Origin: a virus
Taxonomy: Duplodnaviria > Caudoviricetes
Direction: 5' to 3' (one strand)
Length of the DNA stretch: 64,000 nucleotides
IMG/VR virus record: IMGVR_UViG_3300032138_000012
Span: 5,836 to 69,835 of that record
Below are positions 1-64,000 of the stretch, in pieces. The notes beneath the pieces are model-generated. The model worked only from the letters and a program-made list of their open reading frames with translations, did not search any database and was not told the origin of the DNA. Position 1 is the first letter of the stretch, and each line of letters begins with the position of its first letter. Position numbers and translations under genes: made by a program.

Positions 1-194
1 GGTAATGACACAAAAGGACTATCCGCTGTTACAGTCGCATATTGGTATGATCTAAACGCATCAATATCAACATCCCTTAATATCCTGTTTTCAGTATGCT
101 CAATAAAATCATCTGTAATAGTTGAAGATAGTACATCTGTACTTGTTTCAGTATAATTTATAATCTGTGTTGTTAATTCTGCGTATGTTGTCAT
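1..194 (-). CDS. Head-tail adaptor-like virion protein (N-terminal part; runs off window start)
   Basis: Translated manually: MTTYAELTTQIINYTETSTDVLSSTITDDFIEHTENRILRDVDIDAFRSYQ...; ATG overlaps the upstream TAA; N-terminus typical of podophage adaptor/connector proteins. Confidence 0.6.
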   Translation of the reverse strand, partial: MTTYAELTTQIINYTETSTDVLSSTITDDFIEHTENRILRDVDIDAFRSYQYATVTADSPFVSL

Positions 195-688
195 TAGTTA
201 CTCAATGTTGCTGGTCCAGCAGAGGAATATCCTCCACCACCGTTTCCTGTTGTTCCTGGCGCTGTTGACACCGAAAAAGTATAAAAATCATCATCTGTTT
301 TTGTTATACTGTACCCATCCTCATCTTCCAACTCAGTCACGGAAGCTCCAAATAAGACTCCAGTAACATCCCTAAATCTTACCGTGTCGCTGGTAGATCT
401 TCCATGATCAGGTTCGAACACTGATACTGTTGCGCTACTAGCTGTAAATCTGAAAGGATTACGGGGTAGTAGTGTAGCAACTGCACTTTCTGTTCTAGCT
501 GGCCTTGCAAATTGCAATGCTTCTGTATCAGCTTTATGCTTATTCGGTTTATCTTGCGCCGTTTTTGGTTCAAATTCACTTTTATGAACTCTTGCACCAT
601 TCCATTCCTTTACCATTTCATTATAGGGGAATGCCATTCCACTACGATCAGAAATAAATTTAGCGTATTTTCCTTTAGCGTAAGCCAT
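194..688 (-). CDS. Conserved phage virion-module protein
   Basis: 164 aa, MAYAKGKYAKFISDRSGMAFPY..MVKEWNG N-terminus common in marine podophages; co-oriented in the structural operon. Confidence 0.6.
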   Translation of the reverse strand: MAYAKGKYAKFISDRSGMAFPYNEMVKEWNGARVHKSEFEPKTAQDKPNKHKADTEALQFARPARTESAVATLLPRNPFRFTASSATVSVFEPDHGRSTSDTVRFRDVTGVLFGASVTELEDEDGYSITKTDDDFYTFSVSTAPGTTGNGGGGYSSAGPATLSN

Positions 689-693
689 CTACC

Positions 694-966
694 CTACCAT
701 TTAGAATCTTTAGGTCCAACCCAACTATACTTACCACCTTTAGTAGCCGCACCCATTCCTTGTACAGTACCTTTAACAGTACCTACAGCAATAGAAACAG
801 CTTTTTCTTTTTCCTTGGGGCTAGCATCAGGAATTGAGATAGTTCCCCTATCACTCCAGTTTCCTTTTACTCCACCTTTAGAACTTCTTCCGGCGTTAGA
901 ATCTTTGTTCCAATTTGAATTACTCATTTTTCCTCCTTTTTGCATTCGCAGTTTGTGCATTGACAA
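694..966 (-). CDS. Small basic Gly/Lys-rich hypothetical protein
   Basis: 90 aa with AGGTAG RBS-like sequence; fits operon spacing; carries MQKGG motif. Confidence 0.55.
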   Translation of the reverse strand: MSMHKLRMQKGGKMSNSNWNKDSNAGRSSKGGVKGNWSDRGTISIPDASPKEKEKAVSIAVGTVKGTVQGMGAATKGGKYSWVGPKDSKW

Positions 967-1021
967 TTGTCTTTACAATCGCAATCACAACCACATTTTT
1001 CACATTTTACCATATTTCCTC

Positions 1022-1771
1022 CTACGGTCTATAAGATACTGCTGGCTCAACTCTAAACGATGTTCGTTCTCGGTCAGTATCAGCAGCACGTTCAAATTCT
1101 TCGTCATACACCGATTTTAAGATTGGACTTAATCTTGGTGCTTTTTTTAAGCTTATATAATAAGCTAAACCCGCAGTCAAACATGGTAAGAAATAAAAAG
1201 GTACATCGGGATTATTAGTATAATCCCCCGCATCTTGTATCCTTCCCATATAAAAATATTTTAATATATATGCCTTATCTGGACTTGGATATAAAAACAA
1301 CGTCATATCATTTTCAGGTCTTCCAGTTGAAGAAGATCCCCCAACAGTTACTTGCCCTGGAATTAAAGCAAATTGTGTGGGTCTAGCATCCCCACCAGAT
1401 GAATTCTCTTTCTTGGCCAAATTCATATATTCAGTTCTAGAAATTCTATTCATGGCAACATCTGTTGTATTACTATCACCTTCTAGATTAGATGTAGCAT
1501 TAGTAGTAGTTGTAATCGCCATATCTACTATATCTACTACCTTTTGATCAATTGAATAAAAGTTTGTACCAGCTGTTAATGTCTGCGTAGCATACTCAAT
1601 AGTCCATAGATTTAATCCACGATTAGCCCATTCTGAAAACATCAAGTTTAAAGAACGCTTGGCTGATTTTAAATCATAACCTTCGCGAACTTCCAATTGA
1701 CATCGCTCATGAGCTTCCTGGATTATTTCCTCTATTGATAAATTAAAGGTTTGTGTGCCTGAATAAGCCAT
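1022..1771 (-). CDS. Head-tail adaptor / tail tubular protein A-like
   Basis: 249 aa; EEIIQEAHERC...RSLNLMFSEWANRGLNLW and LAYYISLKK..LKSVYDEEF motifs; downstream of the capsid genes. Confidence 0.65.
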   Translation of the reverse strand: MAYSGTQTFNLSIEEIIQEAHERCQLEVREGYDLKSAKRSLNLMFSEWANRGLNLWTIEYATQTLTAGTNFYSIDQKVVDIVDMAITTTTNATSNLEGDSNTTDVAMNRISRTEYMNLAKKENSSGGDARPTQFALIPGQVTVGGSSSTGRPENDMTLFLYPSPDKAYILKYFYMGRIQDAGDYTNNPDVPFYFLPCLTAGLAYYISLKKAPRLSPILKSVYDEEFERAADTDRERTSFRVEPAVSYRP

Positions 1772-1780
1772 TTAAACCCC

Positions 1781-2197
1781 TTAATAATTTTTAGATAGTT
1801 CTAATACAATAGTATAGTGATCTAAATTAGTGTGACCACTTGTTGTTAAATCAATATCACCATCATATCCGGATGCTAATGTATTTTTAACACCACCGAA
1901 TGATCTAAAATCCATATGTCCCGAAACATTACCTGCTGCTGCGCTTCCACCTAAAACTGCTGCTACAACATTTGTTGTTGCATTCCATTCTAGAGCTACA
2001 CGCATACCACCAATATCATACCAAATTTGATTAATTGTAGCATGAGCACATGCTGCTCCTGCTGAGTTAACCGCTAAAGCTGAAACATCAACTTTTTTAA
2101 CTGAACTTTCTCCAGAACCATCTGATAAGTTTGTAAATTTTACGACAGCAATTTTATCGCCGTCTGCTAGTGTTTGACTTGTTACTGCGTCTGCCAT
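1781..2197 (-). CDS. Virion structural protein
   Basis: 138 aa, MADAVTSQTL...KFTNLSDGSGES..KVDVSAL; GGAGG RBS; capsid operon. Confidence 0.6.
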   Translation of the reverse strand: MADAVTSQTLADGDKIAVVKFTNLSDGSGESSVKKVDVSALAVNSAGAACAHATINQIWYDIGGMRVALEWNATTNVVAAVLGGSAAAGNVSGHMDFRSFGGVKNTLASGYDGDIDLTTSGHTNLDHYTIVLELSKNY

Positions 2198-2210
2198 TTT
2201 TCCTCCTGTT

Positions 2211-2238
2211 GGAGAGAGGGGGTTTTCACCCCCGCTCC
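2211..2238 (-). terminator. GC-rich stem-loop with GAAA tetraloop (terminator or processing site)
   Basis: Minus strand GGAGCGGGGGU-GAAA-ACCCCCUCUCUCC, between the 297-aa and 138-aa genes. Confidence 0.5.
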
Positions 2239-2249
2239 ATTAAAGTTTA

Positions 2250-3143
2250 TTATTCGTATACGTTTCTACTACAAGCAACGTAATGTACGTTTACCGCTTC
2301 TGCCGCGCCATCACCTGCTTCAATACCAATGTATGGAATTAAATCAATATCATCAGTTAAAGCCGCAGATTTAGTAGCTGCAACACCTGGTTGAACCGCT
2401 GTTACCGCAGTACCACCTGTACTTCCTGACGTGCCAGTAAGATTATACTGCACACCATTAACAAAAACAGTAGCTTTTCTATCACTGTCTATTTCAATTT
2501 TCAAGTGATAAGGTGTATTAGCTGCAACTGCAATTGGAAGTCTACTAATATAATCAGTATTCGCGATACTATGCACTACGTGCCAGTTAGCGAAAGTAGT
2601 AAATGCCTCACTATTAGTAGCATCTGTTTGGAACTTAAAGAATATTTGGTTAGCATCAGTTGCAACTAATTGATCATTAGTTAACTTTAAGCCGGCCCAA
2701 ACTTTTTGGTTATCAAGTGCTGGTAGCATAATTGATGTTTCAAAACTAACAGAGTTTTCAGTTCCCCATAAAGTTCCTGCCCATGCTGTCGCCGCAGTAT
2801 CTAAGTGAGGTGTTAAGATTGCTTGGTCTTCGTCTGCACCTGCTGTTGTTGCTAAAACTCCTGCTGAAGTTGTAGCAAATGTACATAATGCAGTTGTCAT
2901 ATTAGTTCCAAGAGCTTCCCAGTTTCTATTCAACGCACGTTGAACTTCAACTGTTGATGCTTGGTCAATATTTGCATTAAGACCTGGTCTTTGTAAAAAC
3001 CATTCTTCTAAATAAACTCTTCTAGCATCCATCGCTGGATCACTTATAGTTCTATCATGTTCAACACCTGTTGAAGCAGTAGTACTATATAATTTATAAT
3101 TATTTTTGGATCTTACTGGACCCACAAAGCTAGTATTAGCCAT
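2250..3143 (-). CDS. Capsid-associated / decoration-like structural protein
   Basis: 297 aa Ala/Thr-rich, predicted beta-rich; MANTSFVGPVRS N-terminus; directly after the MCP. Confidence 0.55.
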   Translation of the reverse strand: MANTSFVGPVRSKNNYKLYSTTASTGVEHDRTISDPAMDARRVYLEEWFLQRPGLNANIDQASTVEVQRALNRNWEALGTNMTTALCTFATTSAGVLATTAGADEDQAILTPHLDTAATAWAGTLWGTENSVSFETSIMLPALDNQKVWAGLKLTNDQLVATDANQIFFKFQTDATNSEAFTTFANWHVVHSIANTDYISRLPIAVAANTPYHLKIEIDSDRKATVFVNGVQYNLTGTSGSTGGTAVTAVQPGVAATKSAALTDDIDLIPYIGIEAGDGAAEAVNVHYVACSRNVYE

Positions 3144-3171
3144 AATTTTCTCCTTGGTTGTATAAACCTTT

Positions 3172-3216
3172 TGTCATGTAGTCTTTATACCGTCTGCCTA
3201 GCCAGTCTACATAACA
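3172..3216 (-). promoter_or_regulatory. Structured intercistronic RNA element
   Basis: 10-bp stem UGUUAUGUAG/CUACAUGACA enclosing inner CUG-GCUAGG-CAG hairpin, upstream of the 297-aa gene RBS. Confidence 0.4.
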
Positions 3217-3231
3217 GTTAATGCTAGGGTA

Positions 3232-3260
3232 TAAGTGGGGGAAATTATTTCCCCCACTTA
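3232..3260 (-). terminator. Perfect 13-bp hairpin after the major capsid gene
   Basis: TAAGTGGGGGAAA-TTA-TTTCCCCCACTTA, 6 bp downstream of the MCP stop. Confidence 0.7.
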
Positions 3261-3266
3261 AATTGA

Positions 3267-4172
3267 TTAAGCTCCTGGAGAGCCAAATATTCCGCGCCAG
3301 TCAGACCAGCCGAAGCTGTATCTTTCTCTTGCTTTATATCTAACGTTTCCAGTATCGAAGTCGCCTTCCATAGCAGTTCTAATAGGGGCTCTAGTGAACA
3401 TTTTAAGTCCATTAGGGCCATCTGTTTTCAAGAACCAAGCATCAGTATCAGTTAAGAAATTGTTAACCACATATCCTTGTGGCACCATTCCCATAGATTT
3501 GATTGCATTGATGTCATTGTCAGCAGTTCCTACTCTACCTGCAGATTTCATCAACCTTTCAGCTGTAAATTGAAGATTTACAGGAATGATCATTTTCATT
3601 CCACGAAGAGCAATTTTCATTCCTCTTTCGTCCTTCATACCAGCAATATCGATCATTGCTTGCTCGAGCGAAGTTTCGTTCAAGTCAGCAGCAGTTGACA
3701 ATTCGTTCTTTTGGTCACCAGCCATAGTAGTGTGATCAGTAGCGCAAAGCTCCTTATCGTCACCACCAAGATAAGAACTGTTAAACGCTCTGTTAAGAAC
3801 GTTAGCAGCTTTTATTTGCTTAGTGTTTGCCATTGAACGTGCCAATGCTTTTGTGTATCGAGTGCTGATTTTGTCGTAAAGGTTATCCTCTACAGCTTCT
3901 TCAGTTAATGAGAAAGCTAAAGCAATAGTTTCGTGAGTGTAGCGAGCAGTGAAAGTTTCTTGTGCTGATTCATAGACAACACCAGATCCCTCCGGTTTTA
4001 CTTCTGCATTACCAAACCCACCTAACATTACTTCTTCCTCGAATGCACGATCAGAACTTTCAGAATCGAAAATTTCTGTGTGCTGGTTTTCGTATCGGTC
4101 ATACTCTAATCCGAACAGAGCGTTCAAGCCAGGTTCGAGCTCTTTGACCAATTGCATTCTTGAAATTGCCAT
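3267..4172 (-). CDS. Major capsid protein (HK97 fold)
   Basis: 301 aa; MAISRMQLVKELEPGLNALFGLEY, YTHETIALAFSLTEEAVEDNLY and GDFDTGNVRYKARERYSFGWSDWRGIFGS motifs; follows scaffold; strong GGAGGAG RBS. Confidence 0.9.
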   Translation of the reverse strand: MAISRMQLVKELEPGLNALFGLEYDRYENQHTEIFDSESSDRAFEEEVMLGGFGNAEVKPEGSGVVYESAQETFTARYTHETIALAFSLTEEAVEDNLYDKISTRYTKALARSMANTKQIKAANVLNRAFNSSYLGGDDKELCATDHTTMAGDQKNELSTAADLNETSLEQAMIDIAGMKDERGMKIALRGMKMIIPVNLQFTAERLMKSAGRVGTADNDINAIKSMGMVPQGYVVNNFLTDTDAWFLKTDGPNGLKMFTRAPIRTAMEGDFDTGNVRYKARERYSFGWSDWRGIFGSPGA

Positions 4173-4189
4173 TTATCTCCTCCTAACTA

Positions 4190-4792
4190 TTACGTTCCGG
4201 TGATACCAGTCGAGCTAAACTTGACATGTTCATTCCACATGACATACCAGTTAGCATTATCGGCTGTAGCATCATCGTTCTCTGGATCTTTTGTAATCCC
4301 AATGATTTTGACCTGCAAGCCAGCTGTAGTATTTTCAGAACCACTATCAATTTCTGTCACAGACAGACCATTAACAGTGCTAGAAGTACCAAGCACAGAA
4401 TCAGTATTTTTACCGATATCTGTTTTAGCTATAGTGCCATCACATTGAGCCTCGAAAAGAGTGTACGGATCATCATAGATATACGCGTCAATTGTAGTAC
4501 CGCCAGAAATGGAACCTGAAGCGGTTACATTTACTTGACTGTAATAATTGGACCATGTAGGTTTTTTGCTAGTTGGGTCAATATAGAAGCAACCGTTAAA
4601 AACACCAAGATTAGTAGAGCCGGAAGCTGTTCCAGCAATTACTAAACCCGAAGCCTGCATTACGTGATCACCCTTAAAAATGGATGTCGCATAATTGTCT
4701 CCGATAGTGTACAGGGTAACCCCTGCGTTATTAACGCCACTGCCAACTTTCCCAATAGGTCTATACCCAAAGGCCGCGTCAACATTAGCCAT
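4190..4792 (-). CDS. Capsid-associated protein (cement/decoration-like)
   Basis: 200 aa; MANVDAAFGYRP N-terminus; directly upstream of the MCP. Confidence 0.55.
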   Translation of the reverse strand: MANVDAAFGYRPIGKVGSGVNNAGVTLYTIGDNYATSIFKGDHVMQASGLVIAGTASGSTNLGVFNGCFYIDPTSKKPTWSNYYSQVNVTASGSISGGTTIDAYIYDDPYTLFEAQCDGTIAKTDIGKNTDSVLGTSSTVNGLSVTEIDSGSENTTAGLQVKIIGITKDPENDDATADNANWYVMWNEHVKFSSTGITGT

Positions 4793-4825
4793 GATTTTAT
4801 CCTCATAGTAATATAAGTTTATACC

Positions 4826-4842
4826 ACACCCCTCATGGGTGT
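4826..4842 (-). promoter_or_regulatory. Small intergenic hairpin
   Basis: ACACCC-CTCAT-GGGTGT in the leader of the 200-aa gene. Confidence 0.3.
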
Positions 4843-4873
4843 AATAAAATTTTGTAACTTATGGGGAGAAAAA

Positions 4874-5347
4874 CTAGTTCTTCTTACCGCCACCAAAGGT
4901 TACGCGAGAGCTTCTCTCATTTGAGATCGGCATGCTAGGATGTTGGTCCTTCAAAGGATCGTTTGCGATTGCGTCGTCTTTATCCTGCGTTACTTGTGCA
5001 AAATGAGCTTCGCGTTCCTTAACGGTTTCCAATGGAATCCTTGCTAGCATTAAACCTCCAACAGCTATAACACCGTTATATCTACCTGTATCAATTGAGG
5101 GCCATGAAACATCAGGATATTCGTCAGCTCTGACAAATTCCCATCCTTCGCGTAGTCTAGCGGATACATTTTTTTGATCCATTTGTCCTACAGATTCAGC
5201 CCTTATCCAGCGGTGTTTAAAACCGGCTGGCGCAGGTGGTGCGTCTAGTTGTGATGGTGGAGTCCACGGTTTCCTTCGTTCGGTTTTAACTCGGGTTTCG
5301 GACTCGCGTGATGGTAGTTTTTGCGTTTGTTTTGTTTTATCTATCAT
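4874..5347 (-). CDS. Conserved head-module protein
   Basis: 157 aa; KPWTPPSQLDAPPAPAGFKHRWIR..REGWEFVRADEY motif, between scaffold and capsid genes. Confidence 0.6.
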   Translation of the reverse strand: MIDKTKQTQKLPSRESETRVKTERRKPWTPPSQLDAPPAPAGFKHRWIRAESVGQMDQKNVSARLREGWEFVRADEYPDVSWPSIDTGRYNGVIAVGGLMLARIPLETVKEREAHFAQVTQDKDDAIANDPLKDQHPSMPISNERSSRVTFGGGKKN

Positions 5348-5351
5348 ATGC

Positions 5352-6290
5352 CTACTCCTTCACGTACTTCGCATATTCGCTTAGCGGCACACCTAGTTTT
5401 TTTGATATGGCTACCTGTGATGGTGTGAGTCTCACAGTACCTTTGCGCGCCGTTACGGGTCCACCTCTATTAACAGAGGCAACCGTTTGAGTCGGCGTTG
5501 AACTTTGAAACTTATGAGGAAAATTATCCTTCATTCGTTTATCTAATTCATTATAGTATGTTTTTGTCGAAGGGTCAACACCTTCTTGCACTAGATTACG
5601 ATGAATCGAGAACGCTGTCAAGGTCATAGGTTCATCCTTCCCGAACCACTCATTTTTCTCAGCCCAGTCCTCTGCCTGTGGATCTGGAGGTGGTGGGGCC
5701 TGTTGAGCCTGTTGTTGAGCCTGTTGCTGCTGATATTGCTGTGCAGCAGGACTTTGCGCTGCTTTAGCCATTCTTTCACGCTGTGCAACAGTGGCTTTTG
5801 CCCTTTCCGATTCAACCGCCAATCTTGCTAAATCCTGTTGTGCGGCTATAACTGCATCCGCATCACCATTGTCCATGGCCACTTTAAGCTTGGCCTTAGT
5901 GTCCTCAGTTTCCGCTTTTACGCGCTGTTCATATTCAGCGATATATCCACGGTCCAAGCTTCCAGCCCTTTGTCTTAATTGCTCAGCTTCACCTTGAACG
6001 CCTTGCGCAAAGTCAATGGCGGCTTTTTCACGTCTTTCGGATTCTCTTAATCTCTTTGTTAACTTGTCTATACGGGATTGAACTTTTTTCCCGTAGTCTT
6101 CCATTTCTTCTGAAGATGCTGTTTCTTCAACTACTACTTCCTTTTCCTTAACTTCTTCTTTAGGGGAAGTATCTACGATTGTTTCCTTTTTATCGGATAT
6201 CTCAACATCAACAGACTCCCCTTCTGCAGGAAGGTCAACCATTTTAGCGTCCGCTTCTGATTGTGTCTGTATAGTGGTTTCTGCAGGCAT
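5352..6290 (-). CDS. Capsid scaffolding protein
   Basis: 312 aa acidic coiled coil; basic C-terminus VRLTPSQVAISKKLGVPLSEYAKYVKE; position before the MCP. Confidence 0.7.
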   Translation of the reverse strand: MPAETTIQTQSEADAKMVDLPAEGESVDVEISDKKETIVDTSPKEEVKEKEVVVEETASSEEMEDYGKKVQSRIDKLTKRLRESERREKAAIDFAQGVQGEAEQLRQRAGSLDRGYIAEYEQRVKAETEDTKAKLKVAMDNGDADAVIAAQQDLARLAVESERAKATVAQRERMAKAAQSPAAQQYQQQQAQQQAQQAPPPPDPQAEDWAEKNEWFGKDEPMTLTAFSIHRNLVQEGVDPSTKTYYNELDKRMKDNFPHKFQSSTPTQTVASVNRGGPVTARKGTVRLTPSQVAISKKLGVPLSEYAKYVKE

Positions 6291-6302
6291 ATTTTACTCC
6301 TG

Positions 6303-6797
6303 TTATCTGTATTGCAAGATATCCTCCGGGTCCTTTACCACGGCGATTATCTCGTCATCATTAAGTATCCTCACTTCACCACCCTCTATTCCAAATCTGG
6401 ACCCGGCGTACCGACCGAATATAATCCAGTCATTTTTCTTGCACCACGGTCCGTCCGGAAATCTATCTTTATCTCTATAGGCATCAGGTCCAACTTTCAG
6501 GACTAAACCGGTAACGGTTGTATATCCCCTCTCCTCGATTGTCTCATCGGACAATATTATGCCACCCTTTGTCTTTCCTTGTCCCTTGTACGGGAGAATA
6601 AGAAGCCTCCATCCTGTGGGGTCAGGTAAACGATCCAGCACCTTATCGGTAGGTAGATGTTTTATATTATCGGTTGCTTCTGCTTGAATTTTTTTAAGAA
6701 AGCGGTTCTCTTTGTCTTCCGCCACCTTGTTATTTTTATCCGCCTCTATTGATAAATCTTTTTCTTCGAGGGCAAATTTACGTTTCGGTATCTCCAT
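6303..6797 (-). CDS. groES: GroES/Cpn10-like co-chaperonin
   Basis: PTGWRLLILP..KTKGGIILS..G.VLKVGP..D.IIFGRYAG..GEVRILNDDEIIAVV matches the Cpn10 pattern. Confidence 0.85.
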   Translation of the reverse strand: MEIPKRKFALEEKDLSIEADKNNKVAEDKENRFLKKIQAEATDNIKHLPTDKVLDRLPDPTGWRLLILPYKGQGKTKGGIILSDETIEERGYTTVTGLVLKVGPDAYRDKDRFPDGPWCKKNDWIIFGRYAGSRFGIEGGEVRILNDDEIIAVVKDPEDILQYR

Positions 6798-6975
6798 CTT
6801 CTTTTTTCTGCAGGTCCTGTATTTCCTGTTCCATTATGTTATAGGCCTTGAATTCACCAACTGATTTATTATACATATCCCAGCTGTGAATGCCATTGGC
6901 GATAACTGTTTTTAACTGTTCCTTGCGCTCCCTAATCCTTTTTAGAATCAGGTAAACAGTGGTTTCGTCTTTCAT
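6778..6975 (-). CDS. Hypothetical helical protein
   Basis: 65 aa, overlapping junctions in the operon. Confidence 0.55.
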   Translation of the reverse strand: MKDETTVYLILKRIRERKEQLKTVIANGIHSWDMYNKSVGEFKAYNIMEQEIQDLQKKEDGDTET

Positions 6976-7008
6976 TCGTGCGCATTATACACGAAATTTC
7001 AAATTTTA

Positions 7009-7236
7009 TCAAGCCTGTTCTTTCTTTTCTGGTTTAGATTGTCTCGTTCCACCTACGTACAGTCCAAACCACGCTGCTCCGGCGCCCACAATGACAGAAA
7101 CAAAGGCAGACTGTGCGTTTGTTGGGTCAGGTAGCGCCATGAACCATTCTGTAGTCCTGTAAAAAGAAAATCCATACAATGTAATTAATAGACGCGGAAA
7201 TATTCTCCACGCTGTTAATCTTTGTGGTGTGATCAT
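7009..7236 (-). CDS. Small two-TM membrane protein, holin-like
   Basis: RIFPRLLITLYGFSFY and SAFVSVIVGAGAAWFGLYV hydrophobic segments, basic C-terminus. Confidence 0.55.
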   Translation of the reverse strand: MITPQRLTAWRIFPRLLITLYGFSFYRTTEWFMALPDPTNAQSAFVSVIVGAGAAWFGLYVGGTRQSKPEKKEQA

Positions 7237-7625
7237 TTTTTCTTAAATAATCCTTTAACACCTGGAGCCATTCTCACACCCATGCTGACACTGCAGCTTA
7301 AATACAAGAGATGTTTATAATAATCCGGCAATTTATGAAGTGCCTCAAAGCCTCGTTCCACGTGCTCCGTCATTCCAGGAATGAATACTAAAATTGCGGG
7401 GATCATTAGGGCAAGCAAAACGAATTCGTCTTTCCAGCTCCCCTTCATTTGATCAACAGCAGATGCTTCCCACGATACTTCGCCGGCGATCTGTTGCTGT
7501 TTCAACTTAGTATTAGCTTTTATTTCCGTTAGCTTGTTCTCGGCCTTCGCTTTCTTGGTTTCTATGAAACCGGAAACCGCCTGTCCGGCGACGCCCAGTA
7601 ATGGTTTAATTAATAACTGTAACAT
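7233..7625 (-). CDS. Holin (GTA 3-TM holin-like)
   Basis: 130 aa; AVDQMKGSWKDEFVLLALMIPAILVFIP motif and hydrophobic segments. Confidence 0.6.
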   Translation of the reverse strand: MLQLLIKPLLGVAGQAVSGFIETKKAKAENKLTEIKANTKLKQQQIAGEVSWEASAVDQMKGSWKDEFVLLALMIPAILVFIPGMTEHVERGFEALHKLPDYYKHLLYLSCSVSMGVRMAPGVKGLFKKK

Positions 7626-7626
7626 T

Positions 7627-8640
7627 CTATTCTCCTACTAAACTGACTATACCACCTCTTGCAATATTTGCATAGCGTGGTTTTGTTACACCGGAGCCGA
7701 AACTCGTAATTAATCGCCTTAATCCTTTAGGGTCGAATACTCCTTGTCTCATTGCTCCAGAAAAAATTCCTTTATTTAATGCTTCCGATACATCAGCGGA
7801 ATAGGGATCTGTCATTTCTCCAAAAAATCCTGACTGCTCCATTCCCCTTTGGGGTAATCCAGCTTGTAAAAATCTTAATTTATCAAATGTCTCTTGTCGT
7901 GGGTCGTAATAATCTGTTTCAAAAAATTGTTGTCCTCCTCCTTCTCCATGATGAATATTAATAACATTAGGATTGCCCATAACATCATAATAATCATCTA
8001 AACCACCAGGAAATAAAGTATTTTCTGCTAACCATTGCTGCGCATATTCATTTCCAGCAGCAGCCAGTTGACTCATGTCTTCAAATTGTGACCAAGTAGT
8101 TGTGTAAGGCTCATCAGTCTCAACAGCTTCATTACCACTAACAAAACTTCCTTCAGCAACCATTGACATTAGTTCATTCGGAACAGTTGTGCTTCCTGGA
8201 GTATATCCAAAGAATGCAAGTGTATCTGGATCCATAGTTTGTAATGATTCCCAAATAGCTGAATTTGGATCTACATTAGTAGATGCATATCCTGTTACAC
8301 CTGGAATAGCTTGTCCAGGCCCATAGATTTCTTCATGGGGAGTATAAGTATCCTGATTATTTTGATTAGCTAATGAAATTGCAAGAGCATCATCAATTGC
8401 GTCTTGTTCAGCCGCAACGTCTATAATTGGTGTTGGTGGTGGTTGATTCGCACCGCCAGTTCCTTGTCCACCAAAATTAGGTGTTCCTGTTGAAATAGGT
8501 GTAGTTACTTGAGGGGGAGGTGGTTGATTATTGCCACCAGTTCCTGGTGGTCCGAAATTAGGTGTTCCTGTACTTACTGGAGGAGTTGTGGGTGTACTAA
8601 TGGTCCAAGGTACCCCATAATCTAGATGAGGATTGGGCAT
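7627..8640 (-). CDS. Pro/Gly-rich low-complexity putative virion protein
   Basis: 337 aa; two copies of P(V/I)STGTPNFG..GTGG.NQPPP; C-terminal IARGGIVSL. Confidence 0.55.
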   Translation of the reverse strand: MPNPHLDYGVPWTISTPTTPPVSTGTPNFGPPGTGGNNQPPPPQVTTPISTGTPNFGGQGTGGANQPPPTPIIDVAAEQDAIDDALAISLANQNNQDTYTPHEEIYGPGQAIPGVTGYASTNVDPNSAIWESLQTMDPDTLAFFGYTPGSTTVPNELMSMVAEGSFVSGNEAVETDEPYTTTWSQFEDMSQLAAAGNEYAQQWLAENTLFPGGLDDYYDVMGNPNVINIHHGEGGGQQFFETDYYDPRQETFDKLRFLQAGLPQRGMEQSGFFGEMTDPYSADVSEALNKGIFSGAMRQGVFDPKGLRRLITSFGSGVTKPRYANIARGGIVSLVGE

Positions 8641-8642
8641 GA

Positions 8643-9923
8643 TTAATCGTAAAGACCTAGTCTTCCTTTATTCCACCATGGATCTATTTTCTCTTCTTCC
8701 TCTCCACCAGGATTAGCGAAATTCCTTCCTGTAAACTGATTAAAGTAATCTAAATCTGCAATATTAGGTGTAATAGGATCATCATCAAATGGCCCTAATT
8801 CTACTGATATTAAGGGTAAAGGTCCTGTATATCCTTCTCCACCAGGATTAGCGAATCCTCTTTCCCCTAAAGCCTTCTCTGAAGCCAGACCTATATTAGT
8901 TGGCTCTCCATAAAGCCTGTCCGTTAAAGGTGACTCATACATTCCACCAAAAGGATCAACGAGTGGAGAATATGGCGCTAGCTGTCTTTCGTCAGGATAT
9001 TCATAATCTTCCGGGAAAAAAGGAAAAGAAGGTTTTTCTGTTATTTTTGGTTCACCATATAAATCATTGGAAGTGTCTTCCCACAGTTCACCTGTGGTGT
9101 AGTAGTCATCCTTATTGGCTATATCGTCTTCAATAGACCCTCCCCTTAAATCAGCCGTAATATCCATATCCGGAATTGGTCCACCTGCTGCTCCTATAGT
9201 TTGACCTGGACCTGCATATTCAGATCCTTCTCCATATCCAAGAAGATTAGTCATAATGTCATAACCTGGAACATGTTTTCCTGTTCTTCCTTGTCCTTTA
9301 TAGACGTCTCCAGTATATCTCGAACCTTCGCCTACGCCAGTATATTTGCCTGGTGCATAGTCTTCAAATCCTTTTACCGCAGCAAGCCTGTCTGAAGTTT
9401 GTTTGTTTCTCCAAGCTGTTTCCGCTGTCGCTAGATGCTGATCCCGTGTTTCACTGTCCTGCGCCATAGCGGCAAGATTTAAGTATTTTTTTTCAAAAGC
9501 TTTCTCGTCCTCAGTCATCATGGATCTTTTATCTTTTTCCCATTCTTTGTGACCTGCAACTCTTCCTAAGTCATCTTGATAAGCTTGGTGTAATCGTGAG
9601 CCACGCATAGCACCGGAAACTAAATCTCCAAATTTTCCCATCATCTCCAAACCAGGATGAACAAATTTACGGCCTTTTGCTTTTGCAGTGTTGTAAATTC
9701 CTTTTGCGTAATTTCCTACACCACGTGGTGTAGCCGCAAATCGGTTCTTAGCGATTTGCTGTCTCGTTGGAATAGGTCCTCCTGCTGGCCCAAAACTTCT
9801 TCCTGTTCTTCGACCTAATCGTTGTTGAGCTCTGCTAGGGCCACGAGGTCTTGAGATACCTGTTCCTCTGTACGCTGTATCATCAGTCATACGCTGTCTA
9901 GCCTTATTCCAATCTATTGCCAT
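8643..9923 (-). CDS. Putative internal virion protein (basic N-terminus, acidic C-terminus)
   Basis: 426 aa; repeats FANPGGE x2 and AGGPIP x2; GGAG RBS. Confidence 0.55.
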   Translation of the reverse strand: MAIDWNKARQRMTDDTAYRGTGISRPRGPSRAQQRLGRRTGRSFGPAGGPIPTRQQIAKNRFAATPRGVGNYAKGIYNTAKAKGRKFVHPGLEMMGKFGDLVSGAMRGSRLHQAYQDDLGRVAGHKEWEKDKRSMMTEDEKAFEKKYLNLAAMAQDSETRDQHLATAETAWRNKQTSDRLAAVKGFEDYAPGKYTGVGEGSRYTGDVYKGQGRTGKHVPGYDIMTNLLGYGEGSEYAGPGQTIGAAGGPIPDMDITADLRGGSIEDDIANKDDYYTTGELWEDTSNDLYGEPKITEKPSFPFFPEDYEYPDERQLAPYSPLVDPFGGMYESPLTDRLYGEPTNIGLASEKALGERGFANPGGEGYTGPLPLISVELGPFDDDPITPNIADLDYFNQFTGRNFANPGGEEEEKIDPWWNKGRLGLYD

Positions 9924-9948
9924 TTTAACATTCTCCTGTTGCTCAGCC

Positions 9949-10083
9949 CTATACGCCTGGTATAATTACGGCTTTAAGCACAATCAATACAACAATTGCT
10001 ACTATGCCGGCCTTTATCCAGTCACGCATTCCCCAATCATTCCATTCCTTCAAGTGTGCCCAAATATCTTTCAGTAATTTCAT
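9949..10083 (-). CDS. Small membrane protein, 44 aa (not in ORF track)
   Basis: MKLLKDIWAHLKEWNDWGMRDWIKAGIVAIVVLIVLKAVIIPGV*; AGGAGG RBS; fills the intergenic gap. Confidence 0.7.
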   Translation of the reverse strand: MKLLKDIWAHLKEWNDWGMRDWIKAGIVAIVVLIVLKAVIIPGV

Positions 10084-10098
10084 ATTTACCTCCTGTAT

Positions 10099-10356
10099 TT
10101 AGTGAATCGTAGGCTTCTCATGTTGATCAACCTGTAAATAAATTTCGTCGACCATTATAAACGAATCCAGCATAACTTCAAACACTTTCTGTGCCTCTTT
10201 GGCCCCAAGTGCGTGTATGTACAGATTTCGCGTAACAGCCATTAAACCAGCTGCAACAATAAGTTGATCTTCTGGTTTTCCTTTAATCTCTTCTACTACT
10301 AGCTTTTCAGCTTTTTGCATAACTTCGGTTATCTTACTTAGTTTTTGATTTTCCAT
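10099..10356 (-). CDS. Hypothetical protein
   Basis: 85 aa, overlaps the portal 3' end, co-oriented. Confidence 0.55.
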   Translation of the reverse strand: MENQKLSKITEVMQKAEKLVVEEIKGKPEDQLIVAAGLMAVTRNLYIHALGAKEAQKVFEVMLDSFIMVDEIYLQVDQHEKPTIH

Positions 10357-12925
10357 TTGCTTTCCTAGACGCAGATCTCTCCCTCATTCCGGCTATTTTT
10401 TCATTGCTTCTGTTTTTAGCGGCATCTCGTAATGACGCCACATCTTCCTTGATTTCAGCGGTCGTGTCTTTTTGACCTTCTTTCATAAGACCAAAAGATT
10501 CTTTAACTATGCCTAATTCATTACCACTCTGCATCTTTTCTCTTTCCAAGTCAAGCTTTTCTGCATCAACGGCTGTTTCCATAAGCATCTTGGTTTGATC
10601 ATGCTCTCCTTTTTGTTGCAGTTCAGCAGCTTTAAGATCAATTTCTTGTTGTTTAAGTTTAATCAGTGGATCCTTATCTTCTAATCCACTTCGTTGTTGC
10701 TCTTCAGCAGCCATGTTTTTAATCAATTTCGCTTCCAAATCAGAAATTGCAGATTCTTTTTGAATCACAAACTGCTGTTGCATTTGCTGTATTTGTTGTT
10801 GAATCTGTGGATTCTGCGCTGCCTGCTGTTGCATTTGTTGAATCTGCTGTTGCAATTGCTGTGTTTGCTGCTGCATTTGCTGTTCAACCTGTTCCGCTGC
10901 CATGATCGCAATATGCTGCAATATATGCGCTTCCATCATTGCGTAAACCTGTACATTAATTTGAACCGGTCTTGTAAACATGAATTCAGCGTGCGCCTCT
11001 ATGTGCGCCTTGTGGTTTTGTTGTGGAAATGCTTTTGGATCTGTTCCACGCATTGCCTCTGAATTTTCAGTGGCAGGGCTTTTGGGTGGTGGATTTCCTG
11101 GATCCGGTTTTAGTAACGCGTCAATGTTATCAACATCCAACGCTTGGTAAACTCTTCTGTATGCTTCACGTAAATTATGTAACGCTGGGTTAGCCGTCGC
11201 CATTTGCAACTGCTGCTGTGCCAGCATGACACGCTGTGACATGGAAAATATGTTTGGATTGGATACTGGTAAAATGTCAACACGGTCATCAAAATCCGCT
11301 TGCTTGATCGTTCTGTTTCCACCCTTAACCATGTATGGATATTCTGGCGGAAGGAACATTTTAACGCAACGCGCAAGTAAATTAAATTCAACACCTTGTG
11401 CGTAATGCAATCTTTTATGGATTGCGCTCATCACTTTTGTTCCGCGTTCCAGTAAAGCGAGTGTAGTTCCAACTGGGTTCTGTTCATTTCCTTCACCCAT
11501 CTTCATGTCCGCAATTGCCGCAAATGATTTACCCGCGTCAACGCAGAATCCTAATAAGGCAAACAGAACCTGTGATGGTTCCTTGTATGGAAGTGGTAAC
11601 AGTGATTCCCTAATTGACGTTCCTGTTACGTCAACATCACGAAATTCACCCGGTTGCAACGGTTCGTCATGATCACGTATGCGCATGCCGCGTGCCTTGA
11701 AACCTGCTGGAAGATTGGCAAGAGTACCTGCATCAATTAACTGCCGCAAAACACTTGTTGCAGTTCTTGACAATCCGCCAAGCATGTGGATCAGGCCAAA
11801 TCCATAGAAGCCTAATCCTGGGAGGAACTTGTAGTGTGTAAAATAGTCTACGCGGTTTCTTAACTGGTCCTGCTGGTTCCAGTTTCTTTTTATTGAAAGT
11901 ATTTTTGTTGAATATTGATCAATTGTGATAACGTAAGGAAGCTTAATTCCACTTTGGTCCTCGAACCCCGGAACATCCGCGTCAACATGCATTTCCAACA
12001 ACACGTGTTCATCATCCTCGGATGACAGATTATCACTTACGCCGTGCAATTCATCAGATTTCTCTTTAACATCATCTATTGAAACTGTACCTGCCGTAAT
12101 TGGTATATCGCGGTAAAATCCGCTTACTTGCTGCTTTCTGAGCGCGTTTGAGTCAACTTTTGTTGCGTGTGTAATTCTTACGGCATCTTCCAATGAAGAT
12201 GCCATGTAATTCACTACACAGTCTTCACTTGAAACAAATTTTGAAACTGGACGACCCAATACAGAGTCATGGTATGTTTTTTTGAATGCTGAGCCGGATA
12301 AAGGCAAATAAAACAGTAATTGGTCCATGTCCGGGTCATATTCTTTCATAACGTGCGTAATTTGATAATTCATGAAATCCTTTACGCGTTTTGCCTGTTC
12401 TTCCACTTGTGGTGTAATTTCACCAACTATTTCCGTATTAACGGGTCCTGCTGGCGGTAAAAGCTCCTTATACGCCTGTGCCTGAAACTGTGTTGCCGAT
12501 TCCGCCAATAGGGGATGAATCACGCCGCTTGCCCCTTCAAAAGGCTGTGTGCGGTCGTCATACTTAAATCCAAGCATGTCCAATCCTTTGGTATATGTTT
12601 CTTCCCAATCTTTTCTTGATTGCTTGTCCGATTCATATGATCCAATCAATTTATCCGATAATTTTTGAAGATCCCCTTCTTCAAGATATTCAGCAAGGTT
12701 TGCGTCAAACGGAATCTGTGACTGGTCGACTGGCGCGTTTGGATCCGTGTTTATTTCAGCTCCTCCATCCGGTAACTCAGTAATTTCAACATTAGGATCA
12801 AGGTTAACTTGTTTATTCGGTAATTGAACTTCCGTTCCACCACCAGAAATCTCCAGTCCATCATTGAGCGCTTCAATTGCCTTTTCTATTGCACCGGAAG
12901 CAGGCATTCTTGATTTAATAGCCAT
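10334..12925 (-). CDS. Portal protein (P22-like)
   Basis: 863 aa; SRKDWEETY..GLDMLG, HPLLAESATQFQA, LPLSGSAFKK, PGLGFYGFGLIH, GFKARG motifs; Gln-rich C-terminal coiled coil. Confidence 0.85.
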   Translation of the reverse strand: MAIKSRMPASGAIEKAIEALNDGLEISGGGTEVQLPNKQVNLDPNVEITELPDGGAEINTDPNAPVDQSQIPFDANLAEYLEEGDLQKLSDKLIGSYESDKQSRKDWEETYTKGLDMLGFKYDDRTQPFEGASGVIHPLLAESATQFQAQAYKELLPPAGPVNTEIVGEITPQVEEQAKRVKDFMNYQITHVMKEYDPDMDQLLFYLPLSGSAFKKTYHDSVLGRPVSKFVSSEDCVVNYMASSLEDAVRITHATKVDSNALRKQQVSGFYRDIPITAGTVSIDDVKEKSDELHGVSDNLSSEDDEHVLLEMHVDADVPGFEDQSGIKLPYVITIDQYSTKILSIKRNWNQQDQLRNRVDYFTHYKFLPGLGFYGFGLIHMLGGLSRTATSVLRQLIDAGTLANLPAGFKARGMRIRDHDEPLQPGEFRDVDVTGTSIRESLLPLPYKEPSQVLFALLGFCVDAGKSFAAIADMKMGEGNEQNPVGTTLALLERGTKVMSAIHKRLHYAQGVEFNLLARCVKMFLPPEYPYMVKGGNRTIKQADFDDRVDILPVSNPNIFSMSQRVMLAQQQLQMATANPALHNLREAYRRVYQALDVDNIDALLKPDPGNPPPKSPATENSEAMRGTDPKAFPQQNHKAHIEAHAEFMFTRPVQINVQVYAMMEAHILQHIAIMAAEQVEQQMQQQTQQLQQQIQQMQQQAAQNPQIQQQIQQMQQQFVIQKESAISDLEAKLIKNMAAEEQQRSGLEDKDPLIKLKQQEIDLKAAELQQKGEHDQTKMLMETAVDAEKLDLEREKMQSGNELGIVKESFGLMKEGQKDTTAEIKEDVASLRDAAKNRSNEKIAGMRERSASRKANGKSKTK

Positions 12926-12926
12926 T

Positions 12927-15900
12927 TTACTTCTTTACCATTTTTTTATTAACAATGCCACCTTTTTTATATACTGGAATTGTAGATTCACCAGGAATGC
13001 GCTGTCCTGTGTTTATATCGCGCATTTCAATTAAAGGGATCTTCTCCCACGTATATCCGTTCCCGTCAACTATTGTTGTGTCTTTAAACTTAAATCCACT
13101 CTTCTTGGCAATTCTTTTCATCGCACTTACTCCTATTTCATCGTACCACTTATCCCCGCCTTTGGGAATGTTGCCATGCGCCTTTTTCATCTTTCCAGTG
13201 GATAATCCTATTCCATCATACCCCTTATCAGATGCCATCTTCATTAATCCCTGTAAAATCACTTTCGCATAGTTCTCTGACTTCTTGAATGGAGCGTCTG
13301 GATGAACTTTACCACTTTTACCTGTTAATTCTTCTTGCTTTTGCACTTTTTTCTCTAATTTCTTTATATCTTTCACCAATTTCTTCAATGCCGTCTCAAT
13401 ATTCTTTAATTCAGCCACATTTTCCGGTGATTCACGTTCAACGCGTGATAATTGTAAAATATTATCTTTTCTAAGCCTTGTTGACTCCAAAGTTTGCTCT
13501 TTTTTAGCTAATTGCGCAGCAAAATCGCCCATTTCAGCCAAAACATCACCCTTATCTAGCCTTGGAGCGTATTTATAGCCTTTTTGCGCCACTTGTTGGT
13601 GTAAATCGGACTGTATTTCCTCCATGAGCAGGATCTTCCTGCCACTTTCATCAATTCTTTCACTAAAGCGCCCCCATCCAAAGGGTGAGTTTCCTGCATT
13701 TCCCTTAAAAACCTCTCCGGAAAAGTGTCCTGCCTTGTATGTTCCTTCCTGCGCCCTTACGGCACCTGTATCAAAGTTAAAATAGAACTTTAATTCACCG
13801 TATCCTGAACCGCCAGGGATGAACTGTGTTCCTTCGTGCGCTGGAGTTCTTTTGCTTTTAAAAAAGAATCCCCTTCCCTCGCTCATGTCGCCCAAACGGT
13901 ATAGCATTTTCTTTGTCCAGAAAGGAATTGGAACATCGCCTGTCATTACCTGCCGATCAAAAATATTTAACGCCTGATATAGCTGCTTAAACGCTTCCTC
14001 TTCCGGAATGTTTTTAGCCACCGCAAGCCTTGTTACATCTTCCGCCGGAACGAGATTTTTTAAAACATTCATGTGATCACGTTTTACAATGTCATTTGTT
14101 CCGTGGTATATTCTTGGAAAAGCGCTTTCCCACATTTCCTTGAAATGCTGTCCCTTGTGAAGTTCAACCTGTTGTCCACCATAACCTTCTTTCAGCAAAG
14201 GAACCATGTCCGCATCCTCGCCAGTTCCAACAGCCTTGTTCGTTCCTCGCATTGTATTAATGATATTTTCACGGATCTTCATTCCCGTTGCGTCCTGTGG
14301 TGGCTGGTGCAACGCCGTCAGCAGCCTTGGATCATTGGATAACACCTTCAGGTTTTCCAGTTCCGGACGGTGTCCCCTGGATTCACGAACCGCTGTCAAC
14401 ATTTTTGTAATGTCATTCGCGCCGCGTGATACGGGTTCCGCCATCGCTATGTCCATGTCAATCTTCGGCATCTCCCTGTTGTATGTTTCAAGGAGCTCGG
14501 TTTTCGATAATTTTCTTTTTGGATCCGCTTTCGCGATATTCGTCAGCAACGCCTCAAGACCAAATTCGTCAAGCTCCGTTGCGGAAACTCCAGGCTTGTT
14601 CTTTATTGTACCAAGCCATTGTTGCGCACCCATGTTTACTTCCGGCATGTCCTCAATCGCGTTCACTGTTGATAGAAACATCGCCGGCTTGTCTTCCACC
14701 GCTTGCCCTACTGCAATGTCCGTCGCCTTCTCGGCCTTGCCAACTGACTTCACCATGTCGCCAACCCGGGCCACGGCCTTAGGTGCTTTAGACAATGCGC
14801 CAAACAGGCGTGCAAATCCACCAATGGCGAATTTTTGTCGGTTAATGCTTTCCTGCGGGTCTAATAATGGAAGTCCTTCTGGCATGGGTCCTCTTGTTGG
14901 TGGTATTGTATCACTTAAGTCTGAATTAATCAAGCCACCTTTGTTATAGGATATTCCCTCATAAGTAATGGGCGTGTTAAATCCTTCACTCTCAAAATAT
15001 TCTATCATTTCTAAATTTTTTTCTTTTCTAGCTTTTGCAAGTCCTATTTTTTTCATCCATCGTTGGAGAGCTGGCCAATTCATTTGTCTTCCAAGAGTCT
15101 CCCCCTCAACTTTTATCACTTCCCGTAATTTCCGTAGATTATTAAGATCTGTTTCAAAACTCCATTTTTTTCTTTCAGGGTCTTTTTTATAAAAAAGTCC
15201 TGAGCGTTTAGTATTACGTTTATTGTAAGTTATGTAATATTGTTCAGGGTCCCCACTTACAATGGCATTATATAGTCTTTTATCTATTTTATTCCGTTCT
15301 TTATAAAGATTAGAAAAACCTAAAGATAAATTCCATGTTTTAGGATCAGCTGTGCTTCTAACCCCTTTTCCTTTGTAGGGCATATGGCTAGCGTGAACTC
15401 CATAACCCAAAGGAAGTACATTTTCAACATCCATGACTTTAGGGTCAATCCCCAATATTCTACCAAGATCATTTCTTAGATATTTAATTCCCTTGCTATA
15501 TTTTTGAGAAACTTGAGTTCTTGTATCCCATTTCTTGGAAAAGTCAGGATATCTTCTTGTCAATGTTGCGAGCAATGTTCCAGGAGTCTTTTCTACCCTT
15601 TTTACATATTCCATCCATCTATCGCGTCCTAATTTATCCTTTACTCCCCTTAAATGGTGCTTCATCAAAAAAAGGTCGTTACGATCTAAATTTTCATAAT
15701 TCTTTCTTAAAGTTTTATCTATTAAAGCCGATTCTCCTCCTTTGTGAAATCCCCTTTCAATATCCCATGCCTCTCTTACTTTGCTTAAAGGCAGAATATT
15801 AGTTCCAAATCTTTTATTATAATCTTCTATGACCTGTATTACATCATGAAAGCGTTTATCTTTTGGATCACCACGTGTCTCTAAAATTGCTTTAATAAAA

Positions 15901-16706
15901 TTCTTCGTTCTCAATTCTTGGGTATGGGCTGGGGAATCGCCTTTTATTTTATTAAAATTATCTCGAGCTAAAACACGCTTTATATCCTGCAAATTACTTT
16001 CCTTTAATTCCTTAGAAAATCCTTTACCCTCTTGACCTATTAGTCTTTTGGCCATGAAATTCTTAAAGTTATTCTTGGTCTTAAGAGGAATCCTCTTATC
16101 CGCTAATATCTTATCCCTATATTTACCAAATAATTGACTTTTATTTTCACTACGAAATTTTTTAAAAGCTTCACTTGGATTGACAGGATCCTGAGGGGTA
16201 GCGAACTCTTTTGTTATAAACTTAAGGGATTCCTTGGTTATTGGAGTTTCTTGCGCCTCCCCAATTTTTTTCATATGAATTTTATGTCGTTGCTCCTTAA
16301 ATTTTTCATATGGCTTAGGCTTTACCGCCCATTCTGCACGCTTTATAAGTTGTGCGGAAGATGTTCTAGCCTGCTGTGGAGTCATGTTTTCCATTACTGG
16401 TGTAATTTTGTTCTGGATTTTAGTGGCAATATCCAAGTCCTTTGTGGCAGACTCATAATCTGCAGTATTAATAATATCCGTTGCTTCTAATTCTCTATTA
16501 ATTCCTCTTAGTACTGTTCCCTTCCCCCGTAATGGAGTATTTGTTAATCTGTCAACTGAAGTCCTTAAGACAAATTCTCCGTGCTTAGGATCAGTCTTGA
16601 ATATTTTTTTTAAAACAGGAAGGTTTTCTAGTCTGGATCCAATTTCTCCTAAGCTTGCAATGCCTTTCGCAATCTTAGGTACTCGTGTTAGTGCGGCTAG
16701 AACCAT
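12927..16706 (-). CDS. Large polyvalent-like / injected virion protein
   Basis: 1259 aa; C-terminal half has QQWLGTIK.KPGV..TELDEFGL and RFSERID.SGRKILLMEEIQSDLHQ motifs; N-terminal half Lys-rich. Confidence 0.5.
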   Translation of the reverse strand: MVLAALTRVPKIAKGIASLGEIGSRLENLPVLKKIFKTDPKHGEFVLRTSVDRLTNTPLRGKGTVLRGINRELEATDIINTADYESATKDLDIATKIQNKITPVMENMTPQQARTSSAQLIKRAEWAVKPKPYEKFKEQRHKIHMKKIGEAQETPITKESLKFITKEFATPQDPVNPSEAFKKFRSENKSQLFGKYRDKILADKRIPLKTKNNFKNFMAKRLIGQEGKGFSKELKESNLQDIKRVLARDNFNKIKGDSPAHTQELRTKNFIKAILETRGDPKDKRFHDVIQVIEDYNKRFGTNILPLSKVREAWDIERGFHKGGESALIDKTLRKNYENLDRNDLFLMKHHLRGVKDKLGRDRWMEYVKRVEKTPGTLLATLTRRYPDFSKKWDTRTQVSQKYSKGIKYLRNDLGRILGIDPKVMDVENVLPLGYGVHASHMPYKGKGVRSTADPKTWNLSLGFSNLYKERNKIDKRLYNAIVSGDPEQYYITYNKRNTKRSGLFYKKDPERKKWSFETDLNNLRKLREVIKVEGETLGRQMNWPALQRWMKKIGLAKARKEKNLEMIEYFESEGFNTPITYEGISYNKGGLINSDLSDTIPPTRGPMPEGLPLLDPQESINRQKFAIGGFARLFGALSKAPKAVARVGDMVKSVGKAEKATDIAVGQAVEDKPAMFLSTVNAIEDMPEVNMGAQQWLGTIKNKPGVSATELDEFGLEALLTNIAKADPKRKLSKTELLETYNREMPKIDMDIAMAEPVSRGANDITKMLTAVRESRGHRPELENLKVLSNDPRLLTALHQPPQDATGMKIRENIINTMRGTNKAVGTGEDADMVPLLKEGYGGQQVELHKGQHFKEMWESAFPRIYHGTNDIVKRDHMNVLKNLVPAEDVTRLAVAKNIPEEEAFKQLYQALNIFDRQVMTGDVPIPFWTKKMLYRLGDMSEGRGFFFKSKRTPAHEGTQFIPGGSGYGELKFYFNFDTGAVRAQEGTYKAGHFSGEVFKGNAGNSPFGWGRFSERIDESGRKILLMEEIQSDLHQQVAQKGYKYAPRLDKGDVLAEMGDFAAQLAKKEQTLESTRLRKDNILQLSRVERESPENVAELKNIETALKKLVKDIKKLEKKVQKQEELTGKSGKVHPDAPFKKSENYAKVILQGLMKMASDKGYDGIGLSTGKMKKAHGNIPKGGDKWYDEIGVSAMKRIAKKSGFKFKDTTIVDGNGYTWEKIPLIEMRDINTGQRIPGESTIPVYKKGGIVNKKMVKK

Positions 16707-17728
16707 TATTCACCGAACACGTCAAATGCCCCGGCCACTGGCACCGATGCAATGCCCGCAGTAACTGCCTTTCCTTTCGTTGGAGCGAACATGCTTTTAT
16801 CGCCTTTCAGCCATTTACCACCCTTAAGAAGGGATTTTATTCCGTGCACTCCACCAAGAACTGTTCCGCCAACCATTCCCGCCATTTGTGATTCCGGATC
16901 CCCGTACAAGTTAAGATTGTATTCATGCTCCGGTTTGGCGCCGAATCCTTGCTCACCAATCATCCTTGTTAATGGATTCCATGAGTCCTTAAGATTGACT
17001 GCCGAGTGGCGCATCATGGACCCCTGTCCATCGTTATCAAACTTGAAGATGCCGTAGTTTGGCATCTGCAGGTCGCCGTGCTTGGTCCAGGCAAGGTTAA
17101 CGCCCATTGGAATTTCCTTAAAATTTTTAATGTAATAAAAATCGTCATCCTCGTACCAGTCATCCTGCGTTAAGTACTCTTGCTCCAGGTTTTTTACTTC
17201 AGAGGTTGCAGCGTCCGCCACTTCCTTGTTTCCCTTGTATTTTTTCTCAAGATCAGAAAGATTAACAACGTCCAGTCCAAGGGTTTGGTTGAGATGATCA
17301 ATGACTTTCTTTTCATCTAGGGCATAGTCTTGTTTGTAATTTTCAAGGTAACTTATTATGTCAGGATTGTTTCTTTGGTTTTTTGAAATCTTTTGAAAAT
17401 CAGCAGCCTGTAAGTCTGTTGTAAAAAGAGTATTGGCATAGTCATACAGTCCACTGTATTCACCTACAGGATTTATAACAGTCTCCGCTATCGGAAGTGT
17501 TTCTACAACAAAATCAGATACGGTTTTAGCGAGATTATATCCTGTCGCTACCGTATCTCCGAGCATGCCATATTTATTTTCACCATCCGGAATGGCTTCT
17601 GGATTTATGTTTTTATTGGCAACACTTTCCTCTACGGTATGTGTTCCCCCACCTGAAAAGTCCTTAATTAAGCTTGGGTCACGTAAGTGCCGTGTGCTTT
17701 CAAGTAATTTTTGATAATTAACAGCCAT
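16706..17728 (-). CDS. Hypothetical protein, probably virion-associated
   Basis: 340 aa between terL and the 1259-aa gene; Gly-rich hydrophobic C-terminal segments. Confidence 0.55.
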   Translation of the reverse strand: MAVNYQKLLESTRHLRDPSLIKDFSGGGTHTVEESVANKNINPEAIPDGENKYGMLGDTVATGYNLAKTVSDFVVETLPIAETVINPVGEYSGLYDYANTLFTTDLQAADFQKISKNQRNNPDIISYLENYKQDYALDEKKVIDHLNQTLGLDVVNLSDLEKKYKGNKEVADAATSEVKNLEQEYLTQDDWYEDDDFYYIKNFKEIPMGVNLAWTKHGDLQMPNYGIFKFDNDGQGSMMRHSAVNLKDSWNPLTRMIGEQGFGAKPEHEYNLNLYGDPESQMAGMVGGTVLGGVHGIKSLLKGGKWLKGDKSMFAPTKGKAVTAGIASVPVAGAFDVFGE

Positions 17729-19191
17729 TAGTAGTATTTCCTCCTGTTATCCCTAATGCGCTCTTCGTCAGCAAAGTCATCCTTCAGTTCCACGTAGTAT
17801 CCCTGCCGATAGCGCATTAATGCCTGTGTTGTGCTATCAACGTAATCGTCATGGTCCCCAAAGGGAAATGCTGCACACTCCTCGATAACTTCTTCTGCCC
17901 AACGCCTGTCTACTGGAGCGTAAACCGCTCCTGATTCGAATATAGGTGCGACACTGTTTACCCTTGAGTGTTTATCATTTCCCTTCGACGGTGTAAAGTT
18001 AATTACGGGGACCCCCGCCTTTTGGAGCTCGTGGGTCAATGGAAGGCCGCTCGCCTTCGCTTCCACAAGCACCATTTCCGGCTCCCAGTACTTGTATTCC
18101 TCTTGCGCCTTGACTTTTAGTTCAGGAAAATTCCATCTTCCCCTCTTCGCGTCAAGAAGAATAATGCATGGCTTTCCACCCTCATTTGGCTGGAATACAC
18201 CCCATGTTGTTATGGCCGAGTAATCGGCTGTCTCTTTTGACGAGAACGCCGTGTCATAAGACTGTATAACATACTGCAGATCAGGAATCTTGTCACTGTC
18301 CCATTTTTTCCACCACTCACGCTTTATGAGCGCACCCTCCTCGGAGGTTGGTGCCTGCATCCACTGCGCGTTCCATTTGGTGACGGGAATGGACGCCTTG
18401 ACACGCATGAGACCGTCCAGGTCCCAAAAATTTCCCCACATGGGCTTGTCCTTGATGATGGCAGGAAACTCAACAACTTCCCAGTCATCCGTCATTTCAT
18501 TCTTGCCTTGGGCCTCGAGCAGCTTTCCAGTGAGGTCCTTTACGGACCATCTGGTCATGACCAGTACTATGGCTCCACCCGGCTGAAGACGCTGACGAGG
18601 ACCAGAAGTATACCATTCATAATGAGACTCAAGCACAGTAGGGCTAAGAGCGTCCTGTTCGGAGTGAGGGTCGTCAATAATGAGAAGATCAGCACCCCTA
18701 CCAGTAATAGCGCCACCGACACCAGCAGCAAAATACTCGCCTCCATGATTAGACTCCCAACGGCCTGCCGCCTTAGAGTCCGCTGCCAGTCCGACGCCTG
18801 GAAAAACTTTTTCATATTCCGTTGATTCTATCATGTTCTTCGCCTTGCGTCCAAACCTGATTGCAAGTTCTCCTGTATGCGTTGTCTGAATGAGCTTGGC
18901 CTTTGGATGACGGCCCATGAAGAACGCCGGAAAGAGATGTGACGCAAACTCTGATTTCGTGTGCCTTGGTGGCATGTTGACAATAAGCCTTTTAAGCTCA
19001 CCATTGGCAATACGATTAAGCTTTTCAGCATAGATCTTATGATGCTTTCCCTCAATGAACTCAGGCCAAACAGTCTTGACAAAAGTAAGAAAATCACCTT
19101 GAATCTTTTCACGCTTGTCATCCAAGGCATTCTTGAGAATCAACTTCAGCGTATTCGTATCTAAGGATTCTAATTTAGAAACATTTTCCAT
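17728..19191 (-). CDS. terL: Terminase large subunit
   Basis: Walker A-like LIVNMPPRHTKS, Walker B LLIIDDP, IVLVMTRW, nuclease motifs SYDTAFS..ADYSA and HDDYVDSTTQAL. Confidence 0.93.
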   Translation of the reverse strand: MENVSKLESLDTNTLKLILKNALDDKREKIQGDFLTFVKTVWPEFIEGKHHKIYAEKLNRIANGELKRLIVNMPPRHTKSEFASHLFPAFFMGRHPKAKLIQTTHTGELAIRFGRKAKNMIESTEYEKVFPGVGLAADSKAAGRWESNHGGEYFAAGVGGAITGRGADLLIIDDPHSEQDALSPTVLESHYEWYTSGPRQRLQPGGAIVLVMTRWSVKDLTGKLLEAQGKNEMTDDWEVVEFPAIIKDKPMWGNFWDLDGLMRVKASIPVTKWNAQWMQAPTSEEGALIKREWWKKWDSDKIPDLQYVIQSYDTAFSSKETADYSAITTWGVFQPNEGGKPCIILLDAKRGRWNFPELKVKAQEEYKYWEPEMVLVEAKASGLPLTHELQKAGVPVINFTPSKGNDKHSRVNSVAPIFESGAVYAPVDRRWAEEVIEECAAFPFGDHDDYVDSTTQALMRYRQGYYVELKDDFADEERIRDNRRKYY

Positions 19192-19374
19192 TTTTTAAAA
19201 ATTTTTTTAAGATTGGTATTATAACGTTTTTATACATGATTGTCACCCTCAGACTTGCCGAAGAAAAAATAAAAGAGTCCCACTTTCAAAGGGGGGGGGA
19301 TACCCCCAAGACTTTGCGGATTGCGGACAGTGTAGCGGGCGCGAGCCCTAGCGAGCGCGAGAGCCCGGGCGCCT

Positions 19375-19404
19375 GCGACAAAATGCCGCGCGACAAAGTG
19401 TCGC
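19375..19404. promoter_or_regulatory. Tandem palindromic operator-like pair GCGACA-N3-TG(C/T)CGC
   Basis: GCGACAAAATGCCGC (19375-19389) and perfect GCGACAAAGTGTCGC (19390-19404), upstream of terL. Confidence 0.5.
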
Positions 19405-19480
19405 ACCCCTACATCTTGTGTTGTATTCTTGCAACACCACTAAATACCCGGCCGACTTATCCACAGCTTATCCACAACTA

Positions 19481-19510
19481 ATTGTAATTAGCTATTGCTA
19501 TTACTGTCAA
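19481..19510 (-). promoter_or_regulatory. Sigma70-like promoter pointing toward terL
   Basis: TTGACA (19510-19505), N18, TACAAT (19486-19481); predicted start site falls in the DnaA-box pair at 19457-19476. Confidence 0.5.
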
Positions 19511-19549
19511 TTAGTTTACTATCATAATTAGAAATAGAAAGGACTACAT

Positions 19550-19819
19550 ATGACAAAGTCTGAATTCAAACGCAAGGTTGGAATGGGTTTCTTCTCTTGC
19601 GAGTGGCGTAATAATTCAGGGTCTATCTCTAAAGTTAAAAGAGGTATTCTTGGTGGTTATGCTTGGCGTCACACTAACAATCCAGTTCCAACCAATGTTA
19701 AAGAACATAATGATTATGTTCTAGCATTTAGGGTTGGCAATGGATTACTTCCAGAGCATAGAAGATGGGCAAATATCAACCCATTAACTGTTACGAAAAT
19801 CAACGGAGTTGCCGTATGA
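19550..19819 (+). CDS. Early-type hypothetical protein
   Basis: 89 aa, AAAGGA RBS; RRWANINPLTV motif recalls small SH3-like phage proteins. Confidence 0.65.
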   Translation: MTKSEFKRKVGMGFFSCEWRNNSGSISKVKRGILGGYAWRHTNNPVPTNVKEHNDYVLAFRVGNGLLPEHRRWANINPLTVTKINGVAV

Positions 19820-19992
19820 AATTCAATGTAATAACTTTAATTTGGTCAACAGCATTAGTGCTGTTGACTTTCCAATTATTTCTATTGGGTTATGATTGGG
19901 AATTCACAAACACAATCGTATATAAATTTGTTCTCTTATTGAATGGGTTTATGTTTGGTGTAGTAATAACAGATTGGACTACTAATGACTGA
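19816..19992 (+). CDS. Small two-TM membrane protein
   Basis: Start moved to MKFNVITLIW (ATGA overlap); two hydrophobic stretches. Confidence 0.55.
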   Translation: MKFNVITLIWSTALVLLTFQLFLLGYDWEFTNTIVYKFVLLLNGFMFGVVITDWTTND

Positions 19993-20275
19993 TAATTTAC
20001 CAATGATTACTTCAAATGGTACTGACATAGCACCTCTATTAAAAGAGATGATTGACCATTTAAAGTTAGAAAAAGAATTAGGCAACCTTGACAAGTTGGC
20101 TGATGTAAAAGTTCCAATGACTTCAAGTGCTGATTGGAAACTAATTTGCGGTGTGTTATGCAATTCAATAGTTGAATGGGCTTCACAAAACAGAAATGAA
20201 GGGGGATTAGAATTAATCAAGCATATGCAAGGTGATATTGGATACCTAGTCAAAAGATTGGGTCTAGTGGAATAA
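19985..20275 (+). CDS. Hypothetical protein
   Basis: 96 aa, overlapping start, followed by terminator. Confidence 0.6.
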   Translation: MTDNLPMITSNGTDIAPLLKEMIDHLKLEKELGNLDKLADVKVPMTSSADWKLICGVLCNSIVEWASQNRNEGGLELIKHMQGDIGYLVKRLGLVE

Positions 20276-20301
20276 GTAGTAGTCCACTTATAAACCACGA
20301 T

Positions 20302-20329
20302 AAAGGGGGGATTTTTCCCCCCTTTTTTT
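20302..20329 (+). terminator. Rho-independent terminator
   Basis: AAAGGGGGGA-TTTT-TCCCCCCTTT followed by a T tract. Confidence 0.85.
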
Positions 20330-20618
20330 ACGCCCAAATTCCAGGAAGTCAGGACTGATGTCCTGGCGTCCCGGGCGATCCAGGAAATAACTGGGGAAAT
20401 CATTGGAGTTTCACTTGGAGTTTGTCAGGAGCTTGAACGACAGGCGCCCCGGTCGTTTAAACCTGGCCTGTGGATAACCTGTGGATAAGTGTGGAGTTTG
20501 GGGAGTTTGTGAGAGGACTTACAGATATGACTACCATGCCTCTCATCTCAATATAGTCATTCATACGCTTCCTCTGAATATACTATACTAATATTGGGTG
20601 GGATATCACTAGGTAAAC

Positions 20619-20699
20619 CGTTTTAACACCCAAATTCTTATGCTCGAATTGTGGTAAAGACCACGCTTCTGGTCAGTTTCCTAACTGTTCCGCAAAACG
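20619..20699 (-). ncRNA. Candidate structured small RNA (multibranch fold)
   Basis: Closing stem CGUUUU/AAAACG around three hairpins: CAGUU-AGGA-AACUG, GUGGU-CUUU-ACCAC, AAUUC-N8-GAAUU; downstream of a sigma70 promoter with no ORF. Confidence 0.35.
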
Positions 20700-20731
20700 A
20701 GAAACAGATGTAACACTCTATTTCTATTCTC

Positions 20732-20760
20732 ATAATACTACGAATCCAAATTCAAAGCAA
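20732..20760 (-). promoter_or_regulatory. Sigma70-like promoter
   Basis: TTGCTT-N17-TATTAT; DnaA box 18 bp upstream of the -35. Confidence 0.55.
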
Positions 20761-21349
20761 CAGCCAATTCAAATATCTTGTGGATAACTTTTCCGTGAAC
20801 TTTTGCCCGGGCCCTGCGGGACATCCCATCATGGTCCTCGATCCGACTTCCCAGTCTTCCAGGAGTTTGGGAGTTTGAGCTGCATCAGCCCAGCAGCCAC
20901 TGGATAACCAGGAGCAGGAGCAGCAGCTTCAGGGGAATTAATAACATAAAAAACGGCACAATACCTCAACTTTCTGTAGCCTCTTCAATTGTATAACACA
21001 TCTCCTGTGAAGGCGTCAACCCGGGCCTCGAACTTTTTCGCGGAAAACCTGACCTTTTATACCAAAGGAAGTCCCGGCGCGCCCGGTGCGTCCCAGCTCC
21101 TGTCCTGAAGGCCAACAAAAAATGGCGGACTTCCGGGAGTTTGGGAGTTTGCGGAACGCTAACCAGGATCCCGGTAACCTGAAGGGTAATCCCAGCTCCA
21201 AAATAAATGGCGGAAATCCGGGAGTTTAAGAGATTGACATCTCGGAGTTTCCCGGCGCCCGCAGCGGACCCCGGGCGAACTTATCCACAGGTTATCCACA
21301 GGATACTCACAAGGGAGTTTGGGGAGTTTGAGCTCCCCAAATCTATGGT

Positions 21350-21556
21350 TTAATGTTCTTGTGGTCTAAATATATCTTTTATTTGTTGACCGAATCCTCT
21401 CTCGAGTTCCTCGGCTTGTGATTCTGCTCGCTTTGCGTTGCGTGTCATCACGGGAACAACCCCGTCATAATGACTCGCAATTCTATTTAATATGTCGTTG
21501 CTTTCTTCTAGGCTATTGGCAATCTTTTCCAATACCCTTATTAAATCTTGATCCAT
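21350..21556 (-). CDS. Small hypothetical protein embedded in the repeat region
   Basis: 68 aa, GGAGAA RBS, own promoter. Confidence 0.65.
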   Translation of the reverse strand: MDQDLIRVLEKIANSLEESNDILNRIASHYDGVVPVMTRNAKRAESQAEELERGFGQQIKDIFRPQEH

Positions 21557-21590
21557 AGTTCTCCATTTCTAATTCTTAATGAATTGTCTT

Positions 21591-21619
21591 ATTATACCAT
21601 TTTCTTATCCACAATGCAA
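21591..21619 (-). promoter_or_regulatory. Extended -10 sigma70 promoter with a DnaA box in the spacer
   Basis: TTGCAT-TGTGGATAAGAAAATGG(17)-TATAAT. Confidence 0.7.
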
Positions 21620-21884
21620 CATCTCTTTTAAATTATTTTCCTGTCAGGACTGGCTGCGTCTCCCGGGCCCCGGTGAAACAGGACAGGCATCTCGATCCAC
21701 GGATAAAATGGCGGAACTCCGGGAGTTTCGGAGCTTTGGAACGCCCGCTGCGTCTCCCGGGCGCCGGGCAACAGGATCCACGGATCAAAAATAAATGGCT
21801 GTTTTGCGGGAGTTTGGGAGTTTGAGAAAGTAACCAGGCGCCGGGCGCCCAGGACCACTGGGACTTATCCACAGGTTATACACG

Positions 21885-22292
21885 TTAATGGGGAGTTTGG
21901 GAGTTTAAGAGCTTGACAAGGTCCATGTCCGCGAGCCTTCCATGGTATAACCCGGGCACTTGGTCCAGGGTCATATGGCCTAGGTCCTTGGTTTTGCAGC
22001 CATGAAACAATTTGACCTCGCCTCCCTGAACCAGGCTAACAAGGATGTAGGACTGTGATCCCGCAACTGCGTGTTTCATATTCCAGGCAATTTGAAAGGG
22101 TGATAATGTTATTCGATTATTAGGTTGAGCTATCTTCAACTCAATTGTGAAAAATCCTGTGTCCCTGTGATAAATCAAACAATCCGGGAATCCTGGAGTA
22201 ACATAACTTTCAAGGCGTGAAACAATATAATTACCATCGTCTAATAACGTCTTTACACTCTTCCAAAAAGTTGTTTCCGGCTTTACGGTCAT
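21885..22292 (-). CDS. PD-(D/E)XK nuclease, VRR-NUC / resolvase-like
   Basis: E..FW..RLES..TPGFPDC..FTIELK..LSPFQIAW motif. Confidence 0.7.
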   Translation of the reverse strand: MTVKPETTFWKSVKTLLDDGNYIVSRLESYVTPGFPDCLIYHRDTGFFTIELKIAQPNNRITLSPFQIAWNMKHAVAGSQSYILVSLVQGGEVKLFHGCKTKDLGHMTLDQVPGLYHGRLADMDLVKLLNSQTPH

Positions 22293-22852
22293 ACTTTGTC
22301 TTGTCTTTTACTATCCTCTGCTTGTACTTCGGTGATGTCTTTAGGTCCTTCGCTATCGGATTCCTCTTCGACCGAAAGGACAGTTTTATTTCCTTCTTTT
22401 TTAAATTCACCTGTTAATCCTAACTCCTTTAGTTGTTTTAAAACGTCTTCACGGGACATAGAATCAATACTTCCTGTCCTGATTTCTTTGCGGTCAATGT
22501 ACAATCCTGCGGCCTGCCCTCGCAACCGCTCAGCGTTAACAGCAGCACTATAAGACTTTTCTTGTAGTGATTTCTCACGCAATCTTGCCAACTCCTGTAC
22601 ATGCTTGTTTAATTTAACCTCGTGTGTCTTTTCAATCTCAGCTCTTCGCTTGATAATAGCTTCTACAACCTTTGGGTATCTTTTACCATTTAATAGTTGA
22701 GAGGAAGTCACATTAGCTGATCCCTCTGAATATCCAGCCTGTCTTGCACATTCAGTTGGTGTCAACCTACCCTCATTCTCAGTGAATATCTTGACAAATA
22801 TCTGCTGCTTGTCAGTCAATCCATCAGCCCTGATTGGATACTTTTTTGCCAT
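22289..22852 (-). CDS. terS: Terminase small subunit
   Basis: LTDKQQIFV..TPTECARQAGYS..ANVTSSQLL HTH pattern and AAVNAERLRGQAAGLY; start moved to MAKKY. Confidence 0.75.
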   Translation of the reverse strand: MAKKYPIRADGLTDKQQIFVKIFTENEGRLTPTECARQAGYSEGSANVTSSQLLNGKRYPKVVEAIIKRRAEIEKTHEVKLNKHVQELARLREKSLQEKSYSAAVNAERLRGQAAGLYIDRKEIRTGSIDSMSREDVLKQLKELGLTGEFKKEGNKTVLSVEEESDSEGPKDITEVQAEDSKRQDKV

Positions 22853-22855
22853 ATT

Positions 22856-23049
22856 TGTGGCACCACTTGTGGCACCACTTATTCTTCTGTCTACCATCCG
22901 TAAACCCCTGGTATAGTTATATTTTTACTCATTTTATTTTCTAAAAAACAAAAAAGTGCCTTGCGTCGTCTAGAGTAGTGACACATAGGTGCCACATAAT
23001 AAAGCGTTGATATATAAGAATTAATCATCAAATGTGTCACTGTGGCACC
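22856..23049. repeat. TGTG(G/T)CAC motif cluster upstream of terS
   Basis: TGTGGCACCACT tandem at 22856 and 22868; inverted copies at 22978-22985 and 22988-22996; direct copies at 23033 and 23041. Confidence 0.55.
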
Positions 23050-23145
23050 AGTTTTGATCCCGGTACGAAAATAAAAAAAACATTTGAGCAAATATATCAC
23101 TATAGACGCCACATTACAAAATAAAAATTGACCGATTCCTGCCAT
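22891..23145 (-). CDS. Possible hypothetical protein
   Basis: 84 aa with a GGAAGGGG RBS-like sequence, but it crosses a motif-rich, probably regulatory stretch. Confidence 0.25.
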   Translation of the reverse strand: MAGIGQFLFCNVASIVIYLLKCFFYFRTGIKTGATVTHLMINSYISTLYYVAPMCHYSRRRKALFCFLENKMSKNITIPGVYGW

Positions 23146-23335
23146 TTCCCCTTCCTATCCATCCCCTGTTGATCAGTTGGTGCACGAATGCGTGCACATG
23201 GGCCTTGGACCGCGAGCCCATAAGCTGTTTTATCTCCTCATACGACGGGGCGAACGAATTCGCCTCAATGTAGTCCTTGATGAGATTGTACACCTCCAGT
23301 TGACGTGGTGTAAGTCCTTTCTTATTTCCTGTCAT
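23114..23335 (-). CDS. LexA-type winged-helix DNA-binding domain only (no peptidase domain)
   Basis: LTPRQLEVYNLIKDYIE....PSYEEIK..G.RS...VH..V..L..RGWI.R....RSI matches the LexA N-terminal domain. Confidence 0.75.
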   Translation of the reverse strand: MTGNKKGLTPRQLEVYNLIKDYIEANSFAPSYEEIKQLMGSRSKAHVHAFVHQLINRGWIGRGNGRNRSIFIL

Positions 23336-23741
23336 ACGTATTGTCACGCCTCCCCGGAAACTCATTGTATCCCTTGGCATCCGGATTGGGTCCGTAGTTC
23401 TTTCTTACATGCCTGTGCATCTCAGAGTTGCCCCACTCATTTATGACCTCACTGGTGATTGATTTTTCAAGGGTGTCCTTGAGCTGCTTTTCGCTCTCGT
23501 CCAGTTCCAGCCGCTTCGGTGCGTTCTTGCGAACGTACGTTGATATCCTTGACCACGTGATTATTATGCCGCTTTTCTTTGGCCTGAGATAGCCCTTTTC
23601 CTGGTCCAGGCGTGGAAGTTCCTCCTCCTTGTCAAAATGTTCCTTTATGAATTCAAGCACGTCCTCATCCTTCTCAAACTGCTTGACCACCTTCTCGATG
23701 ACCTTCTTGTCCTGCCACAGGTTAATCTCGTACGTTGTCAT
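23322..23741 (-). CDS. Hypothetical protein
   Basis: Start moved to MTTYE (AAGGAG RBS); charged. Confidence 0.6.
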   Translation of the reverse strand: MTTYEINLWQDKKVIEKVVKQFEKDEDVLEFIKEHFDKEEELPRLDQEKGYLRPKKSGIIITWSRISTYVRKNAPKRLELDESEKQLKDTLEKSITSEVINEWGNSEMHRHVRKNYGPNPDAKGYNEFPGRRDNTYDRK

Positions 23742-24094
23742 TACTTGAATTTCTCCTTGAAATACGGCAATAGCCATTTGTTGTCACGAAACACCTGGGC
23801 AAGGCCATTGGTGATCGTATTGATCACCACTTCCTCCTTGTTCTCGCTGTCCAGTGGCTGTCCACCCTGCGTGAGTGAATTGATGTATGCCACCCCGTGA
23901 AGTATCTCATGCAGCAGCGTGTTCGCCTCATCAAGCGGTGATAACCCATTTTGTATGGTTATCTGGTTCTTGCGGTGCTCATACTCGCCGTAGCAATCGG
24001 ATTGCTTCTGGAACGTGGACGTATCACGCTCGATTCTTATGTCCTGATAGCCAATTTTTATTTTCCTTTCCATCAGTTCAGCTTCTCGTTCCAT
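23741..24094 (-). CDS. Small HExxH zinc metallopeptidase-like protein
   Basis: YGEY..RKNQITIQ..TLLHEILHG..EE.V motif (ImmA/IrrE/SprT-like zincin). Confidence 0.7.
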   Translation of the reverse strand: MEREAELMERKIKIGYQDIRIERDTSTFQKQSDCYGEYEHRKNQITIQNGLSPLDEANTLLHEILHGVAYINSLTQGGQPLDSENKEEVVINTITNGLAQVFRDNKWLLPYFKEKFK

Positions 24095-24351
24095 TTGGCC
24101 GACGCCTCGGCGTACTTCTTCTGCATCTCGGCTTCATCAGTGCTGTGAATGTCAAATCTTATTTTCTGTCGATCGGCGTGTCCCTTGGCAAACTCATCAA
24201 TGATTTCCATGAGCATGAGCGTTGGAAAGGTAACGCCGTGGACTTTCACGGCTGTTACCTTGTTCAGCGTCTGGTCAAAGGTGTCACCCTCACGCTCACA
24301 GTCATTCAGAATCTTGTTCATCCTTGACGCCGCCTCTATCAGCTCTTTCAT
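24073..24351 (-). CDS. Hypothetical protein
   Basis: 92 aa, coupled to neighbours. Confidence 0.55.
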   Translation of the reverse strand: MKELIEAASRMNKILNDCEREGDTFDQTLNKVTAVKVHGVTFPTLMLMEIIDEFAKGHADRQKIRFDIHSTDEAEMQKKYAEASAKWNEKLN

Positions 24352-25133
24352 TTTATGTAAGCGCCATTAGTCTTTTTGTATATGTGAAAGAAGACCTTGT
24401 CTTCATCACGTATGCGGTAGTTGTTGATCTCATTAATAAGATCCATGTACAGCTCAGTGGTGGGACGTTCAGTCATCATCTGCCTGCACGACGGTTTTTT
24501 CAGCTGATTCATGAATCTGTCAACATCAAACCTGGTATCACGCATGGCAATCACCAAGGCCATGACAAATTTTCTAACCTTGTAGAGGTCAGTGTAATTT
24601 TTAAGACTGGTAATGAAATCAGCTTCCCTAATGGCCTGTGTTAAGTTTTTAACGGTGAATTTACCGTCTTTAAATGCCCTAGTAGTGCTGCGTGTGTACA
24701 TGGGCTTCTTTGACAGCAGGTCAAAGCAAACCGTGTAGGGTAGGTCATACTTGTTCTTGAACCACTGAAATACGTGGTAGGGACCCCTAGTGTTGTTGAC
24801 TCTTATTTCCTCTGCAATGAAGGATGCGAGATACTGGTAAAGTTTCCATCCACGCTGCGCCTGGTTGATGCAGCGTACCTCCTTCAGTCCAATATCCCTA
24901 TCAAGTACGACGTAGAATACGGGCTTGCCTAATTCTTTCGCTGCGGCCAAACGGTGCTGCCCGTCAAGAACGACAAGATTGCCGTCCTTGTCCCTCTTGA
25001 CAAGAATGGGTATGGGTAAATCCACAACCTCTTTCATGGATAGCACCATCTTCTTCAAGTCTGCTGGTTCGACATTCCTGTTGCCTAACAACAGGGTAAA
25101 TTTGTCATAGTCTGTAGTTTTATGAATTCTCAT
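24348..25133 (-). CDS. ParB/Srx-like N-terminal domain protein
   Basis: GNRNV..PIPILV....GNLVVLDGQHRLAAAKELG motif. Confidence 0.75.
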   Translation of the reverse strand: MRIHKTTDYDKFTLLLGNRNVEPADLKKMVLSMKEVVDLPIPILVKRDKDGNLVVLDGQHRLAAAKELGKPVFYVVLDRDIGLKEVRCINQAQRGWKLYQYLASFIAEEIRVNNTRGPYHVFQWFKNKYDLPYTVCFDLLSKKPMYTRSTTRAFKDGKFTVKNLTQAIREADFITSLKNYTDLYKVRKFVMALVIAMRDTRFDVDRFMNQLKKPSCRQMMTERPTTELYMDLINEINNYRIRDEDKVFFHIYKKTNGAYIK

Positions 25134-25144
25134 TTCTGATTCTC

Positions 25145-25789
25145 CTAGACATTTACACCCTTCACTGGACTGTCCAGTGTAAAGTGTACATTAAAGGCAA
25201 GCGACCTTCGCTCACCTTTTGACCTAAATGGATACACCTGGTGTGTAAGCCATGAAGGAAACAAATAAAAATCTCCAACCTCCGGTTTCGCGATGTAACT
25301 ATGCCTCGCAAAATGATTTGGAATGGATCCCAGAAACTCCAGGCATCCAGCTGTTGGATGGTGGTCTTCCTTTTCATACTCAGCGTTAAATCCTGGTGGT
25401 ATCTTAAGAAACGCGACACCGGACAGGTTTGAGTCATGAATGTGCATCGGATTGAAATCACCGGCATACTGTGACACGACCCACACGCGAAACGCAACCT
25501 TGCTGCCGTCAGCCGGTTCCTTGTCAATCGTGTGCTTGTAGTATGTCTTTGACATCGTAATGAGAAACTCCGCAAGATTTGGAACCCTGTTGTGGTCAAT
25601 GGCAATTTCCTTTTTGACATTGCCCGCAAGATTGTGGGACCAGTCGTGTTCCTTGCTCAGCTTGTCGTCATGAAGGATTCTGTCAGCTTCCGCGTTCAGA
25701 AGGTTGGTAAATCCCTGTGGCATTTTGGTCTTCAGTATGCTTGGACCAAAAGGCTGATAGATGTCGTATTGTAATTCTTGATTAGTCAG
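25145..25789 (-). CDS. 2OG-Fe(II) oxygenase (TIGR02466-like)
   Basis: WVV.Q..GDFNPMHIHDS.LSGV.FL..P..PEVGD..LFPSWL.H.V..RRSLAFN; frame open to a CTG at 25789 (first ATG at 25723). Confidence 0.75.
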   Translation of the reverse strand: MTNQELQYDIYQPFGPSILKTKMPQGFTNLLNAEADRILHDDKLSKEHDWSHNLAGNVKKEIAIDHNRVPNLAEFLITMSKTYYKHTIDKEPADGSKVAFRVWVVSQYAGDFNPMHIHDSNLSGVAFLKIPPGFNAEYEKEDHHPTAGCLEFLGSIPNHFARHSYIAKPEVGDFYLFPSWLTHQVYPFRSKGERRSLAFNVHFTLDSPVKGVNV

Positions 25790-25985
25790 GATCAGTTCCT
25801 TCCCAACCTACATCAGCGTATTCCGGCATGTTGATATCTTCCTGATCTTCAATGATCTCGTTGATGTTGTCAATAATCGCTTCTTCCTTTGCGTGCAACG
25901 CCTCTAGCTTATCAAGTTGCTTCTTGATTTTATCCAGTGGTGTTTGCTTTTTTCTTGCTTTTTTCTTCTTTTTCTTCGGTCCCAT
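25782..25985 (-). CDS. Small protein with poly-Lys N-terminus and acidic C-terminus
   Basis: 67 aa, GGAGG RBS. Confidence 0.55.
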   Translation of the reverse strand: MGPKKKKKKARKKQTPLDKIKKQLDKLEALHAKEEAIIDNINEIIEDQEDINMPEYADVGWEGTDPD

Positions 25986-25994
25986 AGTTACCTC

Positions 25995-26378
25995 CTATAG
26001 TTTTTCAATTTTATCAATCCACTCCCTAATGAGCGGCTTTCCCAACTGCATTGGACCCTGCAGGTATTGTCCTGATCCGTCCTGTGATACATATTTCAGA
26101 GTGCGAATCATCGCATCCTCCTCGTTCTTAGCCCGTATTGTATAAGAGAATGTATATTCCCTTTTTGTAACAATGCGGTAGGTATTCTTCTCCTCGCCTT
26201 TCTCAACGTGGAACGTATCCATGCCGCCAATTCGTTTCTCAATCTTCCCTTCCTGCGGACGCTCGAAGGTGACCTTTGGTTTCCTGTATTCCCTTGCGTC
26301 CTTGATTGCCTCCGCAGTTCTCTTTGCACGAATCTTATTTCGCTCGGACTGTATGTGCTTTTCCTTCTGCTCATTCAC
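25995..26378 (-). CDS. Hypothetical protein
   Basis: 127 aa, GTG start overlapping the upstream stop. Confidence 0.55.
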   Translation of the reverse strand: MNEQKEKHIQSERNKIRAKRTAEAIKDAREYRKPKVTFERPQEGKIEKRIGGMDTFHVEKGEEKNTYRIVTKREYTFSYTIRAKNEEDAMIRTLKYVSQDGSGQYLQGPMQLGKPLIREWIDKIEKL

Positions 26379-26521
26379 AGGTACTTGTCACCGTATTTTG
26401 CGACATGCGCACGCGCACGCCTTAAGTAATTTTGTATGCCAAGTTTCCATCCCATGAAAAAAAATACACCGCATAATGATCCCAGGCACATTCCAAATAA
26501 AAAAGTTTCCAATAAACTCAT
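26375..26521 (-). CDS. Small membrane protein, 48 aa (not in track)
   Basis: MSLLETFLFGMCLGSLCGVFFFMGWKLGIQNYLRRARAHVAKYGDKYL*; AGGAG RBS; ATGA/GTGA overlaps at both ends. Confidence 0.6.
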   Translation of the reverse strand: MSLLETFLFGMCLGSLCGVFFFMGWKLGIQNYLRRARAHVAKYGDKYL

Positions 26522-26583
26522 GACATCACTCCTATAATCCAAAGTGTTCCAAAGAACACCAACGCAAACGTTGCTGGTTCCAT
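26518..26583 (-). CDS. Hydrophobic 21-aa microprotein (not in track)
   Basis: MEPATFALVFFGTLWIIGVMS*; GGAG RBS; fills the gap exactly. Confidence 0.45.
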   Translation of the reverse strand: MEPATFALVFFGTLWIIGVMS

Positions 26584-26584
26584 T

Positions 26585-26797
26585 CTATCTCCTTAACTGT
26601 TTAACTTCATCAAAATGATCTTGACGCCTCATGTCATCAAGCGCATCCTCCATCCCGAATTCGTAGCGGCGCAACAGGATCGTCATGACCCTGTCCCACC
26701 TTCTACGGTCGAGCAACTCTTGTGTTGTCCTGGGCGCTCGCAGCACGAACTTCCCAAGACGTTTCTTTTCCTTTAGCAGTCTGCTGTACAGGCTCAT
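26585..26797 (-). CDS. Basic hypothetical protein
   Basis: Start moved to MSLYSRLLKEKK. Confidence 0.5.
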   Translation of the reverse strand: MSLYSRLLKEKKRLGKFVLRAPRTTQELLDRRRWDRVMTILLRRYEFGMEDALDDMRRQDHFDEVKQLRR

Positions 26798-26876
26798 ATG
26801 CCAAGTCCCCACGCAAGCAGGTATCTGCATACCAAAATAAAAATAAGTACCTTAACCGGTAAAAACAAAAACCACA

Positions 26877-27197
26877 TCACGTTCGCACCGCTATGTATTC
26901 ATAGTCCAGGTCACCGTGTCTTCGCTGCACGAGCGTGACGACGCTGCTGTGGTACGCGTGCATGACACGCCGCTTCAGGCTGCCAACTCGTCGATCATCC
27001 GTCGTGGGCGAAAACTTCTGCAGGTGTGGCGCCATGATGTATCCACGGTAATAGGAGATCTTGTCCCCCTTCCGTGATTTGGTCAGCCAGTCTTCAAATT
27101 TCTTAATGCTTAACATAATGTGATCAAAACTCCCGTAATTATGGTAGCTCTTCGGCTTATTGCTGTGCAATCCATTTTTTGTATACTTTCTCGTCAT
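26877..27197 (-). CDS. Hypothetical protein
   Basis: First gene after the promoter at 27215; FEDWL..GDKISYYRG..LVQRR motif. Confidence 0.6.
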   Translation of the reverse strand: MTRKYTKNGLHSNKPKSYHNYGSFDHIMLSIKKFEDWLTKSRKGDKISYYRGYIMAPHLQKFSPTTDDRRVGSLKRRVMHAYHSSVVTLVQRRHGDLDYEYIAVRT

Positions 27198-27214
27198 CTC
27201 AATCTCAACCACGT

Positions 27215-27243
27215 ATTATAGCATATTGGTATGAACAAAACAA
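27215..27243 (-). promoter_or_regulatory. Extended -10 sigma70 promoter
   Basis: TTGTTT-N17 (ending TGC)-TATAAT at a strand switch. Confidence 0.55.
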
Positions 27244-27485
27244 GGACAAATGTTGTCAATAGGAACATTTATTTAACTCCAAAATGTGGAAAACCCTGTC
27301 AAGCATTTTTTTCTTGCACATTTCTTTTACATAATGTACACATAGGCTCTCAACTTCATTTCATCTCGGTGGACTCTCCCTGCACATTCGTTGCGGGGGA
27401 GTCCCATTTAAGGACATGCGAAAATACTGGAAAAAACTGAAAAAATGGCTAAGATATAAACCTCACAGAGCATACATGAGGAAAA

Positions 27486-28124
27486 ATGGCGTTTCTAGTA
27501 GCAAACTTACCCCCACTAAAAGTATTAGTTAAAAAAGAATACCTCTACGATTTCGAGAAAGGACACGGCGAACTGGTCGAAGGGCTGTGGGTCACTGTAA
27601 AATCCATTCAGGGGCGCGCACTGTATTTTGAGACTTATCTACCTGAATATGCGGCGTTGTATGACAAGCTTCCAATATCAGCGTTCGTGCACAAGGAAAC
27701 GGATTTGAATCTGGACCTGGAAGAACTGGAGCTCTGGGATGCATTCTCATATGATATAACCGTAATAGAAAAGAGAGCACTTGCGGGTGTGCGTTGTAAA
27801 TACCTTGCACCTTCAAAGAAATGGTATTATGGTGAGTACTTATTTACGATTGACAGTTGTCATGCTGACAGCAATGTTTTAAATGACAACTATTCAGAAG
27901 TTCCGGAAGAGCATAAATCGTTTAATATATTGGAATTAGACAATGGGCACTACGCTGCCCAGCCTAATAACCGCGTATTGTTTTATGACAAATCTTTGAC
28001 TCCTGCACAGCCACTACAGCCGGACTTTAAAGTTTCAACAAAATACTACTCAGTTGAAAACAAAAGCAAGTGGACAGCTGGCGATGATACGGACTATTTT
28101 TACGGATTAAGGGAGCAAGAATGA
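27486..28124 (+). CDS. Conserved marine phage hypothetical protein
   Basis: 212 aa, MAFLVANLPP..KEYLYD..YDKLPISAF..AAQPNNR; GAGG RBS. Confidence 0.7.
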   Translation: MAFLVANLPPLKVLVKKEYLYDFEKGHGELVEGLWVTVKSIQGRALYFETYLPEYAALYDKLPISAFVHKETDLNLDLEELELWDAFSYDITVIEKRALAGVRCKYLAPSKKWYYGEYLFTIDSCHADSNVLNDNYSEVPEEHKSFNILELDNGHYAAQPNNRVLFYDKSLTPAQPLQPDFKVSTKYYSVENKSKWTAGDDTDYFYGLREQE

Positions 28125-28363
28125 TTAAAATATGGTTTTTATTGGTGGTTATGTCCATGCCAAACGCACCTACGGTTAAATATGTGGGATCTCTGTATCC
28201 CACGGAGGATGACTGTTTGGAGGCGCAAATAGTCTATTTAAATACGTACGAAGCCAAACCACAAAACTACAAGGATAAATTGGTTACTGATGCATTTTGT
28301 TTACCTTTTGATGCATTTCCTGTACAAGGTATGAATTACAAGGATTCATCATTTGGCGCGTAG
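28121..28363 (+). CDS. Small exported or membrane protein
   Basis: Hydrophobic N-terminus; two Cys. Confidence 0.55.
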   Translation: MIKIWFLLVVMSMPNAPTVKYVGSLYPTEDDCLEAQIVYLNTYEAKPQNYKDKLVTDAFCLPFDAFPVQGMNYKDSSFGA

Positions 28364-28375
28364 CCTGGAGGGCAC

Positions 28376-29149
28376 ATGAAGTTTTGGTTAAAAATAATAG
28401 CATTAACGGTAATCTTGATATTAGTGTCAATATGGGCTAAACCCATAATGGCAGATGATACAAATACACAGACTAATACATCGGGTTCGAACACAAACAT
28501 CACGGGTGGGTACGAGAGTACTACCACGAACAACAACGATGGACAGACGAACACGACAACGGACAATTCAACATCTACATCAACTACCAATGGGGCCGGT
28601 ATTCCCCCTCCTTCAGCCAATTCACCAAGTTACTCCAGCATGTCTCAGGATGTGTGTAGCATGGGTGTTAGTGGTTCCGTTACTACTGGCATTGTTGGGA
28701 TCAGTGGTGGCAAACATTTTATAGACGAGAACTGCGAAAGAATAAAACTGGCCAAGGTCCTTCAGGATTTTGGCATGAAAGTTGCATCCGTGGCAGTGCT
28801 CTGTCAGGACGCACGCGTGCATGCTGCAATGCAATCCGCAGGAACGCCATGTCCATTTAACGGGAAAATCGGGGCCGAGGCGCAAGCACTGTGGGATAAG
28901 TATCCTGAACTAAGGCCGGATTATGACCTGTATTTAGCAAAAAAAGAGATAATTTCCAAAGTTGACGCAGAATTACTGGCACAGCAATTGAAAGAAGCTG
29001 AAGAGGAAGCTGCAAGAGTGGCTGCGGAAGAGGCTAAAAAAGCTGAAGAAGAAGCGTTAAGAAAAGCTGAAGAGGAAGCAAAATTAAATGAGGAAATTAG
29101 CAATATTGACGTTATTGTTGACTCTGAGCCTATCAGAATCCACGAATAG
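28376..29149 (+). CDS. Exported Cys-containing protein with Thr/Asn linker and coiled-coil tail
   Basis: Signal peptide; DVCSMGVSG..DENCERIKLAK..GMKVASVAVLCQD..AGTPCP motif. Confidence 0.65.
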   Translation: MKFWLKIIALTVILILVSIWAKPIMADDTNTQTNTSGSNTNITGGYESTTTNNNDGQTNTTTDNSTSTSTTNGAGIPPPSANSPSYSSMSQDVCSMGVSGSVTTGIVGISGGKHFIDENCERIKLAKVLQDFGMKVASVAVLCQDARVHAAMQSAGTPCPFNGKIGAEAQALWDKYPELRPDYDLYLAKKEIISKVDAELLAQQLKEAEEEAARVAAEEAKKAEEEALRKAEEEAKLNEEISNIDVIVDSEPIRIHE

Positions 29150-30827
29150 CGAAACGGTAACAACCGACAATCTTTTAAGCAACTCCACGTTTGGAACCGG
29201 AACGACGTATTCCGATACGGGTTGGACCATTTCCGGATATGACAGTTCCCACAACTACATAAGTTCCGCCGGTGGCAATGATCCCGGTGGCGCAGTGGCC
29301 TCGGGGAAGGACACGAACATCGAGCAGACCGTAAGTTCCATCAAGACGGCAGCCGGAATGACGGTCAATGAAATAAGAAAGGGTTTCAGCTCAGTGCTGT
29401 CTTCAGACATATGGTTCTGGAATTCATACGACAACACCACAACACTCAAGCAGACAATTACGGACAGTGCGGGAAATGTAACAGTACAGCAACGTGTCAT
29501 TCCGGACACGGGATGCGGCAGCAGCGATTGCGGACAGTACACCAACTACACGGACACACACATACAGGGAACGAATACCAGTGATGATTTCAGCATCAAG
29601 GTGGGCGTGTCAAACTCCAACAGCCTGAATTATCACCAGGGTCCCGACATAGATGACATACAGTTAAAAATTACCTACACAGACGTACCACCCATTGAGG
29701 AAGATACGCAGGAAGAACTGGAAGACATTACCGAGGACATTGAGGAGGACATTCCTGACTTTGATGAAATAGAGGATATAGAATGGGAAGAGGATTTTAC
29801 GTTTGAAGAGGAGTATTTTACCTGGGAAGAGGATTTTTATTTCGAGGAGGAATTTGACACAGCATGGGAAGAATTTGACACCGCGTGGAATGACTATGAA
29901 ATGGAATTCAACGATGAGGTATATCTTGAAGAGGAATTTACGGAATTTGAAGAAATGGAAATGCCTGAAGAATTTGAAATGACTATGATGCCAGAAGATT
30001 CATTCGAGGAAATGTACATGGAGGAATTTGAAGAATTTGAAACTTTTGAGGATGTCTTCAGTACATTAGACGGTGAGGATATGGAAATGTTTGAAGAATT
30101 TGAGGAATTTGAAGAGATGGAAGAAATGGAAATGGAAGAAGAAATAGTGGAAGAAATTGAGGATATGCCTGAAGAATTTGAAGAAATGGAGATGGCGGAA
30201 GAAGAAACACTTGACATGGAGGTAGAAGAAAGCGAAAATACCCCTGCTGAAACTGAAATGGACGAAGAAATGGAAATGGAAGAGGAAGCGGAAGAAATGG
30301 AGGTAGCTGAAAATGATGAAGAGCCTACTGAAGAGACTGCAGAAGCAGTGGAAGAAGAGCCAGAATCTGAAGAAAGCCCACAAGAGGTTGCTTCAGATGA
30401 AAGCGAAGCAGATGGAGAAGGAGTTGGTGCAGATGAAGAGTCTGTAGAAGAAGAGAAAAAGACTGTTGAAGTAGAAAAGGAGAAAATAAAAACAGTCGAC
30501 AATAAAATCAAAACTAAGATTAAAGAAATTAAAGTGGACGAAATCAAGGTGGCTAAAATCAAACCCACCTTGTTTTCGGACCAACCCAATCTGGAAACAT
30601 ATTCCAATGTCTCATTTTATACTCCGGAAGACCTAAATTATGAGGTAAATGACTCATTTTTTGAGCAGGTTAGCCTTGATATGTATAACAAACAGATATA
30701 TACTAATATCTCCCTCTCAGGATACATCCAGAGTGATCCTGTGGAAGTCCATCGCAAGAAGATGGAGGAAATCACTATCAAAAAGAGGACACTTATGATA
30801 GAATTACAGCAACTAAAAAATGAATAA
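29088..30827 (+). CDS. Exported protein with a beta-rich domain and a very long Glu-rich region
   Basis: 579 aa; signal peptide MRKLAILTLLLTLSLS; about 280 aa dominated by E/D/M/F. Confidence 0.7.
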   Translation: MRKLAILTLLLTLSLSESTNSETVTTDNLLSNSTFGTGTTYSDTGWTISGYDSSHNYISSAGGNDPGGAVASGKDTNIEQTVSSIKTAAGMTVNEIRKGFSSVLSSDIWFWNSYDNTTTLKQTITDSAGNVTVQQRVIPDTGCGSSDCGQYTNYTDTHIQGTNTSDDFSIKVGVSNSNSLNYHQGPDIDDIQLKITYTDVPPIEEDTQEELEDITEDIEEDIPDFDEIEDIEWEEDFTFEEEYFTWEEDFYFEEEFDTAWEEFDTAWNDYEMEFNDEVYLEEEFTEFEEMEMPEEFEMTMMPEDSFEEMYMEEFEEFETFEDVFSTLDGEDMEMFEEFEEFEEMEEMEMEEEIVEEIEDMPEEFEEMEMAEEETLDMEVEESENTPAETEMDEEMEMEEEAEEMEVAENDEEPTEETAEAVEEEPESEESPQEVASDESEADGEGVGADEESVEEEKKTVEVEKEKIKTVDNKIKTKIKEIKVDEIKVAKIKPTLFSDQPNLETYSNVSFYTPEDLNYEVNDSFFEQVSLDMYNKQIYTNISLSGYIQSDPVEVHRKKMEEITIKKRTLMIELQQLKNE

Positions 30828-31305
30828 CCTAGTAACTAAATTATCATCAATAGCTGCACTCCTTGGCGTTTTGGGTGCCATTGGGGCAGGGTTCGTGCAG
30901 TATGGAAAACTGATGGCAAAAATTGATGAACTGGACAAGCGTAAAGCAGTCATTAATCAAAGTGTTGATTTAGATCCATTGCACGAAAAAATATCATCAT
31001 TAGAAGTAGGATTAATAGATAGGATATCAACCGTAGAGGAAAAGATTCAACCCCAGGACATGACGTGGGTGCTTGAAGCCCATATTGATATAAGAGAGAA
31101 TATTGCTAAAATAAGAGAAGAAATAGCGGCTTTGGATATACCAGAAGAAACTAATTTAAAACCTTTAAACGAAGCAATTAAGAATCTTGAAAGTAAAATT
31201 TCAGAACTAGACACTAATGTAAAAATTGTACAGAAAGAGAACCAACTACAAGATGTTCTCATAGAAGAAATAAAAACTAAAGCAAATAATCCACTGGCGA
31301 ACTAA
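30820..31305 (+). CDS. N-anchored coiled-coil membrane protein (i-spanin-like topology)
   Basis: One N-terminal TM segment followed by long heptad helices. Confidence 0.55.
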   Translation: MNNLVTKLSSIAALLGVLGAIGAGFVQYGKLMAKIDELDKRKAVINQSVDLDPLHEKISSLEVGLIDRISTVEEKIQPQDMTWVLEAHIDIRENIAKIREEIAALDIPEETNLKPLNEAIKNLESKISELDTNVKIVQKENQLQDVLIEEIKTKANNPLAN

Positions 31306-31308
31306 TGA

Positions 31309-31518
31309 ATGAAAAAGATAGCGTTTTGTATAGCAATAATATCTACAATAAATTTATATGGATGTTATGACATGAATACCTTAAGCGTCAAGCCATCAAC
31401 AACTACAGTTACATACGGAAGAGATAGTGCTACGGCTGAAAAGGACGCCAAGAATGATGTCCTGACAGACACGGAAAAGACGTCCTGGACAATCAAACAA
31501 GTATTTAAGTGGGAGTAA
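31309..31518 (+). CDS. Putative lipoprotein
   Basis: MKK + hydrophobic stretch + lipobox-like LYGC. Confidence 0.55.
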   Translation: MKKIAFCIAIISTINLYGCYDMNTLSVKPSTTTVTYGRDSATAEKDAKNDVLTDTEKTSWTIKQVFKWE

Positions 31519-31521
31519 ATA

Positions 31522-31722
31522 ATGGAACGAATGATTATCTCAATCATTGCAGCGGCCCTCCTGGGGCTCGGCGCATGGAATTTAAATCAAACTTTCAACC
31601 TCTCCATTGAGATAGAGGGTATCAAGGGAAAGATTGAAGTTGTTGAAAAGGGAATGAAGCAATTAAGAAATATGATTGCGAAAGATAGACAAAAAAATAA
31701 AAAAAAGAAAAAGGATGACTAA
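31522..31722 (+). CDS. Small TM + coiled-coil protein
   Basis: N-terminal hydrophobic helix, basic tail. Confidence 0.55.
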   Translation: MERMIISIIAAALLGLGAWNLNQTFNLSIEIEGIKGKIEVVEKGMKQLRNMIAKDRQKNKKKKKDD

Positions 31723-31792
31723 GGATTTACCTAGTTGTCCCGGATGTGGTCATGTAATAGAGGAATGTATATGTGGGAGTATAGGAAAATAA
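31715..31792 (+). CDS. 25-aa CxxC-x6-CxC microprotein (not in track)
   Basis: MTKDLPSCPGCGHVIEECICGSIGK*; fills the gap and abuts the next ATG. Confidence 0.45.
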   Translation: MTKDLPSCPGCGHVIEECICGSIGK

Positions 31793-32203
31793 ATGGCAGA
31801 TAGAATGGACATCAGCGATAAAACCGCGATCAGCATGCCTATGCGCAACCTTCTCGCGATTCTCACGGCCACAGCGATTGGCGTGTATGCCTTCTTCGGG
31901 ATTCAGGAAAAGTTAAACAACCTCCAAACAGTCCAGACTCTTATGGAATCCGACCTCGTGAAAAACACGGAATTCCGTATCAAGTGGCCCAGGGGTGAGC
32001 TCGGCAGTTTACCTGCGGATGCTCAGCAGGACCTCCTTATAGAATTTATGGCCCAGCAGCTCGAGGGTATGCAAAAGGACATGGAGTCAATGATGTCAAA
32101 TACCGTGAATATAAAGAGATCACAGCAGGACATAGAACGCTTGCTCAACGACGTGGAGAAGCTCAAAGATAAAATTAGGGAGAACGGCAATGGAGGTAAT
32201 TAG
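31793..32203 (+). CDS. TM-anchored coiled-coil protein
   Basis: ISMPMRNLLAILTATAIGVYAFFG TM; FRIKWPRG.LG.LPAD motif. Confidence 0.6.
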   Translation: MADRMDISDKTAISMPMRNLLAILTATAIGVYAFFGIQEKLNNLQTVQTLMESDLVKNTEFRIKWPRGELGSLPADAQQDLLIEFMAQQLEGMQKDMESMMSNTVNIKRSQQDIERLLNDVEKLKDKIRENGNGGN

Positions 32204-32504
32204 CATCATAGTCATGTTCGTTTTCGGGAACATGAATGACCAAGAGCATAGAATGACACAGTATGTTCCAATGGAATCACTGTCCTCATGCATGAAGGAA
32301 GTGAGACTGCTCAAGAAAAAGGAAACGGATTACACAAAGAACGCATTCTGCGGTCCAGCACTCGTGGAATTGAGTGATGACGGGGAAATACTGACATTGC
32401 ACAACGAGCTACCGGAAGGGGCCAAGATGGTAAGGAAAGAAATAAGCAAGGAAGTGTTTGAAAGATGGACCCTTAGATCAAAAGAGAAATGGAATAACAA
32501 ATGA
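32190..32504 (+). CDS. Exported or membrane hypothetical protein
   Basis: Hydrophobic N-terminus, two Cys. Confidence 0.55.
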   Translation: MEVISIIVMFVFGNMNDQEHRMTQYVPMESLSSCMKEVRLLKKKETDYTKNAFCGPALVELSDDGEILTLHNELPEGAKMVRKEISKEVFERWTLRSKEKWNNK

Positions 32505-32596
32505 TGAAAGAATACCTACCCCTTATAATGACAGTCGTGGCGCTTACTGTGGTTGTGTGGTTATTAAACTCTGGCGTAGTGCTTGATTTTCTTTAG
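32501..32596 (+). CDS. 31-aa single-TM microprotein (not in track)
   Basis: MMKEYLPLIMTVVALTVVVWLLNSGVVLDFL*; ATGA overlap. Confidence 0.4.
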   Translation: MMKEYLPLIMTVVALTVVVWLLNSGVVLDFL

Positions 32597-32965
32597 CATG
32601 CCATGAACTCCGTTGTTTCTGCCCGGTGTCAATAAAGTTTTAAGATTCAATTTTTCAAATTCACTTTGATCGAAGTCAATGATGTCCTGGGGCCTGGATC
32701 CACTGTACACGTCCGCTATGAGACAGACCATTCCCTTTGATATAAGCGCGGCTGAGTCAGCGTGAAAGTACATCTTGCCATCATGATAACCCGGAACAAG
32801 CCATGTCTGTGACTGGCAGCCTGGAACTTCGAATTCCTTCAGCTTCAGGCTTTCATTAAGCTCCTTGGATTTCTTTCCAAAATCCATAATCCACAGAAAC
32901 TTGTCCTGGTTGTCTTCAATGTTGTCAAGAATATCTATGTAGATCTGTAACTTATTTTGAATCAA
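32564..32965 (-). CDS. sufE: SufE-family sulfur acceptor / cysteine desulfurase activator
   Basis: IMDFGKK, VPGCQSQTW (active Cys), F.ADS.ALISKG, LTPGRNNG motifs. Confidence 0.88.
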   Translation of the reverse strand: MIQNKLQIYIDILDNIEDNQDKFLWIMDFGKKSKELNESLKLKEFEVPGCQSQTWLVPGYHDGKMYFHADSAALISKGMVCLIADVYSGSRPQDIIDFDQSEFEKLNLKTLLTPGRNNGVHGMLKKIKHYARV

Positions 32966-33212
32966 TGGGTTCCAGCTCTTCCTGCATTTTCTCCGATGTA
33001 GTTCTTTCTTCTTTCTGCCTGATGGATTCCTTCATGGAAATATCCAGTATTTCTTTTTCCTCCAGCATCTTGGTATGAAAATCTTTTTCCTCATATAAAA
33101 ATTTTGTGTAGCAATATTCACAAACACCTTTATTATCTTTGTCCACTGTATAATACACAATAGGATGGTCATCCGCGCATGAAAATGTTTTGGTGTGGAT
33201 TATTTTTATCAT
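32952..33212 (-). CDS. zf-CHCC zinc-finger protein
   Basis: FSC..DHPIVY.....GVCEYCYTKF matches the C-H-C-C pattern. Confidence 0.7.
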   Translation of the reverse strand: MIKIIHTKTFSCADDHPIVYYTVDKDNKGVCEYCYTKFLYEEKDFHTKMLEEKEILDISMKESIRQKEERTTSEKMQEELEPIDSK

Positions 33213-33538
33213 ACGACACGTCCAGTCCTTTTGCATTCATAGCAGAAACGATCAAATCGTCCTGACTTGGTAAAAGTTGTTGAACATATGTAACATTCCA
33301 TTTCACCCAGTGCCGGATCACTCTTAAAACGATGGCGCATGCGTGTCTTTGTATATTTTGAATCGGGAGGTGGTGTGTATCCATTTTTGACTTTCTCCCG
33401 GTAGAGGACTCCGAGTACGGCATTTTTAGATTTGTTAAAAATTTTTCCAACTTCCTCCGCTGTATGATTCTTAATCAACTCACCGGCAAGCTTTAAGTCT
33501 TTTTCTTTCCATTCCATTTGTGGTCCAGGTTTAACCAT
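33209..33538 (-). CDS. gcrA: GcrA-like regulator (N-terminal HTH plus Cys cluster)
   Basis: W....L.L......TAEEVGK.F.KSKNAVLG.L.R resembles the GcrA N-terminus; C-terminal CYIC..CYEC. Confidence 0.6.
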   Translation of the reverse strand: MVKPGPQMEWKEKDLKLAGELIKNHTAEEVGKIFNKSKNAVLGVLYREKVKNGYTPPPDSKYTKTRMRHRFKSDPALGEMECYICSTTFTKSGRFDRFCYECKRTGRVV

Positions 33539-33767
33539 GCTTATATCTCTTTCTGTTTCTCTTGTTCCAGCGCTTATGCCATCCATAATTGCTTATCTTG
33601 CTGCCCCCATGCTCGCACATGGCATAGAAGCGATCCTTGGCCAAAAACACTAAATTACCCGGGTAGAATCGTACCACCCAACCCTTTAAAGCCCGATATA
33701 GGCCCGCTATGAGCTTTTTTATTTGGCTGAATACCGTCGTTTCCTCGCCTGGGTCCCAAACGTCCAT
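33531..33767 (-). CDS. Hypothetical protein with basic C-terminus
   Basis: 78 aa, coupled junctions. Confidence 0.5.
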   Translation of the reverse strand: MDVWDPGEETTVFSQIKKLIAGLYRALKGWVVRFYPGNLVFLAKDRFYAMCEHGGSKISNYGWHKRWNKRNRKRYKHG

Positions 33768-33955
33768 TATTTGTCTTTTTTAGGCTCTTCGGGGTTATTT
33801 AGGAAATCATCGCACAACTGCACTGCGCCAACAAGGCCATTCAGCTGTGCCTGCATGTTTGCAAGTGCATTTTTGCCCTCAGTTATTTTTTCTTGTAAAG
33901 CATTGTGCTGCTTCACTAACATTTCTTTTTTCTTTTTTATATCTTCTGTCTTCAT
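33767..33955 (-). CDS. Small coiled-coil protein
   Basis: 62 aa heptad pattern. Confidence 0.6.
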   Translation of the reverse strand: MKTEDIKKKKEMLVKQHNALQEKITEGKNALANMQAQLNGLVGAVQLCDDFLNNPEEPKKDK

Positions 33956-34068
33956 TATTTTCTCCTTATCTTCATTCCCAAGCGGGCACGCCTTCGGTTC
34001 TTTCTCTTATTAGATCCAACCTTGCGTCTCCCCTTGTGTTTCTTTCTTTTTAAATCAGCTTTACTCAC
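33955..34068 (-). CDS. 37-aa Lys/Arg-rich microprotein (not in track)
   Basis: GTG start overlapping TAG; MSKADLKRKKHKGRRKVGSNKRKNRRRARLGMKIRRK*; TAATG overlap downstream. Confidence 0.6.
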   Translation of the reverse strand: MSKADLKRKKHKGRRKVGSNKRKNRRRARLGMKIRRK

Positions 34069-35159
34069 TATACTCCACAAAGCCCTTCGCATTCATCGGC
34101 GAACTCTTCGTCAAATGTTTCACCAAACAGGCTTTGCTGTTTCTTTGGTTCCAGGAAATTTATATCGCCTAAAGGCTTAGCTGATTTATGTAAAAATAAT
34201 TCTGCCGTTGTATTCTTTAGTCCATGTCTAATTAAATTATCAACTTCCACCGCGTCTTCAAAATCATGCGGATAGTTTTTCTGCATGTTTTTCCACTGGT
34301 CATTGTGATGGTAAGGACACCCTATGCACGAGGACTTGCCTGGCATAGGATGCTTTTTAATGTCACGGTACCACTGTAAGCAGTCCGCTCTTGACATTTT
34401 CATTTCGATCAATGGCCAACGGGATTCAATCCATGGCAATCGTGCTTTTTTCATACGCATTGCTTCATCTGTTGATATCCCAATCCACTGTTCGACAATT
34501 GTTCCTTTTTTCACGCGGTGGCGTGGCTTTACGCCAAGTATCCTCCGCATTTCCTTTTGTATGGGAATGACCTTGTAATCATGTGTACACTGTCTGTATA
34601 ACATTCCAACCTTTCCACCAGGACGCGCAGCAAACAGTGGAGGGTTTGGTACGCGTCCGGCGAAAGATTTATGCTCCTCATTTGACCCCTTAATGGGATT
34701 CGCTGCTCGAATCAAATCCTCACGGATGTTGCTTCGTTCCACAGTAATGAGTGGGCAAATCGTTATGGCTTTTTTCAGGTATTCCACATGCTCATATACG
34801 AATGAGGGTTCCCATCCAGTGTCCGCAAAAATCATGTAGTCCGGCTTGTGTTTTGTTAGTCCTTCCTGCGCCATGAGTGCGAGACAGGAAGACTGTACCC
34901 CTGCGCCGAGCGATAATATACGCATTGTGGGCTCTCTTTTGTTCCCTTCCTCATCAAGATATTCCGGTTCCTTGGTCGCAGAAACTGCCGCCATGTTATT
35001 AAGATCTTTTTTAGTAACTTTAGTAGACATCTCTTCCAAAAGCTTGCGTCTTTCAAAATCCATTTGTTCTGGGTTGATTGCAAATCCATGTTTTACTCCA
35101 TCCGCTCGTTTCTTTCCTTGTGCCCGGTACCCGGGTTTTTGGTCACTTTTAGTTGTCAT
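34068..35159 (-). CDS. PAPS-reductase-like / PP-loop adenine nucleotide alpha-hydrolase with Cys clusters
   Basis: LSLGAGVQS PP-loop variant, FADTGWE, RQCT, WIGISTDE..R, KSSCIGCPYH, C-terminal ECEGLCGV. Confidence 0.75.
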   Translation of the reverse strand: MTTKSDQKPGYRAQGKKRADGVKHGFAINPEQMDFERRKLLEEMSTKVTKKDLNNMAAVSATKEPEYLDEEGNKREPTMRILSLGAGVQSSCLALMAQEGLTKHKPDYMIFADTGWEPSFVYEHVEYLKKAITICPLITVERSNIREDLIRAANPIKGSNEEHKSFAGRVPNPPLFAARPGGKVGMLYRQCTHDYKVIPIQKEMRRILGVKPRHRVKKGTIVEQWIGISTDEAMRMKKARLPWIESRWPLIEMKMSRADCLQWYRDIKKHPMPGKSSCIGCPYHHNDQWKNMQKNYPHDFEDAVEVDNLIRHGLKNTTAELFLHKSAKPLGDINFLEPKKQQSLFGETFDEEFADECEGLCGV

Positions 35160-35661
35160 TTAGTTCTCTCAATGTTCTGATGATTTTTTGCGTATAATAT
35201 ACGTCCTCCGCATAAATTGCAAGTGTCTTTGCTAACCTCTCCGGGTCAACTATGTCGTTGATATACTGCAATAATCGCTCCTCTCTGAATTTGTTATAGT
35301 GATGGCTATTGTTTAACAATTCAATATAGTAAGATATGGATTCGCACTTAGTCTCAAAGATCCTGAGCCCCCAACTCGCATAAGGTCTATTCATGGGTTT
35401 CATTTGGTCATCTGATGGGTCGAATGTGCGGATCCCAAGGAGGTTATTGCCTTCAACAGCGAACCTGGAGCGCCCCCATTCAGACTCGTGAATGGCTTGC
35501 GCTACCACTAGATCTACAGGAATTCTTTTATCCTCTGTATATAATGAATTGAGGTGAACAATGCACGCACGTACGTCCTCAACGAATTCATCATTGTTGG
35601 TGTAATCCATTACCGGATTAAAACTTAAACAGATTAAAAGTGTCTTACAGATCCAGTTCAT
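35149..35661 (-). CDS. GH73 glucosaminidase (Bax/FlgJ-like)
   Basis: VVAQAIHESEWGRSRFAVEGNNLLGIR, YAED..Y motifs; hydrophobic N-terminus. Confidence 0.8.
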   Translation of the reverse strand: MNWICKTLLICLSFNPVMDYTNNDEFVEDVRACIVHLNSLYTEDKRIPVDLVVAQAIHESEWGRSRFAVEGNNLLGIRTFDPSDDQMKPMNRPYASWGLRIFETKCESISYYIELLNNSHHYNKFREERLLQYINDIVDPERLAKTLAIYAEDVYYTQKIIRTLRELNDN

Positions 35662-37505
35662 CCTCCCCAGCTTTCTCCTACATTAATGTCAACCTTTGAT
35701 GGAACTTCAAGTTCCACGCAAGTTTCCATAACTTCCTTTATCTTTTTACCCTCATTCTCATCCTTGACGGAACAGTTAAGCTCGTCATGCACCTGGATAT
35801 GGGGAATTATATTTAATTGTTCATAGACGTCAACCATTGCTTTCTTGGTTTGGTCCGCAGCTGAACCTTGAATCAGTCTGTTAAGTGCCTTGTATGTGAA
35901 TGCCCTTTTGATGGCATCACCATACTCCACCTTTGCTTGATTTAGTGGCAGTGCCTTGTGTACACCCCAAGATGTAGGTTCCCACAGATCAAATCTGCAT
36001 TTACGTCCCAACAGTGTACGAATGACACCCTTTGTATTGGCACGGTTCATCACCGCTTCAAGCATTCCCTGCATAAACGGTACGCGCGCACGGAAATCCG
36101 CCAGCATTTTCTTGGCTTCCTGTGGTTCAAGGTCCAAGTCACGCGCTAACTTGTTATAGCCCATGCCATACATGACTCCTAGTCCGATAGTCTTCGCAAG
36201 GCGTCTCTCCACGCCTGCCATTTCGGCCGTTTGTTGGTGAAAGTCGAGGTCCGTTTTATGATATGCTTCCTGTACTTCCCTAGCACCGGGTTGGTCGACG
36301 AGTCTTGCCCAGTGCGTAAGTAACCTGGGCTCCTGTTGCGAGTAGTCCGCTTTGAGCCAGTAGAGTCCCTGTTCCGGGATGAAAAGTTTCCTGATGTCTT
36401 TCGCGAATTGTCCCCTGCTCGGAATCTGCTGTAAATTAGGATGATTATAAGAAAAGCGACCAGTGACAGTACCTCCACTGTCAGACCTAATTTGGTTAAT
36501 GTGGGCATGTATCCTCCCGTCATTGTTGTGATTTAGCAACCCATGCAGGAAGGTTCCCCTTAGCTTGTTTAGTTCCCTCGCCTGCATAATTAACCGAGGT
36601 AACTCATGTGGATGGTCCGTAAGGAACATCTTCGTAAATGAAGGAGAATTGGTCTTTTCCGTTCTTTCATAGGGTAGGTTCAAGGCGTCAAAAGCTTTTG
36701 ATATTGACGCCGCTGCCCATATCTCTATGTTAAGACCGGTTAGATCCTTGATTCTCTTCATTAATTTTTTTTCTTTCTTTTTAAACTTGTCATTTAACTC
36801 TACGCATTTATATTGGTCAAAACGAACACCCTGTTGTGTCATTCTAAAAATAACATGAATCAATTTGCATTCGACATCATAAATAGTGGTAAGATTATCC
36901 TTGACAATCTCCCATGACAACTTCTCATGCAACTTGTAGGTTAGATCAGCGTCCGCTTCCGCGTATTCACCCACAAAAGTGGATGGTAATTTATACATCT
37001 CATTCTTGGGATCAACCCCGAAAGCGTCAGCCGCTTCCTTGAGCTTTTGTTCATTCTTGAACTCTCCTAGATACTCATGCACAATGCTGTTAAGTGTATA
37101 GGAGAACCTGTTCTCATCTATGAGTGCCGCAGCCACCATGGTGTCATGGACTCGTCCCTTTACTTCTATTCCTATTGTAGAAAGCCAACCAATATCATAT
37201 TGTGCGTTGTGAAATATTTTTTCAATGGAATCATCTTCACATACGGATTTAACATACTTAATAACTTTCTTTTCATCCATGTTTCCACCACCGGAGTGGG
37301 CAATGGGATAGTACCCCTTGAAAGAGGCATTAGCGACAGCAATGCCAATGACGTAGCCACGCTTGCGTGGCCATCCTGGACCTTCCTTGATCAAGTGTGG
37401 GTCACACGTCTCCAAGTCTACTGCTACTTTGCCTTCCAGTTTAGGAAATTCCGTGGGTGCAACCCAATTGGAATTTACTGTTTTAAAAAGATCCTGAGTC
37501 ACCAA
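35658..37505 (-). CDS. polA: Family A DNA polymerase with 3'-5' exonuclease
   Basis: VDLET, FHNAQYD, HDTM exonuclease motifs; TGRFS..PNLQQIP, KADYSQQEPR, KTIGLGVMYGMG, LNRLIQGSAAD, QVHDEL. Confidence 0.95.
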   Translation of the reverse strand: MVTQDLFKTVNSNWVAPTEFPKLEGKVAVDLETCDPHLIKEGPGWPRKRGYVIGIAVANASFKGYYPIAHSGGGNMDEKKVIKYVKSVCEDDSIEKIFHNAQYDIGWLSTIGIEVKGRVHDTMVAAALIDENRFSYTLNSIVHEYLGEFKNEQKLKEAADAFGVDPKNEMYKLPSTFVGEYAEADADLTYKLHEKLSWEIVKDNLTTIYDVECKLIHVIFRMTQQGVRFDQYKCVELNDKFKKKEKKLMKRIKDLTGLNIEIWAAASISKAFDALNLPYERTEKTNSPSFTKMFLTDHPHELPRLIMQARELNKLRGTFLHGLLNHNNDGRIHAHINQIRSDSGGTVTGRFSYNHPNLQQIPSRGQFAKDIRKLFIPEQGLYWLKADYSQQEPRLLTHWARLVDQPGAREVQEAYHKTDLDFHQQTAEMAGVERRLAKTIGLGVMYGMGYNKLARDLDLEPQEAKKMLADFRARVPFMQGMLEAVMNRANTKGVIRTLLGRKCRFDLWEPTSWGVHKALPLNQAKVEYGDAIKRAFTYKALNRLIQGSAADQTKKAMVDVYEQLNIIPHIQVHDELNCSVKDENEGKKIKEVMETCVELEVPSKVDINVGESWGG

Positions 37506-37776
37506 TTTCTCCCGCTATTGCTGCATAACCCGCCATGTCAATGAAGTTATCCAAGTTAAATTTTCCACCTTGTGTGTGTCTTGATACCTTTAACAATATC
37601 ATCATAATAGCCACGTCATCGGCTGTAATATTGGCCATTGGTCTTAACTTACCATCCAGAAATATATTCCAGAATTCCGCAATCTCTGCGTGGTTCTTGA
37701 ATGCATCTCCGTGTGATGCATTTCTATCATTAGAAATGATCTCTTTTGCTTTCTTTAATATTTCTTCCTTGGTCAT
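37483..37776 (-). CDS. DUF6378-like phage protein
   Basis: IL..A..II..DR...HGD...N...IA..W..DVA.MM.LLK..R...DN..D.AGYAA pattern. Confidence 0.65.
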   Translation of the reverse strand: MTKEEILKKAKEIISNDRNASHGDAFKNHAEIAEFWNIFLDGKLRPMANITADDVAIMMILLKVSRHTQGGKFNLDNFIDMAGYAAIAGEIGDSGSF

Positions 37777-39278
37777 ATTATAAATCCTCCCTGTCTTTGT
37801 GGCTGAACCACATGTAGTGTTTCCCTTGCGCGTGTAGTCCCTACATAGAACACACGGCATTCATCGTCTGAATCCTTTTCCATTGCCTCGTTTGCTTTCC
37901 TGGAAAGATCAGTAAGAAGCATGACATTGTCCGCTTCCCCACCTTTCGCTCCATGGATTGTGCTTAAATGAATCTTGGGATCAGTTGTTATTAACTGTCC
38001 TCTTAATTCAATTGCACGTAAAAATTCCTTGTCCCTGTTTCCCACCTTGTCAAAAGCGACATCCCACGGTCTTCCAGCCATTAACAGACCATGATGCATA
38101 ACAAGTTCTTCCAACTCATATTCATCCTTCTCAGCTGTCTTTAATCCCTTGTGTCCTCTCTCAATTCCAATTTGGGAAGACATGTAAGAATAGATGGATT
38201 TTATGTCTGTCTTTGTTGCTAATGCACCTGCGTTAAGATTCTTCCATGCATCCACGGCACTCATGAGCTTTTGGGATATGGGTAACTTGTTATTTCTCTT
38301 GTATAACAGTCCTTGCAATCTCACGTCCCTTTCAATTTCATCCAATAAATACTGTGTCCTTGCCATTATCAGCCACGTTCCTTCTTTCTTTAGATCTACA
38401 CTCTCCGGATAGGAATGAAATTGGAGAAATCCTTCCTTGTTTGTTCCTCTCCAGCTCTTTGGCCTTCTATTCCTTACCCTTCCAATAATCCTCTGTGAGA
38501 AATTCTGTACCACTCTTGGACATCTGTAAGACTGAGTGAGAACTTTGGTTTCTCCTGGCATATTAATCAAGTGTTCGACATCTGCCCCTGCCCATCTGTA
38601 GATGGCTTGGTCATCATCACCACTTATATAAATATGCTTTACATTCTGGATAATCTTATCGATCATTCTCCATTGCAATCTGCATAAGTCCTGCGCCTCG
38701 TCCACGAACACCACGTCAAGCTTGGGAATCATTCCGGAATCCAGGTACATTTCTATCATGTCAGTGAAATCCAGTAGCTCTTTTTTCTTTTTAAATTCTT
38801 CAAGGGATCTTTGGGCCCTTAATAATGCGTGCCATGAAATATCTTGCAAATTGGAACTATTATAGTGATGCTCCAGCTCCATGCATTTCATTCTTGCCAG
38901 ATTAACCTCATTTATCAACATATTATCCGTTGTAAATACTCCACCGGAATCAACACCGTCCGTAACGGATCCAAGATCCATCCCGAATGCCTGCGCAAAC
39001 TCCTTGTAATTATCTCTTGACATCACTTCCGCCTTGGTCATTCCAAGTTGATGGAATGCGAATGAATGCAATGTCCTGAAATAAGGAAGATGTTGTTCTT
39101 CTAATTTAAATTTTTTCATCGCTCTCTCACGCGCCTCAGTTGCTGCTTTCTTAGTAAAAGCCAGAAAAGCAATACGATCGGGTGGCGTTCCACGTGCCAA
39201 TTCTTCTTCCACAAGCTCCAAAAGGTTGTGTGTCTTGCCAGTTCCTGGAGGTCCCAGTATTATTTTAGTTTTTGCCAT
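37773..39278 (-). CDS. SF1 (UvrD/Rep-like) DNA helicase
   Basis: GPPGTGKT, FTKKAA, FRTLHS, VDEAQD, GDDDQAIY.W.GA, QSYR, STIHGAKGGEA, YVGTTRA. Confidence 0.9.
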   Translation of the reverse strand: MAKTKIILGPPGTGKTHNLLELVEEELARGTPPDRIAFLAFTKKAATEARERAMKKFKLEEQHLPYFRTLHSFAFHQLGMTKAEVMSRDNYKEFAQAFGMDLGSVTDGVDSGGVFTTDNMLINEVNLARMKCMELEHHYNSSNLQDISWHALLRAQRSLEEFKKKKELLDFTDMIEMYLDSGMIPKLDVVFVDEAQDLCRLQWRMIDKIIQNVKHIYISGDDDQAIYRWAGADVEHLINMPGETKVLTQSYRCPRVVQNFSQRIIGRVRNRRPKSWRGTNKEGFLQFHSYPESVDLKKEGTWLIMARTQYLLDEIERDVRLQGLLYKRNNKLPISQKLMSAVDAWKNLNAGALATKTDIKSIYSYMSSQIGIERGHKGLKTAEKDEYELEELVMHHGLLMAGRPWDVAFDKVGNRDKEFLRAIELRGQLITTDPKIHLSTIHGAKGGEADNVMLLTDLSRKANEAMEKDSDDECRVFYVGTTRARETLHVVQPQRQGGFII

Positions 39279-39612
39279 GAAAATCACACCTCCCATCTTT
39301 GTAAACGTATAATAATTTCACGCCTATTTTCTTTTGGTATTCATTAACCACTCTACTTATTCTGTATCCTTTCTTAGGACCACTTTTTCTAATAGAAACA
39401 GTCTTCACGTCCAGTTTTAAAACGTCACCGGTGTTGCGGTGAATGGCCACAAGATCAATTGGATCGTTATCCTGTGTTTTTACGTACACTAAATAATTTA
39501 GGCTAATCAACCATGCCGCTGCTATAAATTCACTGCGCTGGCCTTTCATTACTTTACTCATATCTTCTTCTAATAATTGACCGTAGTATGTTTTAGAATG
39601 GGGCATCATCAA
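39265..39612 (-). CDS. PD-(D/E)XK endonuclease (Hjc-like)
   Basis: G..SE..A..WL..PIDLVA..LDVKT motif. Confidence 0.65.
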   Translation of the reverse strand: MMMPHSKTYYGQLLEEDMSKVMKGQRSEFIAAAWLISLNYLVYVKTQDNDPIDLVAIHRNTGDVLKLDVKTVSIRKSGPKKGYRISRVVNEYQKKIGVKLLYVYKDGRCDFHGKN

Positions 39613-41083
39613 TCTCCTTTATATCAAAAGCTGAATCTTGTTGCTGGTATGCGGGCACACCCCACACTCTCACTGTTCTACCTTTAAGATTAAACTTGTC
39701 ACTCTTGCCTTTAATATTTCTTAAAGCCTGAACCAATTGTCCCGTATTAAAATATGTAAACTTGTTTCTGGTTAAGTAATCCGTAAGATCCTTTAACCTG
39801 AACCAGGTAATTCCCTCCTCTGTCCACGGCTTGCGCAGTAGTAATTCATCTCTATTTAGGGCTTGGGCACGGTCTGTACAAAACTCCTGGAGGTGAGCTT
39901 CAAACTGACCGGCCAAAGACCCATCATCAGAAACAGGAATCTTGATAAGGTTATGCATTAGCCTTTCAATTATCTCCTGCCATACTGACTGTTTTACCAG
40001 AGGAGGCATGGTGTCCAAAGAATTCATGCATTTCTTCTGAAATTTCGTTTGAATCTGTAGCTCCTCTGTTTGTAATTCCATTCGCGTATCCCCTACATCC
40101 AGAAACCAAACTGGTGGATCCGTTTGTAACTTGGTTAACGCACTAAACTCTAAAGCTGCACTGCCATTTCCTATTCCATACTTACGACCTCTGCACACTT
40201 TAGCGTTGCAATAGGAATTGATGGGTGGCTCTTTGCATCTGTAGTTGTAATCTTTTTTCTCTAATTGTTTTTGAACAATGACAACTTCTTGCGCCGCAAG
40301 AGGTGGTGTCATGTAATTTCTGTTATAGTCTTCCAATAGTGTTTTCCAACTGTCTGGATCAAACTTTCTTAAATAAACTCCTATGTTAAATAATCCATTA
40401 TTTCGTGTCCCTTCTGGAAATCCTTGTGTGCACAATTGCTGAAGGCATGGTGGACCGTCCTTTATGACGTCACCGGATACCTGGATTGCAACTTCGTCGG
40501 TACCGGCCACTGAATATTTGTTATATAAGGATACGAACTCACGCAATGTTGCGGCGGTTCCATCATCCTTGTAAGCATATCTTGTTGTATTTTTGGCGTT
40601 ATAATAGGGAAGATTTAAAAAATTTCCTAAGTCCCCTTTTTCTATTAGTATTGTGGATTGTTTTGGAAATACTTCGACGGAAGAATATCCTAGACCTGAG
40701 GCAACCTCTCGCAATTTCTCTCGTATTAATTTGGCGGATACTGGGTTTTTAAAAAACAGGAATAAGTGAAGCCCCCCGCTTTTGGATCTGCAGGGAACAA
40801 GTGGTAATTTTAATTTTCTGATGCTGTTTATTATTTTACGATAGTCAATAGGATAAGTATCAATATCAATACAACCCCACTTGGATGTATTATCAGCCAT
40901 AATAGGAATAATGCCCAAAGAAGGGCCCTCGCCATCCAAATGAGACTGCCATAAATCATCCGTGACAATTTTTTTAACAATGTAAGATTTCCCTTCCTGC
41001 TTACCGTCAGCACGCTTCCCTTCGGATTGGTGCTGACCATAAGCTACGTCGAGACCTTCAAATATATTTTTGAATTCTTCCAC
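39593..41083 (-). CDS. AEP-family primase with PriCT-like domain
   Basis: WGCIDID, RSKSGGLHLFLF, GNFLNLPY, PPCL..EGTRNNGLF motifs. Confidence 0.8.
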   Translation of the reverse strand: MEEFKNIFEGLDVAYGQHQSEGKRADGKQEGKSYIVKKIVTDDLWQSHLDGEGPSLGIIPIMADNTSKWGCIDIDTYPIDYRKIINSIRKLKLPLVPCRSKSGGLHLFLFFKNPVSAKLIREKLREVASGLGYSSVEVFPKQSTILIEKGDLGNFLNLPYYNAKNTTRYAYKDDGTAATLREFVSLYNKYSVAGTDEVAIQVSGDVIKDGPPCLQQLCTQGFPEGTRNNGLFNIGVYLRKFDPDSWKTLLEDYNRNYMTPPLAAQEVVIVQKQLEKKDYNYRCKEPPINSYCNAKVCRGRKYGIGNGSAALEFSALTKLQTDPPVWFLDVGDTRMELQTEELQIQTKFQKKCMNSLDTMPPLVKQSVWQEIIERLMHNLIKIPVSDDGSLAGQFEAHLQEFCTDRAQALNRDELLLRKPWTEEGITWFRLKDLTDYLTRNKFTYFNTGQLVQALRNIKGKSDKFNLKGRTVRVWGVPAYQQQDSAFDIKEIDDAPF

Positions 41084-41107
41084 TAAACCTCCAGTTTAGA
41101 AAACTAC

Positions 41108-41914
41108 CTAAAACGGTATGTCTTCGTCGCTTTCTTTACTGTCGGATTTAGGTGCCTCTTTTACCGGCTCCCCTTCAACAGTGGGTTTAGCTTCTATGTC
41201 TCCTCGTGATGCAGCAGTTGAAAATGATTTTGCTTCATTGTAAACGTCAGCGTCTTCAACCTGTCCTGCTTTCTCAACCTGATACCCAAACCAACTTCCA
41301 CGATCATTTGATTCACTCACGGTTGTAAGCTTATAAATGACAGCGTAGGTAGGTGGAGTAAAACTTCCCGATGGACCGTTAACTTTTTGTGTCAGCATCA
41401 AGCTGTTCCAGCGTCTGCTCTTCTTTAATTGAGTAGATGTCATGCTGATAACCGCTTGAGACCAACTACCATCTTTTGCCTGAACCATTACATAATGGTA
41501 AGCAGTAGTTGCAATGTAGTTGCCGTTTGGCAATACATCCTTAAAAGTCATTTGGTCACGTTTAGTTTTGGATAGGATCCCACTGTCGGCGTCATGTGCT
41601 TCCACAAATCCACCACCAGACTCACGGGGTTTCCATTCAACGTATCGTAATTGATAAAGCACGGGAATCACATTAAGTGAAGCACTGACTTCTTGTGTAA
41701 CAGTGTTATAAAACTGTCCCACTTGAGCGCCTGCAACATGTTCCGCTTTGGACGGATTCAGTTGAGGGCTGTTTGATTGTAGTATATTAATGTAAGGGAT
41801 TGCGATATCTCTTGACAAGTCAAGATTACCAAATCCACTCGCATCCTTTGAGTCACTAGCAAGAACTGCTAGATCTAGTTTTGTCGCAGCTGCGACTGCT
41901 TTAGTCTGTGCCAT
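41108..41914 (-). CDS. ssDNA-binding / recombination protein
   Basis: IPYINILQS.SPQ, YVEWKPR..GG, acidic C-terminus DEDIPF typical of SSBs. Confidence 0.6.
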   Translation of the reverse strand: MAQTKAVAAATKLDLAVLASDSKDASGFGNLDLSRDIAIPYINILQSNSPQLNPSKAEHVAGAQVGQFYNTVTQEVSASLNVIPVLYQLRYVEWKPRESGGGFVEAHDADSGILSKTKRDQMTFKDVLPNGNYIATTAYHYVMVQAKDGSWSQAVISMTSTQLKKSRRWNSLMLTQKVNGPSGSFTPPTYAVIYKLTTVSESNDRGSWFGYQVEKAGQVEDADVYNEAKSFSTAASRGDIEAKPTVEGEPVKEAPKSDSKESDEDIPF

Positions 41915-41928
41915 GGGGCTTTTCTCCT

Positions 41929-42498
41929 TTAATCTTTAATCGTTGTTTTTTGTCCTACGAAAGCTCCTAACAAGTCCATAGGCAATGGTTTGCCTGCTTC
42001 ATGTTGCTCACGTATAAATGCGCGAAGGGTGGAGGGTTCGACCCACTCGCGTTGCGAAGATTGGTAACCCTTTTCATTCAAAGTGTTAATCAATCCCCTA
42101 GCTTTCTCATCTTCATCCCTTCCAAAGCTACAAGAGACTTGGTTTTTGATTAGATCCCCAAATCCATTGTCTCTAAACCATTTGAATGCTGCTTCTTTTT
42201 TAGCTTCTTTAATAGATGCACCATAAAAATTGGAAACCTTTAAGTGTCTGCCGTCGGCTAGTTTTAATTCTGATAACCCAACTTCCGCAAAGAGGTTAGG
42301 CAATACATTTTCTGATAAATGTTTTTTGTAATCTTTTTTCTTTTTTAATTGATCTTCAATATCACTGATCTCTTTGTCCGTATCAGCAATATCATTTGCT
42401 ACCGCACCAATCTTACCCATGTTGTCCTGGGCCGTGGAGCCAGCATCTTGTGACATTTGGTAAATTAAATCTATTTCTTTTGGATCCAAACTAGTCAT
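41929..42498 (-). CDS. Conserved replication-module protein
   Basis: LP..F...G.SE.KL.DG..AFKWFR.NG.GDLIK..WVEPSTLRAF.RE motif. Confidence 0.65.
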   Translation of the reverse strand: MTSLDPKEIDLIYQMSQDAGSTAQDNMGKIGAVANDIADTDKEISDIEDQLKKKKDYKKHLSENVLPNLFAEVGLSELKLADGRHLKVSNFYGASIKEAKKEAAFKWFRDNGFGDLIKNQVSCSFGRDEDEKARGLINTLNEKGYQSSQREWVEPSTLRAFIREQHEAGKPLPMDLLGAFVGQKTTIKD

Positions 42499-42805
42499 TT
42501 TTACCTCTCAAATCTATTTCTAAATCGTAATATTTCTTTTCGTCTCGGTCCCACTTTAGAACTTTGAACTTTCCTCTATTCATTTCGCTGGCAATCGCAC
42601 CAGCAAGTGCAATTATAGCAGGATCACCAATCAAAAGCAAGTAGTCATCATCACAAAATGTGGATAACTCTTTTTTTAATTTGTGAGTCAATGGTCCAGA
42701 GGATAAAACTATTTGTTTATTATCCGGAAGCAATATTTTTAAATCACCGAATTTCTCCGCAGACCTGATATTTCTTCCCATTTCTTGCAAAACGTAAACT
42801 GTCAT
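42491..42805 (-). CDS. Conserved hypothetical protein
   Basis: MTVYVLQE..AEKFG..DDDYLLLIGDPA..LKWDR motif. Confidence 0.65.
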   Translation of the reverse strand: MTVYVLQEMGRNIRSAEKFGDLKILLPDNKQIVLSSGPLTHKLKKELSTFCDDDYLLLIGDPAIIALAGAIASEMNRGKFKVLKWDRDEKKYYDLEIDLRGKND

Positions 42806-42816
42806 AATTATATTTC

Positions 42817-42845
42817 TTGACTCGTATTATATACTATGATAGAAT
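42817..42845 (+). promoter_or_regulatory. Sigma70 promoter for glycosylase/SNF2 genes
   Basis: TTGACT-N17-TAGAAT. Confidence 0.7.
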
Positions 42846-42854
42846 GCTTGTCAA
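42826..42854 (-). promoter_or_regulatory. Perfect-consensus sigma70 promoter for the replication operon
   Basis: TTGACA (42854-42849)-N17-TATAAT (42831-42826). Confidence 0.85.
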
Positions 42855-42868
42855 CATTAGAAATAAGA

Positions 42869-43351
42869 ATGAATATATTTTTTTTACATAGGGATCCGTC
42901 CCGTGCTGCCAAAGCTCAATGTGATAAGCATGTAGTAAAGATGGTACTTGAAACTACGCAAATGTTATCTACAGCCATTAGACGACGTGGTTATGACGCA
43001 GGATATAAATCAGCTTATCCCAATCATCCCATGACAATATGGGTTGGTGATACACGTGATAATTTTTATTGGGCGCTTTGTCACGCAGAAGAATTATCTA
43101 AAGAATATACCATGCGTTATAAAAAGTTTCATGCATGTCAAAAAATTATTGATGCCATTCGCGAACTTTATCCAAGCCTTTCGTCTTTTAAGAATATTAC
43201 TGATCCTCCACAGTGCATGCCGGATGAATTTAAACAAGATGATTTTGTCCGTGCCTATAGAGACTATTATATACATAAAATTGGTCAATGGAAAAGACCA
43301 CCAAAATGGTTTAAAAGTTTAGACGCAGATCCTTATTATGCCAATGTATAA
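42869..43351 (+). CDS. denV: Pyrimidine-dimer DNA glycosylase (DenV-like)
   Basis: MNIFFL..P..AA...CDKHVVKM.LE..QMLST, H.NHP..IW motifs. Confidence 0.75.
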   Translation: MNIFFLHRDPSRAAKAQCDKHVVKMVLETTQMLSTAIRRRGYDAGYKSAYPNHPMTIWVGDTRDNFYWALCHAEELSKEYTMRYKKFHACQKIIDAIRELYPSLSSFKNITDPPQCMPDEFKQDDFVRAYRDYYIHKIGQWKRPPKWFKSLDADPYYANV

Positions 43352-44777
43352 ATTTAAAACTGAGCCATACGAGCATCAAAAAGATGCTTTAAAAAAATGC
43401 TGGAACAAGGAAGCATTCGCCATTTTTGCTGAAATGGGAACGGGAAAAACAAAGATAGCGTTGGATAACGCGTGCATACTTTATAATCGAGGCAAAATAG
43501 ACCGCTTACTAGTGGTTGCCCCTAAAGGTGCGTATATGAACTGGGTAGATTTGGAAATTCCTACCCACGTTCCTGATTACATTGAAAAAAATGTATTGGC
43601 ATGGAAACCAGCGACAAGCGCCAAGTACAGGGCACAGTTAAAAAACATAATGGACTTGAGTGACTATAGATTAAAAATTATGGTCATGAACGTGGAAGCA
43701 TTTTCCACCAAGAAAGGACTGGAATTTGCCAGGTTGTTTTTAATTGGTAAAGCCATGATGATTGTTGATGAGAGCACAACTATCAAAAATCCACAAGCAA
43801 AAAGAACAAAGAATATTTTATCATTGGCCAAAGAGACCAAGTACAGACGTATAATGACTGGATCGCCAGTAACACAATCACCAATGGATCTGTGGGCGCA
43901 AATGGATTTCCTTGATCCGGAAATACTGGGTCAACAAAGTTATTACGCATTCAGGACCCGGTACGCCGTGGTCATTACAGCGAATGCCGCAGGTGGAACG
44001 CACAAGTACCAGAAGATTGTAAAATTCAAGAATTTGGCACAACTGGGACAGCTTGTATCACCACACTCATACCGTATATTGAAGAAAGAATGCCTTGACC
44101 TCCCGGACAAGGTATATACCAAGAGGGAAGTAGAATTAACGGACGAACAGCAACTGGCGTACAAGGACATGAAAACAAATGCCATGACTTTCTTAAAGGG
44201 AAAGTCACTAACGGCTGTCAATGTTCTGACACAATTAATAAGACTGCACCAAATAACATGTGGTCATCTTAAAACTGATGGCGGGGAAACACTGGATCTT
44301 AAAAATAACAGACTTGATGAACTGATGCAGATCCTAGGTGAGACCACAGGAAAAGTAATTATCTGGGCCAATTACATTCATGATATTAAACGAATAGAAA
44401 AAGCCATTTCAGATGAGTATAGTCCTAGTTCTTGTTGCACGTATTATGGCGCGACAGCGACAGAAGACAGACAAAAATGTATTAATGCTTTCCAGGGAAA
44501 AACTTCCATACGTTTCTTCATAGGAAACACCCAGACGGGTGGGTATGGAATCACGCTCACGGCTGCAAGCACAGTCATATACTATTCAAATAATTATGAT
44601 CTGGAGAAAAGAATACAGTCAGAGGACCGTGCCCATAGAATAGGACAAAAAAATTCGGTACTATATATAGATATGGTAGCCAAAGGGACTGTGGATGATA
44701 AAATCATTAAGTCCCTTCGGAACAAGGTTAACATCGCCAAAGAAATCAGTGGCGAGGAACTTTCTACCTGGATTTAA
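43338..44777 (+). CDS. SNF2-family helicase
   Basis: EMGTGKT, VDEST.IKN, MTGSP, LTQLIRLHQ, GGYGITLTAA, QSEDRAHRIGQ. Confidence 0.9.
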   Translation: MPMYKFKTEPYEHQKDALKKCWNKEAFAIFAEMGTGKTKIALDNACILYNRGKIDRLLVVAPKGAYMNWVDLEIPTHVPDYIEKNVLAWKPATSAKYRAQLKNIMDLSDYRLKIMVMNVEAFSTKKGLEFARLFLIGKAMMIVDESTTIKNPQAKRTKNILSLAKETKYRRIMTGSPVTQSPMDLWAQMDFLDPEILGQQSYYAFRTRYAVVITANAAGGTHKYQKIVKFKNLAQLGQLVSPHSYRILKKECLDLPDKVYTKREVELTDEQQLAYKDMKTNAMTFLKGKSLTAVNVLTQLIRLHQITCGHLKTDGGETLDLKNNRLDELMQILGETTGKVIIWANYIHDIKRIEKAISDEYSPSSCCTYYGATATEDRQKCINAFQGKTSIRFFIGNTQTGGYGITLTAASTVIYYSNNYDLEKRIQSEDRAHRIGQKNSVLYIDMVAKGTVDDKIIKSLRNKVNIAKEISGEELSTWI

Positions 44778-45186
44778 TTTTTATTTCTTTTGGTTTTTCA
44801 GCTTCTGGAATATCCATGTGATAATTCACAGTCAACATTCCGTCTTTCAATTCAGCCCCATCCACAACCACATACTTATGCAATTGGAATTTTTTGATGA
44901 AACTTCTTTCAGAAATTCCACGGTGAATTAAATGTCTTGGACTATTTACTCCTAATTCTGTGGCGGAATAAGGTTTTTCCGCGCAACTCGTAATTGTAAG
45001 GGAATTGTCCTTAACTTCAACTTTCAAATCCTTCTCAGCGAACCCAGCTACGGCCATCTCAATAAAGCCTTTTTCTGAATTACCTCGTATGTTGTATGGT
45101 GGATAAGTGGAGACTCTCCTGAAACTGTCAAAAAAGTCATTGTGAAAACCAAGAAAATGGTTACGTAATATATCTAGCTCGTTCAT
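44764..45186 (-). CDS. hsp20: Small heat-shock protein (Hsp20/IbpA-like)
   Basis: YPPYNI, EMAVAGF, HRGIS.RSF...F.L, A.LKDGML.V, IPEAEKPKEI.I. Confidence 0.9.
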   Translation of the reverse strand: MNELDILRNHFLGFHNDFFDSFRRVSTYPPYNIRGNSEKGFIEMAVAGFAEKDLKVEVKDNSLTITSCAEKPYSATELGVNSPRHLIHRGISERSFIKKFQLHKYVVVDGAELKDGMLTVNYHMDIPEAEKPKEIKIKSR

Positions 45187-45234
45187 ATAAACCTCCTATT
45201 AAAGCAAGATTGTAGGACCCATTATGGCATCCTA
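45187..45234 (-). promoter_or_regulatory. ROSE-like RNA thermometer in the hsp20 5' UTR
   Basis: CUUGCU-UUAAU-AGGAG hairpin with bulged G sequestering the SD; upstream hairpin UAGGAUGCC-AUAAU-GGGUCCUA. Confidence 0.6.
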
Positions 45235-45240
45235 TGTGTA

Positions 45241-45909
45241 TTATATAATAGTTTCGTTGTATAAGTCAAGCTTCTTCATGAACGAATCCGTTGCACGGGT
45301 GAAATTTTCACCCAGAAGCTCAAATCGCTGAAATGTAAAATCACGGGAGCACATAAGAATGACACCCTGATCTATTTCAGTATTAAATATCTTGTTATGG
45401 GCCTGGGCGTAAGCCGCAAGCTGCATGAGGTAGTCCTGTATCCATTCACGCTTCTTTGGCCGGTTAGTCTGCTTAAAATCAATGATGGTGGGACGTCCCT
45501 TGTAGACGCCAATCATGTCCGTGGTCCCCGCATATTTTCCGGGGTAATACAGGTGAACCTCGGATCCCCATATTTCCGTTAGGTCCTTGAAAGCCTCGTC
45601 AATGATCTTTTGCGCCATTTTTTCGGCCTGTATGCCTATTTTGGTAAGATCCTTGTACTGTTCTCCGTTCACAAAACGTTCTATATATAGGTGGAGCGCG
45701 GTTCCAATCTGGGAGGAATTCTTGATGATTTCCTCTGCTTTTTTCTCGCCAACTTTTTGACGCCACTTTTTTAAAAACGTTTTATCCTTGGTTTTACCAA
45801 GTATGGTTGTAACTGACGGCAATGACTCACCATCAGGTGTAAGGTACAATCTGCTGGCACCGTCCTGACGTTTAAGTTCTGCGTAATTATATTTCTTAAT
45901 TATTTGCAC
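45241..45909 (-). CDS. PD-(D/E)XK exonuclease (Cas4/MGME1-like)
   Basis: LPSVTTIL, GTALH, SEV.L..YAGTTD, IIDFK, QLAAY. Confidence 0.8.
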   Translation of the reverse strand: MQIIKKYNYAELKRQDGASRLYLTPDGESLPSVTTILGKTKDKTFLKKWRQKVGEKKAEEIIKNSSQIGTALHLYIERFVNGEQYKDLTKIGIQAEKMAQKIIDEAFKDLTEIWGSEVHLYYPGKYAGTTDMIGVYKGRPTIIDFKQTNRPKKREWIQDYLMQLAAYAQAHNKIFNTEIDQGVILMCSRDFTFQRFELLGENFTRATDSFMKKLDLYNETII

Positions 45910-45915
45910 GTGGTA

Positions 45916-46353
45916 TTATACCACACATTTCTCCATATGACCAGCCATTTCCTTGGCTCTATTTGGGGTCTGTTTCGCCCAGCGTGAGTCAAGCATCTGT
46001 ACTGACGCTTCCTCATAGTTAGGTGGATTCTCCTTGAGGGCTTTCCACATATTCTTGAACTTGGAAACACCATTTCCGCCAAGCTGAAAAATCATTTCAC
46101 AAATTATGGATTTTGCATCGTCTGAAATTTCCATTCCCTGGCACATGTCATGCGCCTGATCAACTGCTGATTGTAAATCTTTTTCTAGAATGTCTTCTAG
46201 ATATTCCTTATCATATTTCTTTCCGTCTTCCCAGTGGTCTTCCACACAAAGATGGCCGTAGCCCACGGTGCGTTTTGAAAGTGAGTCCAGATACACGTGG
46301 TCCCTAAACCCTTCGTGTTTCTTAACTGACTCTAAAAGCTTGTCATAATTCAT
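45916..46353 (-). CDS. Lysozyme (T4-like GH24) endolysin
   Basis: HEGFR..VYLD...RTVGYGH, FQLG..G..KFKNM, MLDSRWAKQTPNRA. Confidence 0.85.
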   Translation of the reverse strand: MNYDKLLESVKKHEGFRDHVYLDSLSKRTVGYGHLCVEDHWEDGKKYDKEYLEDILEKDLQSAVDQAHDMCQGMEISDDAKSIICEMIFQLGGNGVSKFKNMWKALKENPPNYEEASVQMLDSRWAKQTPNRAKEMAGHMEKCVV

Positions 46354-46550
46354 TACATCATTGCCGTATAAATGGCCTTGAGAATTAATCCCAGAACTCC
46401 GAAGGAGACTGTCCACACAATCTTGAAGATCGTATCAATCTTTTCAGAAAGATGGTGAATATGATTGTCCAGCTTCTGGTTAATCAGTTTTAATTCACCG
46501 TTGATCTTAATGATTTCTTCACGGTTCTGCGTCATTTTTTCCTCTTCCAT
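46353..46550 (-). CDS. Small coiled-coil + C-terminal TM protein
   Basis: 65 aa; hydrophobic C-terminus; directly upstream of the lysozyme. Confidence 0.55.
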   Translation of the reverse strand: MEEEKMTQNREEIIKINGELKLINQKLDNHIHHLSEKIDTIFKIVWTVSFGVLGLILKAIYTAMM

Positions 46551-46551
46551 G

Positions 46552-49500
46552 TTAACTCACCAACGAAATGATGCCTCCACTCGCCACTCTAGGCATTTGT
46601 GCTGTTGGTCCACTGGGTACACCAAATTGATTTGCCAATGCTGCATCTGTATTACCGGTATATAAACTAGCCGCTGCATTAGGATTCATTGTTGTATTAG
46701 CAGCAATGGATGAGCCTGTAGTGCCACCACCATAATTGGCGGTAGCACCTACAGACGTTGGGCTAGAAATTGGTGAAGCTGACCCTACATCAGCACCACC
46801 AGTTACCGCAGGAGTGAGCGACTCCTCACGGATTCCTTGTTTGGCTTGCGCCGCTTGTTTCATTTTTTCAAAGATGTTAATTTTTTGTGTCATTTCATCT
46901 TTACCTGTTTTAGGCATAACTTTATTTAATTGTTCACGTCTTGATTGCTGGTTTAATGAATCGGAAATTGTTTTATCAAGGTCTTCCAAATCACCATTGA
47001 AATTTGCACCAATAGTTTGAAGTGCATTTTTAACAGCTAGTGCTTTTGGAGCGGAACCATATTGATGATAACTAAATGGATTCCATATACGTGCAATGTC
47101 CTCATCAGTTGCCTTTAAAATTTGATTTGCCGCTTTTAGATTAATGGGATTGGTTAATATTTTACCACTCTGTCTTGCAAGTAGAGAAAACATAACTGCA
47201 TGCACCATGCTGACTGCAGGAATTGCTGTGCCTGCTGCGGCACCTCCACCAGTAGCTGGTAAGAAAGACCTTATTGCTCCTTTTAATCCAGAAATTTGCG
47301 CTCTTCTTGCTATGAACGTACTAATATCAGGAACACCACCACGAAATGCTGATTCTAATACTACAGCAAAGTCCGTTAAATCTTTAGCTGTTACAAAACC
47401 TGGTGCAACTTCTTTAAACTTGGTAGTATTCATGCCAGTTCCCAAAGCTTGTATAGTTTTTCTATCGGCTCCAGCATCTACTAATTCATCCGGTAAATGT
47501 TTCATCCAGGGTGAAAGATCACCTTTTTTTTGAGATATTTTAAGTCCTTCTTCTATTGTTCCGTATAATCTACCACCTTTAGCATCGAGTCCTAAATTTT
47601 CTATGAATTTTTTAGGATCAATTCTTTTAGCTGCCGCTACTCCTTCTCCAGTTTTCACTGTCGCTCCTAAAGGAGCGTTTAAATCTAAGAATGATTTTCC
47701 AGGCCATGTTGTAAGTGCACTATCATAAGCATTAGTAATATGACGTCTCATCATTCCCCTAAAGATATTAGGACCAACAAATTCATACAAATGTTGCATT
47801 GCTTGTGGTGATTCCATAAGCTTAGCGGTATGAAGTAAATCGTCCGCGTATTTAGTACCTTGATTTGCCAATTTGTGTTGAAATCCGTAAAGCATATTTT
47901 TTGCATCAGAACCAAAAAGTTGTTTTGCAACTGGGCCTTTCATAAGCATTTGCCCATGAGTCCAAAGATCATCATAACGTTTTAAGGCCGCTTGACCTGC
48001 TTCACCAAGGTCTACTTTCCTTGCCGCATTTTGTACGGCCTGTGAAAATTGTTCTGCAAAGTTAATTGCTGTTGGGTTATTTTTCATTCCACCCATTTTC
48101 ATTATTTGTCCAAGTTCATCTAGCATTGCATCAGCTCTTGCTAATGTAATGGAACCCGGTTCTTGTAATATATTATCAAAAAATTGATTAAGTTTGTTTT
48201 TAGTCACTGTTGGAAGAGGAGTTCCATCAATGCCTTTCCCCGCTGTTTGCGCCATGTGCGCTTTAAAATCTGTAATAATTGAATGAGGTGAATCATCACC
48301 AATTTTACCTGCCATTTTAACAACGGCACCACGTGCTGTTGCATGGTCAAACCATTCTTTTCTTAATGTTGTTAATTCATTTGTTAATTTTTTAGCAGTT
48401 AAATTTGAGCTAGCGGTAACGGCTTCTGATAATCTGTTGTATCCTATTGATGGAGCAATTCTATTGGTCATGTCATCAAGAATGACATTTAATTTTTCCG
48501 CACGCTGCGCTAGATTTTTTGATCCTCCACCACCAATCAACGGAAATCTTAAAAGAACATTTGGTATACCTTGAACTGAACGGTATGCACTAACATCCGT
48601 AATGCCTACAATTGGTTCCGGTTCACCAGTTTTTTTAATCCAACCTCTTTTGCCACCATACTGTCCCTCAGGAATAAATTTTTCTGAAAGTCTCATTCCT
48701 TTTTCTGCAATTTTTAGTTGTTCCGGACCAGCACCTGCCAAATAAGTTCTAGTTACATTGCGTACACTATTAATTGCTGGCGCAATAAATGAAGTTGCCG
48801 CAGTTAATTTAATTTCTGTTTCCGCTGTATCCATTAAACTTCTTGCACGTTCTGGAATGCCTGGCCTGTTAATTCCCTTTTTGCCAAACACACCTGCTGC
48901 GTTTGAAACATCAAGAGCTGTTTCATATCCATAATCCGCTGTTAATACACCAACAAGACCACCTGCCAATGCACCTGCCATTCTTCCCCAGTAAGGTCCA
49001 CCTTTCCAAAATTTAAAACCACCTTGTACACCCTTGCCAAAAGCTGTTGCAGCTGTGCCCAATGCTCTTGGCTGCGCAATCGCCCAGTTCTTTGACATTT
49101 TATATCCAAGTATATTACCTCCAACGGCGCCACCAAATTTCATTATGTTTTCAGCTTCAGGAAAAGGATTTGGTGAACTAGTGGTTAATCCGTATGGATC
49201 CGGTAACAGATCCACATCCACATCATCACCACCTTGAATTTCATTTGCCGTGTATCCTTGTGATCTAACATACGCTAGGATGCGTGCTTCCAAATCATTT
49301 TGATTTATTTTTCCAGGGCTGGCATTCTCTGTTTTTTGTGCCGCAGCAATAATTTGTGCTACTTCTGAACGTACAGTTTTAATATCACGCCTGTTTGCCA
49401 ATGCTTTTTCATATTGAATTTGTAATTGTTCATCTTCTTTAACTTTATCCAGCGCTATTTTTGCTTCACGTGCCCTTTCCTCTTTTATGTGTTGAGGAAC

Positions 49501-49779
49501 ACCGCGTGGTCCGTATTGATAGATATCATAAACTGTTTCCGCACCACCTTTAACCGCGTCCCAAAATCCACCGATGATAGCATCCTTCGCTTTACCACTT
49601 CTTTCCCTTATGCGGTCTATTCTTGCTTCCGAGTCCGTTATCGGAGTAGTGCCTCTAAAATCTGTATACTCTGTATCCTTTGCGCCAATGATCTTTTCCT
49701 TTCCGGCTTCTCCCATAAGAAGAGTGGAGATTTGATCAGATGAAATAGGATTTAATTTAATTCGGTCTGCCATTACCAA
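46552..49779 (-). CDS. Large internal virion (ejection) protein
   Basis: 1075 aa Ala/Gly-rich helical protein with hydrophobic Gly-rich stretches; last of the ejection-protein cluster. Confidence 0.6.
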   Translation of the reverse strand: MVMADRIKLNPISSDQISTLLMGEAGKEKIIGAKDTEYTDFRGTTPITDSEARIDRIRERSGKAKDAIIGGFWDAVKGGAETVYDIYQYGPRGVPQHIKEERAREAKIALDKVKEDEQLQIQYEKALANRRDIKTVRSEVAQIIAAAQKTENASPGKINQNDLEARILAYVRSQGYTANEIQGGDDVDVDLLPDPYGLTTSSPNPFPEAENIMKFGGAVGGNILGYKMSKNWAIAQPRALGTAATAFGKGVQGGFKFWKGGPYWGRMAGALAGGLVGVLTADYGYETALDVSNAAGVFGKKGINRPGIPERARSLMDTAETEIKLTAATSFIAPAINSVRNVTRTYLAGAGPEQLKIAEKGMRLSEKFIPEGQYGGKRGWIKKTGEPEPIVGITDVSAYRSVQGIPNVLLRFPLIGGGGSKNLAQRAEKLNVILDDMTNRIAPSIGYNRLSEAVTASSNLTAKKLTNELTTLRKEWFDHATARGAVVKMAGKIGDDSPHSIITDFKAHMAQTAGKGIDGTPLPTVTKNKLNQFFDNILQEPGSITLARADAMLDELGQIMKMGGMKNNPTAINFAEQFSQAVQNAARKVDLGEAGQAALKRYDDLWTHGQMLMKGPVAKQLFGSDAKNMLYGFQHKLANQGTKYADDLLHTAKLMESPQAMQHLYEFVGPNIFRGMMRRHITNAYDSALTTWPGKSFLDLNAPLGATVKTGEGVAAAKRIDPKKFIENLGLDAKGGRLYGTIEEGLKISQKKGDLSPWMKHLPDELVDAGADRKTIQALGTGMNTTKFKEVAPGFVTAKDLTDFAVVLESAFRGGVPDISTFIARRAQISGLKGAIRSFLPATGGGAAAGTAIPAVSMVHAVMFSLLARQSGKILTNPINLKAANQILKATDEDIARIWNPFSYHQYGSAPKALAVKNALQTIGANFNGDLEDLDKTISDSLNQQSRREQLNKVMPKTGKDEMTQKINIFEKMKQAAQAKQGIREESLTPAVTGGADVGSASPISSPTSVGATANYGGGTTGSSIAANTTMNPNAAASLYTGNTDAALANQFGVPSGPTAQMPRVASGGIISLVS

Positions 49780-52037
49780 TTCCCACTTGCGTATTTCATT
49801 AATTCACTAAAGTCCGCTGGTGCGTGCATAGGAACTTCATTTTTTCCTTCATAAATGTTTCCTGGTGCGTTGCCTACTTGCATTTGTGAATTTTCTGCCG
49901 GTAATGAATTCATCCAACCAAGACTAATACCTTGGTCCAATGCTTGATTGCCAGTAAAGCCAGTATAGGACTTATTGTAATTTTCTATGCTTAAATCTAT
50001 CAACCCTCTACCACCTTCGAATCTTGTTTTAGGAGTAGAGCCACCTTTAATTGCGTGTGTTGCGTACGCTTCGTACAGACGTTTAACAAAGAAGTGCATT
50101 CTATTTGCAGTCTGAACTGGATCACCTTTCATGAATCCTTGCGCTTTTAAGTTTTCAATTGATGTTTTAATTGTATCGGCAAGCAGACGACCAGTTGGCT
50201 GTTTCAAACGAGCTTCCAGGAAACCCATCATGTTAACTAATTGTTCGTTGACATCATAGAATTGGTTATTGGTTAAGTTTCTTACATATGCTTCTGTAGC
50301 AAAATCACCTGTTATTTGATTACCCTGTCCATCATCATAAGTGCCGTGCATAATATCTTTTGATCCACCATGCGCTTCGTTTTCTTTGTTACCGGCACCT
50401 GAAATAAGACCCTGTGATTCAACAAGACTCTGCATCATGTCAGTTTCTACTTCTTTTAATGTTCCCCACAAATATTTACCGGTGTTTGATGAAACCGTAT
50501 TGGTACCAAATATGGTATCCCAAGCGTGGTTTACTTCTCTGTCCAAGAATCTTAATGTTTTAAGAACTGCTCCAGTTGAGCCTGTTTTAAAGTTACCGGA
50601 ATGCAATCCTATCTCAGGATCCATTAGGAAGTTTAGAATCTGTCCTATGTTTCTTTCATATACATTGGCAAGCATAACGTTTTCACCACGTTGCGCTTTA
50701 GTTAAATTTTGATCACCAAGTCCTGCAGCTTTCATACCAGCCTCAGTCATGTTTAAAGGAGTAATACGAATCATTTCTGGATCCGAGTTTTGCATAATGT
50801 ATAATGCTTCAGGTGATTTACTAAATGTTTGTTTTAAATTAGTCCAGTTATCAATTCTTTCTCCACTTGGAGTGTACTGTGGATTATTAACCTGAATCAT
50901 GGATTCATCACCGGCAAACGGTTGTTTATATTCTTCTTTAGCTACCCACATATTCATTTTCTGATCTTCTTTCCATACCCAGTCTTCAAGATCTTCCTTA
51001 CGCTGTCTTGCGGATGCGCGATCTTCACGAAGCATATCATAAGCTGCGAGTGCAATTTCCTTGTCTTCCTTGCGCTTGTTCTGCATGTGTGACATCCACA
51101 TAGGAAGAACTTCCTGTCCAGTCTTGCCCAGTATTTCTGAAAAGCCGGCAAATCCTGGTTGATAGGATTTTCCTGCCATCATTCCCAATCCTAGCTGCAT
51201 AAGCATTAAAGATCCCATGTTGGAATCCTCTTTGCCAATTACTCCTCGTAACTCTTTTTTATAATCTTCAATTGATTTTGGAGAAATAGTGTCATCCGCT
51301 GCAACAGCTTCTGAAATTAAATCTGGTATTGGTCCACCAGCAGCACCTATTGTTGTTCCTGTAGTTGGTCCGTCATATTCATCACCTTGTCCACCTTCAA
51401 CACTTTCATCAGGTAAATCCGTTCCTGGTACCTTTGGTCCTTCTACTTTAGGTATTACTCCACTAGCAGTTGGTCCCCCAGTTTGTCCTGTAGATGGTTT
51501 GTCTTCTGAAACACCACCTTCTTCCGCTGCAATATTTGATTGTGGATCATCTGGATGATTCGTCCAGTTATTCATCATTGACGCTGTTAATCCGTATGCA
51601 CCTTGTTCGGTAATGGATCTTTTCCACGGCATCTTGGGCATAATTTTTACATGATCGAGAACTTCTTGTGGAAGTCCCTTTACACCTTTATATCCAAAAG
51701 CCTCAGCCGTGCTTAAACCGTGTTTATTTTTAAGACTATTAAATTTGTCTGACCATGAGTTTAGTCTCCAATCAAAAGTTGATGATGGTGGCTTTCCTTT
51801 AACAAATGGAACCTGATTCATTGGTCCTTTTGGTCCAACAAAAGGTGGTTGTACACCATACCCTCTTCCCATCATTCTTTTTACATTATGAGGAATATTT
51901 GTGACTTTTGGCGCTAAGAATTTAGCACCTCTGTAGGCATAAGGAAGAGCACGCATGATACCGCCAATCCATTTGGCTTGCCTCATTTGCCCATCCGGCC
52001 CACGCTTGAACATAGGCCTATTAAGTGTATCGCTCAT
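49773..52037 (-). CDS. Internal virion (ejection) protein
   Basis: 754 aa; LNRPMF N-terminus; LMQLGLGMMAG segment. Confidence 0.55.
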   Translation of the reverse strand: MSDTLNRPMFKRGPDGQMRQAKWIGGIMRALPYAYRGAKFLAPKVTNIPHNVKRMMGRGYGVQPPFVGPKGPMNQVPFVKGKPPSSTFDWRLNSWSDKFNSLKNKHGLSTAEAFGYKGVKGLPQEVLDHVKIMPKMPWKRSITEQGAYGLTASMMNNWTNHPDDPQSNIAAEEGGVSEDKPSTGQTGGPTASGVIPKVEGPKVPGTDLPDESVEGGQGDEYDGPTTGTTIGAAGGPIPDLISEAVAADDTISPKSIEDYKKELRGVIGKEDSNMGSLMLMQLGLGMMAGKSYQPGFAGFSEILGKTGQEVLPMWMSHMQNKRKEDKEIALAAYDMLREDRASARQRKEDLEDWVWKEDQKMNMWVAKEEYKQPFAGDESMIQVNNPQYTPSGERIDNWTNLKQTFSKSPEALYIMQNSDPEMIRITPLNMTEAGMKAAGLGDQNLTKAQRGENVMLANVYERNIGQILNFLMDPEIGLHSGNFKTGSTGAVLKTLRFLDREVNHAWDTIFGTNTVSSNTGKYLWGTLKEVETDMMQSLVESQGLISGAGNKENEAHGGSKDIMHGTYDDGQGNQITGDFATEAYVRNLTNNQFYDVNEQLVNMMGFLEARLKQPTGRLLADTIKTSIENLKAQGFMKGDPVQTANRMHFFVKRLYEAYATHAIKGGSTPKTRFEGGRGLIDLSIENYNKSYTGFTGNQALDQGISLGWMNSLPAENSQMQVGNAPGNIYEGKNEVPMHAPADFSELMKYASGNW

Positions 52038-52045
52038 CTAGCCCC

Positions 52046-52897
52046 CTAGTTATCTTGAAAACCTTGATATGCCGCCAGTCCTGTTATCCCCATTCCAATT
52101 GCCTGTGACATTGGATTGGCTTGTGGTGTAGTCGCCATTGTCAGTGATGAAGCACTTGTAGGCATACCTTGATAGATATCCGATACAAATCCTAATCGTT
52201 GATATGGTTCGTACATTTGTTGTAATTTTTGTCTGTAGTCAGCGTCAAACGCCTGTTGCGCCAATTGTTGCTGTCTTCCACCAGTCTGCATTAGTGTATT
52301 AATGTCCTGTCCGGCGAGTCCTTGTTGCTGCGCACCCAACGCTGCCTGTCTTTCAGCAGCCTGACCGTAAACATTCTGTGCCGCTTGCTGCGCCTGACCA
52401 TAGCCTTGCGCCAGTGACTGTCCTACAGCCTGTGCCTGTTGTGTTCCCAGTTCTGCTCTTTGTATTCCTTCACGCTCCGTGCCAAAAGCTCCAGTCTGTG
52501 CCGCTTGCGCCGCTGCCTGGTTTTGCATTTTAGCGAATTGATCTTCAATTCCTTGCGTCACGTATGATTGGTAGGGGTTCAGGAAATCCTGATACGCTGT
52601 TGGATCCGCCGCTTTAGCCGCGTAAGCACCTGCTTGTTGCATGTAAGGCTGGTAGGAACCAACGCCCTGTGACGCTAAATTAAATGCTTGCTGTTGCTGT
52701 GGATCAAACGCTGCAATTTGCTGTGTTGGAAGCTGCATTCCTGCGTAAGTACCCGTTTCCCCTTGCGCCAGCCTTCCGGCAATGTCCATCAGCCCAAGTT
52801 TACGCGCCTGAATTTCAGGTGCTTCATATTGGTATGACTGTTGTGCCGTTGTAGGAGGTGTTCCTACGCCTGGATCTCCAAATCCTGGTAAACTCAT
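52046..52897 (-). CDS. Gln/Ala-rich DNA pilot / ejection protein
   Basis: 283 aa; AFGTEREGIQRAE; hydrophobic C-terminus AIGMGITGLAAY. Confidence 0.6.
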   Translation of the reverse strand: MSLPGFGDPGVGTPPTTAQQSYQYEAPEIQARKLGLMDIAGRLAQGETGTYAGMQLPTQQIAAFDPQQQQAFNLASQGVGSYQPYMQQAGAYAAKAADPTAYQDFLNPYQSYVTQGIEDQFAKMQNQAAAQAAQTGAFGTEREGIQRAELGTQQAQAVGQSLAQGYGQAQQAAQNVYGQAAERQAALGAQQQGLAGQDINTLMQTGGRQQQLAQQAFDADYRQKLQQMYEPYQRLGFVSDIYQGMPTSASSLTMATTPQANPMSQAIGMGITGLAAYQGFQDN

Positions 52898-53349
52898 AAT
52901 TTTTTCCTGTACGTTTTGCTAGTAACTTCCATGCCTAATCGCTTAGCCATGGCGTCAAACTTATTTATGTCACCGTTCGTTGACGGTTCAAATAAAACTT
53001 CGTCTGCCTTCATAGTCTTAGCCCATTCCATAAATTTTTTCATTAACGTGATTGCAACCATGCTCCCACGGTATTCCGGCAATATACATAGTTCATTTTC
53101 ACGAGCAAGAAGCTTATTCATAAAGCGGTACTCGCCAATCTGACCTATGAGAAAGCCAGCCTTTTCATCATCCTTTAACCCTATAAGTCCGCACATATAG
53201 AGGGGATGACTCGCGACATGATGAAGATACTTTTTTATCTTCTTCGCGTCGTACTCTCCTTCTTTCCATTCCGAATCGGCAAACATCCGCCTGCCAACTT
53301 TTGTAACCCACTCAATGTCATCGACAGTGAGAAATCTCCAATCTATCAT
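52894..53349 (-). CDS. GNAT-fold acetyltransferase-like protein
   Basis: R..T.DD, GFLIG, LCILPEYRGS.VA..LMK.F.EWAK pattern. Confidence 0.7.
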   Translation of the reverse strand: MIDWRFLTVDDIEWVTKVGRRMFADSEWKEGEYDAKKIKKYLHHVASHPLYMCGLIGLKDDEKAGFLIGQIGEYRFMNKLLARENELCILPEYRGSMVAITLMKKFMEWAKTMKADEVLFEPSTNGDINKFDAMAKRLGMEVTSKTYRKKL

Positions 53350-54536
53350 CCGTAGCCAGCAACATTCATCTCTCCAGGTGATTGTGAAGCAGGATCAAGA
53401 GAATTCATCATGTTGTACATTCTTTTTGCTCCTACCATGCGGTCTCCTCCGCCTAAATTCCTTACAGCATTCGCTGTCATTACAAACTCTCCGTCGCTCA
53501 GCATTGCGGGTACATCATCAGATGTCCCGGTGCCTGGTCCAAAGGACGCTCCACCGCCGCGCATGTCCAGATCGGCTATGCCACCCGGTGCGTATCCAGG
53601 ACGATTAATGTGTCCACCTTTTTTCCATTCATCCGCCACGTCATAATCTCCGTGGAACATCGCTCCTTCCTCTCCTAAAATGTCCAGCAATTCCTCGTCG
53701 TATCTCTCGTCATCTTCAAGTTCATCATCCGGTCCCAGATATATTCCGCGTTTTGCATGAACACGTCCGCCACGTGCCGCCATTTCCATCATCCTAGTTC
53801 CATCTTCACTGACAGTAGAAGCTCCTGCTGGGCCTATTGATCTTCCAGTTTGTTGCTGCATCAGCTGCATGAACATTTCCACGGGAACCTCTTCCTCTGT
53901 TGCCTGGTTCGCTACCAAAAATGCCTGATAAAGTTTTTGAATTTCAGGACTCAATGATCCCATATCCAATTCTTCAAATTCATCCGTAAAGGATCCCTCA
54001 GGACCCAAAGGGAGTTGCATAATAGGATTTGATCCTGGTCCTCCACCTTCGCCAGTTGCCGTGTAAAGGTCCGGGTCTGTGTAATCCAGTGTAGCTGATC
54101 CACCATTGTAATATGCTTGTCGTGTATTGACTATTCCGCCATCAGCCGAAAAATAAGACTGTGGTGTTAAAAAGTTTTCAGAATCCGCTACATTATAGCC
54201 AGCGATCTCGCTTAATCTTCTAAGTCTTTCTTCTTCCTCTTCCTTGAATAATCTTCTTCTACCTTCCATTGCCATTAGGTTCGCTTCCTGCTGACCGAAC
54301 ATTTCCGTTCCCATTCCAATCATAGCTGCTGGGGCTAATGCTCCTTTCCATCCAGCTCCAAAACCAAATAAACCGCCTTTTGTTGATCCCGCTGCTCCTG
54401 CTCCAAATTTTCCACCCAGCATTCCACCAATACCGCCAAGAGCGGCACCAGTAAGTGCGCCTGTAAGCATGTTACCGCCGCGTTGTTTCGCTCCTAACGC
54501 ACCAATTAAGGCACCTATTCCTAATGCAGGTAACAT
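53346..54536 (-). CDS. Internal virion protein with Gly-rich hydrophobic N-terminus
   Basis: 396 aa; GPGTGTSDDVPAMLSDGEFVMTANAVR domain; five xxGG motifs. Confidence 0.6.
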   Translation of the reverse strand: MLPALGIGALIGALGAKQRGGNMLTGALTGAALGGIGGMLGGKFGAGAAGSTKGGLFGFGAGWKGALAPAAMIGMGTEMFGQQEANLMAMEGRRRLFKEEEEERLRRLSEIAGYNVADSENFLTPQSYFSADGGIVNTRQAYYNGGSATLDYTDPDLYTATGEGGGPGSNPIMQLPLGPEGSFTDEFEELDMGSLSPEIQKLYQAFLVANQATEEEVPVEMFMQLMQQQTGRSIGPAGASTVSEDGTRMMEMAARGGRVHAKRGIYLGPDDELEDDERYDEELLDILGEEGAMFHGDYDVADEWKKGGHINRPGYAPGGIADLDMRGGGASFGPGTGTSDDVPAMLSDGEFVMTANAVRNLGGGDRMVGAKRMYNMMNSLDPASQSPGEMNVAGYG

Positions 54537-54769
54537 TATGATGTTCCTCCTAATATATCCGGTAATTTATTCACGCTAATTGCCACATCACGTTTTATGT
54601 CTTCCTCTTTTGTTTCTGTTGCAGGGTCATTGACATCGGCTTCCGCCTCTTCTTCACTGGCGTAAACCTTCCCCGTTTTGGCGTGCTTGACTGTGGAAGC
54701 TGTTTCCACGTCCGGTGCCGGAGTTGTTGTTTTTCCAGCTAACACGGTAATGTCATCATTTATAGCCAT
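54536..54769 (-). CDS. Small acidic structural-module protein
   Basis: 77 aa, AGGAG RBS. Confidence 0.6.
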   Translation of the reverse strand: MAINDDITVLAGKTTTPAPDVETASTVKHAKTGKVYASEEEAEADVNDPATETKEEDIKRDVAISVNKLPDILGGTS

Positions 54770-54790
54770 TTTTTCTCCTTATTGCAATCA

Positions 54791-55135
54791 TTAACTTATC
54801 TCCAGTACGCTGAGGATCACGTGCAGGTCACCGCCATTCTCCGCGTGCACCTTCAGAACCTCCGATTCCTTCAGCACTACGGGGGATGTTGAAAAGGAAT
54901 AGCTGTTGAACAGCTCTTCCGATGTGCCTTTTTGTATGTTTCTGTTCGCCTCCAGTGTATAGCTCACGCTGTCGGTGTCAACGATAAAAGCCCGAATCTT
55001 GCAGTCAGTTTCCTCGTCTATGTTTGTCACGCGCAGTGACTTGATGATCGCAGTCGTCTCCGATCCCACGGTATAGAGGGTCGTCAGCTCACTTGTCGTG
55101 AGAACAGTCTTGTAATTTGTATATACGTTAGCCAT
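54791..55135 (-). CDS. Small beta-rich tail-module protein
   Basis: TLYTV..TAIIKSLRVTN..LKESEVLKV..LHVILSVLEI. Confidence 0.6.
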   Translation of the reverse strand: MANVYTNYKTVLTTSELTTLYTVGSETTAIIKSLRVTNIDEETDCKIRAFIVDTDSVSYTLEANRNIQKGTSEELFNSYSFSTSPVVLKESEVLKVHAENGGDLHVILSVLEIS

Positions 55136-55306
55136 TTATCCTAAAAACCATGATACCGCTTCGTCCTCATTTCGCAGAGGTTCGGAAGTGTATGTGTTGT
55201 TGAGGGCAAAAATCAATTGCTCCAGTGTCTGTATCAGTTGCGCCATCTGTGACTGGTCATATTCCGGTGTCGCGTGCGGTAGTAGTGGTACTGTTATCTT
55301 TGCCAT
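55136..55306 (-). CDS. 56-aa tail-module protein (not in track)
   Basis: MAKITVPLLPHATPEYDQSQMAQLIQTLEQLIFALNNTYTSEPLRNEDEAVSWFLG*. Confidence 0.7.
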   Translation of the reverse strand: MAKITVPLLPHATPEYDQSQMAQLIQTLEQLIFALNNTYTSEPLRNEDEAVSWFLG

Positions 55307-56415
55307 TATACTTGGTATCCCTGTTGAATTTTTTGTTGTGTTGGACCCTGCAGTGCTCCTAGTCCCCTATTATTAACAAGTCCTGCTAGTCCAGTTTGTT
55401 GTTGTATTCCTGCTCCAGGACTTGCAACGTTTGGAGAAGTGGTTGTTGATTGAGGTACATAATTTGCTGCCTGTTGATTAACCATGTCCATATAACCTTC
55501 ATAGGTCGGAGTCGCCGTAGGAGATCCAATACCCATTGAAATAAAAGGGTCAATGGCAGGAGGGCCACCCATATACTCTTGACCACCCATCGCCTGTATG
55601 GTGGACTGTGAAAGGGGACCTCGTCCCTCTTCCCTTTGTAGCCACGCCTGATATTCAGGGGTGTTCGTAAAATCCTGTTGCGCCTGCATGAACTGTCCAA
55701 GTGGTGGTTTGCCTTCTCCCACGTTAAATGGTTGTGCGTTAAACTCCGGCATCGTTGGTGCAAGGTCAAAATTATAATTCTGCATCCAGTTCTCCATTCC
55801 CTGTGACTGATCCGCTCCCTGCCACGCTTCATACGCGTGCCCAAATGCTGGATTAGCACCTCCTCTATATTTACCAGTATCAATTCCCGCTATGCCTGCC
55901 GCCATGTTGGAAAAATCAGTGTAGTCCTGTTGTTGCCCAAACAAGTCCTGCTGGCTCGCGAACTGTTCCGCGGTCAGTGGGGTGAAACCCTCCTGTCCTG
56001 GCTGATATGGAGCCATATGTTTTCCTAGCTGTCCTCCTCCAAAAGGTGAAGGTGTTTGTCCCCCCATAGGTGCGGCTGGAGTCGGTGCTGTAGGTGTCGT
56101 TGGAGTTGGTGCCATTGGAGTCGGTGCTGGAGTAGGTTCCGCCACCAAGGATTCAATTCCTCCTAAAGGCTCCGGTGCGTTCGTAGTCTGTTCTAAAGGT
56201 TCCGGTGCGGCGTTTCCCGTGTACTCCGGCGCAACGTCCCCTGGATTTTGAAAACTGTTGAATTGATCCGTCAAGCCGGCAATTCCCTGTTCGATCTTGT
56301 TTAGTCTATCACCCCATCCTGAAAAATCGTACTGTTGCTGTTGTGGCTGGGTGAATTGATTCTGTGGCTGCATAAAATTCATACGTGAATTACCGACAAA
56401 AGGATTATAAAACAT
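55306..56415 (-). CDS. Gln/Pro/Gly-rich low-complexity protein
   Basis: 369 aa; PTPAPTP tracts, poly-Q; fills the gap exactly. Confidence 0.55.
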   Translation of the reverse strand: MFYNPFVGNSRMNFMQPQNQFTQPQQQQYDFSGWGDRLNKIEQGIAGLTDQFNSFQNPGDVAPEYTGNAAPEPLEQTTNAPEPLGGIESLVAEPTPAPTPMAPTPTTPTAPTPAAPMGGQTPSPFGGGQLGKHMAPYQPGQEGFTPLTAEQFASQQDLFGQQQDYTDFSNMAAGIAGIDTGKYRGGANPAFGHAYEAWQGADQSQGMENWMQNYNFDLAPTMPEFNAQPFNVGEGKPPLGQFMQAQQDFTNTPEYQAWLQREEGRGPLSQSTIQAMGGQEYMGGPPAIDPFISMGIGSPTATPTYEGYMDMVNQQAANYVPQSTTTSPNVASPGAGIQQQTGLAGLVNNRGLGALQGPTQQKIQQGYQV

Positions 56416-56416
56416 T

Positions 56417-58294
56417 CTATCCCCTCATTCCGTCAGGCTTTCCGTCAAAGCGCATTGTTCCATAGCGCCAGTTGTCACTGGTCGCGTCACTTGCTACGCG
56501 AAGCGCAAGCTGTCTTCCGCGTATGCGTGTGTCCTGTTTTGTTGTTGTCGTTGCAATTGCGTATGGTCCGTGTGTTGTTTGCGTTGTTGCCGGGTAAGGT
56601 CGTGACTTCACAGTTATATCAACGTTTCCCACCTGATTCTTGAAGTCAGGAATAAAACGGGAGATGGACATAAACTGATCGCCGTCTCCAATGTCAATGT
56701 CACCTGATTCAATGTACGCCGTCATCGCTGATCCCGCATCATCCACGCCTTTTTCCTGTGCATAGACAAATGTTCTACCCGCTTTGTTGCCGTAAATGGT
56801 TGAAATAGTTGATGTTGTATCATCTGAATCAAATTCCGTTGCATATGGATTTGGATAAACGCCACGATCCGCCCATGTGCTTCGTGAAAGCGTTCCAGTA
56901 TGCCATAAATTCTCAGCGTAATTGAATGTCACGTGCCGATCTATCTGCAGTGAATCCGCTGATGGATAAAACCATGTAACTTCATTAAAATCTGAATTTG
57001 ACGCGCAAAAAACTTCATTAAATGCATTCTTGTTAATGTCGTCAAACACATAATCCTGCACTGTGCACGGTATTTTTTTAACCGCACCGTCAAAAGTAAA
57101 GAATGAATCATTGCCCATCCAGTAAGTTATACCACTGATATCAATGGAGGCATCAATGCCCACTGCGCCGCAATTGTCACCCAACTGCTTGAATCCAAAA
57201 GTAAAAGGAGGACCAATGAACTGCATCTGGTATAACGCTGTATCAGTCCAAACAAGGATTGCGCCCCTGGATCGAACAGCAGAATTAATCTTGTTGCCGG
57301 CAGTAAGCCTTTGTGATCCGGCCGTATTGGTAGCGGTTGGTGTCCATGTATTTACTTCTTCCTGGTCAGACCAGCGTATAAACATGTTGTCCTGTGTCGT
57401 TGTTGTTCCAATTGTTGTCTCCGTTCCAAAACAAATAACATGACGGTCATCGCCGGATACCAGCATGAATCTAGACTTGGTTGGTGCTGCGGATACACTT
57501 GTTGTTTCCGCCACATTACTAGATAAACCAGAAGACGTGTCCCAGTAATACAGTCCACCGTCAAATTTCTGTGCCAGAACATCCTCGCCCCAGTTATCAA
57601 GTGCCCAATTTTCAGCTGTTAATTTAACAGCTTGCGCACCTGTCAGTCCTTCACGGGTAACGTTAAATGTTCCCTTGTCGGAATCACCCGTTGAATCCCA
57701 GACACTCGCACCCCATCCGTATCCATAGATTGATGTCGCCGGTCCTGAGTTAATTTCATAGGTAGCCGTTGCCGTTGCGCCTGTTGCCGTGGACGTTGCC
57801 GCAGCCGGTGATTCAATTGTGTAAGTATTGTCATCAACCGCCGTTAATATTTCAAATTCATTCTGAAGATTGGCCTGCGTGATTCCACCAACATCGGCGC
57901 TGACACTTGAGATGGTGACATGATCACCAATCAAACATCCATGCGATGCGTCCGTTACCGTAACTGTTTTTGATGTATTTGACGTTCCGAATTCTGTTAT
58001 GCTTCCTGTTCCACGTGTCGGTGTTACATCACCATAACTGCCCTCAGAATACGCATACAATTTTTTATTAGTTCCGTACATTGCGTAATTAACCCCGGCA
58101 TTGCTGGACCATGTAAGGATAGCGCGTGTTGCGCCAAGGAGCGCATCGCTTGAAACTTTTGCCCAACCACCAATCTTTTCCGGCTGTCCGTAACGGAAGC
58201 GAACATTATCAGAATCCACCCATCGTCCTTCCGCACCATATTCGGTATTTTGCTTGTCAATACCAGGTGCTACTTGCAATTTTGTTAATGGCAT
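56417..58294 (-). CDS. Tail hub / tubular protein B (P22 gp10-like)
   Basis: 625 aa; PGIDK..EGRWVDSDNVRFR, DNMFIRWSDQE, VWTDTALY, IESGDIDI, RIRGRQ. Confidence 0.75.
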   Translation of the reverse strand: MPLTKLQVAPGIDKQNTEYGAEGRWVDSDNVRFRYGQPEKIGGWAKVSSDALLGATRAILTWSSNAGVNYAMYGTNKKLYAYSEGSYGDVTPTRGTGSITEFGTSNTSKTVTVTDASHGCLIGDHVTISSVSADVGGITQANLQNEFEILTAVDDNTYTIESPAAATSTATGATATATYEINSGPATSIYGYGWGASVWDSTGDSDKGTFNVTREGLTGAQAVKLTAENWALDNWGEDVLAQKFDGGLYYWDTSSGLSSNVAETTSVSAAPTKSRFMLVSGDDRHVICFGTETTIGTTTTQDNMFIRWSDQEEVNTWTPTATNTAGSQRLTAGNKINSAVRSRGAILVWTDTALYQMQFIGPPFTFGFKQLGDNCGAVGIDASIDISGITYWMGNDSFFTFDGAVKKIPCTVQDYVFDDINKNAFNEVFCASNSDFNEVTWFYPSADSLQIDRHVTFNYAENLWHTGTLSRSTWADRGVYPNPYATEFDSDDTTSTISTIYGNKAGRTFVYAQEKGVDDAGSAMTAYIESGDIDIGDGDQFMSISRFIPDFKNQVGNVDITVKSRPYPATTQTTHGPYAIATTTTKQDTRIRGRQLALRVASDATSDNWRYGTMRFDGKPDGMRG

Positions 58295-58302
58295 GTATGC
58301 TC

Positions 58303-59304
58303 CTAGTTAGTCGCGTAGAATGGCATCCAATAATCAGTTCCATTAACATTGACACGAATGTGTCCTGTCAATGATCCCACGCTTGTGTCTGTCGTTATGC
58401 TTGATCCTTGATCCGAGGCACTTGTTCCATCAAACTTGATAAACTCCTGATCAGTGTCATCCTGATCCAATGATAAGCATGCTGTTCCCGCTGAACTATT
58501 GGCCTGGTTAATCTCCACACTTGCATCCGCAGGTGAGTTAGTTCCAAAGCCAATCTTGTCCGCTGATCCATCTATAAAGAAAGCGTTTGCTAAGGTATTT
58601 GTCTCGCACCTGAAATCCAATGATGCACCTGTATCATTCCATGTGAAAGCACCACCATCAAAATCAATATCACCCGTTGCCTTGATACCACCTACTACGT
58701 GAAGTTCCGTTGAAGGCGATCCTGTTTTAATTCCAACACGGTCATTGCCTGCGTCAGTGAAGAACAAGTTGGCATCGCCGTTTCCTTCAATCCTGAAATC
58801 TACATCCGCTGATGACTGATTAAAAATAAAAGTTCCACCGTCAAATTCGACATTGCCTGTAACTGTCAGTGTTCCGTTTGCCGCTATGTTTCCACAGTCA
58901 GCTAGGACATCAAACATCGTTGATCCGTCAGAATAAAGTAAATGTTTAGAACTTGACACCAAACTTGCCGCTGTTCCACCAGCAGGCTTGAACCCTAATG
59001 TATAGGTTCCCATGCTTGTCGCGTTATCTACAATGTACCATGATTCCACAGCTTCACACTGCATGGTTGTATTGCCAGTGAGTGAACCTGTCAGCTTGAT
59101 TATTGCGTTGCTTTGCTCATCCGTTGTTGAACCATCGGATGCGGTTAAAGAATCGGAAGTACTTGCAACGGCTACAGATACATATCCCTTGATAGCTGAT
59201 TCCAGCTTTTGAATATTATTGTTTGTTTTTGTACCCCATGTTCCAGAGTTCTCTCCAGTTGCCTGAAGTTCCAGGTTAAGAATACTTGAATATGTTGAAG
59301 CCAT
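58303..59304 (-). CDS. Tail structural protein
   Basis: MASTYS..L.LELQATGENSGTWG..TN.N N-terminus; DVDFRIE repeats shared with the fibres. Confidence 0.65.
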   Translation of the reverse strand: MASTYSSILNLELQATGENSGTWGTKTNNNIQKLESAIKGYVSVAVASTSDSLTASDGSTTDEQSNAIIKLTGSLTGNTTMQCEAVESWYIVDNATSMGTYTLGFKPAGGTAASLVSSSKHLLYSDGSTMFDVLADCGNIAANGTLTVTGNVEFDGGTFIFNQSSADVDFRIEGNGDANLFFTDAGNDRVGIKTGSPSTELHVVGGIKATGDIDFDGGAFTWNDTGASLDFRCETNTLANAFFIDGSADKIGFGTNSPADASVEINQANSSAGTACLSLDQDDTDQEFIKFDGTSASDQGSSITTDTSVGSLTGHIRVNVNGTDYWMPFYATN

Positions 59305-59312
59305 TTATCCTC

Positions 59313-59780
59313 CTATGCCACATCGTCTATTAAAGCTGCCACAATCACATTTGCTGTTGCATCACCTGCGTCACCAATATCCGAAGATATAGCATGAATA
59401 TTATCCACTGTCACGTTCGGAAGTCTTCCAAACCATGACTGAGACGGTCCAATAAAGATTCCATCCGCTAAATTATACGCTGCTGTTCCGCCGTCCAGGC
59501 AAATGGCAATACCGTCCGCCGTGCTTGTGTTCTTAATGAACAGAAATTTCACCTTGTCACTTGTGCTTACCGCTGTCATGTCCGTATCCTGATCAACGGC
59601 AGTATAATCAATAAAGCGACCTGCAATCAAATTAGCACTCGTAGTCGTTACCGCTGTCAGCTTGTAATACCACTTGTCATTAGTATCATCCGGCGTTACC
59701 GTCATGGATCCACTAATTGTCTTGGAGATCTCATCCGGCAATATTGTTGCCGTTAAGCTTATCGTTGCATCATCTGCCAT
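59313..59780 (-). CDS. Tail-module structural protein
   Basis: 155 aa, AGGAG RBS, beta-rich. Confidence 0.6.
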   Translation of the reverse strand: MADDATISLTATILPDEISKTISGSMTVTPDDTNDKWYYKLTAVTTTSANLIAGRFIDYTAVDQDTDMTAVSTSDKVKFLFIKNTSTADGIAICLDGGTAAYNLADGIFIGPSQSWFGRLPNVTVDNIHAISSDIGDAGDATANVIVAALIDDVA

Positions 59781-59788
59781 GTTGTCTC

Positions 59789-60106
59789 CTAATCACTTGA
59801 TCCTGGTTCTACATCTTTCCACGTCACTGTTTGACTGTCATCCGTTTCATTCCAGACAAAGAAGTCAGGTTCTCCCACGCTGAACGTAATCAGGTTCTGG
59901 AACGCCTCACCGAATGCCGTCTCGTCACCAATGCTGAATGTCGCAACATTCGTGTCCGGTGACACGTTCGCTCCGCCTGTCGCCACTTCCGTGCCGAGGG
60001 AGAAGGTCATGCCGAATCCCGTTTCCGCGAACTCTATGTTGTGCACCGCGTCCAGCCTTGCGTCCTGAAAGGCCTGTTCGGCGAATGTTGTGTGTCCTAG
60101 CAGCAT
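59789..60106 (-). CDS. Tail-module protein
   Basis: 105 aa MLLG..TFAE.AF N-terminus. Confidence 0.55.
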   Translation of the reverse strand: MLLGHTTFAEQAFQDARLDAVHNIEFAETGFGMTFSLGTEVATGGANVSPDTNVATFSIGDETAFGEAFQNLITFSVGEPDFFVWNETDDSQTVTWKDVEPGSSD

Positions 60107-62020
60107 CTAACCACAATGCAGTGTACACGGTACACAGTATGAACCGTCTGCGTGTATGTGTGTTTTTTCCGTTGACGTTACCTTTGCAATCGTACTTGCC
60201 CGTAAAATGTCATCCGCCTGAACCTTTGCCGTTCCGTCACCGTTACTTTGTAAGTAGTCGCCAATGGCAACTGTCTCACTACTGTTAATCCTAACAACAA
60301 ACGCACCAAGAGAGGCAACATACATATCATTTACATCTCCGTCTAATCCATCATCATTATCATCCCATGCCATAAAGACACCATAGACAGCCTTGCTATC
60401 TTCCGCATCTGATATTTTACATTTAGGTAGTTGTTCATTACCCTCTTTAATTATTTTACCTGTGCGTTCAATCCCATCTACTGTAATAGTATGGTCATCA
60501 CCCACACTTTTACCATCTGGCAAAGATATAGATTTTTTGAATGATGATGTATCTGTGTCATATTCAACTTGATACCAGTCCATCATTGTCGCAATGGATT
60601 CCATCACGGTTCCACGAAGTATTGTGGGTTTTGAATTGTCCGCCAATCGTGACCAGTGAGAGCCACAAAACGTATTATAGGCAATTGTAGTGCCACTTAC
60701 CGATATTGTTCCTTCGCTACTTGCTTCTTGGTAAAATGATACTACAGCACCATCACTGTTTTGCCTATTAAATTTACAACTAAGTCCATTCATGCTAAAA
60801 ACTGTTTCACCAGTATTATCAGAATATACACCATAATCATCGGAAGCATTTGATTCTAAATTGGGGGTAGAACCAAAAAAACGAATAAAGTCCGAACCTG
60901 CATCAACAACAAAAGCATTAGCATCACTATTTGATTCTATTCTAAAATCTCTGTCAGCACTATCTTCATTAAAACAAACCAAACCATGCGATGCCTTCAT
61001 AAAATTAAGAGCATTGACATTAAAATTCATAGAATCACCTGAATTGTTATAAAAAATCCGACCAGTATCAGCGTCATCCGAATCACCAAAAAATATATTA
61101 GCTGTACTACTAGAACCGGCTAAAAATGACATTCCTACATTACCGCTTCCTTCAACAACTAGTTCATCCGCATCCGCTTCAACACTTGCTCCAGAATCTG
61201 CCGAGCGAACGTGTAGCCCTACACCTAAATCTGGTGTCGTGCCAACTCCAACTCTATTGTTGCCACCATCAACAAATAACATATGTGTGTTATCATTTGA
61301 TTCAACCCTGAAGTCTACATCTGCTGATGCCTCATTAAATATTGCACCATTAGTAACTTCTAATCTTCCAACTGCTTCAATTAATGTAGCTGTTAGTTCA
61401 ATCTCATCTGTTGCCGCAATATCCAATACTGTACCACTAGCACCTTGTATGAATTGAGTAGCATCGTTGAAGCAAAGTTTATTTGTACTGTTTAAAGTTA
61501 ACCCCGTTCCATCCGTGTGAGTTAATGTTGTGTCCTTGTCCGCTCCGAAACCCAGTACAGCCGAGTCAGTTATCAGATAAGCATCATCACCGACATATAA
61601 GTCTGCTCCAATTCCTGCTCCACCACCCGTTGTTAAACTTCCCGTGGAAGTACTTGTGGAAGCTGTCGTGACTGGGATGTTTACTTTTAGATTCTCATCT
61701 ATAGCAATTGCAGGTGTCGTACCTACAGTACTTCCCAATCCAATAAGCAAGTCATCGGCACTGTCATCCAACGCTATGTAAAAATCCTGTGCGTTTCCGT
61801 CAAAGACTATCTTGGTATCCTCCGCGCCCGCGTCACCAATGGTGAGCGTGGGTGTCGTTCCAAGAACCTTTACGGGAATGTTAAAGTCTGCGGACGCATG
61901 ACCCAAAGTCAACGCATCCACATTCGATGTAATGGTTCCCGCTATTATCTGTGCGTAATGCGAGTCGTCAGCGTCATAGAGCTTGACTCCCCCGGTTGCG
62001 TTAATCCTGATTTCAGCCAT
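60107..62020 (-). CDS. Tail fibre/spike with C-terminal autocleavage-chaperone-like domain
   Basis: 637 aa Gly/Asp/Thr repeats; C-terminus GAFVVRI..GDYLQS.GDG.A..CTLHCG (Peptidase G2-like). Confidence 0.65.
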   Translation of the reverse strand: MAEIRINATGGVKLYDADDSHYAQIIAGTITSNVDALTLGHASADFNIPVKVLGTTPTLTIGDAGAEDTKIVFDGNAQDFYIALDDSADDLLIGLGSTVGTTPAIAIDENLKVNIPVTTASTSTSTGSLTTGGGAGIGADLYVGDDAYLITDSAVLGFGADKDTTLTHTDGTGLTLNSTNKLCFNDATQFIQGASGTVLDIAATDEIELTATLIEAVGRLEVTNGAIFNEASADVDFRVESNDNTHMLFVDGGNNRVGVGTTPDLGVGLHVRSADSGASVEADADELVVEGSGNVGMSFLAGSSSTANIFFGDSDDADTGRIFYNNSGDSMNFNVNALNFMKASHGLVCFNEDSADRDFRIESNSDANAFVVDAGSDFIRFFGSTPNLESNASDDYGVYSDNTGETVFSMNGLSCKFNRQNSDGAVVSFYQEASSEGTISVSGTTIAYNTFCGSHWSRLADNSKPTILRGTVMESIATMMDWYQVEYDTDTSSFKKSISLPDGKSVGDDHTITVDGIERTGKIIKEGNEQLPKCKISDAEDSKAVYGVFMAWDDNDDGLDGDVNDMYVASLGAFVVRINSSETVAIGDYLQSNGDGTAKVQADDILRASTIAKVTSTEKTHIHADGSYCVPCTLHCG

Positions 62021-63735
62021 TATGCCTCCAATGCCTCTATTCTTGCTATTAATTGTTGTATAACTGATATATACATAGCATCTTTTTTACCGAATTTAGA
62101 TGTTAAAGATTTATGTTCACCACTTTCATCTTCCGGAATTAAATCATAATCTAAAGTACCTTTTTCTAATTCTATTTCCCCTATCCAATAATCATCAATG
62201 GCTTGTACTTCCTGTGCGACAAATCCTCTGTTGCCACTTGCACCATTATGCTGTGATGGATTTTTCCAGTCAAATGTCCTTGGTTGAAATTGTTTAAACT
62301 TAGAAATATCATAAGTATAATTTTCAATATTTTCCTTTAGTCTTGAATCAGAGTTTGAACCAATGCTTGTATCCGTTGCCGTTAAGTCACCGTTAAGGGC
62401 AATTCTAAATCTTTCATCCCATGATATGTCATCATCCTCAGACCCAGAAGCAGCGTTCCAAAATCTCCATATTCCTCCGTAAAATCCCTGTCTTCCTGCC
62501 GCTCCTGTACCTACATATTTAGCAGTTCCGGCACTTAACCACGCATTCTGAAAAATATACGGCCCATCAAGAACACTGTAGTCATAAGAATGAATATTGC
62601 AGCCAATACCCAGTTGTATAGAACCTATACCACTAGAATAATCACTTATTTTTGTAGCTGAACCTGCTGAAGTTCCCGTCATATGCATATGAGCTTTAGT
62701 ACCGTCAATGGTAAATGCTTTAGCCGCATCCGTTGATTCTATTCTAAAGTCTAAATCGTTTGAATCCTCATTAATTACAGTTGCACCACCACCAATTGTT
62801 ATAAAATTAAAAGAACTGCCGTTCTGCATACCTTGAAGTTGCATTGTAAAATCTTCTGCTCCGGCAGAAACATCTGTCATTGTTGCTACCAGACTAAACA
62901 TATTCGCTATGGCTCCACCATCATCATCACCTTGAAAATGAATTGTACCAATAACATCACCATCTGCCGGACTAGAAGAGTCTCTTGTTAGTCTTAATAC
63001 CGGCCCAACATTAGCATCAGCATCAGTTGATTTAAGTTCAAGTGTATCACTATTAGTTGAATTTGATATAAGAAGACCAGCATTATGTTGATGAGTAAGA
63101 GTTATATCACTGTCTGCACCAAAATGAATTACAGAACTATCACTTAAAAGTTTAATGTCATCACCAAATACAGCATCTTTAGCTACAGACAGTCCGCCAT
63201 CAGTTTGAAGTGAACCATCAGTTGTGGAAGTTGCCTCGGTTGTGTCATCTGTTTTTACAATGCCACTAGCTGTTAGAGCGGCAGTTGCTGTTGCTCCTGC
63301 AACTGATAAACCTGCTGCACCCGCCAGTATTAAATCGTCAGCACTTTCATCCCAAAGCATATAAGCACTGGCTGTCGCACCGAAGAATTTTACGTCTTTT
63401 CCTGTATCATCTACACCAACCGTTACCGTACCGCTGAATGTTGTATTAGCATTTTCATCTATTGCCAGTGCCGTTGTCGTTCCCAAAGTAGAGCCAACAC
63501 CGATAACTAAGTCATCAGCAGTGTCATCTAATCCAATATGAAAGTCCTGTGCGTTGCCATCAAACAGCAATGTAGCGTCTTCCGCTCCTGCGTCACCGAT
63601 GGTGAAAGTTGGCGTAGTTCCAATCAAGGAAACGTCACCACTGATGCCACCATCCTTGATTAAAAGACCGTCAATGGTAACACCGCCCGCTGATGTTTTT
63701 TCCGATATGGTATCAACCTTAATCTCGCTTGCCAT
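62020..63735 (-). CDS. Tail fibre with S74 intramolecular chaperone
   Basis: SDSRLKENI..P..F.WK..GFVAQEV and C-terminal coiled coil QQLIARIEALEA. Confidence 0.8.
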   Translation of the reverse strand: MASEIKVDTISEKTSAGGVTIDGLLIKDGGISGDVSLIGTTPTFTIGDAGAEDATLLFDGNAQDFHIGLDDTADDLVIGVGSTLGTTTALAIDENANTTFSGTVTVGVDDTGKDVKFFGATASAYMLWDESADDLILAGAAGLSVAGATATAALTASGIVKTDDTTEATSTTDGSLQTDGGLSVAKDAVFGDDIKLLSDSSVIHFGADSDITLTHQHNAGLLISNSTNSDTLELKSTDADANVGPVLRLTRDSSSPADGDVIGTIHFQGDDDGGAIANMFSLVATMTDVSAGAEDFTMQLQGMQNGSSFNFITIGGGATVINEDSNDLDFRIESTDAAKAFTIDGTKAHMHMTGTSAGSATKISDYSSGIGSIQLGIGCNIHSYDYSVLDGPYIFQNAWLSAGTAKYVGTGAAGRQGFYGGIWRFWNAASGSEDDDISWDERFRIALNGDLTATDTSIGSNSDSRLKENIENYTYDISKFKQFQPRTFDWKNPSQHNGASGNRGFVAQEVQAIDDYWIGEIELEKGTLDYDLIPEDESGEHKSLTSKFGKKDAMYISVIQQLIARIEALEA

Positions 63736-63929
63736 TATTTTTTATCCTCCCCGTTTGGTAGATTCTTTTTTAACACTTCCGAATAGTGCTCAGAAAGTAT
63801 CCTGTTCTTTTCCAACCTGTGCATCAGGTCGTTCTTCTCGTTGAGCAAAACAGTGACGTTGTTAAGGGCGATTTTTCCCTTGGCATCCAGTTTTGTTTCA
63901 TCGTATTCCTTTTTGTCTATTGTGAACAT
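63735..63929 (-). CDS. Small tail-fibre-associated protein
   Basis: 64 aa MFTIDKKEYD, coiled coil. Confidence 0.6.
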   Translation of the reverse strand: MFTIDKKEYDETKLDAKGKIALNNVTVLLNEKNDLMHRLEKNRILSEHYSEVLKKNLPNGEDKK

Positions 63930-63937
63930 TCAGTCTC

Positions 63938-64000
63938 CTATGCGTCCTCTAATGTTTTAAGTCTTGCTTCTAGTTCCTGTATCGTTTTAACCATAATTGG
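63938..64000 (-). CDS. C-terminus of another tail fibre (partial)
   Basis: ...PIMVKTIQELEARLKTLEDA*, the typical end of an S74 chaperone domain. Confidence 0.65.
   Translation of the reverse strand, partial: PIMVKTIQELEARLKTLEDA

Follow-up and report, generated by a model that had tools for sequence, protein, structure and literature searches.

In bacteria, DnaA regulates transcription and can also act as a roadblock to it. Its use by phages has been established or suggested in a few cases: lambda, P1 and possibly T5. At lambda pR/ori-lambda, host DnaA acts through consensus boxes and stimulates the promoter, and P1 oriR depends on DnaA for origin function, with tandem boxes flanking its iterons. 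Outside oriC, high-affinity boxes form titration loci such as datA, whose box cluster comes with an IHF site that promotes DnaA-ATP hydrolysis, and the DnaA-box clusters of B. subtilis. E. coli DnaA represses, activates or blocks elongating RNA polymerase (Stringer, Fitzgerald and Wade, 2024; PMC11317965); in vivo it mainly binds pairs of boxes 2–3 bp apart, and the same paper, which cites the asnC work of Schaefer and Messer, describes it as a possible transcription roadblock. T5-like phages carry 8 DnaA boxes, paired 3 bp apart and enclosed by inverted repeats, in a large untranslated region (Davison, 2020; bioRxiv 10.1101/866236). Arrangements of the oriC type have three or more DnaA-trios close to a box (no further than about 16 bp), followed by an AT-rich unwinding element (Pelliciari et al, 2021; PMC8287927).

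The locus described here comes from an uncultured marine podovirus (IMG/VR) that is kin to the Pelagibacter phages HTVC023P and HTVC027P. HTVC023P-type pelagiphages are an abundant group, and the HTVC023P-type genome paper does not mention DnaA. The window (the whole 64,000-nucleotide stretch that was analysed) is part of a linear record without end repeats. In it, an array of 9-mers occupies a mostly non-coding gap bordered on the left by terL (large terminase; 17728..19191, minus strand; phrog_38, E 1.6e-104) and on the right by p135 and terS (small terminase; 21885..22897, minus strand). TerL is 56–67% identical in amino acids to its counterparts in HTVC027P, HTVC023P, 023Pt_psg01 and DSL-LC04, and homologues of p135 and terS exist in named relatives. 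Read by eye, p135 appears to be a small PD-(D/E)xK-like protein. The gap itself holds three small plus-strand ORFs without assigned function (89, 75 and 96 aa; 19550..20275), closed by a hairpin and T-run (20305-20321), and s68, which encodes a 68-aa protein, likewise unassigned (21350..21556, minus strand). Relatives have counterparts of the 89-aa and 96-aa ORFs in syntenic positions, and s68 homologues occur in 71 family loci. A blastn search of the region against GenBank phages gave no match, and Rfam and tRNA scans of it found nothing.

All nine exact copies of TTATCCACA listed in the preliminary description were found at their coordinates: 19457, 19468, 21281, 21292, 21605 and 21865 on the plus strand and 20469, 20480 and 20779 on the minus strand. 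They agree with the high-affinity (R-type) DnaA box (TTATCCACA, or TT(A/T)TNCACA) and span 19457-21873 (~2.4 kb), where the chance expectation is about 0.03. Dinucleotide shuffles of the window gave 0.78 copies of TTATCCACA per 64 kb, and 0/100 shuffles reached at least 10 copies. A tenth exact box (42659..42667, minus strand) is isolated inside a CDS and is probably a chance match. Outside the array, boxes with one mismatch show no enrichment (30 observed vs 20.9 expected). The four tandem pairs with an 11-bp period, also claimed earlier, are real: double box 1 (19457..19476, plus strand) and double box 2 (20469..20488, minus strand) each consist of two exact boxes, double box 3 (21281..21300, plus strand) carries a degenerate third unit, and double box 4 (21865..21884, plus strand) joins an exact box to the reported TTATACACG at 21876-21884. 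All four are co-oriented with a 2-bp gap, the form of double box (co-oriented, 2 or 3 bp apart) taken from the E. coli work (PMC11317965). Together, double boxes 2 and 3 make a perfect 24-nt inverted repeat (inverted repeat I2).

The preliminary description had made its reading depend on conservation in relatives, which holds in the close family and fails in four more distant named relatives, where there are zero boxes. For an unbiased sample, relatives were picked by TerS protein similarity alone (37 loci). At least three boxes lie downstream of terS in 37/37 of these loci (median 6), at a density of 2.03 per kb vs 0.034 per kb upstream of terS. Across 121 family loci we counted 563 boxes, vs 8.7 for composition-matched shuffled 9-mers, and the box map is syntenic throughout the family. 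The 11-bp phase is also kept: 38% of family boxes have a near-box at +11, with almost none at 10, 12 or 13, and the partner boxes are most variable at position 5, matching the consensus TTATNCACA. In the 520 nt upstream of terL, a box or pair stands at the position of double box 1 in 49 unique relatives and is missing from about 10 loci.

This comparative evidence gives good support to the identification of the 9-mers as DnaA boxes. Host DnaA is the likely binder, because the 20-mer formed by an exact pair is widespread in bacteria and viruses, its 2-bp spacing is one that E. coli DnaA prefers, and the phage seems to lack a copy of the DnaA DNA-binding domain, since a search of its proteins for DnaA domain IV (Bac_DnaA_C) found no homologue. 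The double box is universal: at least 120 bacterial species, spread over many phyla, have the exact 20-mer, often beside dnaA, with dnaA signature motifs within 8 kb of it in 46/120 bacterial loci vs 0/178 viral control loci, and the same pair is present in at least 91 unrelated viral contigs (GC 32–67%).

We consider it very unlikely that the 9-mer is bound instead by a phage protein, for example the 88-aa product of the gene just upstream of terS (23114..23380, minus strand), which consists solely of a LexA-type winged-helix DNA-binding domain (LexA-DBD; PF01726, E 2.2e-13; phrog_362 transcriptional repressor). Two points speak for such a binder: the gene is found in the box-bearing family but the four named relatives without boxes lack a homologue, and the direct repeats recognised by LexA of alphaproteobacteria have an 11-bp period. 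However, an identical 20-mer stands beside dnaA in many phyla and recurs in the unrelated viral contigs, and the box stays constant while family-specific repeats drift among lineages, including the doublet repeat next to it. Moreover, the box-bearing relative L056 has no LexA-DBD homologue within the 10.7 kb examined. The LexA-DBD protein may bind one of the repeat types specific to the family. A more natural winged-helix operator is offered by two adjacent GCGACA-N3-TGTCGC palindromes (19375..19404), which occur nowhere else in the window. Relatives have also kept them upstream of their box pair, and in some a palindrome of this type stands where the pair would be. A dimeric phage regulator, perhaps the LexA-DBD protein, may use GCGACA-N3-TGTCGC as its operator.

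The boxes fall into two types of promoter layout and a 3'-end module, with promoters called by consensus matches only. In the class A promoter, that of s68 (21591..21619, minus strand), TTGCAT is followed by the box (21605-21613), TGG and TATAAT (an extended -10), and the box forms the first 9 nt of a spacer of exactly 17 nt. This architecture was found in 39 unique sequences, every spacer being 17 nt, and a search that did not require a box placed one in the spacer of 39/43 TTGnnn-17-TATAAT promoters. Within the spacer, positions 1-9 are conserved at 91–98% vs 58–74% for positions 10-14, and 87/89 unique regions upstream of s68 have a box. The class B promoter, read from the sequence at 20732..20787 (minus strand), consists of a box (20779-20787), 18 nt, TTGCTT, 17 nt and TATTAT; the 41 nt from box end to -10 are one fixed distance in 74 unique family sequences. 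The box thus overlaps the core promoter in class A and lies at a fixed distance from -35/-10 in class B. Judged from E. coli ChIP-seq, the single boxes of both classes may bind DnaA poorly in vivo. GANTC (CcrM) sites occur in only 16/84 class B spacers, with no enrichment, and a GcrA-like reading of 33209-33586 was dropped, as neither Pfam nor PHROG supported such a regulator.

The class B promoter would drive an ORF-less RNA unit of ~220 nt (20505..20725, minus strand). A conserved stem-loop (20510-20545) forms the end of this unit, and a doublet and double box 2 come next. The stem shows compensatory changes among relatives (TGAGAGG/CCTCTCA vs GAAGAGG/CCTCTTC), and the unit has no Rfam match. 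The unit lies in an AT-rich island of ~270 bp (20500-20790), which has boxes on both flanks and would be transcribed from the box-linked promoter. Double box 1, in turn, precedes the promoter that serves the plus-strand small-gene operon. A minus-strand promoter facing terL (TTGACA-18-TACAAT, 19510-19481, a consensus match) also has its positions +1 to +20 within this double box in the present genome. We did not retain a minus-strand promoter reading through pair 1 to terL as a family feature: it is strong here and, by eye, not seen in most relatives.

The 3'-end module follows stop codons. Past that of s68 the order is doublet, box pair (double box 3) and GC motif, and directly past that of p135 comes double box 4, followed by a terminator-like hairpin (21852-21834, minus strand). 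A box is present in 54/64 unique s68 3' regions, with an orientation bias of 75 to 3, and an exact box in 75/117 unique p135 3' regions, with a bias of 97 to 3. The slot is swappable, in that relatives without the pair carry a palindromic operator or a stem-loop there. The doublets are nine co-oriented copies of GGAGTTT-(N1-5)-GGAGTTT on the plus strand (20405, 20493, 20862, 21136, 21221, 21314, 21722, 21809 and 21892), spanning 20405..21907 at distances of 83-408 bp, with a GC-rich GCGCCCGG-type motif ahead of most of them. The doublets are specific to the family: one sub-lineage has GGAGTTAG instead and more remote relatives have unrelated repeats, whereas the boxes do not change. As upstream elements linked to a -35 the doublets were rejected: TTGACA follows some of them, but without any -10 (in HTVC027P, CAAGC repeats adjoin TTGACA). 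Promoters of a phage RNA polymerase were likewise considered; no T7-type polymerase was found, a weak negative given that the control search was equally empty. The large phage proteins had no PHROG match.

Taken together, the comparisons suggest DnaA-gated transcription as the best reading, with titration as a side effect. The chances seem to us about even that the 9-mers are high-affinity host DnaA sites used as operators in the main control region between terS/p135 and terL. Among the functions offered at the outset (a sink for DnaA, an early origin and a sensor of host state), the sensor fits best, because the boxes occupy fixed promoter registers and gene 3' ends. The class A box, inside the s68 promoter spacer, would have a repressing geometry. 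An activator or modulator geometry would apply to the class B box, which ends 18 nt before the -35 element in the promoter for the ORF-less RNA, and to the pair upstream of the small-gene operon promoter. The double boxes of fixed orientation after the p135 and s68 stops and the small RNA, set between a GGAGTTT doublet and a GC motif, might hold a DnaA dimer or oligomer that serves as a conditional roadblock or insulates one transcription unit from the next. Each replicated phage genome would bring about ten more strong sites, and therefore DnaA occupancy per site should fall with rising copy number. The falling occupancy could give the phage an input on copy number and host state, and the host origin would be drained of DnaA as a side effect.

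Some observations count against DnaA-gated transcription. The s68 gene has two box positions that are conventionally of opposite regulatory sign, the doublets and GC motifs outnumber the boxes, and four named relatives manage without any box. The whole region could serve another process, for example replication, packaging or injection.

A more specific version, which we find improbable, makes the array a DnaA-titration clock in which occupancy by the host initiator times genome copy number. Early on, DnaA would saturate about ten phased double boxes, and specific units would be repressed or roadblocked, including read-through from the terS side to terL and the structural genes. Later, replication would spread DnaA over hundreds of new sites, lifting the blocks and starving host re-initiation. 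It is most improbable, in our view, that the array is mainly a DnaA sink of the datA or B. subtilis type, stopping host re-initiation or derepressing DnaA-controlled host genes. With 9–12 consensus boxes in each genome, and more as the genome is copied, the phage would compete with host sites for DnaA, and double boxes are the form favoured in vivo by E. coli DnaA (PMC11317965). For a sink, however, number alone suffices, yet the family conserves where the boxes stand, in which register and in which orientation; titration probably accompanies DnaA-gated transcription as a by-product and does not rival it.

The idea that the phage, having its own replisome, should not need DnaA stands in part: Pol A, AEP primase and SF1 helicase are encoded as claimed, but a search of the 69.8-kb record (completeness estimate 86%) turned up neither a DnaB-family helicase nor a loader. 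This bears on a host-DnaA-dependent replication origin, in which DnaA oligomers on the phased double boxes would open nearby AT-rich DNA or, in a variant, stabilise an R-loop from the small RNA or from transcripts through the G-rich doublets. The oligomers would then recruit host DnaB, which is absent from the phage gene set. We think it unlikely, although it gains from the missing helicase, from the transcribed AT-rich island between boxes, from a 20-mer typical of oriC and dnaA regions, and from tandem boxes with the upstream one better conserved, which resemble the bacterial basal unwinding system (PMC8287927). On the other side, the region is ~15 kb away from the replication genes, 3/4 pairs adjoin GC-rich DNA and not an easily melted element (only pair 1 adjoins AT-rich DNA), and by eye there is no clear DnaA-trio array beside the pairs, the criterion 3'-NAN-5' being too loose in AT-rich sequence. 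GC skew, proposed as a check for an origin, tracks only the gene strand. Unwinding explains neither the promoter registers nor the interchange of pair, palindrome and hairpin in relatives, and the named relatives replicate without boxes. An iteron origin like P1 oriR (~22-bp iterons with an adjacent Rep gene) does not match the locus either: the doublets are too far apart and there is no initiator gene adjacent to the array.

It seems to us highly improbable that the region is an element like the T5 iss, where DnaA at the membrane would hold entering or packaged DNA by its paired boxes and so pause injection or anchor the DNA. The locus does have paired boxes in inverted repeats (the 24-nt repeat from double boxes 2 and 3) and an untranslated, repeat-rich region, and variant boxes such as TTATTAACA are common to T5-like phages (bioRxiv 10.1101/866236) and this family. 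The region also adjoins terS, where packaging may start, and for that reason some genome ends may start near terS. Even so, the T5 model is itself only a proposal, and injection pausing predicts neither the promoter registers nor the orientation bias at gene ends.

If DnaA binds, this would be a clear case in which the programme of a lytic phage is tied to the replication-initiation state of its host, and phages of this kind could disturb host initiation through titration; if the clock were true, a globally abundant marine phage group would carry a copy-number timer. What sets the case apart is the scale and regularity, namely a marine podovirus family with dense, phased and positionally fixed double boxes. 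Compared with the E. coli DnaA regulon (PMC11317965), the locus shares direct 9-mer pairs 2–3 bp apart near promoters, and differs in that the sites belong to a lytic-type marine phage, number about ten within 2.4 kb, and are joined with doublet and GC motifs systematically at gene 3' ends. With the T5 iss (Davison, 2020; bioRxiv 10.1101/866236) it shares a big untranslated region, repeats, palindromes and conserved paired and near-consensus boxes; the phages are unrelated, however, the T5 pairs are 3 bp apart in defined inverted repeats of the terminal repeat, and the boxes here have a 2-bp gap and are tied to sigma-70-type promoters and gene ends. Like the basal unwinding system of oriC (Pelliciari et al, 2021; PMC8287927), it has co-oriented tandem boxes with the upstream one nearer consensus, and the same 20-mer as many bacterial dnaA and oriC regions, whereas most pairs have no evident DnaA-trio array or unwinding element beside them and are interchangeable with other operator cassettes. 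Unlike lambda and P1, the phage has no adjacent initiator gene and no regular iterons, and its boxes lie between packaging genes. As in datA and the B. subtilis clusters, high-affinity boxes are clustered outside oriC; unlike in those loci, they keep a conserved position and orientation relative to transcription signals.

The preliminary description had placed nine exact DnaA-box 9-mers (TTATCCACA/TGTGGATAA) at 19457, 19468, 20469, 20480, 20779, 21281, 21292, 21605 and 21865, and all nine were confirmed, as was the tandem arrangement with an 11-bp period: four box sets, with a 2-bp gap within each pair (pair 1, 19457-19476 (+); pair 2, 20469-20488 (-); pair 3, 21281-21300 (+); pair 4, 21865-21884 (+), whose second member is TTATACACG). 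A tenth exact box, at 42659, lies within a CDS. The expectation is 0.78 boxes per 64 kb, and at least 10 were reached in 0/100 dinucleotide-preserving shuffles; one-mismatch variants in the window were barely enriched and located outside the array. The array fills a 2.7-kb gap bordered on the left by the large terminase gene, terL (17728-19191, minus strand), and on the right by the small terminase gene, terS, paired with a gene for a 135-aa protein, p135 (21885-22897, minus strand). The gap also holds three small plus-strand ORFs with a terminator and a minus-strand 68-aa gene, s68; about 1.5 kb of it has no convincing ORFs. GC content in the non-coding control region (19192-21884) is locally ~50%, compared with ~40% in the surrounding coding DNA, a reversal of the usual pattern. 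A TAGAAATAGAA(A)GG-type leader occurs just 5' of start codons (19530-19549, 21560-21575 and 42845-42870), and many relatives have it as the base of a 5'-UTR hairpin enclosing variable inserts.

Conservation of the boxes held in the close family but failed in the named relatives. The source record, a 69.8-kb IMG/VR virus of 86% estimated completeness, encodes a TerL with 56-67% identity to those of the Pelagibacter phages HTVC027P and HTVC023P, 023Pt_psg01 and DSL-LC04. None of these four genomes contains an exact box anywhere, and their equivalent terS-terL gap holds other, lineage-specific repeats. Even there p135 (21885-22292, minus strand; downstream of terS) adjoins terS, partly unannotated; it has a PHROG match labelled 'DNA helicase' and, as read by eye, a PD-(D/E)xK-like motif (FPDC...ELK). 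Closer relatives are plentiful in IMG/VR. The 121 family loci retrieved via the GGAGTTT doublet motif (805 kb in total) contain 563 exact boxes, as against 8.7 for composition-matched shuffled 9-mers. In a second sample, picked solely by TerS protein similarity (74-100% identity) and counted where the sequence downstream of terS extended for at least 2 kb, 37/37 loci had three or more boxes (median 6), with a density of 2.03/kb downstream of terS versus 0.034/kb upstream. Box, doublet and gene order are syntenic throughout the close family, and a relative of 92% completeness has 7 of its 12 boxes in the terS-terL region. For 38% of family boxes, a partner with at most two mismatches lies at +11; at 10, 12 or 13 there are almost no partners. 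The partners vary most at position 5, matching the consensus TTATNCACA.

Two other kinds of repeat, GGAGTTT doublets and GC-rich motifs, lie interspersed among the boxes. Nine co-oriented GGAGTTT doublets (20405-21907, plus strand; period 8-12 nt), partly in ~85-bp repeat units, mostly have a GC-rich GCGCCCGG-type motif on their upstream side. More than 118 IMG/VR contigs contain the doublet, whose sequence drifts among sub-lineages; its counterpart in HTVC027P is a set of CAAGC repeats abutting TTGACA. In addition, a pair of GCGACA-N3-TGTCGC palindromes (19375-19404) lies upstream of box pair 1, and such palindromes replace the box pair in the 3'-end modules of some close relatives (loci L243, L244, L246, L264 and L214). 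They may serve as the operator of an 88-aa LexA-type winged-helix protein encoded just upstream of terS (23114-23380, minus strand), which consists of the DNA-binding domain alone, without peptidase or dimerisation domain. Its gene is kept beside terS in the close family and is missing from the four box-less named relatives. As targets, the palindromes or the doublets would suit it more naturally than the boxes do.

On several lines of evidence, the probable binder of the boxes is host DnaA and not a phage protein. The exact 20-mer double box is found in at least 120 bacterial species of many phyla, frequently in multi-box arrays, and dnaA signature motifs lie within 8 kb of it in 46/120 bacterial loci versus 0/178 viral control loci. 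Outside the close family, at least 91 unrelated viral contigs, with GC contents from 32% to 67%, carry this tandem pair too. The box also stays constant while its companions change: more distant HTVC023P-type contigs (TerL 51-65% identical) carry the same boxes beside terL or terS with quite different companion repeats, and one close-family sub-lineage has the doublet altered to GGAGTTAG and the box retained. Finally, E. coli ChIP-seq places in vivo DnaA occupancy mainly at pairs spaced 2 or 3 bp (PMC11317965). Long phased DnaA-box arrays were also seen in bacteria, as runs of three to six 20-mer copies in MAGs of Binatia, Halanaerobiales and Vulcanimicrobiota (L312, L316 and L359), with 22-nt steps in two. 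No DnaA domain IV was found among the phage genes.

Within the array, the boxes recur in three layouts. Class A is the predicted s68 promoter (21619-21591, minus strand), which reads TTGCAT, TGTGGATAA, 8 nt ending in TGG, and TATAAT, so that the box forms the first 9 nt of a spacer of exactly 17 nt. This layout is common to 39 unique family sequences, and a search that did not require the box recovered it in 39/43 TTGnnn-17-TATAAT promoters upstream of s68 homologues; spacer positions 1-9 are 91-98% conserved versus 58-74% for positions 10-14. Class B (20787-20732, minus strand) has the order box, 18 nt, TTGnnn -35, 17 nt and -10, with a fixed 41 nt from box end to -10 in 74 unique sequences. 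In the window it is predicted to drive an ORF-less RNA of ~220 nt (20505-20725, minus strand). The 5' hairpin of this RNA is built on AGAAATAGA, and its terminal stem-loop (20510-20545) is conserved: the stem differs between relatives by compensatory changes, and the 22-nt loop is nearly invariant. Rfam gave no match for this RNA. Some relatives have s68 under class B instead of class A, and 87/89 unique s68 upstream regions contain a box. In most relatives, pair 1 lies upstream of the predicted promoter for the operon of small plus-strand genes. The remaining pairs lie directly 3' of the p135 stop codon, the s68 stop codon and the small RNA, in 3'-end modules ordered doublet, box pair, GC motif, with the boxes oriented on the gene strand (97 to 3 after p135, 75 to 3 after s68). 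In relatives lacking the pair, a GCGACA-type palindrome or a stem-loop fills that slot, which suggests that the slot serves to obstruct transcription by a protein or a hairpin and is not an unwinding device specific to DnaA.

We give roughly even chances to host DnaA being a regulatory input to the terS-terL control region; sequence anatomy and conservation are observed, and all further steps are ones that we infer. Bound DnaA would be a repressor at class A, a modulator at class B and pair 1 and, in the 3'-end modules, a conditional roadblock or insulator. Since box number rises with phage replication, DnaA titration is a likely consequence; it could set the timing of the phage programme and also hinder re-initiation by the host. 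An array serving purely as a DnaA sink is rather improbable, as it would not need the conserved positions. The predicted Pol A, AEP primase and SF1 helicase were all detected, together with an SNF2 helicase, and no DnaB-family helicase was found in the 69.8-kb record (estimated 86% complete). This negative result, and an AT-rich transcribed island flanked by boxes, make a DnaA-dependent origin plausible; we nevertheless consider it unlikely, as it leaves the promoter registers and cassette swapping unexplained. GC skew, proposed earlier as a check, gave no support, and no DnaA-trio signal was seen by eye. A search for a T7-type RNA polymerase in the phage found none, a weak negative given that the control search was likewise without match.

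The HTVC023P-type genome paper makes no mention of DnaA, promoters or origins, and a text search of the literature for DnaA boxes in marine phages gave nothing relevant; the close family contributes a dense phased array, two promoter classes and one 3'-end module. At the DNA level, the closest published look-alike is the injection-stop region of T5. That the terS-terL region is an element of this kind seems rather improbable, and the T5 mechanism is itself just a proposal.

Follow-up and report, generated by a model that had tools for sequence, protein, structure and literature searches.

A phage replication operon that ends with a cysteine-rich enzyme gene and, a few small genes later, a gene for the sulfur-acceptor protein SufE raises the question of whether the two proteins act together and whether they do so on DNA. 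Annotations usually file phage 'PAPS reductase' genes under auxiliary sulfur metabolism and treat viral sufE as a general aid to Fe-S assembly. An earlier note on this locus had proposed that SufE may divert host sulfur to the enzyme, giving thio-modified phage DNA or nucleotides. We asked which parts of this proposal hold in the window, meaning the whole analysed stretch of 64,000 nucleotides (IMGVR_UViG_3300032138_000012:5836-69835; coordinates count from its first letter), and in related phage and bacterial sequences.

The locus closes a phage replication operon

The source is an abundant, uncultured marine tailed phage whose nearest isolates by PolA are DSL-LC04 and the Pelagibacter phages HTVC023P and HTVC027P (45-51% identity). 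Its replication operon terminates, on the 3' side, in this locus, and the genes are as follows:

37773-39296, minus strand: UvrD-like helicase, upstream in the same operon (Pfam)
37483-37860, minus strand: DUF6378 protein, upstream in the same operon (Pfam)
35658-37505, minus strand: PolA, upstream in the same operon (Pfam)
35149-35661, minus strand: glucosaminidase, upstream in the same operon (Pfam)
34068-35159, minus strand: the enzyme, 363 aa, SspD-like and in phrog_424, of PAPS-reductase fold, [4Fe-4S] cluster predicted (ORF, profiles and fold)
33955-34092, minus strand: very basic small ORF of 45 aa that overlaps the 3' end of the enzyme gene (ORF)
33767-33955, minus strand: small protein of 62 aa, probably coiled-coil (ORF; weak coiled-coil Pfam matches below cut-offs)
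33531-33767, minus strand: small protein of 78 aa (ORF)
33209-33586, minus strand: GcrA-like helix-turn-helix protein with a CxxC..CxxC zinc ribbon (ORF and Atlas feature search)
32952-33236, minus strand: zf-CHCC zinc-finger protein of 94 aa, a variable accessory gene (PF10276)
32564-32965, minus strand: SufE sulfur-acceptor protein of 133 aa with active-site Cys50, last gene of the operon (PF02657)

We found that the SspD-like enzyme/SufE module is positioned after primase, helicase and PolA, and that the upstream order of glucosaminidase, PolA, DUF6378 and helicase is preserved in related contigs. Since the genes from 32504 leftward, beyond SufE, lie on the opposite strand, the SufE side is the true end of the operon. 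Neighbouring ORFs overlap or abut (35149/35159 and 32952/32965), and we infer, from gene packing only, that the genes from the enzyme to SufE are co-transcribed; a promoter and terminator scan of the locus returned nothing above chance. The gene-level outline in the earlier note agrees with what we found: an operon end with same-strand helicase and PolA genes upstream and opposite-strand genes downstream, a 363-aa PAPS-reductase-like ORF with RQCT, SSCIGCPYH and ECEGLCGV on the minus strand, and small genes between it and SufE, namely four minus-strand ORFs at 33209-34092.

Profile comparisons place the enzyme beside SspD

The motifs of the enzyme lie at residues 83-90 (SLGAGVQS), 189-192 (RQCT), 276-284 (SSCIGCPYH) and, at the C-terminus, 356-363 (ECEGLCGV). 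Across family sequences that are 44-86% identical to the query, SLGAGVQS and the cysteines C191, C260, C278, C281, C357 and C361 are invariant. The core spans residues 76-363, preceded by a basic, helical and clade-specific N-terminal extension (residues 1-75). Most of the enzyme is matched by phrog_424, which carries the label of a phage 'phosphoadenosine phosphosulfate reductase' (E 7.9e-47; residues 39-363 on profile positions 118-412 of 460). The sole defence model to match it was that of PADLOC for SspD (E 6e-12), which was also matched by 16 of 16 members of the enzyme family, with a best E of 3e-15. SspD is a PAPS-reductase-domain ATP pyrophosphatase and the writer of single-strand phosphorothioate in SspABCD, where SspA is the desulfurase, SspB the nickase and SspC the ATPase. 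In hhalign, 12 bona fide SspD sequences aligned with our family alignment over 194 columns (Prob 98.6%, E 1e-15), with the motifs FxDTGxE, R(W/Q)CT, I(R/S)xDE and CxxC in register. C191, C278 and C281 align with SspD cysteines, and a cysteine pair ends both families. The canonical PP-loop SGGxDS is absent from the phage family; the invariant SLGAGVQS aligns with SGGKDS and has Gln for Asp, and this makes ATP-dependent adenylation uncertain.

Fold comparison was consistent with this superfamily. The highest VIA-align scores against PAPS/APS reductases were Z 10.8 (7rge), 9.8 (2goy), 9.4 (6vpu) and 9.2 (7lhr), with approximately 170-178 residues aligned, which supports a PAPS-reductase fold; the [4Fe-4S] thiolase NcsA scored Z 9.6 and TtuA Z 8.8. 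Foldseek against the PDB gave nothing at E <=1e-3, the best hit being at approximately 1e-3. The one solved structure with a sequence match is filed as PptA (21fy_C). E was 0.01 for a single-sequence query and 5.6e-4 for a profile, and the match spans the Cys-rich half of the enzyme, where the D-C-L and CxGC motifs lie. A literature search on PptA found nothing relevant.

We next to these matches weighed three other identities. Pfam PF01507 (PAPS_reduct) scored 17.2 bits, below its cut-off of 22.5, and NCBIfam gave no match at E <0.01, CysH/APS reductase and DndC (TIGR03183) included; true CysH was rejected on both counts. DndC was rejected as the enzyme lacks a TIGR03183 match and as 10 true DndC sequences aligned by hhalign over the N-terminal half only (Prob 11%, E 0.003). 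TtcA/TtuA was rejected as well, the likeness being one of fold only, with no Pfam or NCBIfam match and a non-canonical PP-loop. The family assignment is based on phrog_424, PADLOC SspD, hhalign and the fold, and not on the sub-threshold Pfam match. By these comparisons the enzyme is an orphan relative of SspD, and no characterised protein stands nearer to it than this DNA phosphorothioation enzyme. The earlier description of a PAPS-reductase-like PP-loop protein is right for the superfamily, with the correction that the loop is not the canonical SGGxDS, and the kinship that it drew with DndC and TtcA/TtuA gives way to SspD, those families not being close.

We considered whether the enzyme inserts sulfur at all. 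Given its non-canonical loop, one alternative is a reductase-like protein that binds (P)APS or a nucleotide, and another is an ATP-pyrophosphatase that modifies DNA or nucleotides without sulfur, with SufE only building its cluster or being unrelated to it. Such a reading would account for the missing SGGxDS and for a loop that resembles the degenerate (P)APS reductase loop (S-x-G-A-E-D consensus). PAPS/APS reductases are also the best structural matches, and hhalign gives an alignment to APS reductase at Prob 69% (E 4.5e-5). Outside that alignment, the tail ECEGxCG(V/L)-end is similar in kind to ECG(L/I)H of CysH, an E-C-x-G-type tail that recalls the reductase ECGLH, and the PAPS-reductase superfamily contains non-sulfur enzymes (PMC11437467). 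The same reading is opposed by the sub-threshold PAPS_reduct score, by the lack of an NCBIfam CysH/APS-reductase match, by the far better profile match to SspD than to APS reductase, and by a genomic context of replication and anti-restriction rather than sulfate assimilation. We consider it distinctly improbable.

The enzyme family neighbours replication and anti-restriction genes

The phrog_424 enzyme family is widespread. Sister phages carry the gene between those for helicase and PolA. Of 80 bacterial loci, 39 have ArdC ahead of it and 38 have a ParB_N protein of approximately 710 aa behind it. These phage replication modules and ArdC/ParB_N neighbours point to DNA-directed counter-defence as the setting of the family. 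Within the module of the phage under study and its relatives, median identity is 86% for the enzyme, 77% for PolA, 66% for SufE and 62% for helicase; on these figures the enzyme is the best-conserved protein of the module, which indicates strong constraint.

SufE is intact and fixed in one phage clade

The presence of an intact SufE with GCQSQTW, as the earlier note had it, was borne out: PF02657 matched residues 13-129 on profile positions 4-120 of 121 (E 3.9e-33; 114.3 bits against a cut-off of 27), and the motif lies at residues 49-55. Scores against NCBIfam SufE (88.6 bits against 160) and CsdE (54.4 against 136.4) are below the equivalog cut-offs, and by these scores the phage protein is a divergent member of the SufE family. 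G49, C50, R116 and G119 are invariant within the clade and in 30 sequences down to 31% identity, and they hold even against cellular SufE at 31-54% identity; the protein looks intact and capable of working. The nearest SufE proteins from outside the clade sit on contigs shorter than 1 kb.

We found SufE in all 16 close relatives whose sequence runs at least 2.5 kb past the enzyme gene; it lies 0.5-3.9 kb after that gene, and the genes between vary. Outside the clade the two genes part. SufE was found in none of 23 sister-clade viral records (four of them at least 90% complete) and, within 8 kb of the enzyme gene, in none of 79 bacterial loci. Only 3 of 50,697 phage records matched the phage SufE, none of them among the 48 isolated-phage records that have the enzyme. 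A scan of IMG/VR outside the clade found three other viral SufE records, all without the enzyme, a count that is a lower bound since the pattern was G-C-Q-S-Q-V-W-(L/F) only. One of the three phage SufE records, MW462191.1, has Tet(X4), EvgS and protease II nearby and resembles bacterial DNA. By these counts, the presence of SufE is specific to the phage lineage under study, and the enzyme, which occurs without SufE elsewhere, needs no phage SufE. The proposed co-occurrence of the two genes thus holds throughout the clade and fails beyond it. Independent distribution, which had been named in advance as evidence against a shared function, is what we observed outside the clade, and the synteny inside it may reflect simple inheritance.

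The small genes between the two are less constant. Among 34 relatives that have both the enzyme and SufE, the 78-aa protein was found in 27, the 62-aa protein in 20, the GcrA-like ORF in 14 and zf-CHCC in 9. Relatives of the 45-aa ORF occur in 6 related contigs (74-89% identity), and it had no family match in Pfam or PHROG profiles; nor did the 78-aa protein in profile searches that included Pfam, PHROG and NCBIfam. The GcrA-like ORF had no Pfam match at E <0.01, and the Atlas feature search linked it, with a score of 0.96, to viral clusters that have PF07750 (GcrA) in 33-53% of their members. Because its relatives align only from residue 20-23 onward, its true start is probably the third Met, at approximately 33517. 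The zinc finger had been counted as part of a possible sulfur-modification system in the earlier note. It is present, with Cys, His and CxxC visible in the translation, though PF10276 passes only just (27.3 bits; cut-off 27). Its position changes from relative to relative, and its occurrence in no more than 9 of the 34 rules it out as a component of any system.

These distributions bear on a second reading, in which SufE is a generic auxiliary protein that stimulates host SufS and sustains Fe-S assembly in the infected cell, for instance where seawater imposes iron, sulfur or oxidative stress. Its position after the enzyme gene would then be inherited, with no partnership, and the enzyme would use host sulfur donors directly, which its relatives in other phages have to do in any case. 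We regard this as a serious possibility that falls clearly below an even chance. It would explain why the enzyme family lacks SufE in every other lineage examined and why the two genes are not adjacent, with 0.5-3.9 kb of variable small genes intervening, and the phage protein keeps all generic SufE features. Furthermore, marine viromes have already yielded sufE without sufS, described as an auxiliary gene and interpreted as boosting Fe-S supply in general (PMC8940887), which weakens the earlier claim that this sufE is not a generic auxiliary gene and keeps the alternative live. It is harder to reconcile with the rarity of SufE in viruses (the 3 phage records and the 3 real IMG/VR motif matches given above), with its fixation in precisely the clade where a cysteine-rich, sulfur-type enzyme is the best-conserved replication-module protein, and with the lack of another Fe-S client among the phage proteins examined.

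A possible sulfur relay from SufE to the enzyme

We asked what other sulfur or DNA-modification partners the phage encodes. The 69.8-kb genome yielded no gene for a cysteine desulfurase (Aminotran_5), a radical-SAM protein, thioredoxin or glutaredoxin, and no other Fe-S enzyme was seen among approximately 50 ORFs scanned. SspB, SspC, DndD, DndE and BrxC had no match among 10 proteins of the replication module and its flanks, two small ORFs included, and ParB and SspA homologues were not found in the phage proteins examined. Published work sets the minimum for phosphorothioation at a PAPS-domain protein plus a dedicated P-loop NTPase, and host SufS has been taken as the desulfurase for BrxP-dependent phosphorothioation (PMC12914056).

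We propose the following scheme for the phage lineage. A [4Fe-4S] cluster of the kind found in APS reductase, DndC and TtuA-type enzymes would be bound by C191 of RQCT and C278/C281 of CIGCP, possibly with C260; hhalign puts the CC and SIGCxPC cluster motifs of APS reductase in register with C191 and the CxxC region. The glycine-rich SLGAGVQS loop would bind nucleotide or phosphate, and the flexible C-terminal cysteine pair (ECEGxCG) would carry persulfide. The phage SufE would most likely take persulfide from a host type-II cysteine desulfurase (SufS/CsdA) and would pass the sulfur to the enzyme, build its cluster, or both. The enzyme could then put sulfur on phage DNA or on a nucleotide precursor during replication, as a counter-defence mark. 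We judge a relay from SufE to the SspD-like enzyme plausible, at only a little under even chances, as read from sequence. The earlier idea that SufE diverts host sulfur to this enzyme gains from the kinship with SspD, from the fixation of SufE in the clade and from the finding of no other Fe-S or sulfur enzyme among the phage proteins examined; it loses from the independence of the two genes outside the clade, from the absence of a canonical PP-loop and from the failure to find the ATPase and DNA-targeting partners that the literature regards as necessary for phosphorothioation. A complex prediction for SufE with the enzyme core (64-363), which left out the N-terminal extension, scored 0.00 and makes no call either way.

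SufE might alternatively serve as a counter-defence decoy that captures persulfide from the host desulfurase, or occupies it, and so starves host defences that need sulfur (Dnd, Ssp, BREX type 4) or the thiolation of tRNA. Host phosphorothioation systems do rely on a cysteine desulfurase, possibly IscS or SufS, and the family of the adjoining enzyme occurs in anti-restriction contexts. Cys50 and the SufS-facing motifs are nevertheless invariant, as expected of a working shuttle and unneeded in a blocker, and no precedent was found in the literature searched. We therefore hold a decoy to be very improbable indeed.

The relay could extend to a larger claim, that the clade thiolates its own DNA through an orphan SspD-like enzyme without nickase or ATPase, with the phage SufE tapping the host SUF desulfurase. 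We think this unlikely. Were it true, backbone or base would be thiolated during replication, the N-terminal extension of the enzyme might be a docking site, and the pair would be a sulfur relay for DNA modification, the first to be encoded by a virus. It would also be an adaptation to hosts that rely chiefly on a type-II desulfurase, which depends on SufE. Set against the usual annotation of such genes, what we have here is an SspD relative in a replication and anti-restriction setting, conserved above the phage's own PolA, with SufE fixed in one globally abundant marine clade. If the link between the two proteins is functional, it would name the sulfur route for a whole enzyme family of phages and conjugative elements, point to sulfur-modified DNA in ocean viruses, and bear on restriction evasion, virome sequencing chemistry and the sulfur demand of infection. 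The enzyme and SufE make a simple two-gene set that is open to biochemistry.

Comparison with known systems

SspD shares with the enzyme FxDTGxE, R-x-C-T, I-x-x-DE, CxxC, a cysteine pair at the extreme C-terminus and a similar core size of approximately 280 aa. It differs in its SGGKDS PP-loop (SLGAGVQS in the phage), in lacking the extra C260 that is invariant in the phage family, and in a CxxCH tail where the phage enzyme has ECEGxCG. Unlike SspD, the phage enzyme lies in a replication operon, carries the 75-aa N-terminal extension in this clade and has no SspA, SspB or SspC partners that we could find. DndC belongs to the same superfamily and aligns weakly in its N-terminal half, R-x-C-T included, but is longer (440-560 aa) and has a canonical SGGKDS, and the phage is without DndD/DndE among the proteins examined. 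DndA/IscS matures the DndC cluster and donates sulfur, and a single Cys change, C280S, in DndC abolishes modification (PMC9239176). CysH resembles the enzyme in its non-canonical glycine-rich loop and in its homologous cluster cysteines (CC and RQCT, SIGCxPC and SCIGCP), and differs in its tail motif and in its sulfate-assimilation context, of which the enzyme has none.

A phage precedent for counter-defence comes from the PAPS/Dam fusion of Vibrio crassostreae podophages (Piel et al.), in which the PAPS domain fused to Dam gave resistance to Dnd in experiments (bioRxiv 10.1101/2021.05.05.442762) and which is cited as anti-Dnd elsewhere (PMC13551039). Likened by description, it shares with our enzyme a phage PAPS-reductase-like domain and, on our proposal, a role in counter-defence, whereas it is fused to a methylase and lacks SufE. 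The enzyme has a match at 30% identity (E 8e-22) in a related record, from an oyster Vibrio phage. The phage SufE has the full-length Pfam SufE domain, G-C-Q-S loop and R-x-N-G motif of SufE/CsdE, yet it scores below their equivalog cut-offs and its nearest representatives outside the clade reach at most 56% identity. The virome survey that described viral sufE (PMC8940887) reported no partner of this kind, whereas in this clade SufE and the SspD-like enzyme form a fixed operon pairing.

A replication block that ends in SufE

The window derives from a 69.8-kb IMG/VR viral contig with an estimated completeness of 86%. No close nucleotide match to it was found among 50,697 phage records, and the isolates closest to it in PolA sequence are phage DSL-LC04 (51% identity) and the Pelagibacter phages HTVC023P (49%) and HTVC027P (45%). 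ORF calls and Pfam placed the genes considered here in a single block.

Layout of the gene block (window coordinates)
42498 to 32564, minus strand: tightly packed gene block
First genes, minus strand: Pam3 gp33-like, gp34-like, AEP-type primase
Middle, minus strand: UvrD-like helicase, DUF6378, PolA, then glucosaminidase
3' end, minus strand: 363-aa PAPS-like protein, four small ORFs, zf-CHCC protein, SufE
35149-35661: glucosaminidase, between PolA and the PAPS-like gene; in only 19 of the 34 relatives (related contigs with both the PAPS-like gene and SufE)
34068-35159, minus strand: 363-aa PAPS-like protein (the enzyme)
32564-32965, minus strand: SufE, 133 aa

All of the motifs quoted in the earlier note were found where it had placed them in the translated ORFs. 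Since the genes left of 32504 run on the opposite strand, the replication operon ends with SufE, as had been claimed. The overlap or abutment of its genes suggests that the block may be co-transcribed; a promoter and terminator scan returned nothing exceeding shuffled expectation.

The neighboring plus-strand block (27486-32504) has both GC and AT skew reversed and contains the gene of a 579-aa protein (29088-30827, plus) whose N-terminus looks like a signal peptide and which has a very long low-complexity stretch, extremely acidic and enriched in E, D, M, and F. The phage has a second cell-wall hydrolase, a phage lysozyme (45916-46416), away from the glucosaminidase. Accessory genes in the window include a 2OG-Fe(II) oxygenase (25145-25723, minus), Hsp20 (44764-45186, minus), a GNAT acetyltransferase (52894-53349, minus), and a pyrimidine-dimer glycosylase (42836-43351, plus) followed by a SNF2-family helicase (43338-44777, plus), whose best PADLOC matches are the helicase domains of ZorD and DpdE.

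The zf-CHCC protein, which exceeds its Pfam threshold by 0.3 bits, had been counted as part of a possible sulfur system. We found its gene in only 9/34 relatives and at shifting positions, and therefore regard it as accessory cargo. Language-model features of the 125-aa ORF (33209-33586) resemble viral GcrA-like proteins (score 0.96), and the viral clusters that it matches contain PF07750 in 33-53% of members. As listed, this ORF overlaps a 78-aa ORF (33531-33767) by 56 nt, an overlap that recurs in relatives (e.g., locus L022). Because homology begins only at residue 20-23, a later start is likelier than a real long overlap, and the true start is probably the third Met. From the known occurrence of both families, we take the GcrA-like and zf-CHCC genes to hint at an alphaproteobacterial host.

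The enzyme is an SspD-like member of the PP-loop superfamily

Pfam PAPS_reduct scored 17.2 bits against the enzyme, under its threshold of 22.5, and no NCBIfam model matched it. The enzyme does match phrog_424 ('phosphoadenosine phosphosulfate reductase'; E 8e-47), and SspD is the sole matching PADLOC model (E 6e-12), a model that matches 16/16 members of a family alignment reaching down to 44% identity. We compared this alignment by hhalign with reference sets of 12 true SspD genes (matching the model at E 1e-82 to 1e-138), 10 true DndC, and 12 APS reductases. SspD aligned with a probability of 98.6% (E 1e-15, 194 columns), APS reductase with 69% (E 4.5e-5, 145 columns), and DndC with 11% (E 0.003, N-terminal half only). 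The AlphaFold model (mean pLDDT 73, confident core at residues 70-340) has a predicted adenine-nucleotide alpha-hydrolase fold. In structure comparison it scored Z 9.2-10.8 with PAPS/APS reductases and Z 8.8-9.6 with NcsA, a [4Fe-4S] thiolase, and TtuA; Foldseek alone gave no match at E ≤1e-3. DndC, TtcA, and CysH, the comparators named in the earlier note, thus all share the enzyme's superfamily, but SspD is the specific relative. Among solved structures, only PDB 21fy chain C ('PptA'; profile E 5.6e-4) matches the family in sequence; the two share the motifs W-x-L-(I/L)-(D/E), D-C-L, and C-x-G-C in the Cys-rich half. A literature search found no paper on PptA.

Distribution of the family points to DNA-directed counter-defense

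We found more than 6,000 relatives of the enzyme in a metagenome protein collection, and stretches encoding a family member number at least 594 in IMG/VR and at least 580 in bacteria. The sister clade of phages (45-50% identity) has the gene in the corresponding replication module, with helicase on one side and PolA on the other. Isolated phages with the enzyme include Pelagibacter phage HTVC034P, where the gene adjoins recombination and replication genes, Salisaeta SSIP-1, Thermus P23-77, and Geobacillus PK5.1, and many Mycobacterium abscessus prophages carry a family gene. Among 80 bacterial loci, mostly from Alphaproteobacteria and Paenibacillaceae, the ArdC anti-restriction protein directly precedes the enzyme in 39 and a ParB_N protein of approximately 710 aa follows it in 38. 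About half of these loci show a fixed trio of ArdC (ArdcN plus zincin peptidase), PAPS-like enzyme, and ParB_N protein, as in L183:6991-7944 and L162:9057-11189 (among the closest cellular homologues, L110-L188, with mostly alphaproteobacterial hosts), often with DUF6117 nearby. An ArdC/ParB setting is typical of the leading regions of conjugative elements, and the trio looks like an anti-restriction module of such an element. A phage PAPS-domain/Dam fusion gives resistance to the Dnd system (bioRxiv 10.1101/2021.05.05.442762; cited in PMC13551039). Taken together, the replication-module setting, the ArdC and ParB_N neighbors, and this fusion point to a role in DNA-directed counter-defense, not sulfate assimilation.

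No other protein of the module is as well conserved in the window's clade as the enzyme. Its median identity across 65 related contigs is 86% (77-91%); the corresponding values are 77% (61-96%) in PolA, 62% in the helicase, and 66% in SufE. Enzyme identity is almost flat across contigs where PolA identity ranges widely, which suggests either very strong constraint or recombinational homogenization.

SufE is linked to the enzyme within one clade

We questioned whether SufE and the enzyme co-occur. The SufE gene is intact, as the earlier note stated (Pfam 114 bits; active-site and C-terminal motif residues kept), and G49-C50, R116, and G119 do not vary even when cellular SufE proteins (31-54% identity) are included, while the protein is divergent enough to fall under NCBIfam equivalog cut-offs. 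Among the 65 related contigs (enzyme at ≥70% identity), SufE is present in each of the 16 that extend at least 2.5 kb past the enzyme gene, a complete linkage, and in 28/30 that extend at least 1.5 kb; both exceptions end short of the expected position. The two genes are separated by 0.5-3.9 kb (median 1.0 kb) of changing small genes.

Co-occurrence across phages generally, a check proposed in the earlier note, did not hold: outside the clade the genes occur independently. SufE was found in 0/23 sister-clade viral records, four of them at least 90% complete, and within 8 kb of the enzyme in 0/79 bacterial loci, the single match in that set (L109) being a binned contig from the window's own clade. 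It occurs in only 3/50,697 phage records, none of these among the 48 that bear the enzyme, and one of the three looks bacterial. In MW462191.1 (L093, 69449-81820), a 103-kb 'Bacteriophage sp.' record, Tet(X4), EvgS, and protease II lie within the 12 kb around SufE; this looks like a bacterial or chimeric sequence, not a phage. An IMG/VR motif scan added at least three genuine SufE genes of other viruses, two of them from complete genomes (200 kb and 519 kb), and the enzyme is absent from all three records. Since linkage is complete inside the clade and the genes are independent outside it, the association is a single evolutionary event, compatible with functional recruitment and also with inherited gene order.

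Searches of the phage genome found no cysteine desulfurase, radical-SAM, thioredoxin, glutaredoxin, or ParB gene. No other Fe-S enzyme was found among the phage ORFs scanned, which leaves the SspD-like enzyme as the sole evident client of SufE. Complex prediction for SufE and the enzyme without its N-terminal extension gave no answer either way, and a literature search found no paper in which SufE and a PAPS-like phage enzyme are discussed jointly. Overall, the original observation was confirmed and its interpretation as a sulfur system was supported in part. Our tentative reading, held at somewhat less than even confidence, is that an orphan SspD-like Fe-S enzyme acts on phage DNA or nucleotides and in this lineage has recruited a phage SufE, through which the host SUF desulfurase would supply sulfur. 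The leading alternative, which we consider only slightly less probable, makes SufE a general Fe-S auxiliary gene that has no specific tie to the enzyme.

Predicted chemistry and comparison with known systems

Minimal phosphorothioate writer sets are dndCD, sspBCD, or brxPC plus a cysteine desulfurase, possibly host IscS or SufS, and the modification is absent in isolates with a PAPS-domain gene but without a dedicated NTPase (PMC12914056). We found no SspB, SspC, DndD, DndE, or BrxC homologue among the proteins encoded in or beside the replication module; the UvrD-like helicase and, 8 kb off, the SNF2 ATPase are homologous to none of them. Because these published partners were not found there, phosphorothioation is one candidate chemistry for the enzyme, not an established one.

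Across 16 family sequences (44-86% identical to the window's enzyme), the entire SLGAGVQS loop, C191 (RQCT), C260, C278 and C281 (CIGCP), and C357 and C361 (ECEGxCG, at the extreme C-terminus) are invariant. Residues 1-75 (34935-35159) form a basic, helical, low-confidence extension that is restricted to the clade with SufE and is wholly or mostly missing from relatives at 44-51% identity; a role as an arm for docking or for DNA binding is possible. Given that the cysteines are invariant and align with SspD and APS reductase motifs, it is reasonable to predict that C191, C278, and C281, perhaps together with C260, bind a [4Fe-4S] cluster and that the C-terminal tail is mobile and carries a persulfide.

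The enzyme differs from SspD and DndC in its nucleotide loop, where their canonical SGGKDS PP-loop aligns to G-A-G-V-Q-S and the defining Asp of the ATP-pyrophosphatase motif is replaced by Gln; ATP-dependent adenylation is not assured. In its cysteines it resembles both APS reductase, whose cluster motifs CC and SIGCxPC align with C191 and the CxxC, and SspD, whose RWCT and C-x-F-C align with the same positions and which also has the C-terminal cysteine pair, as CxxCH.
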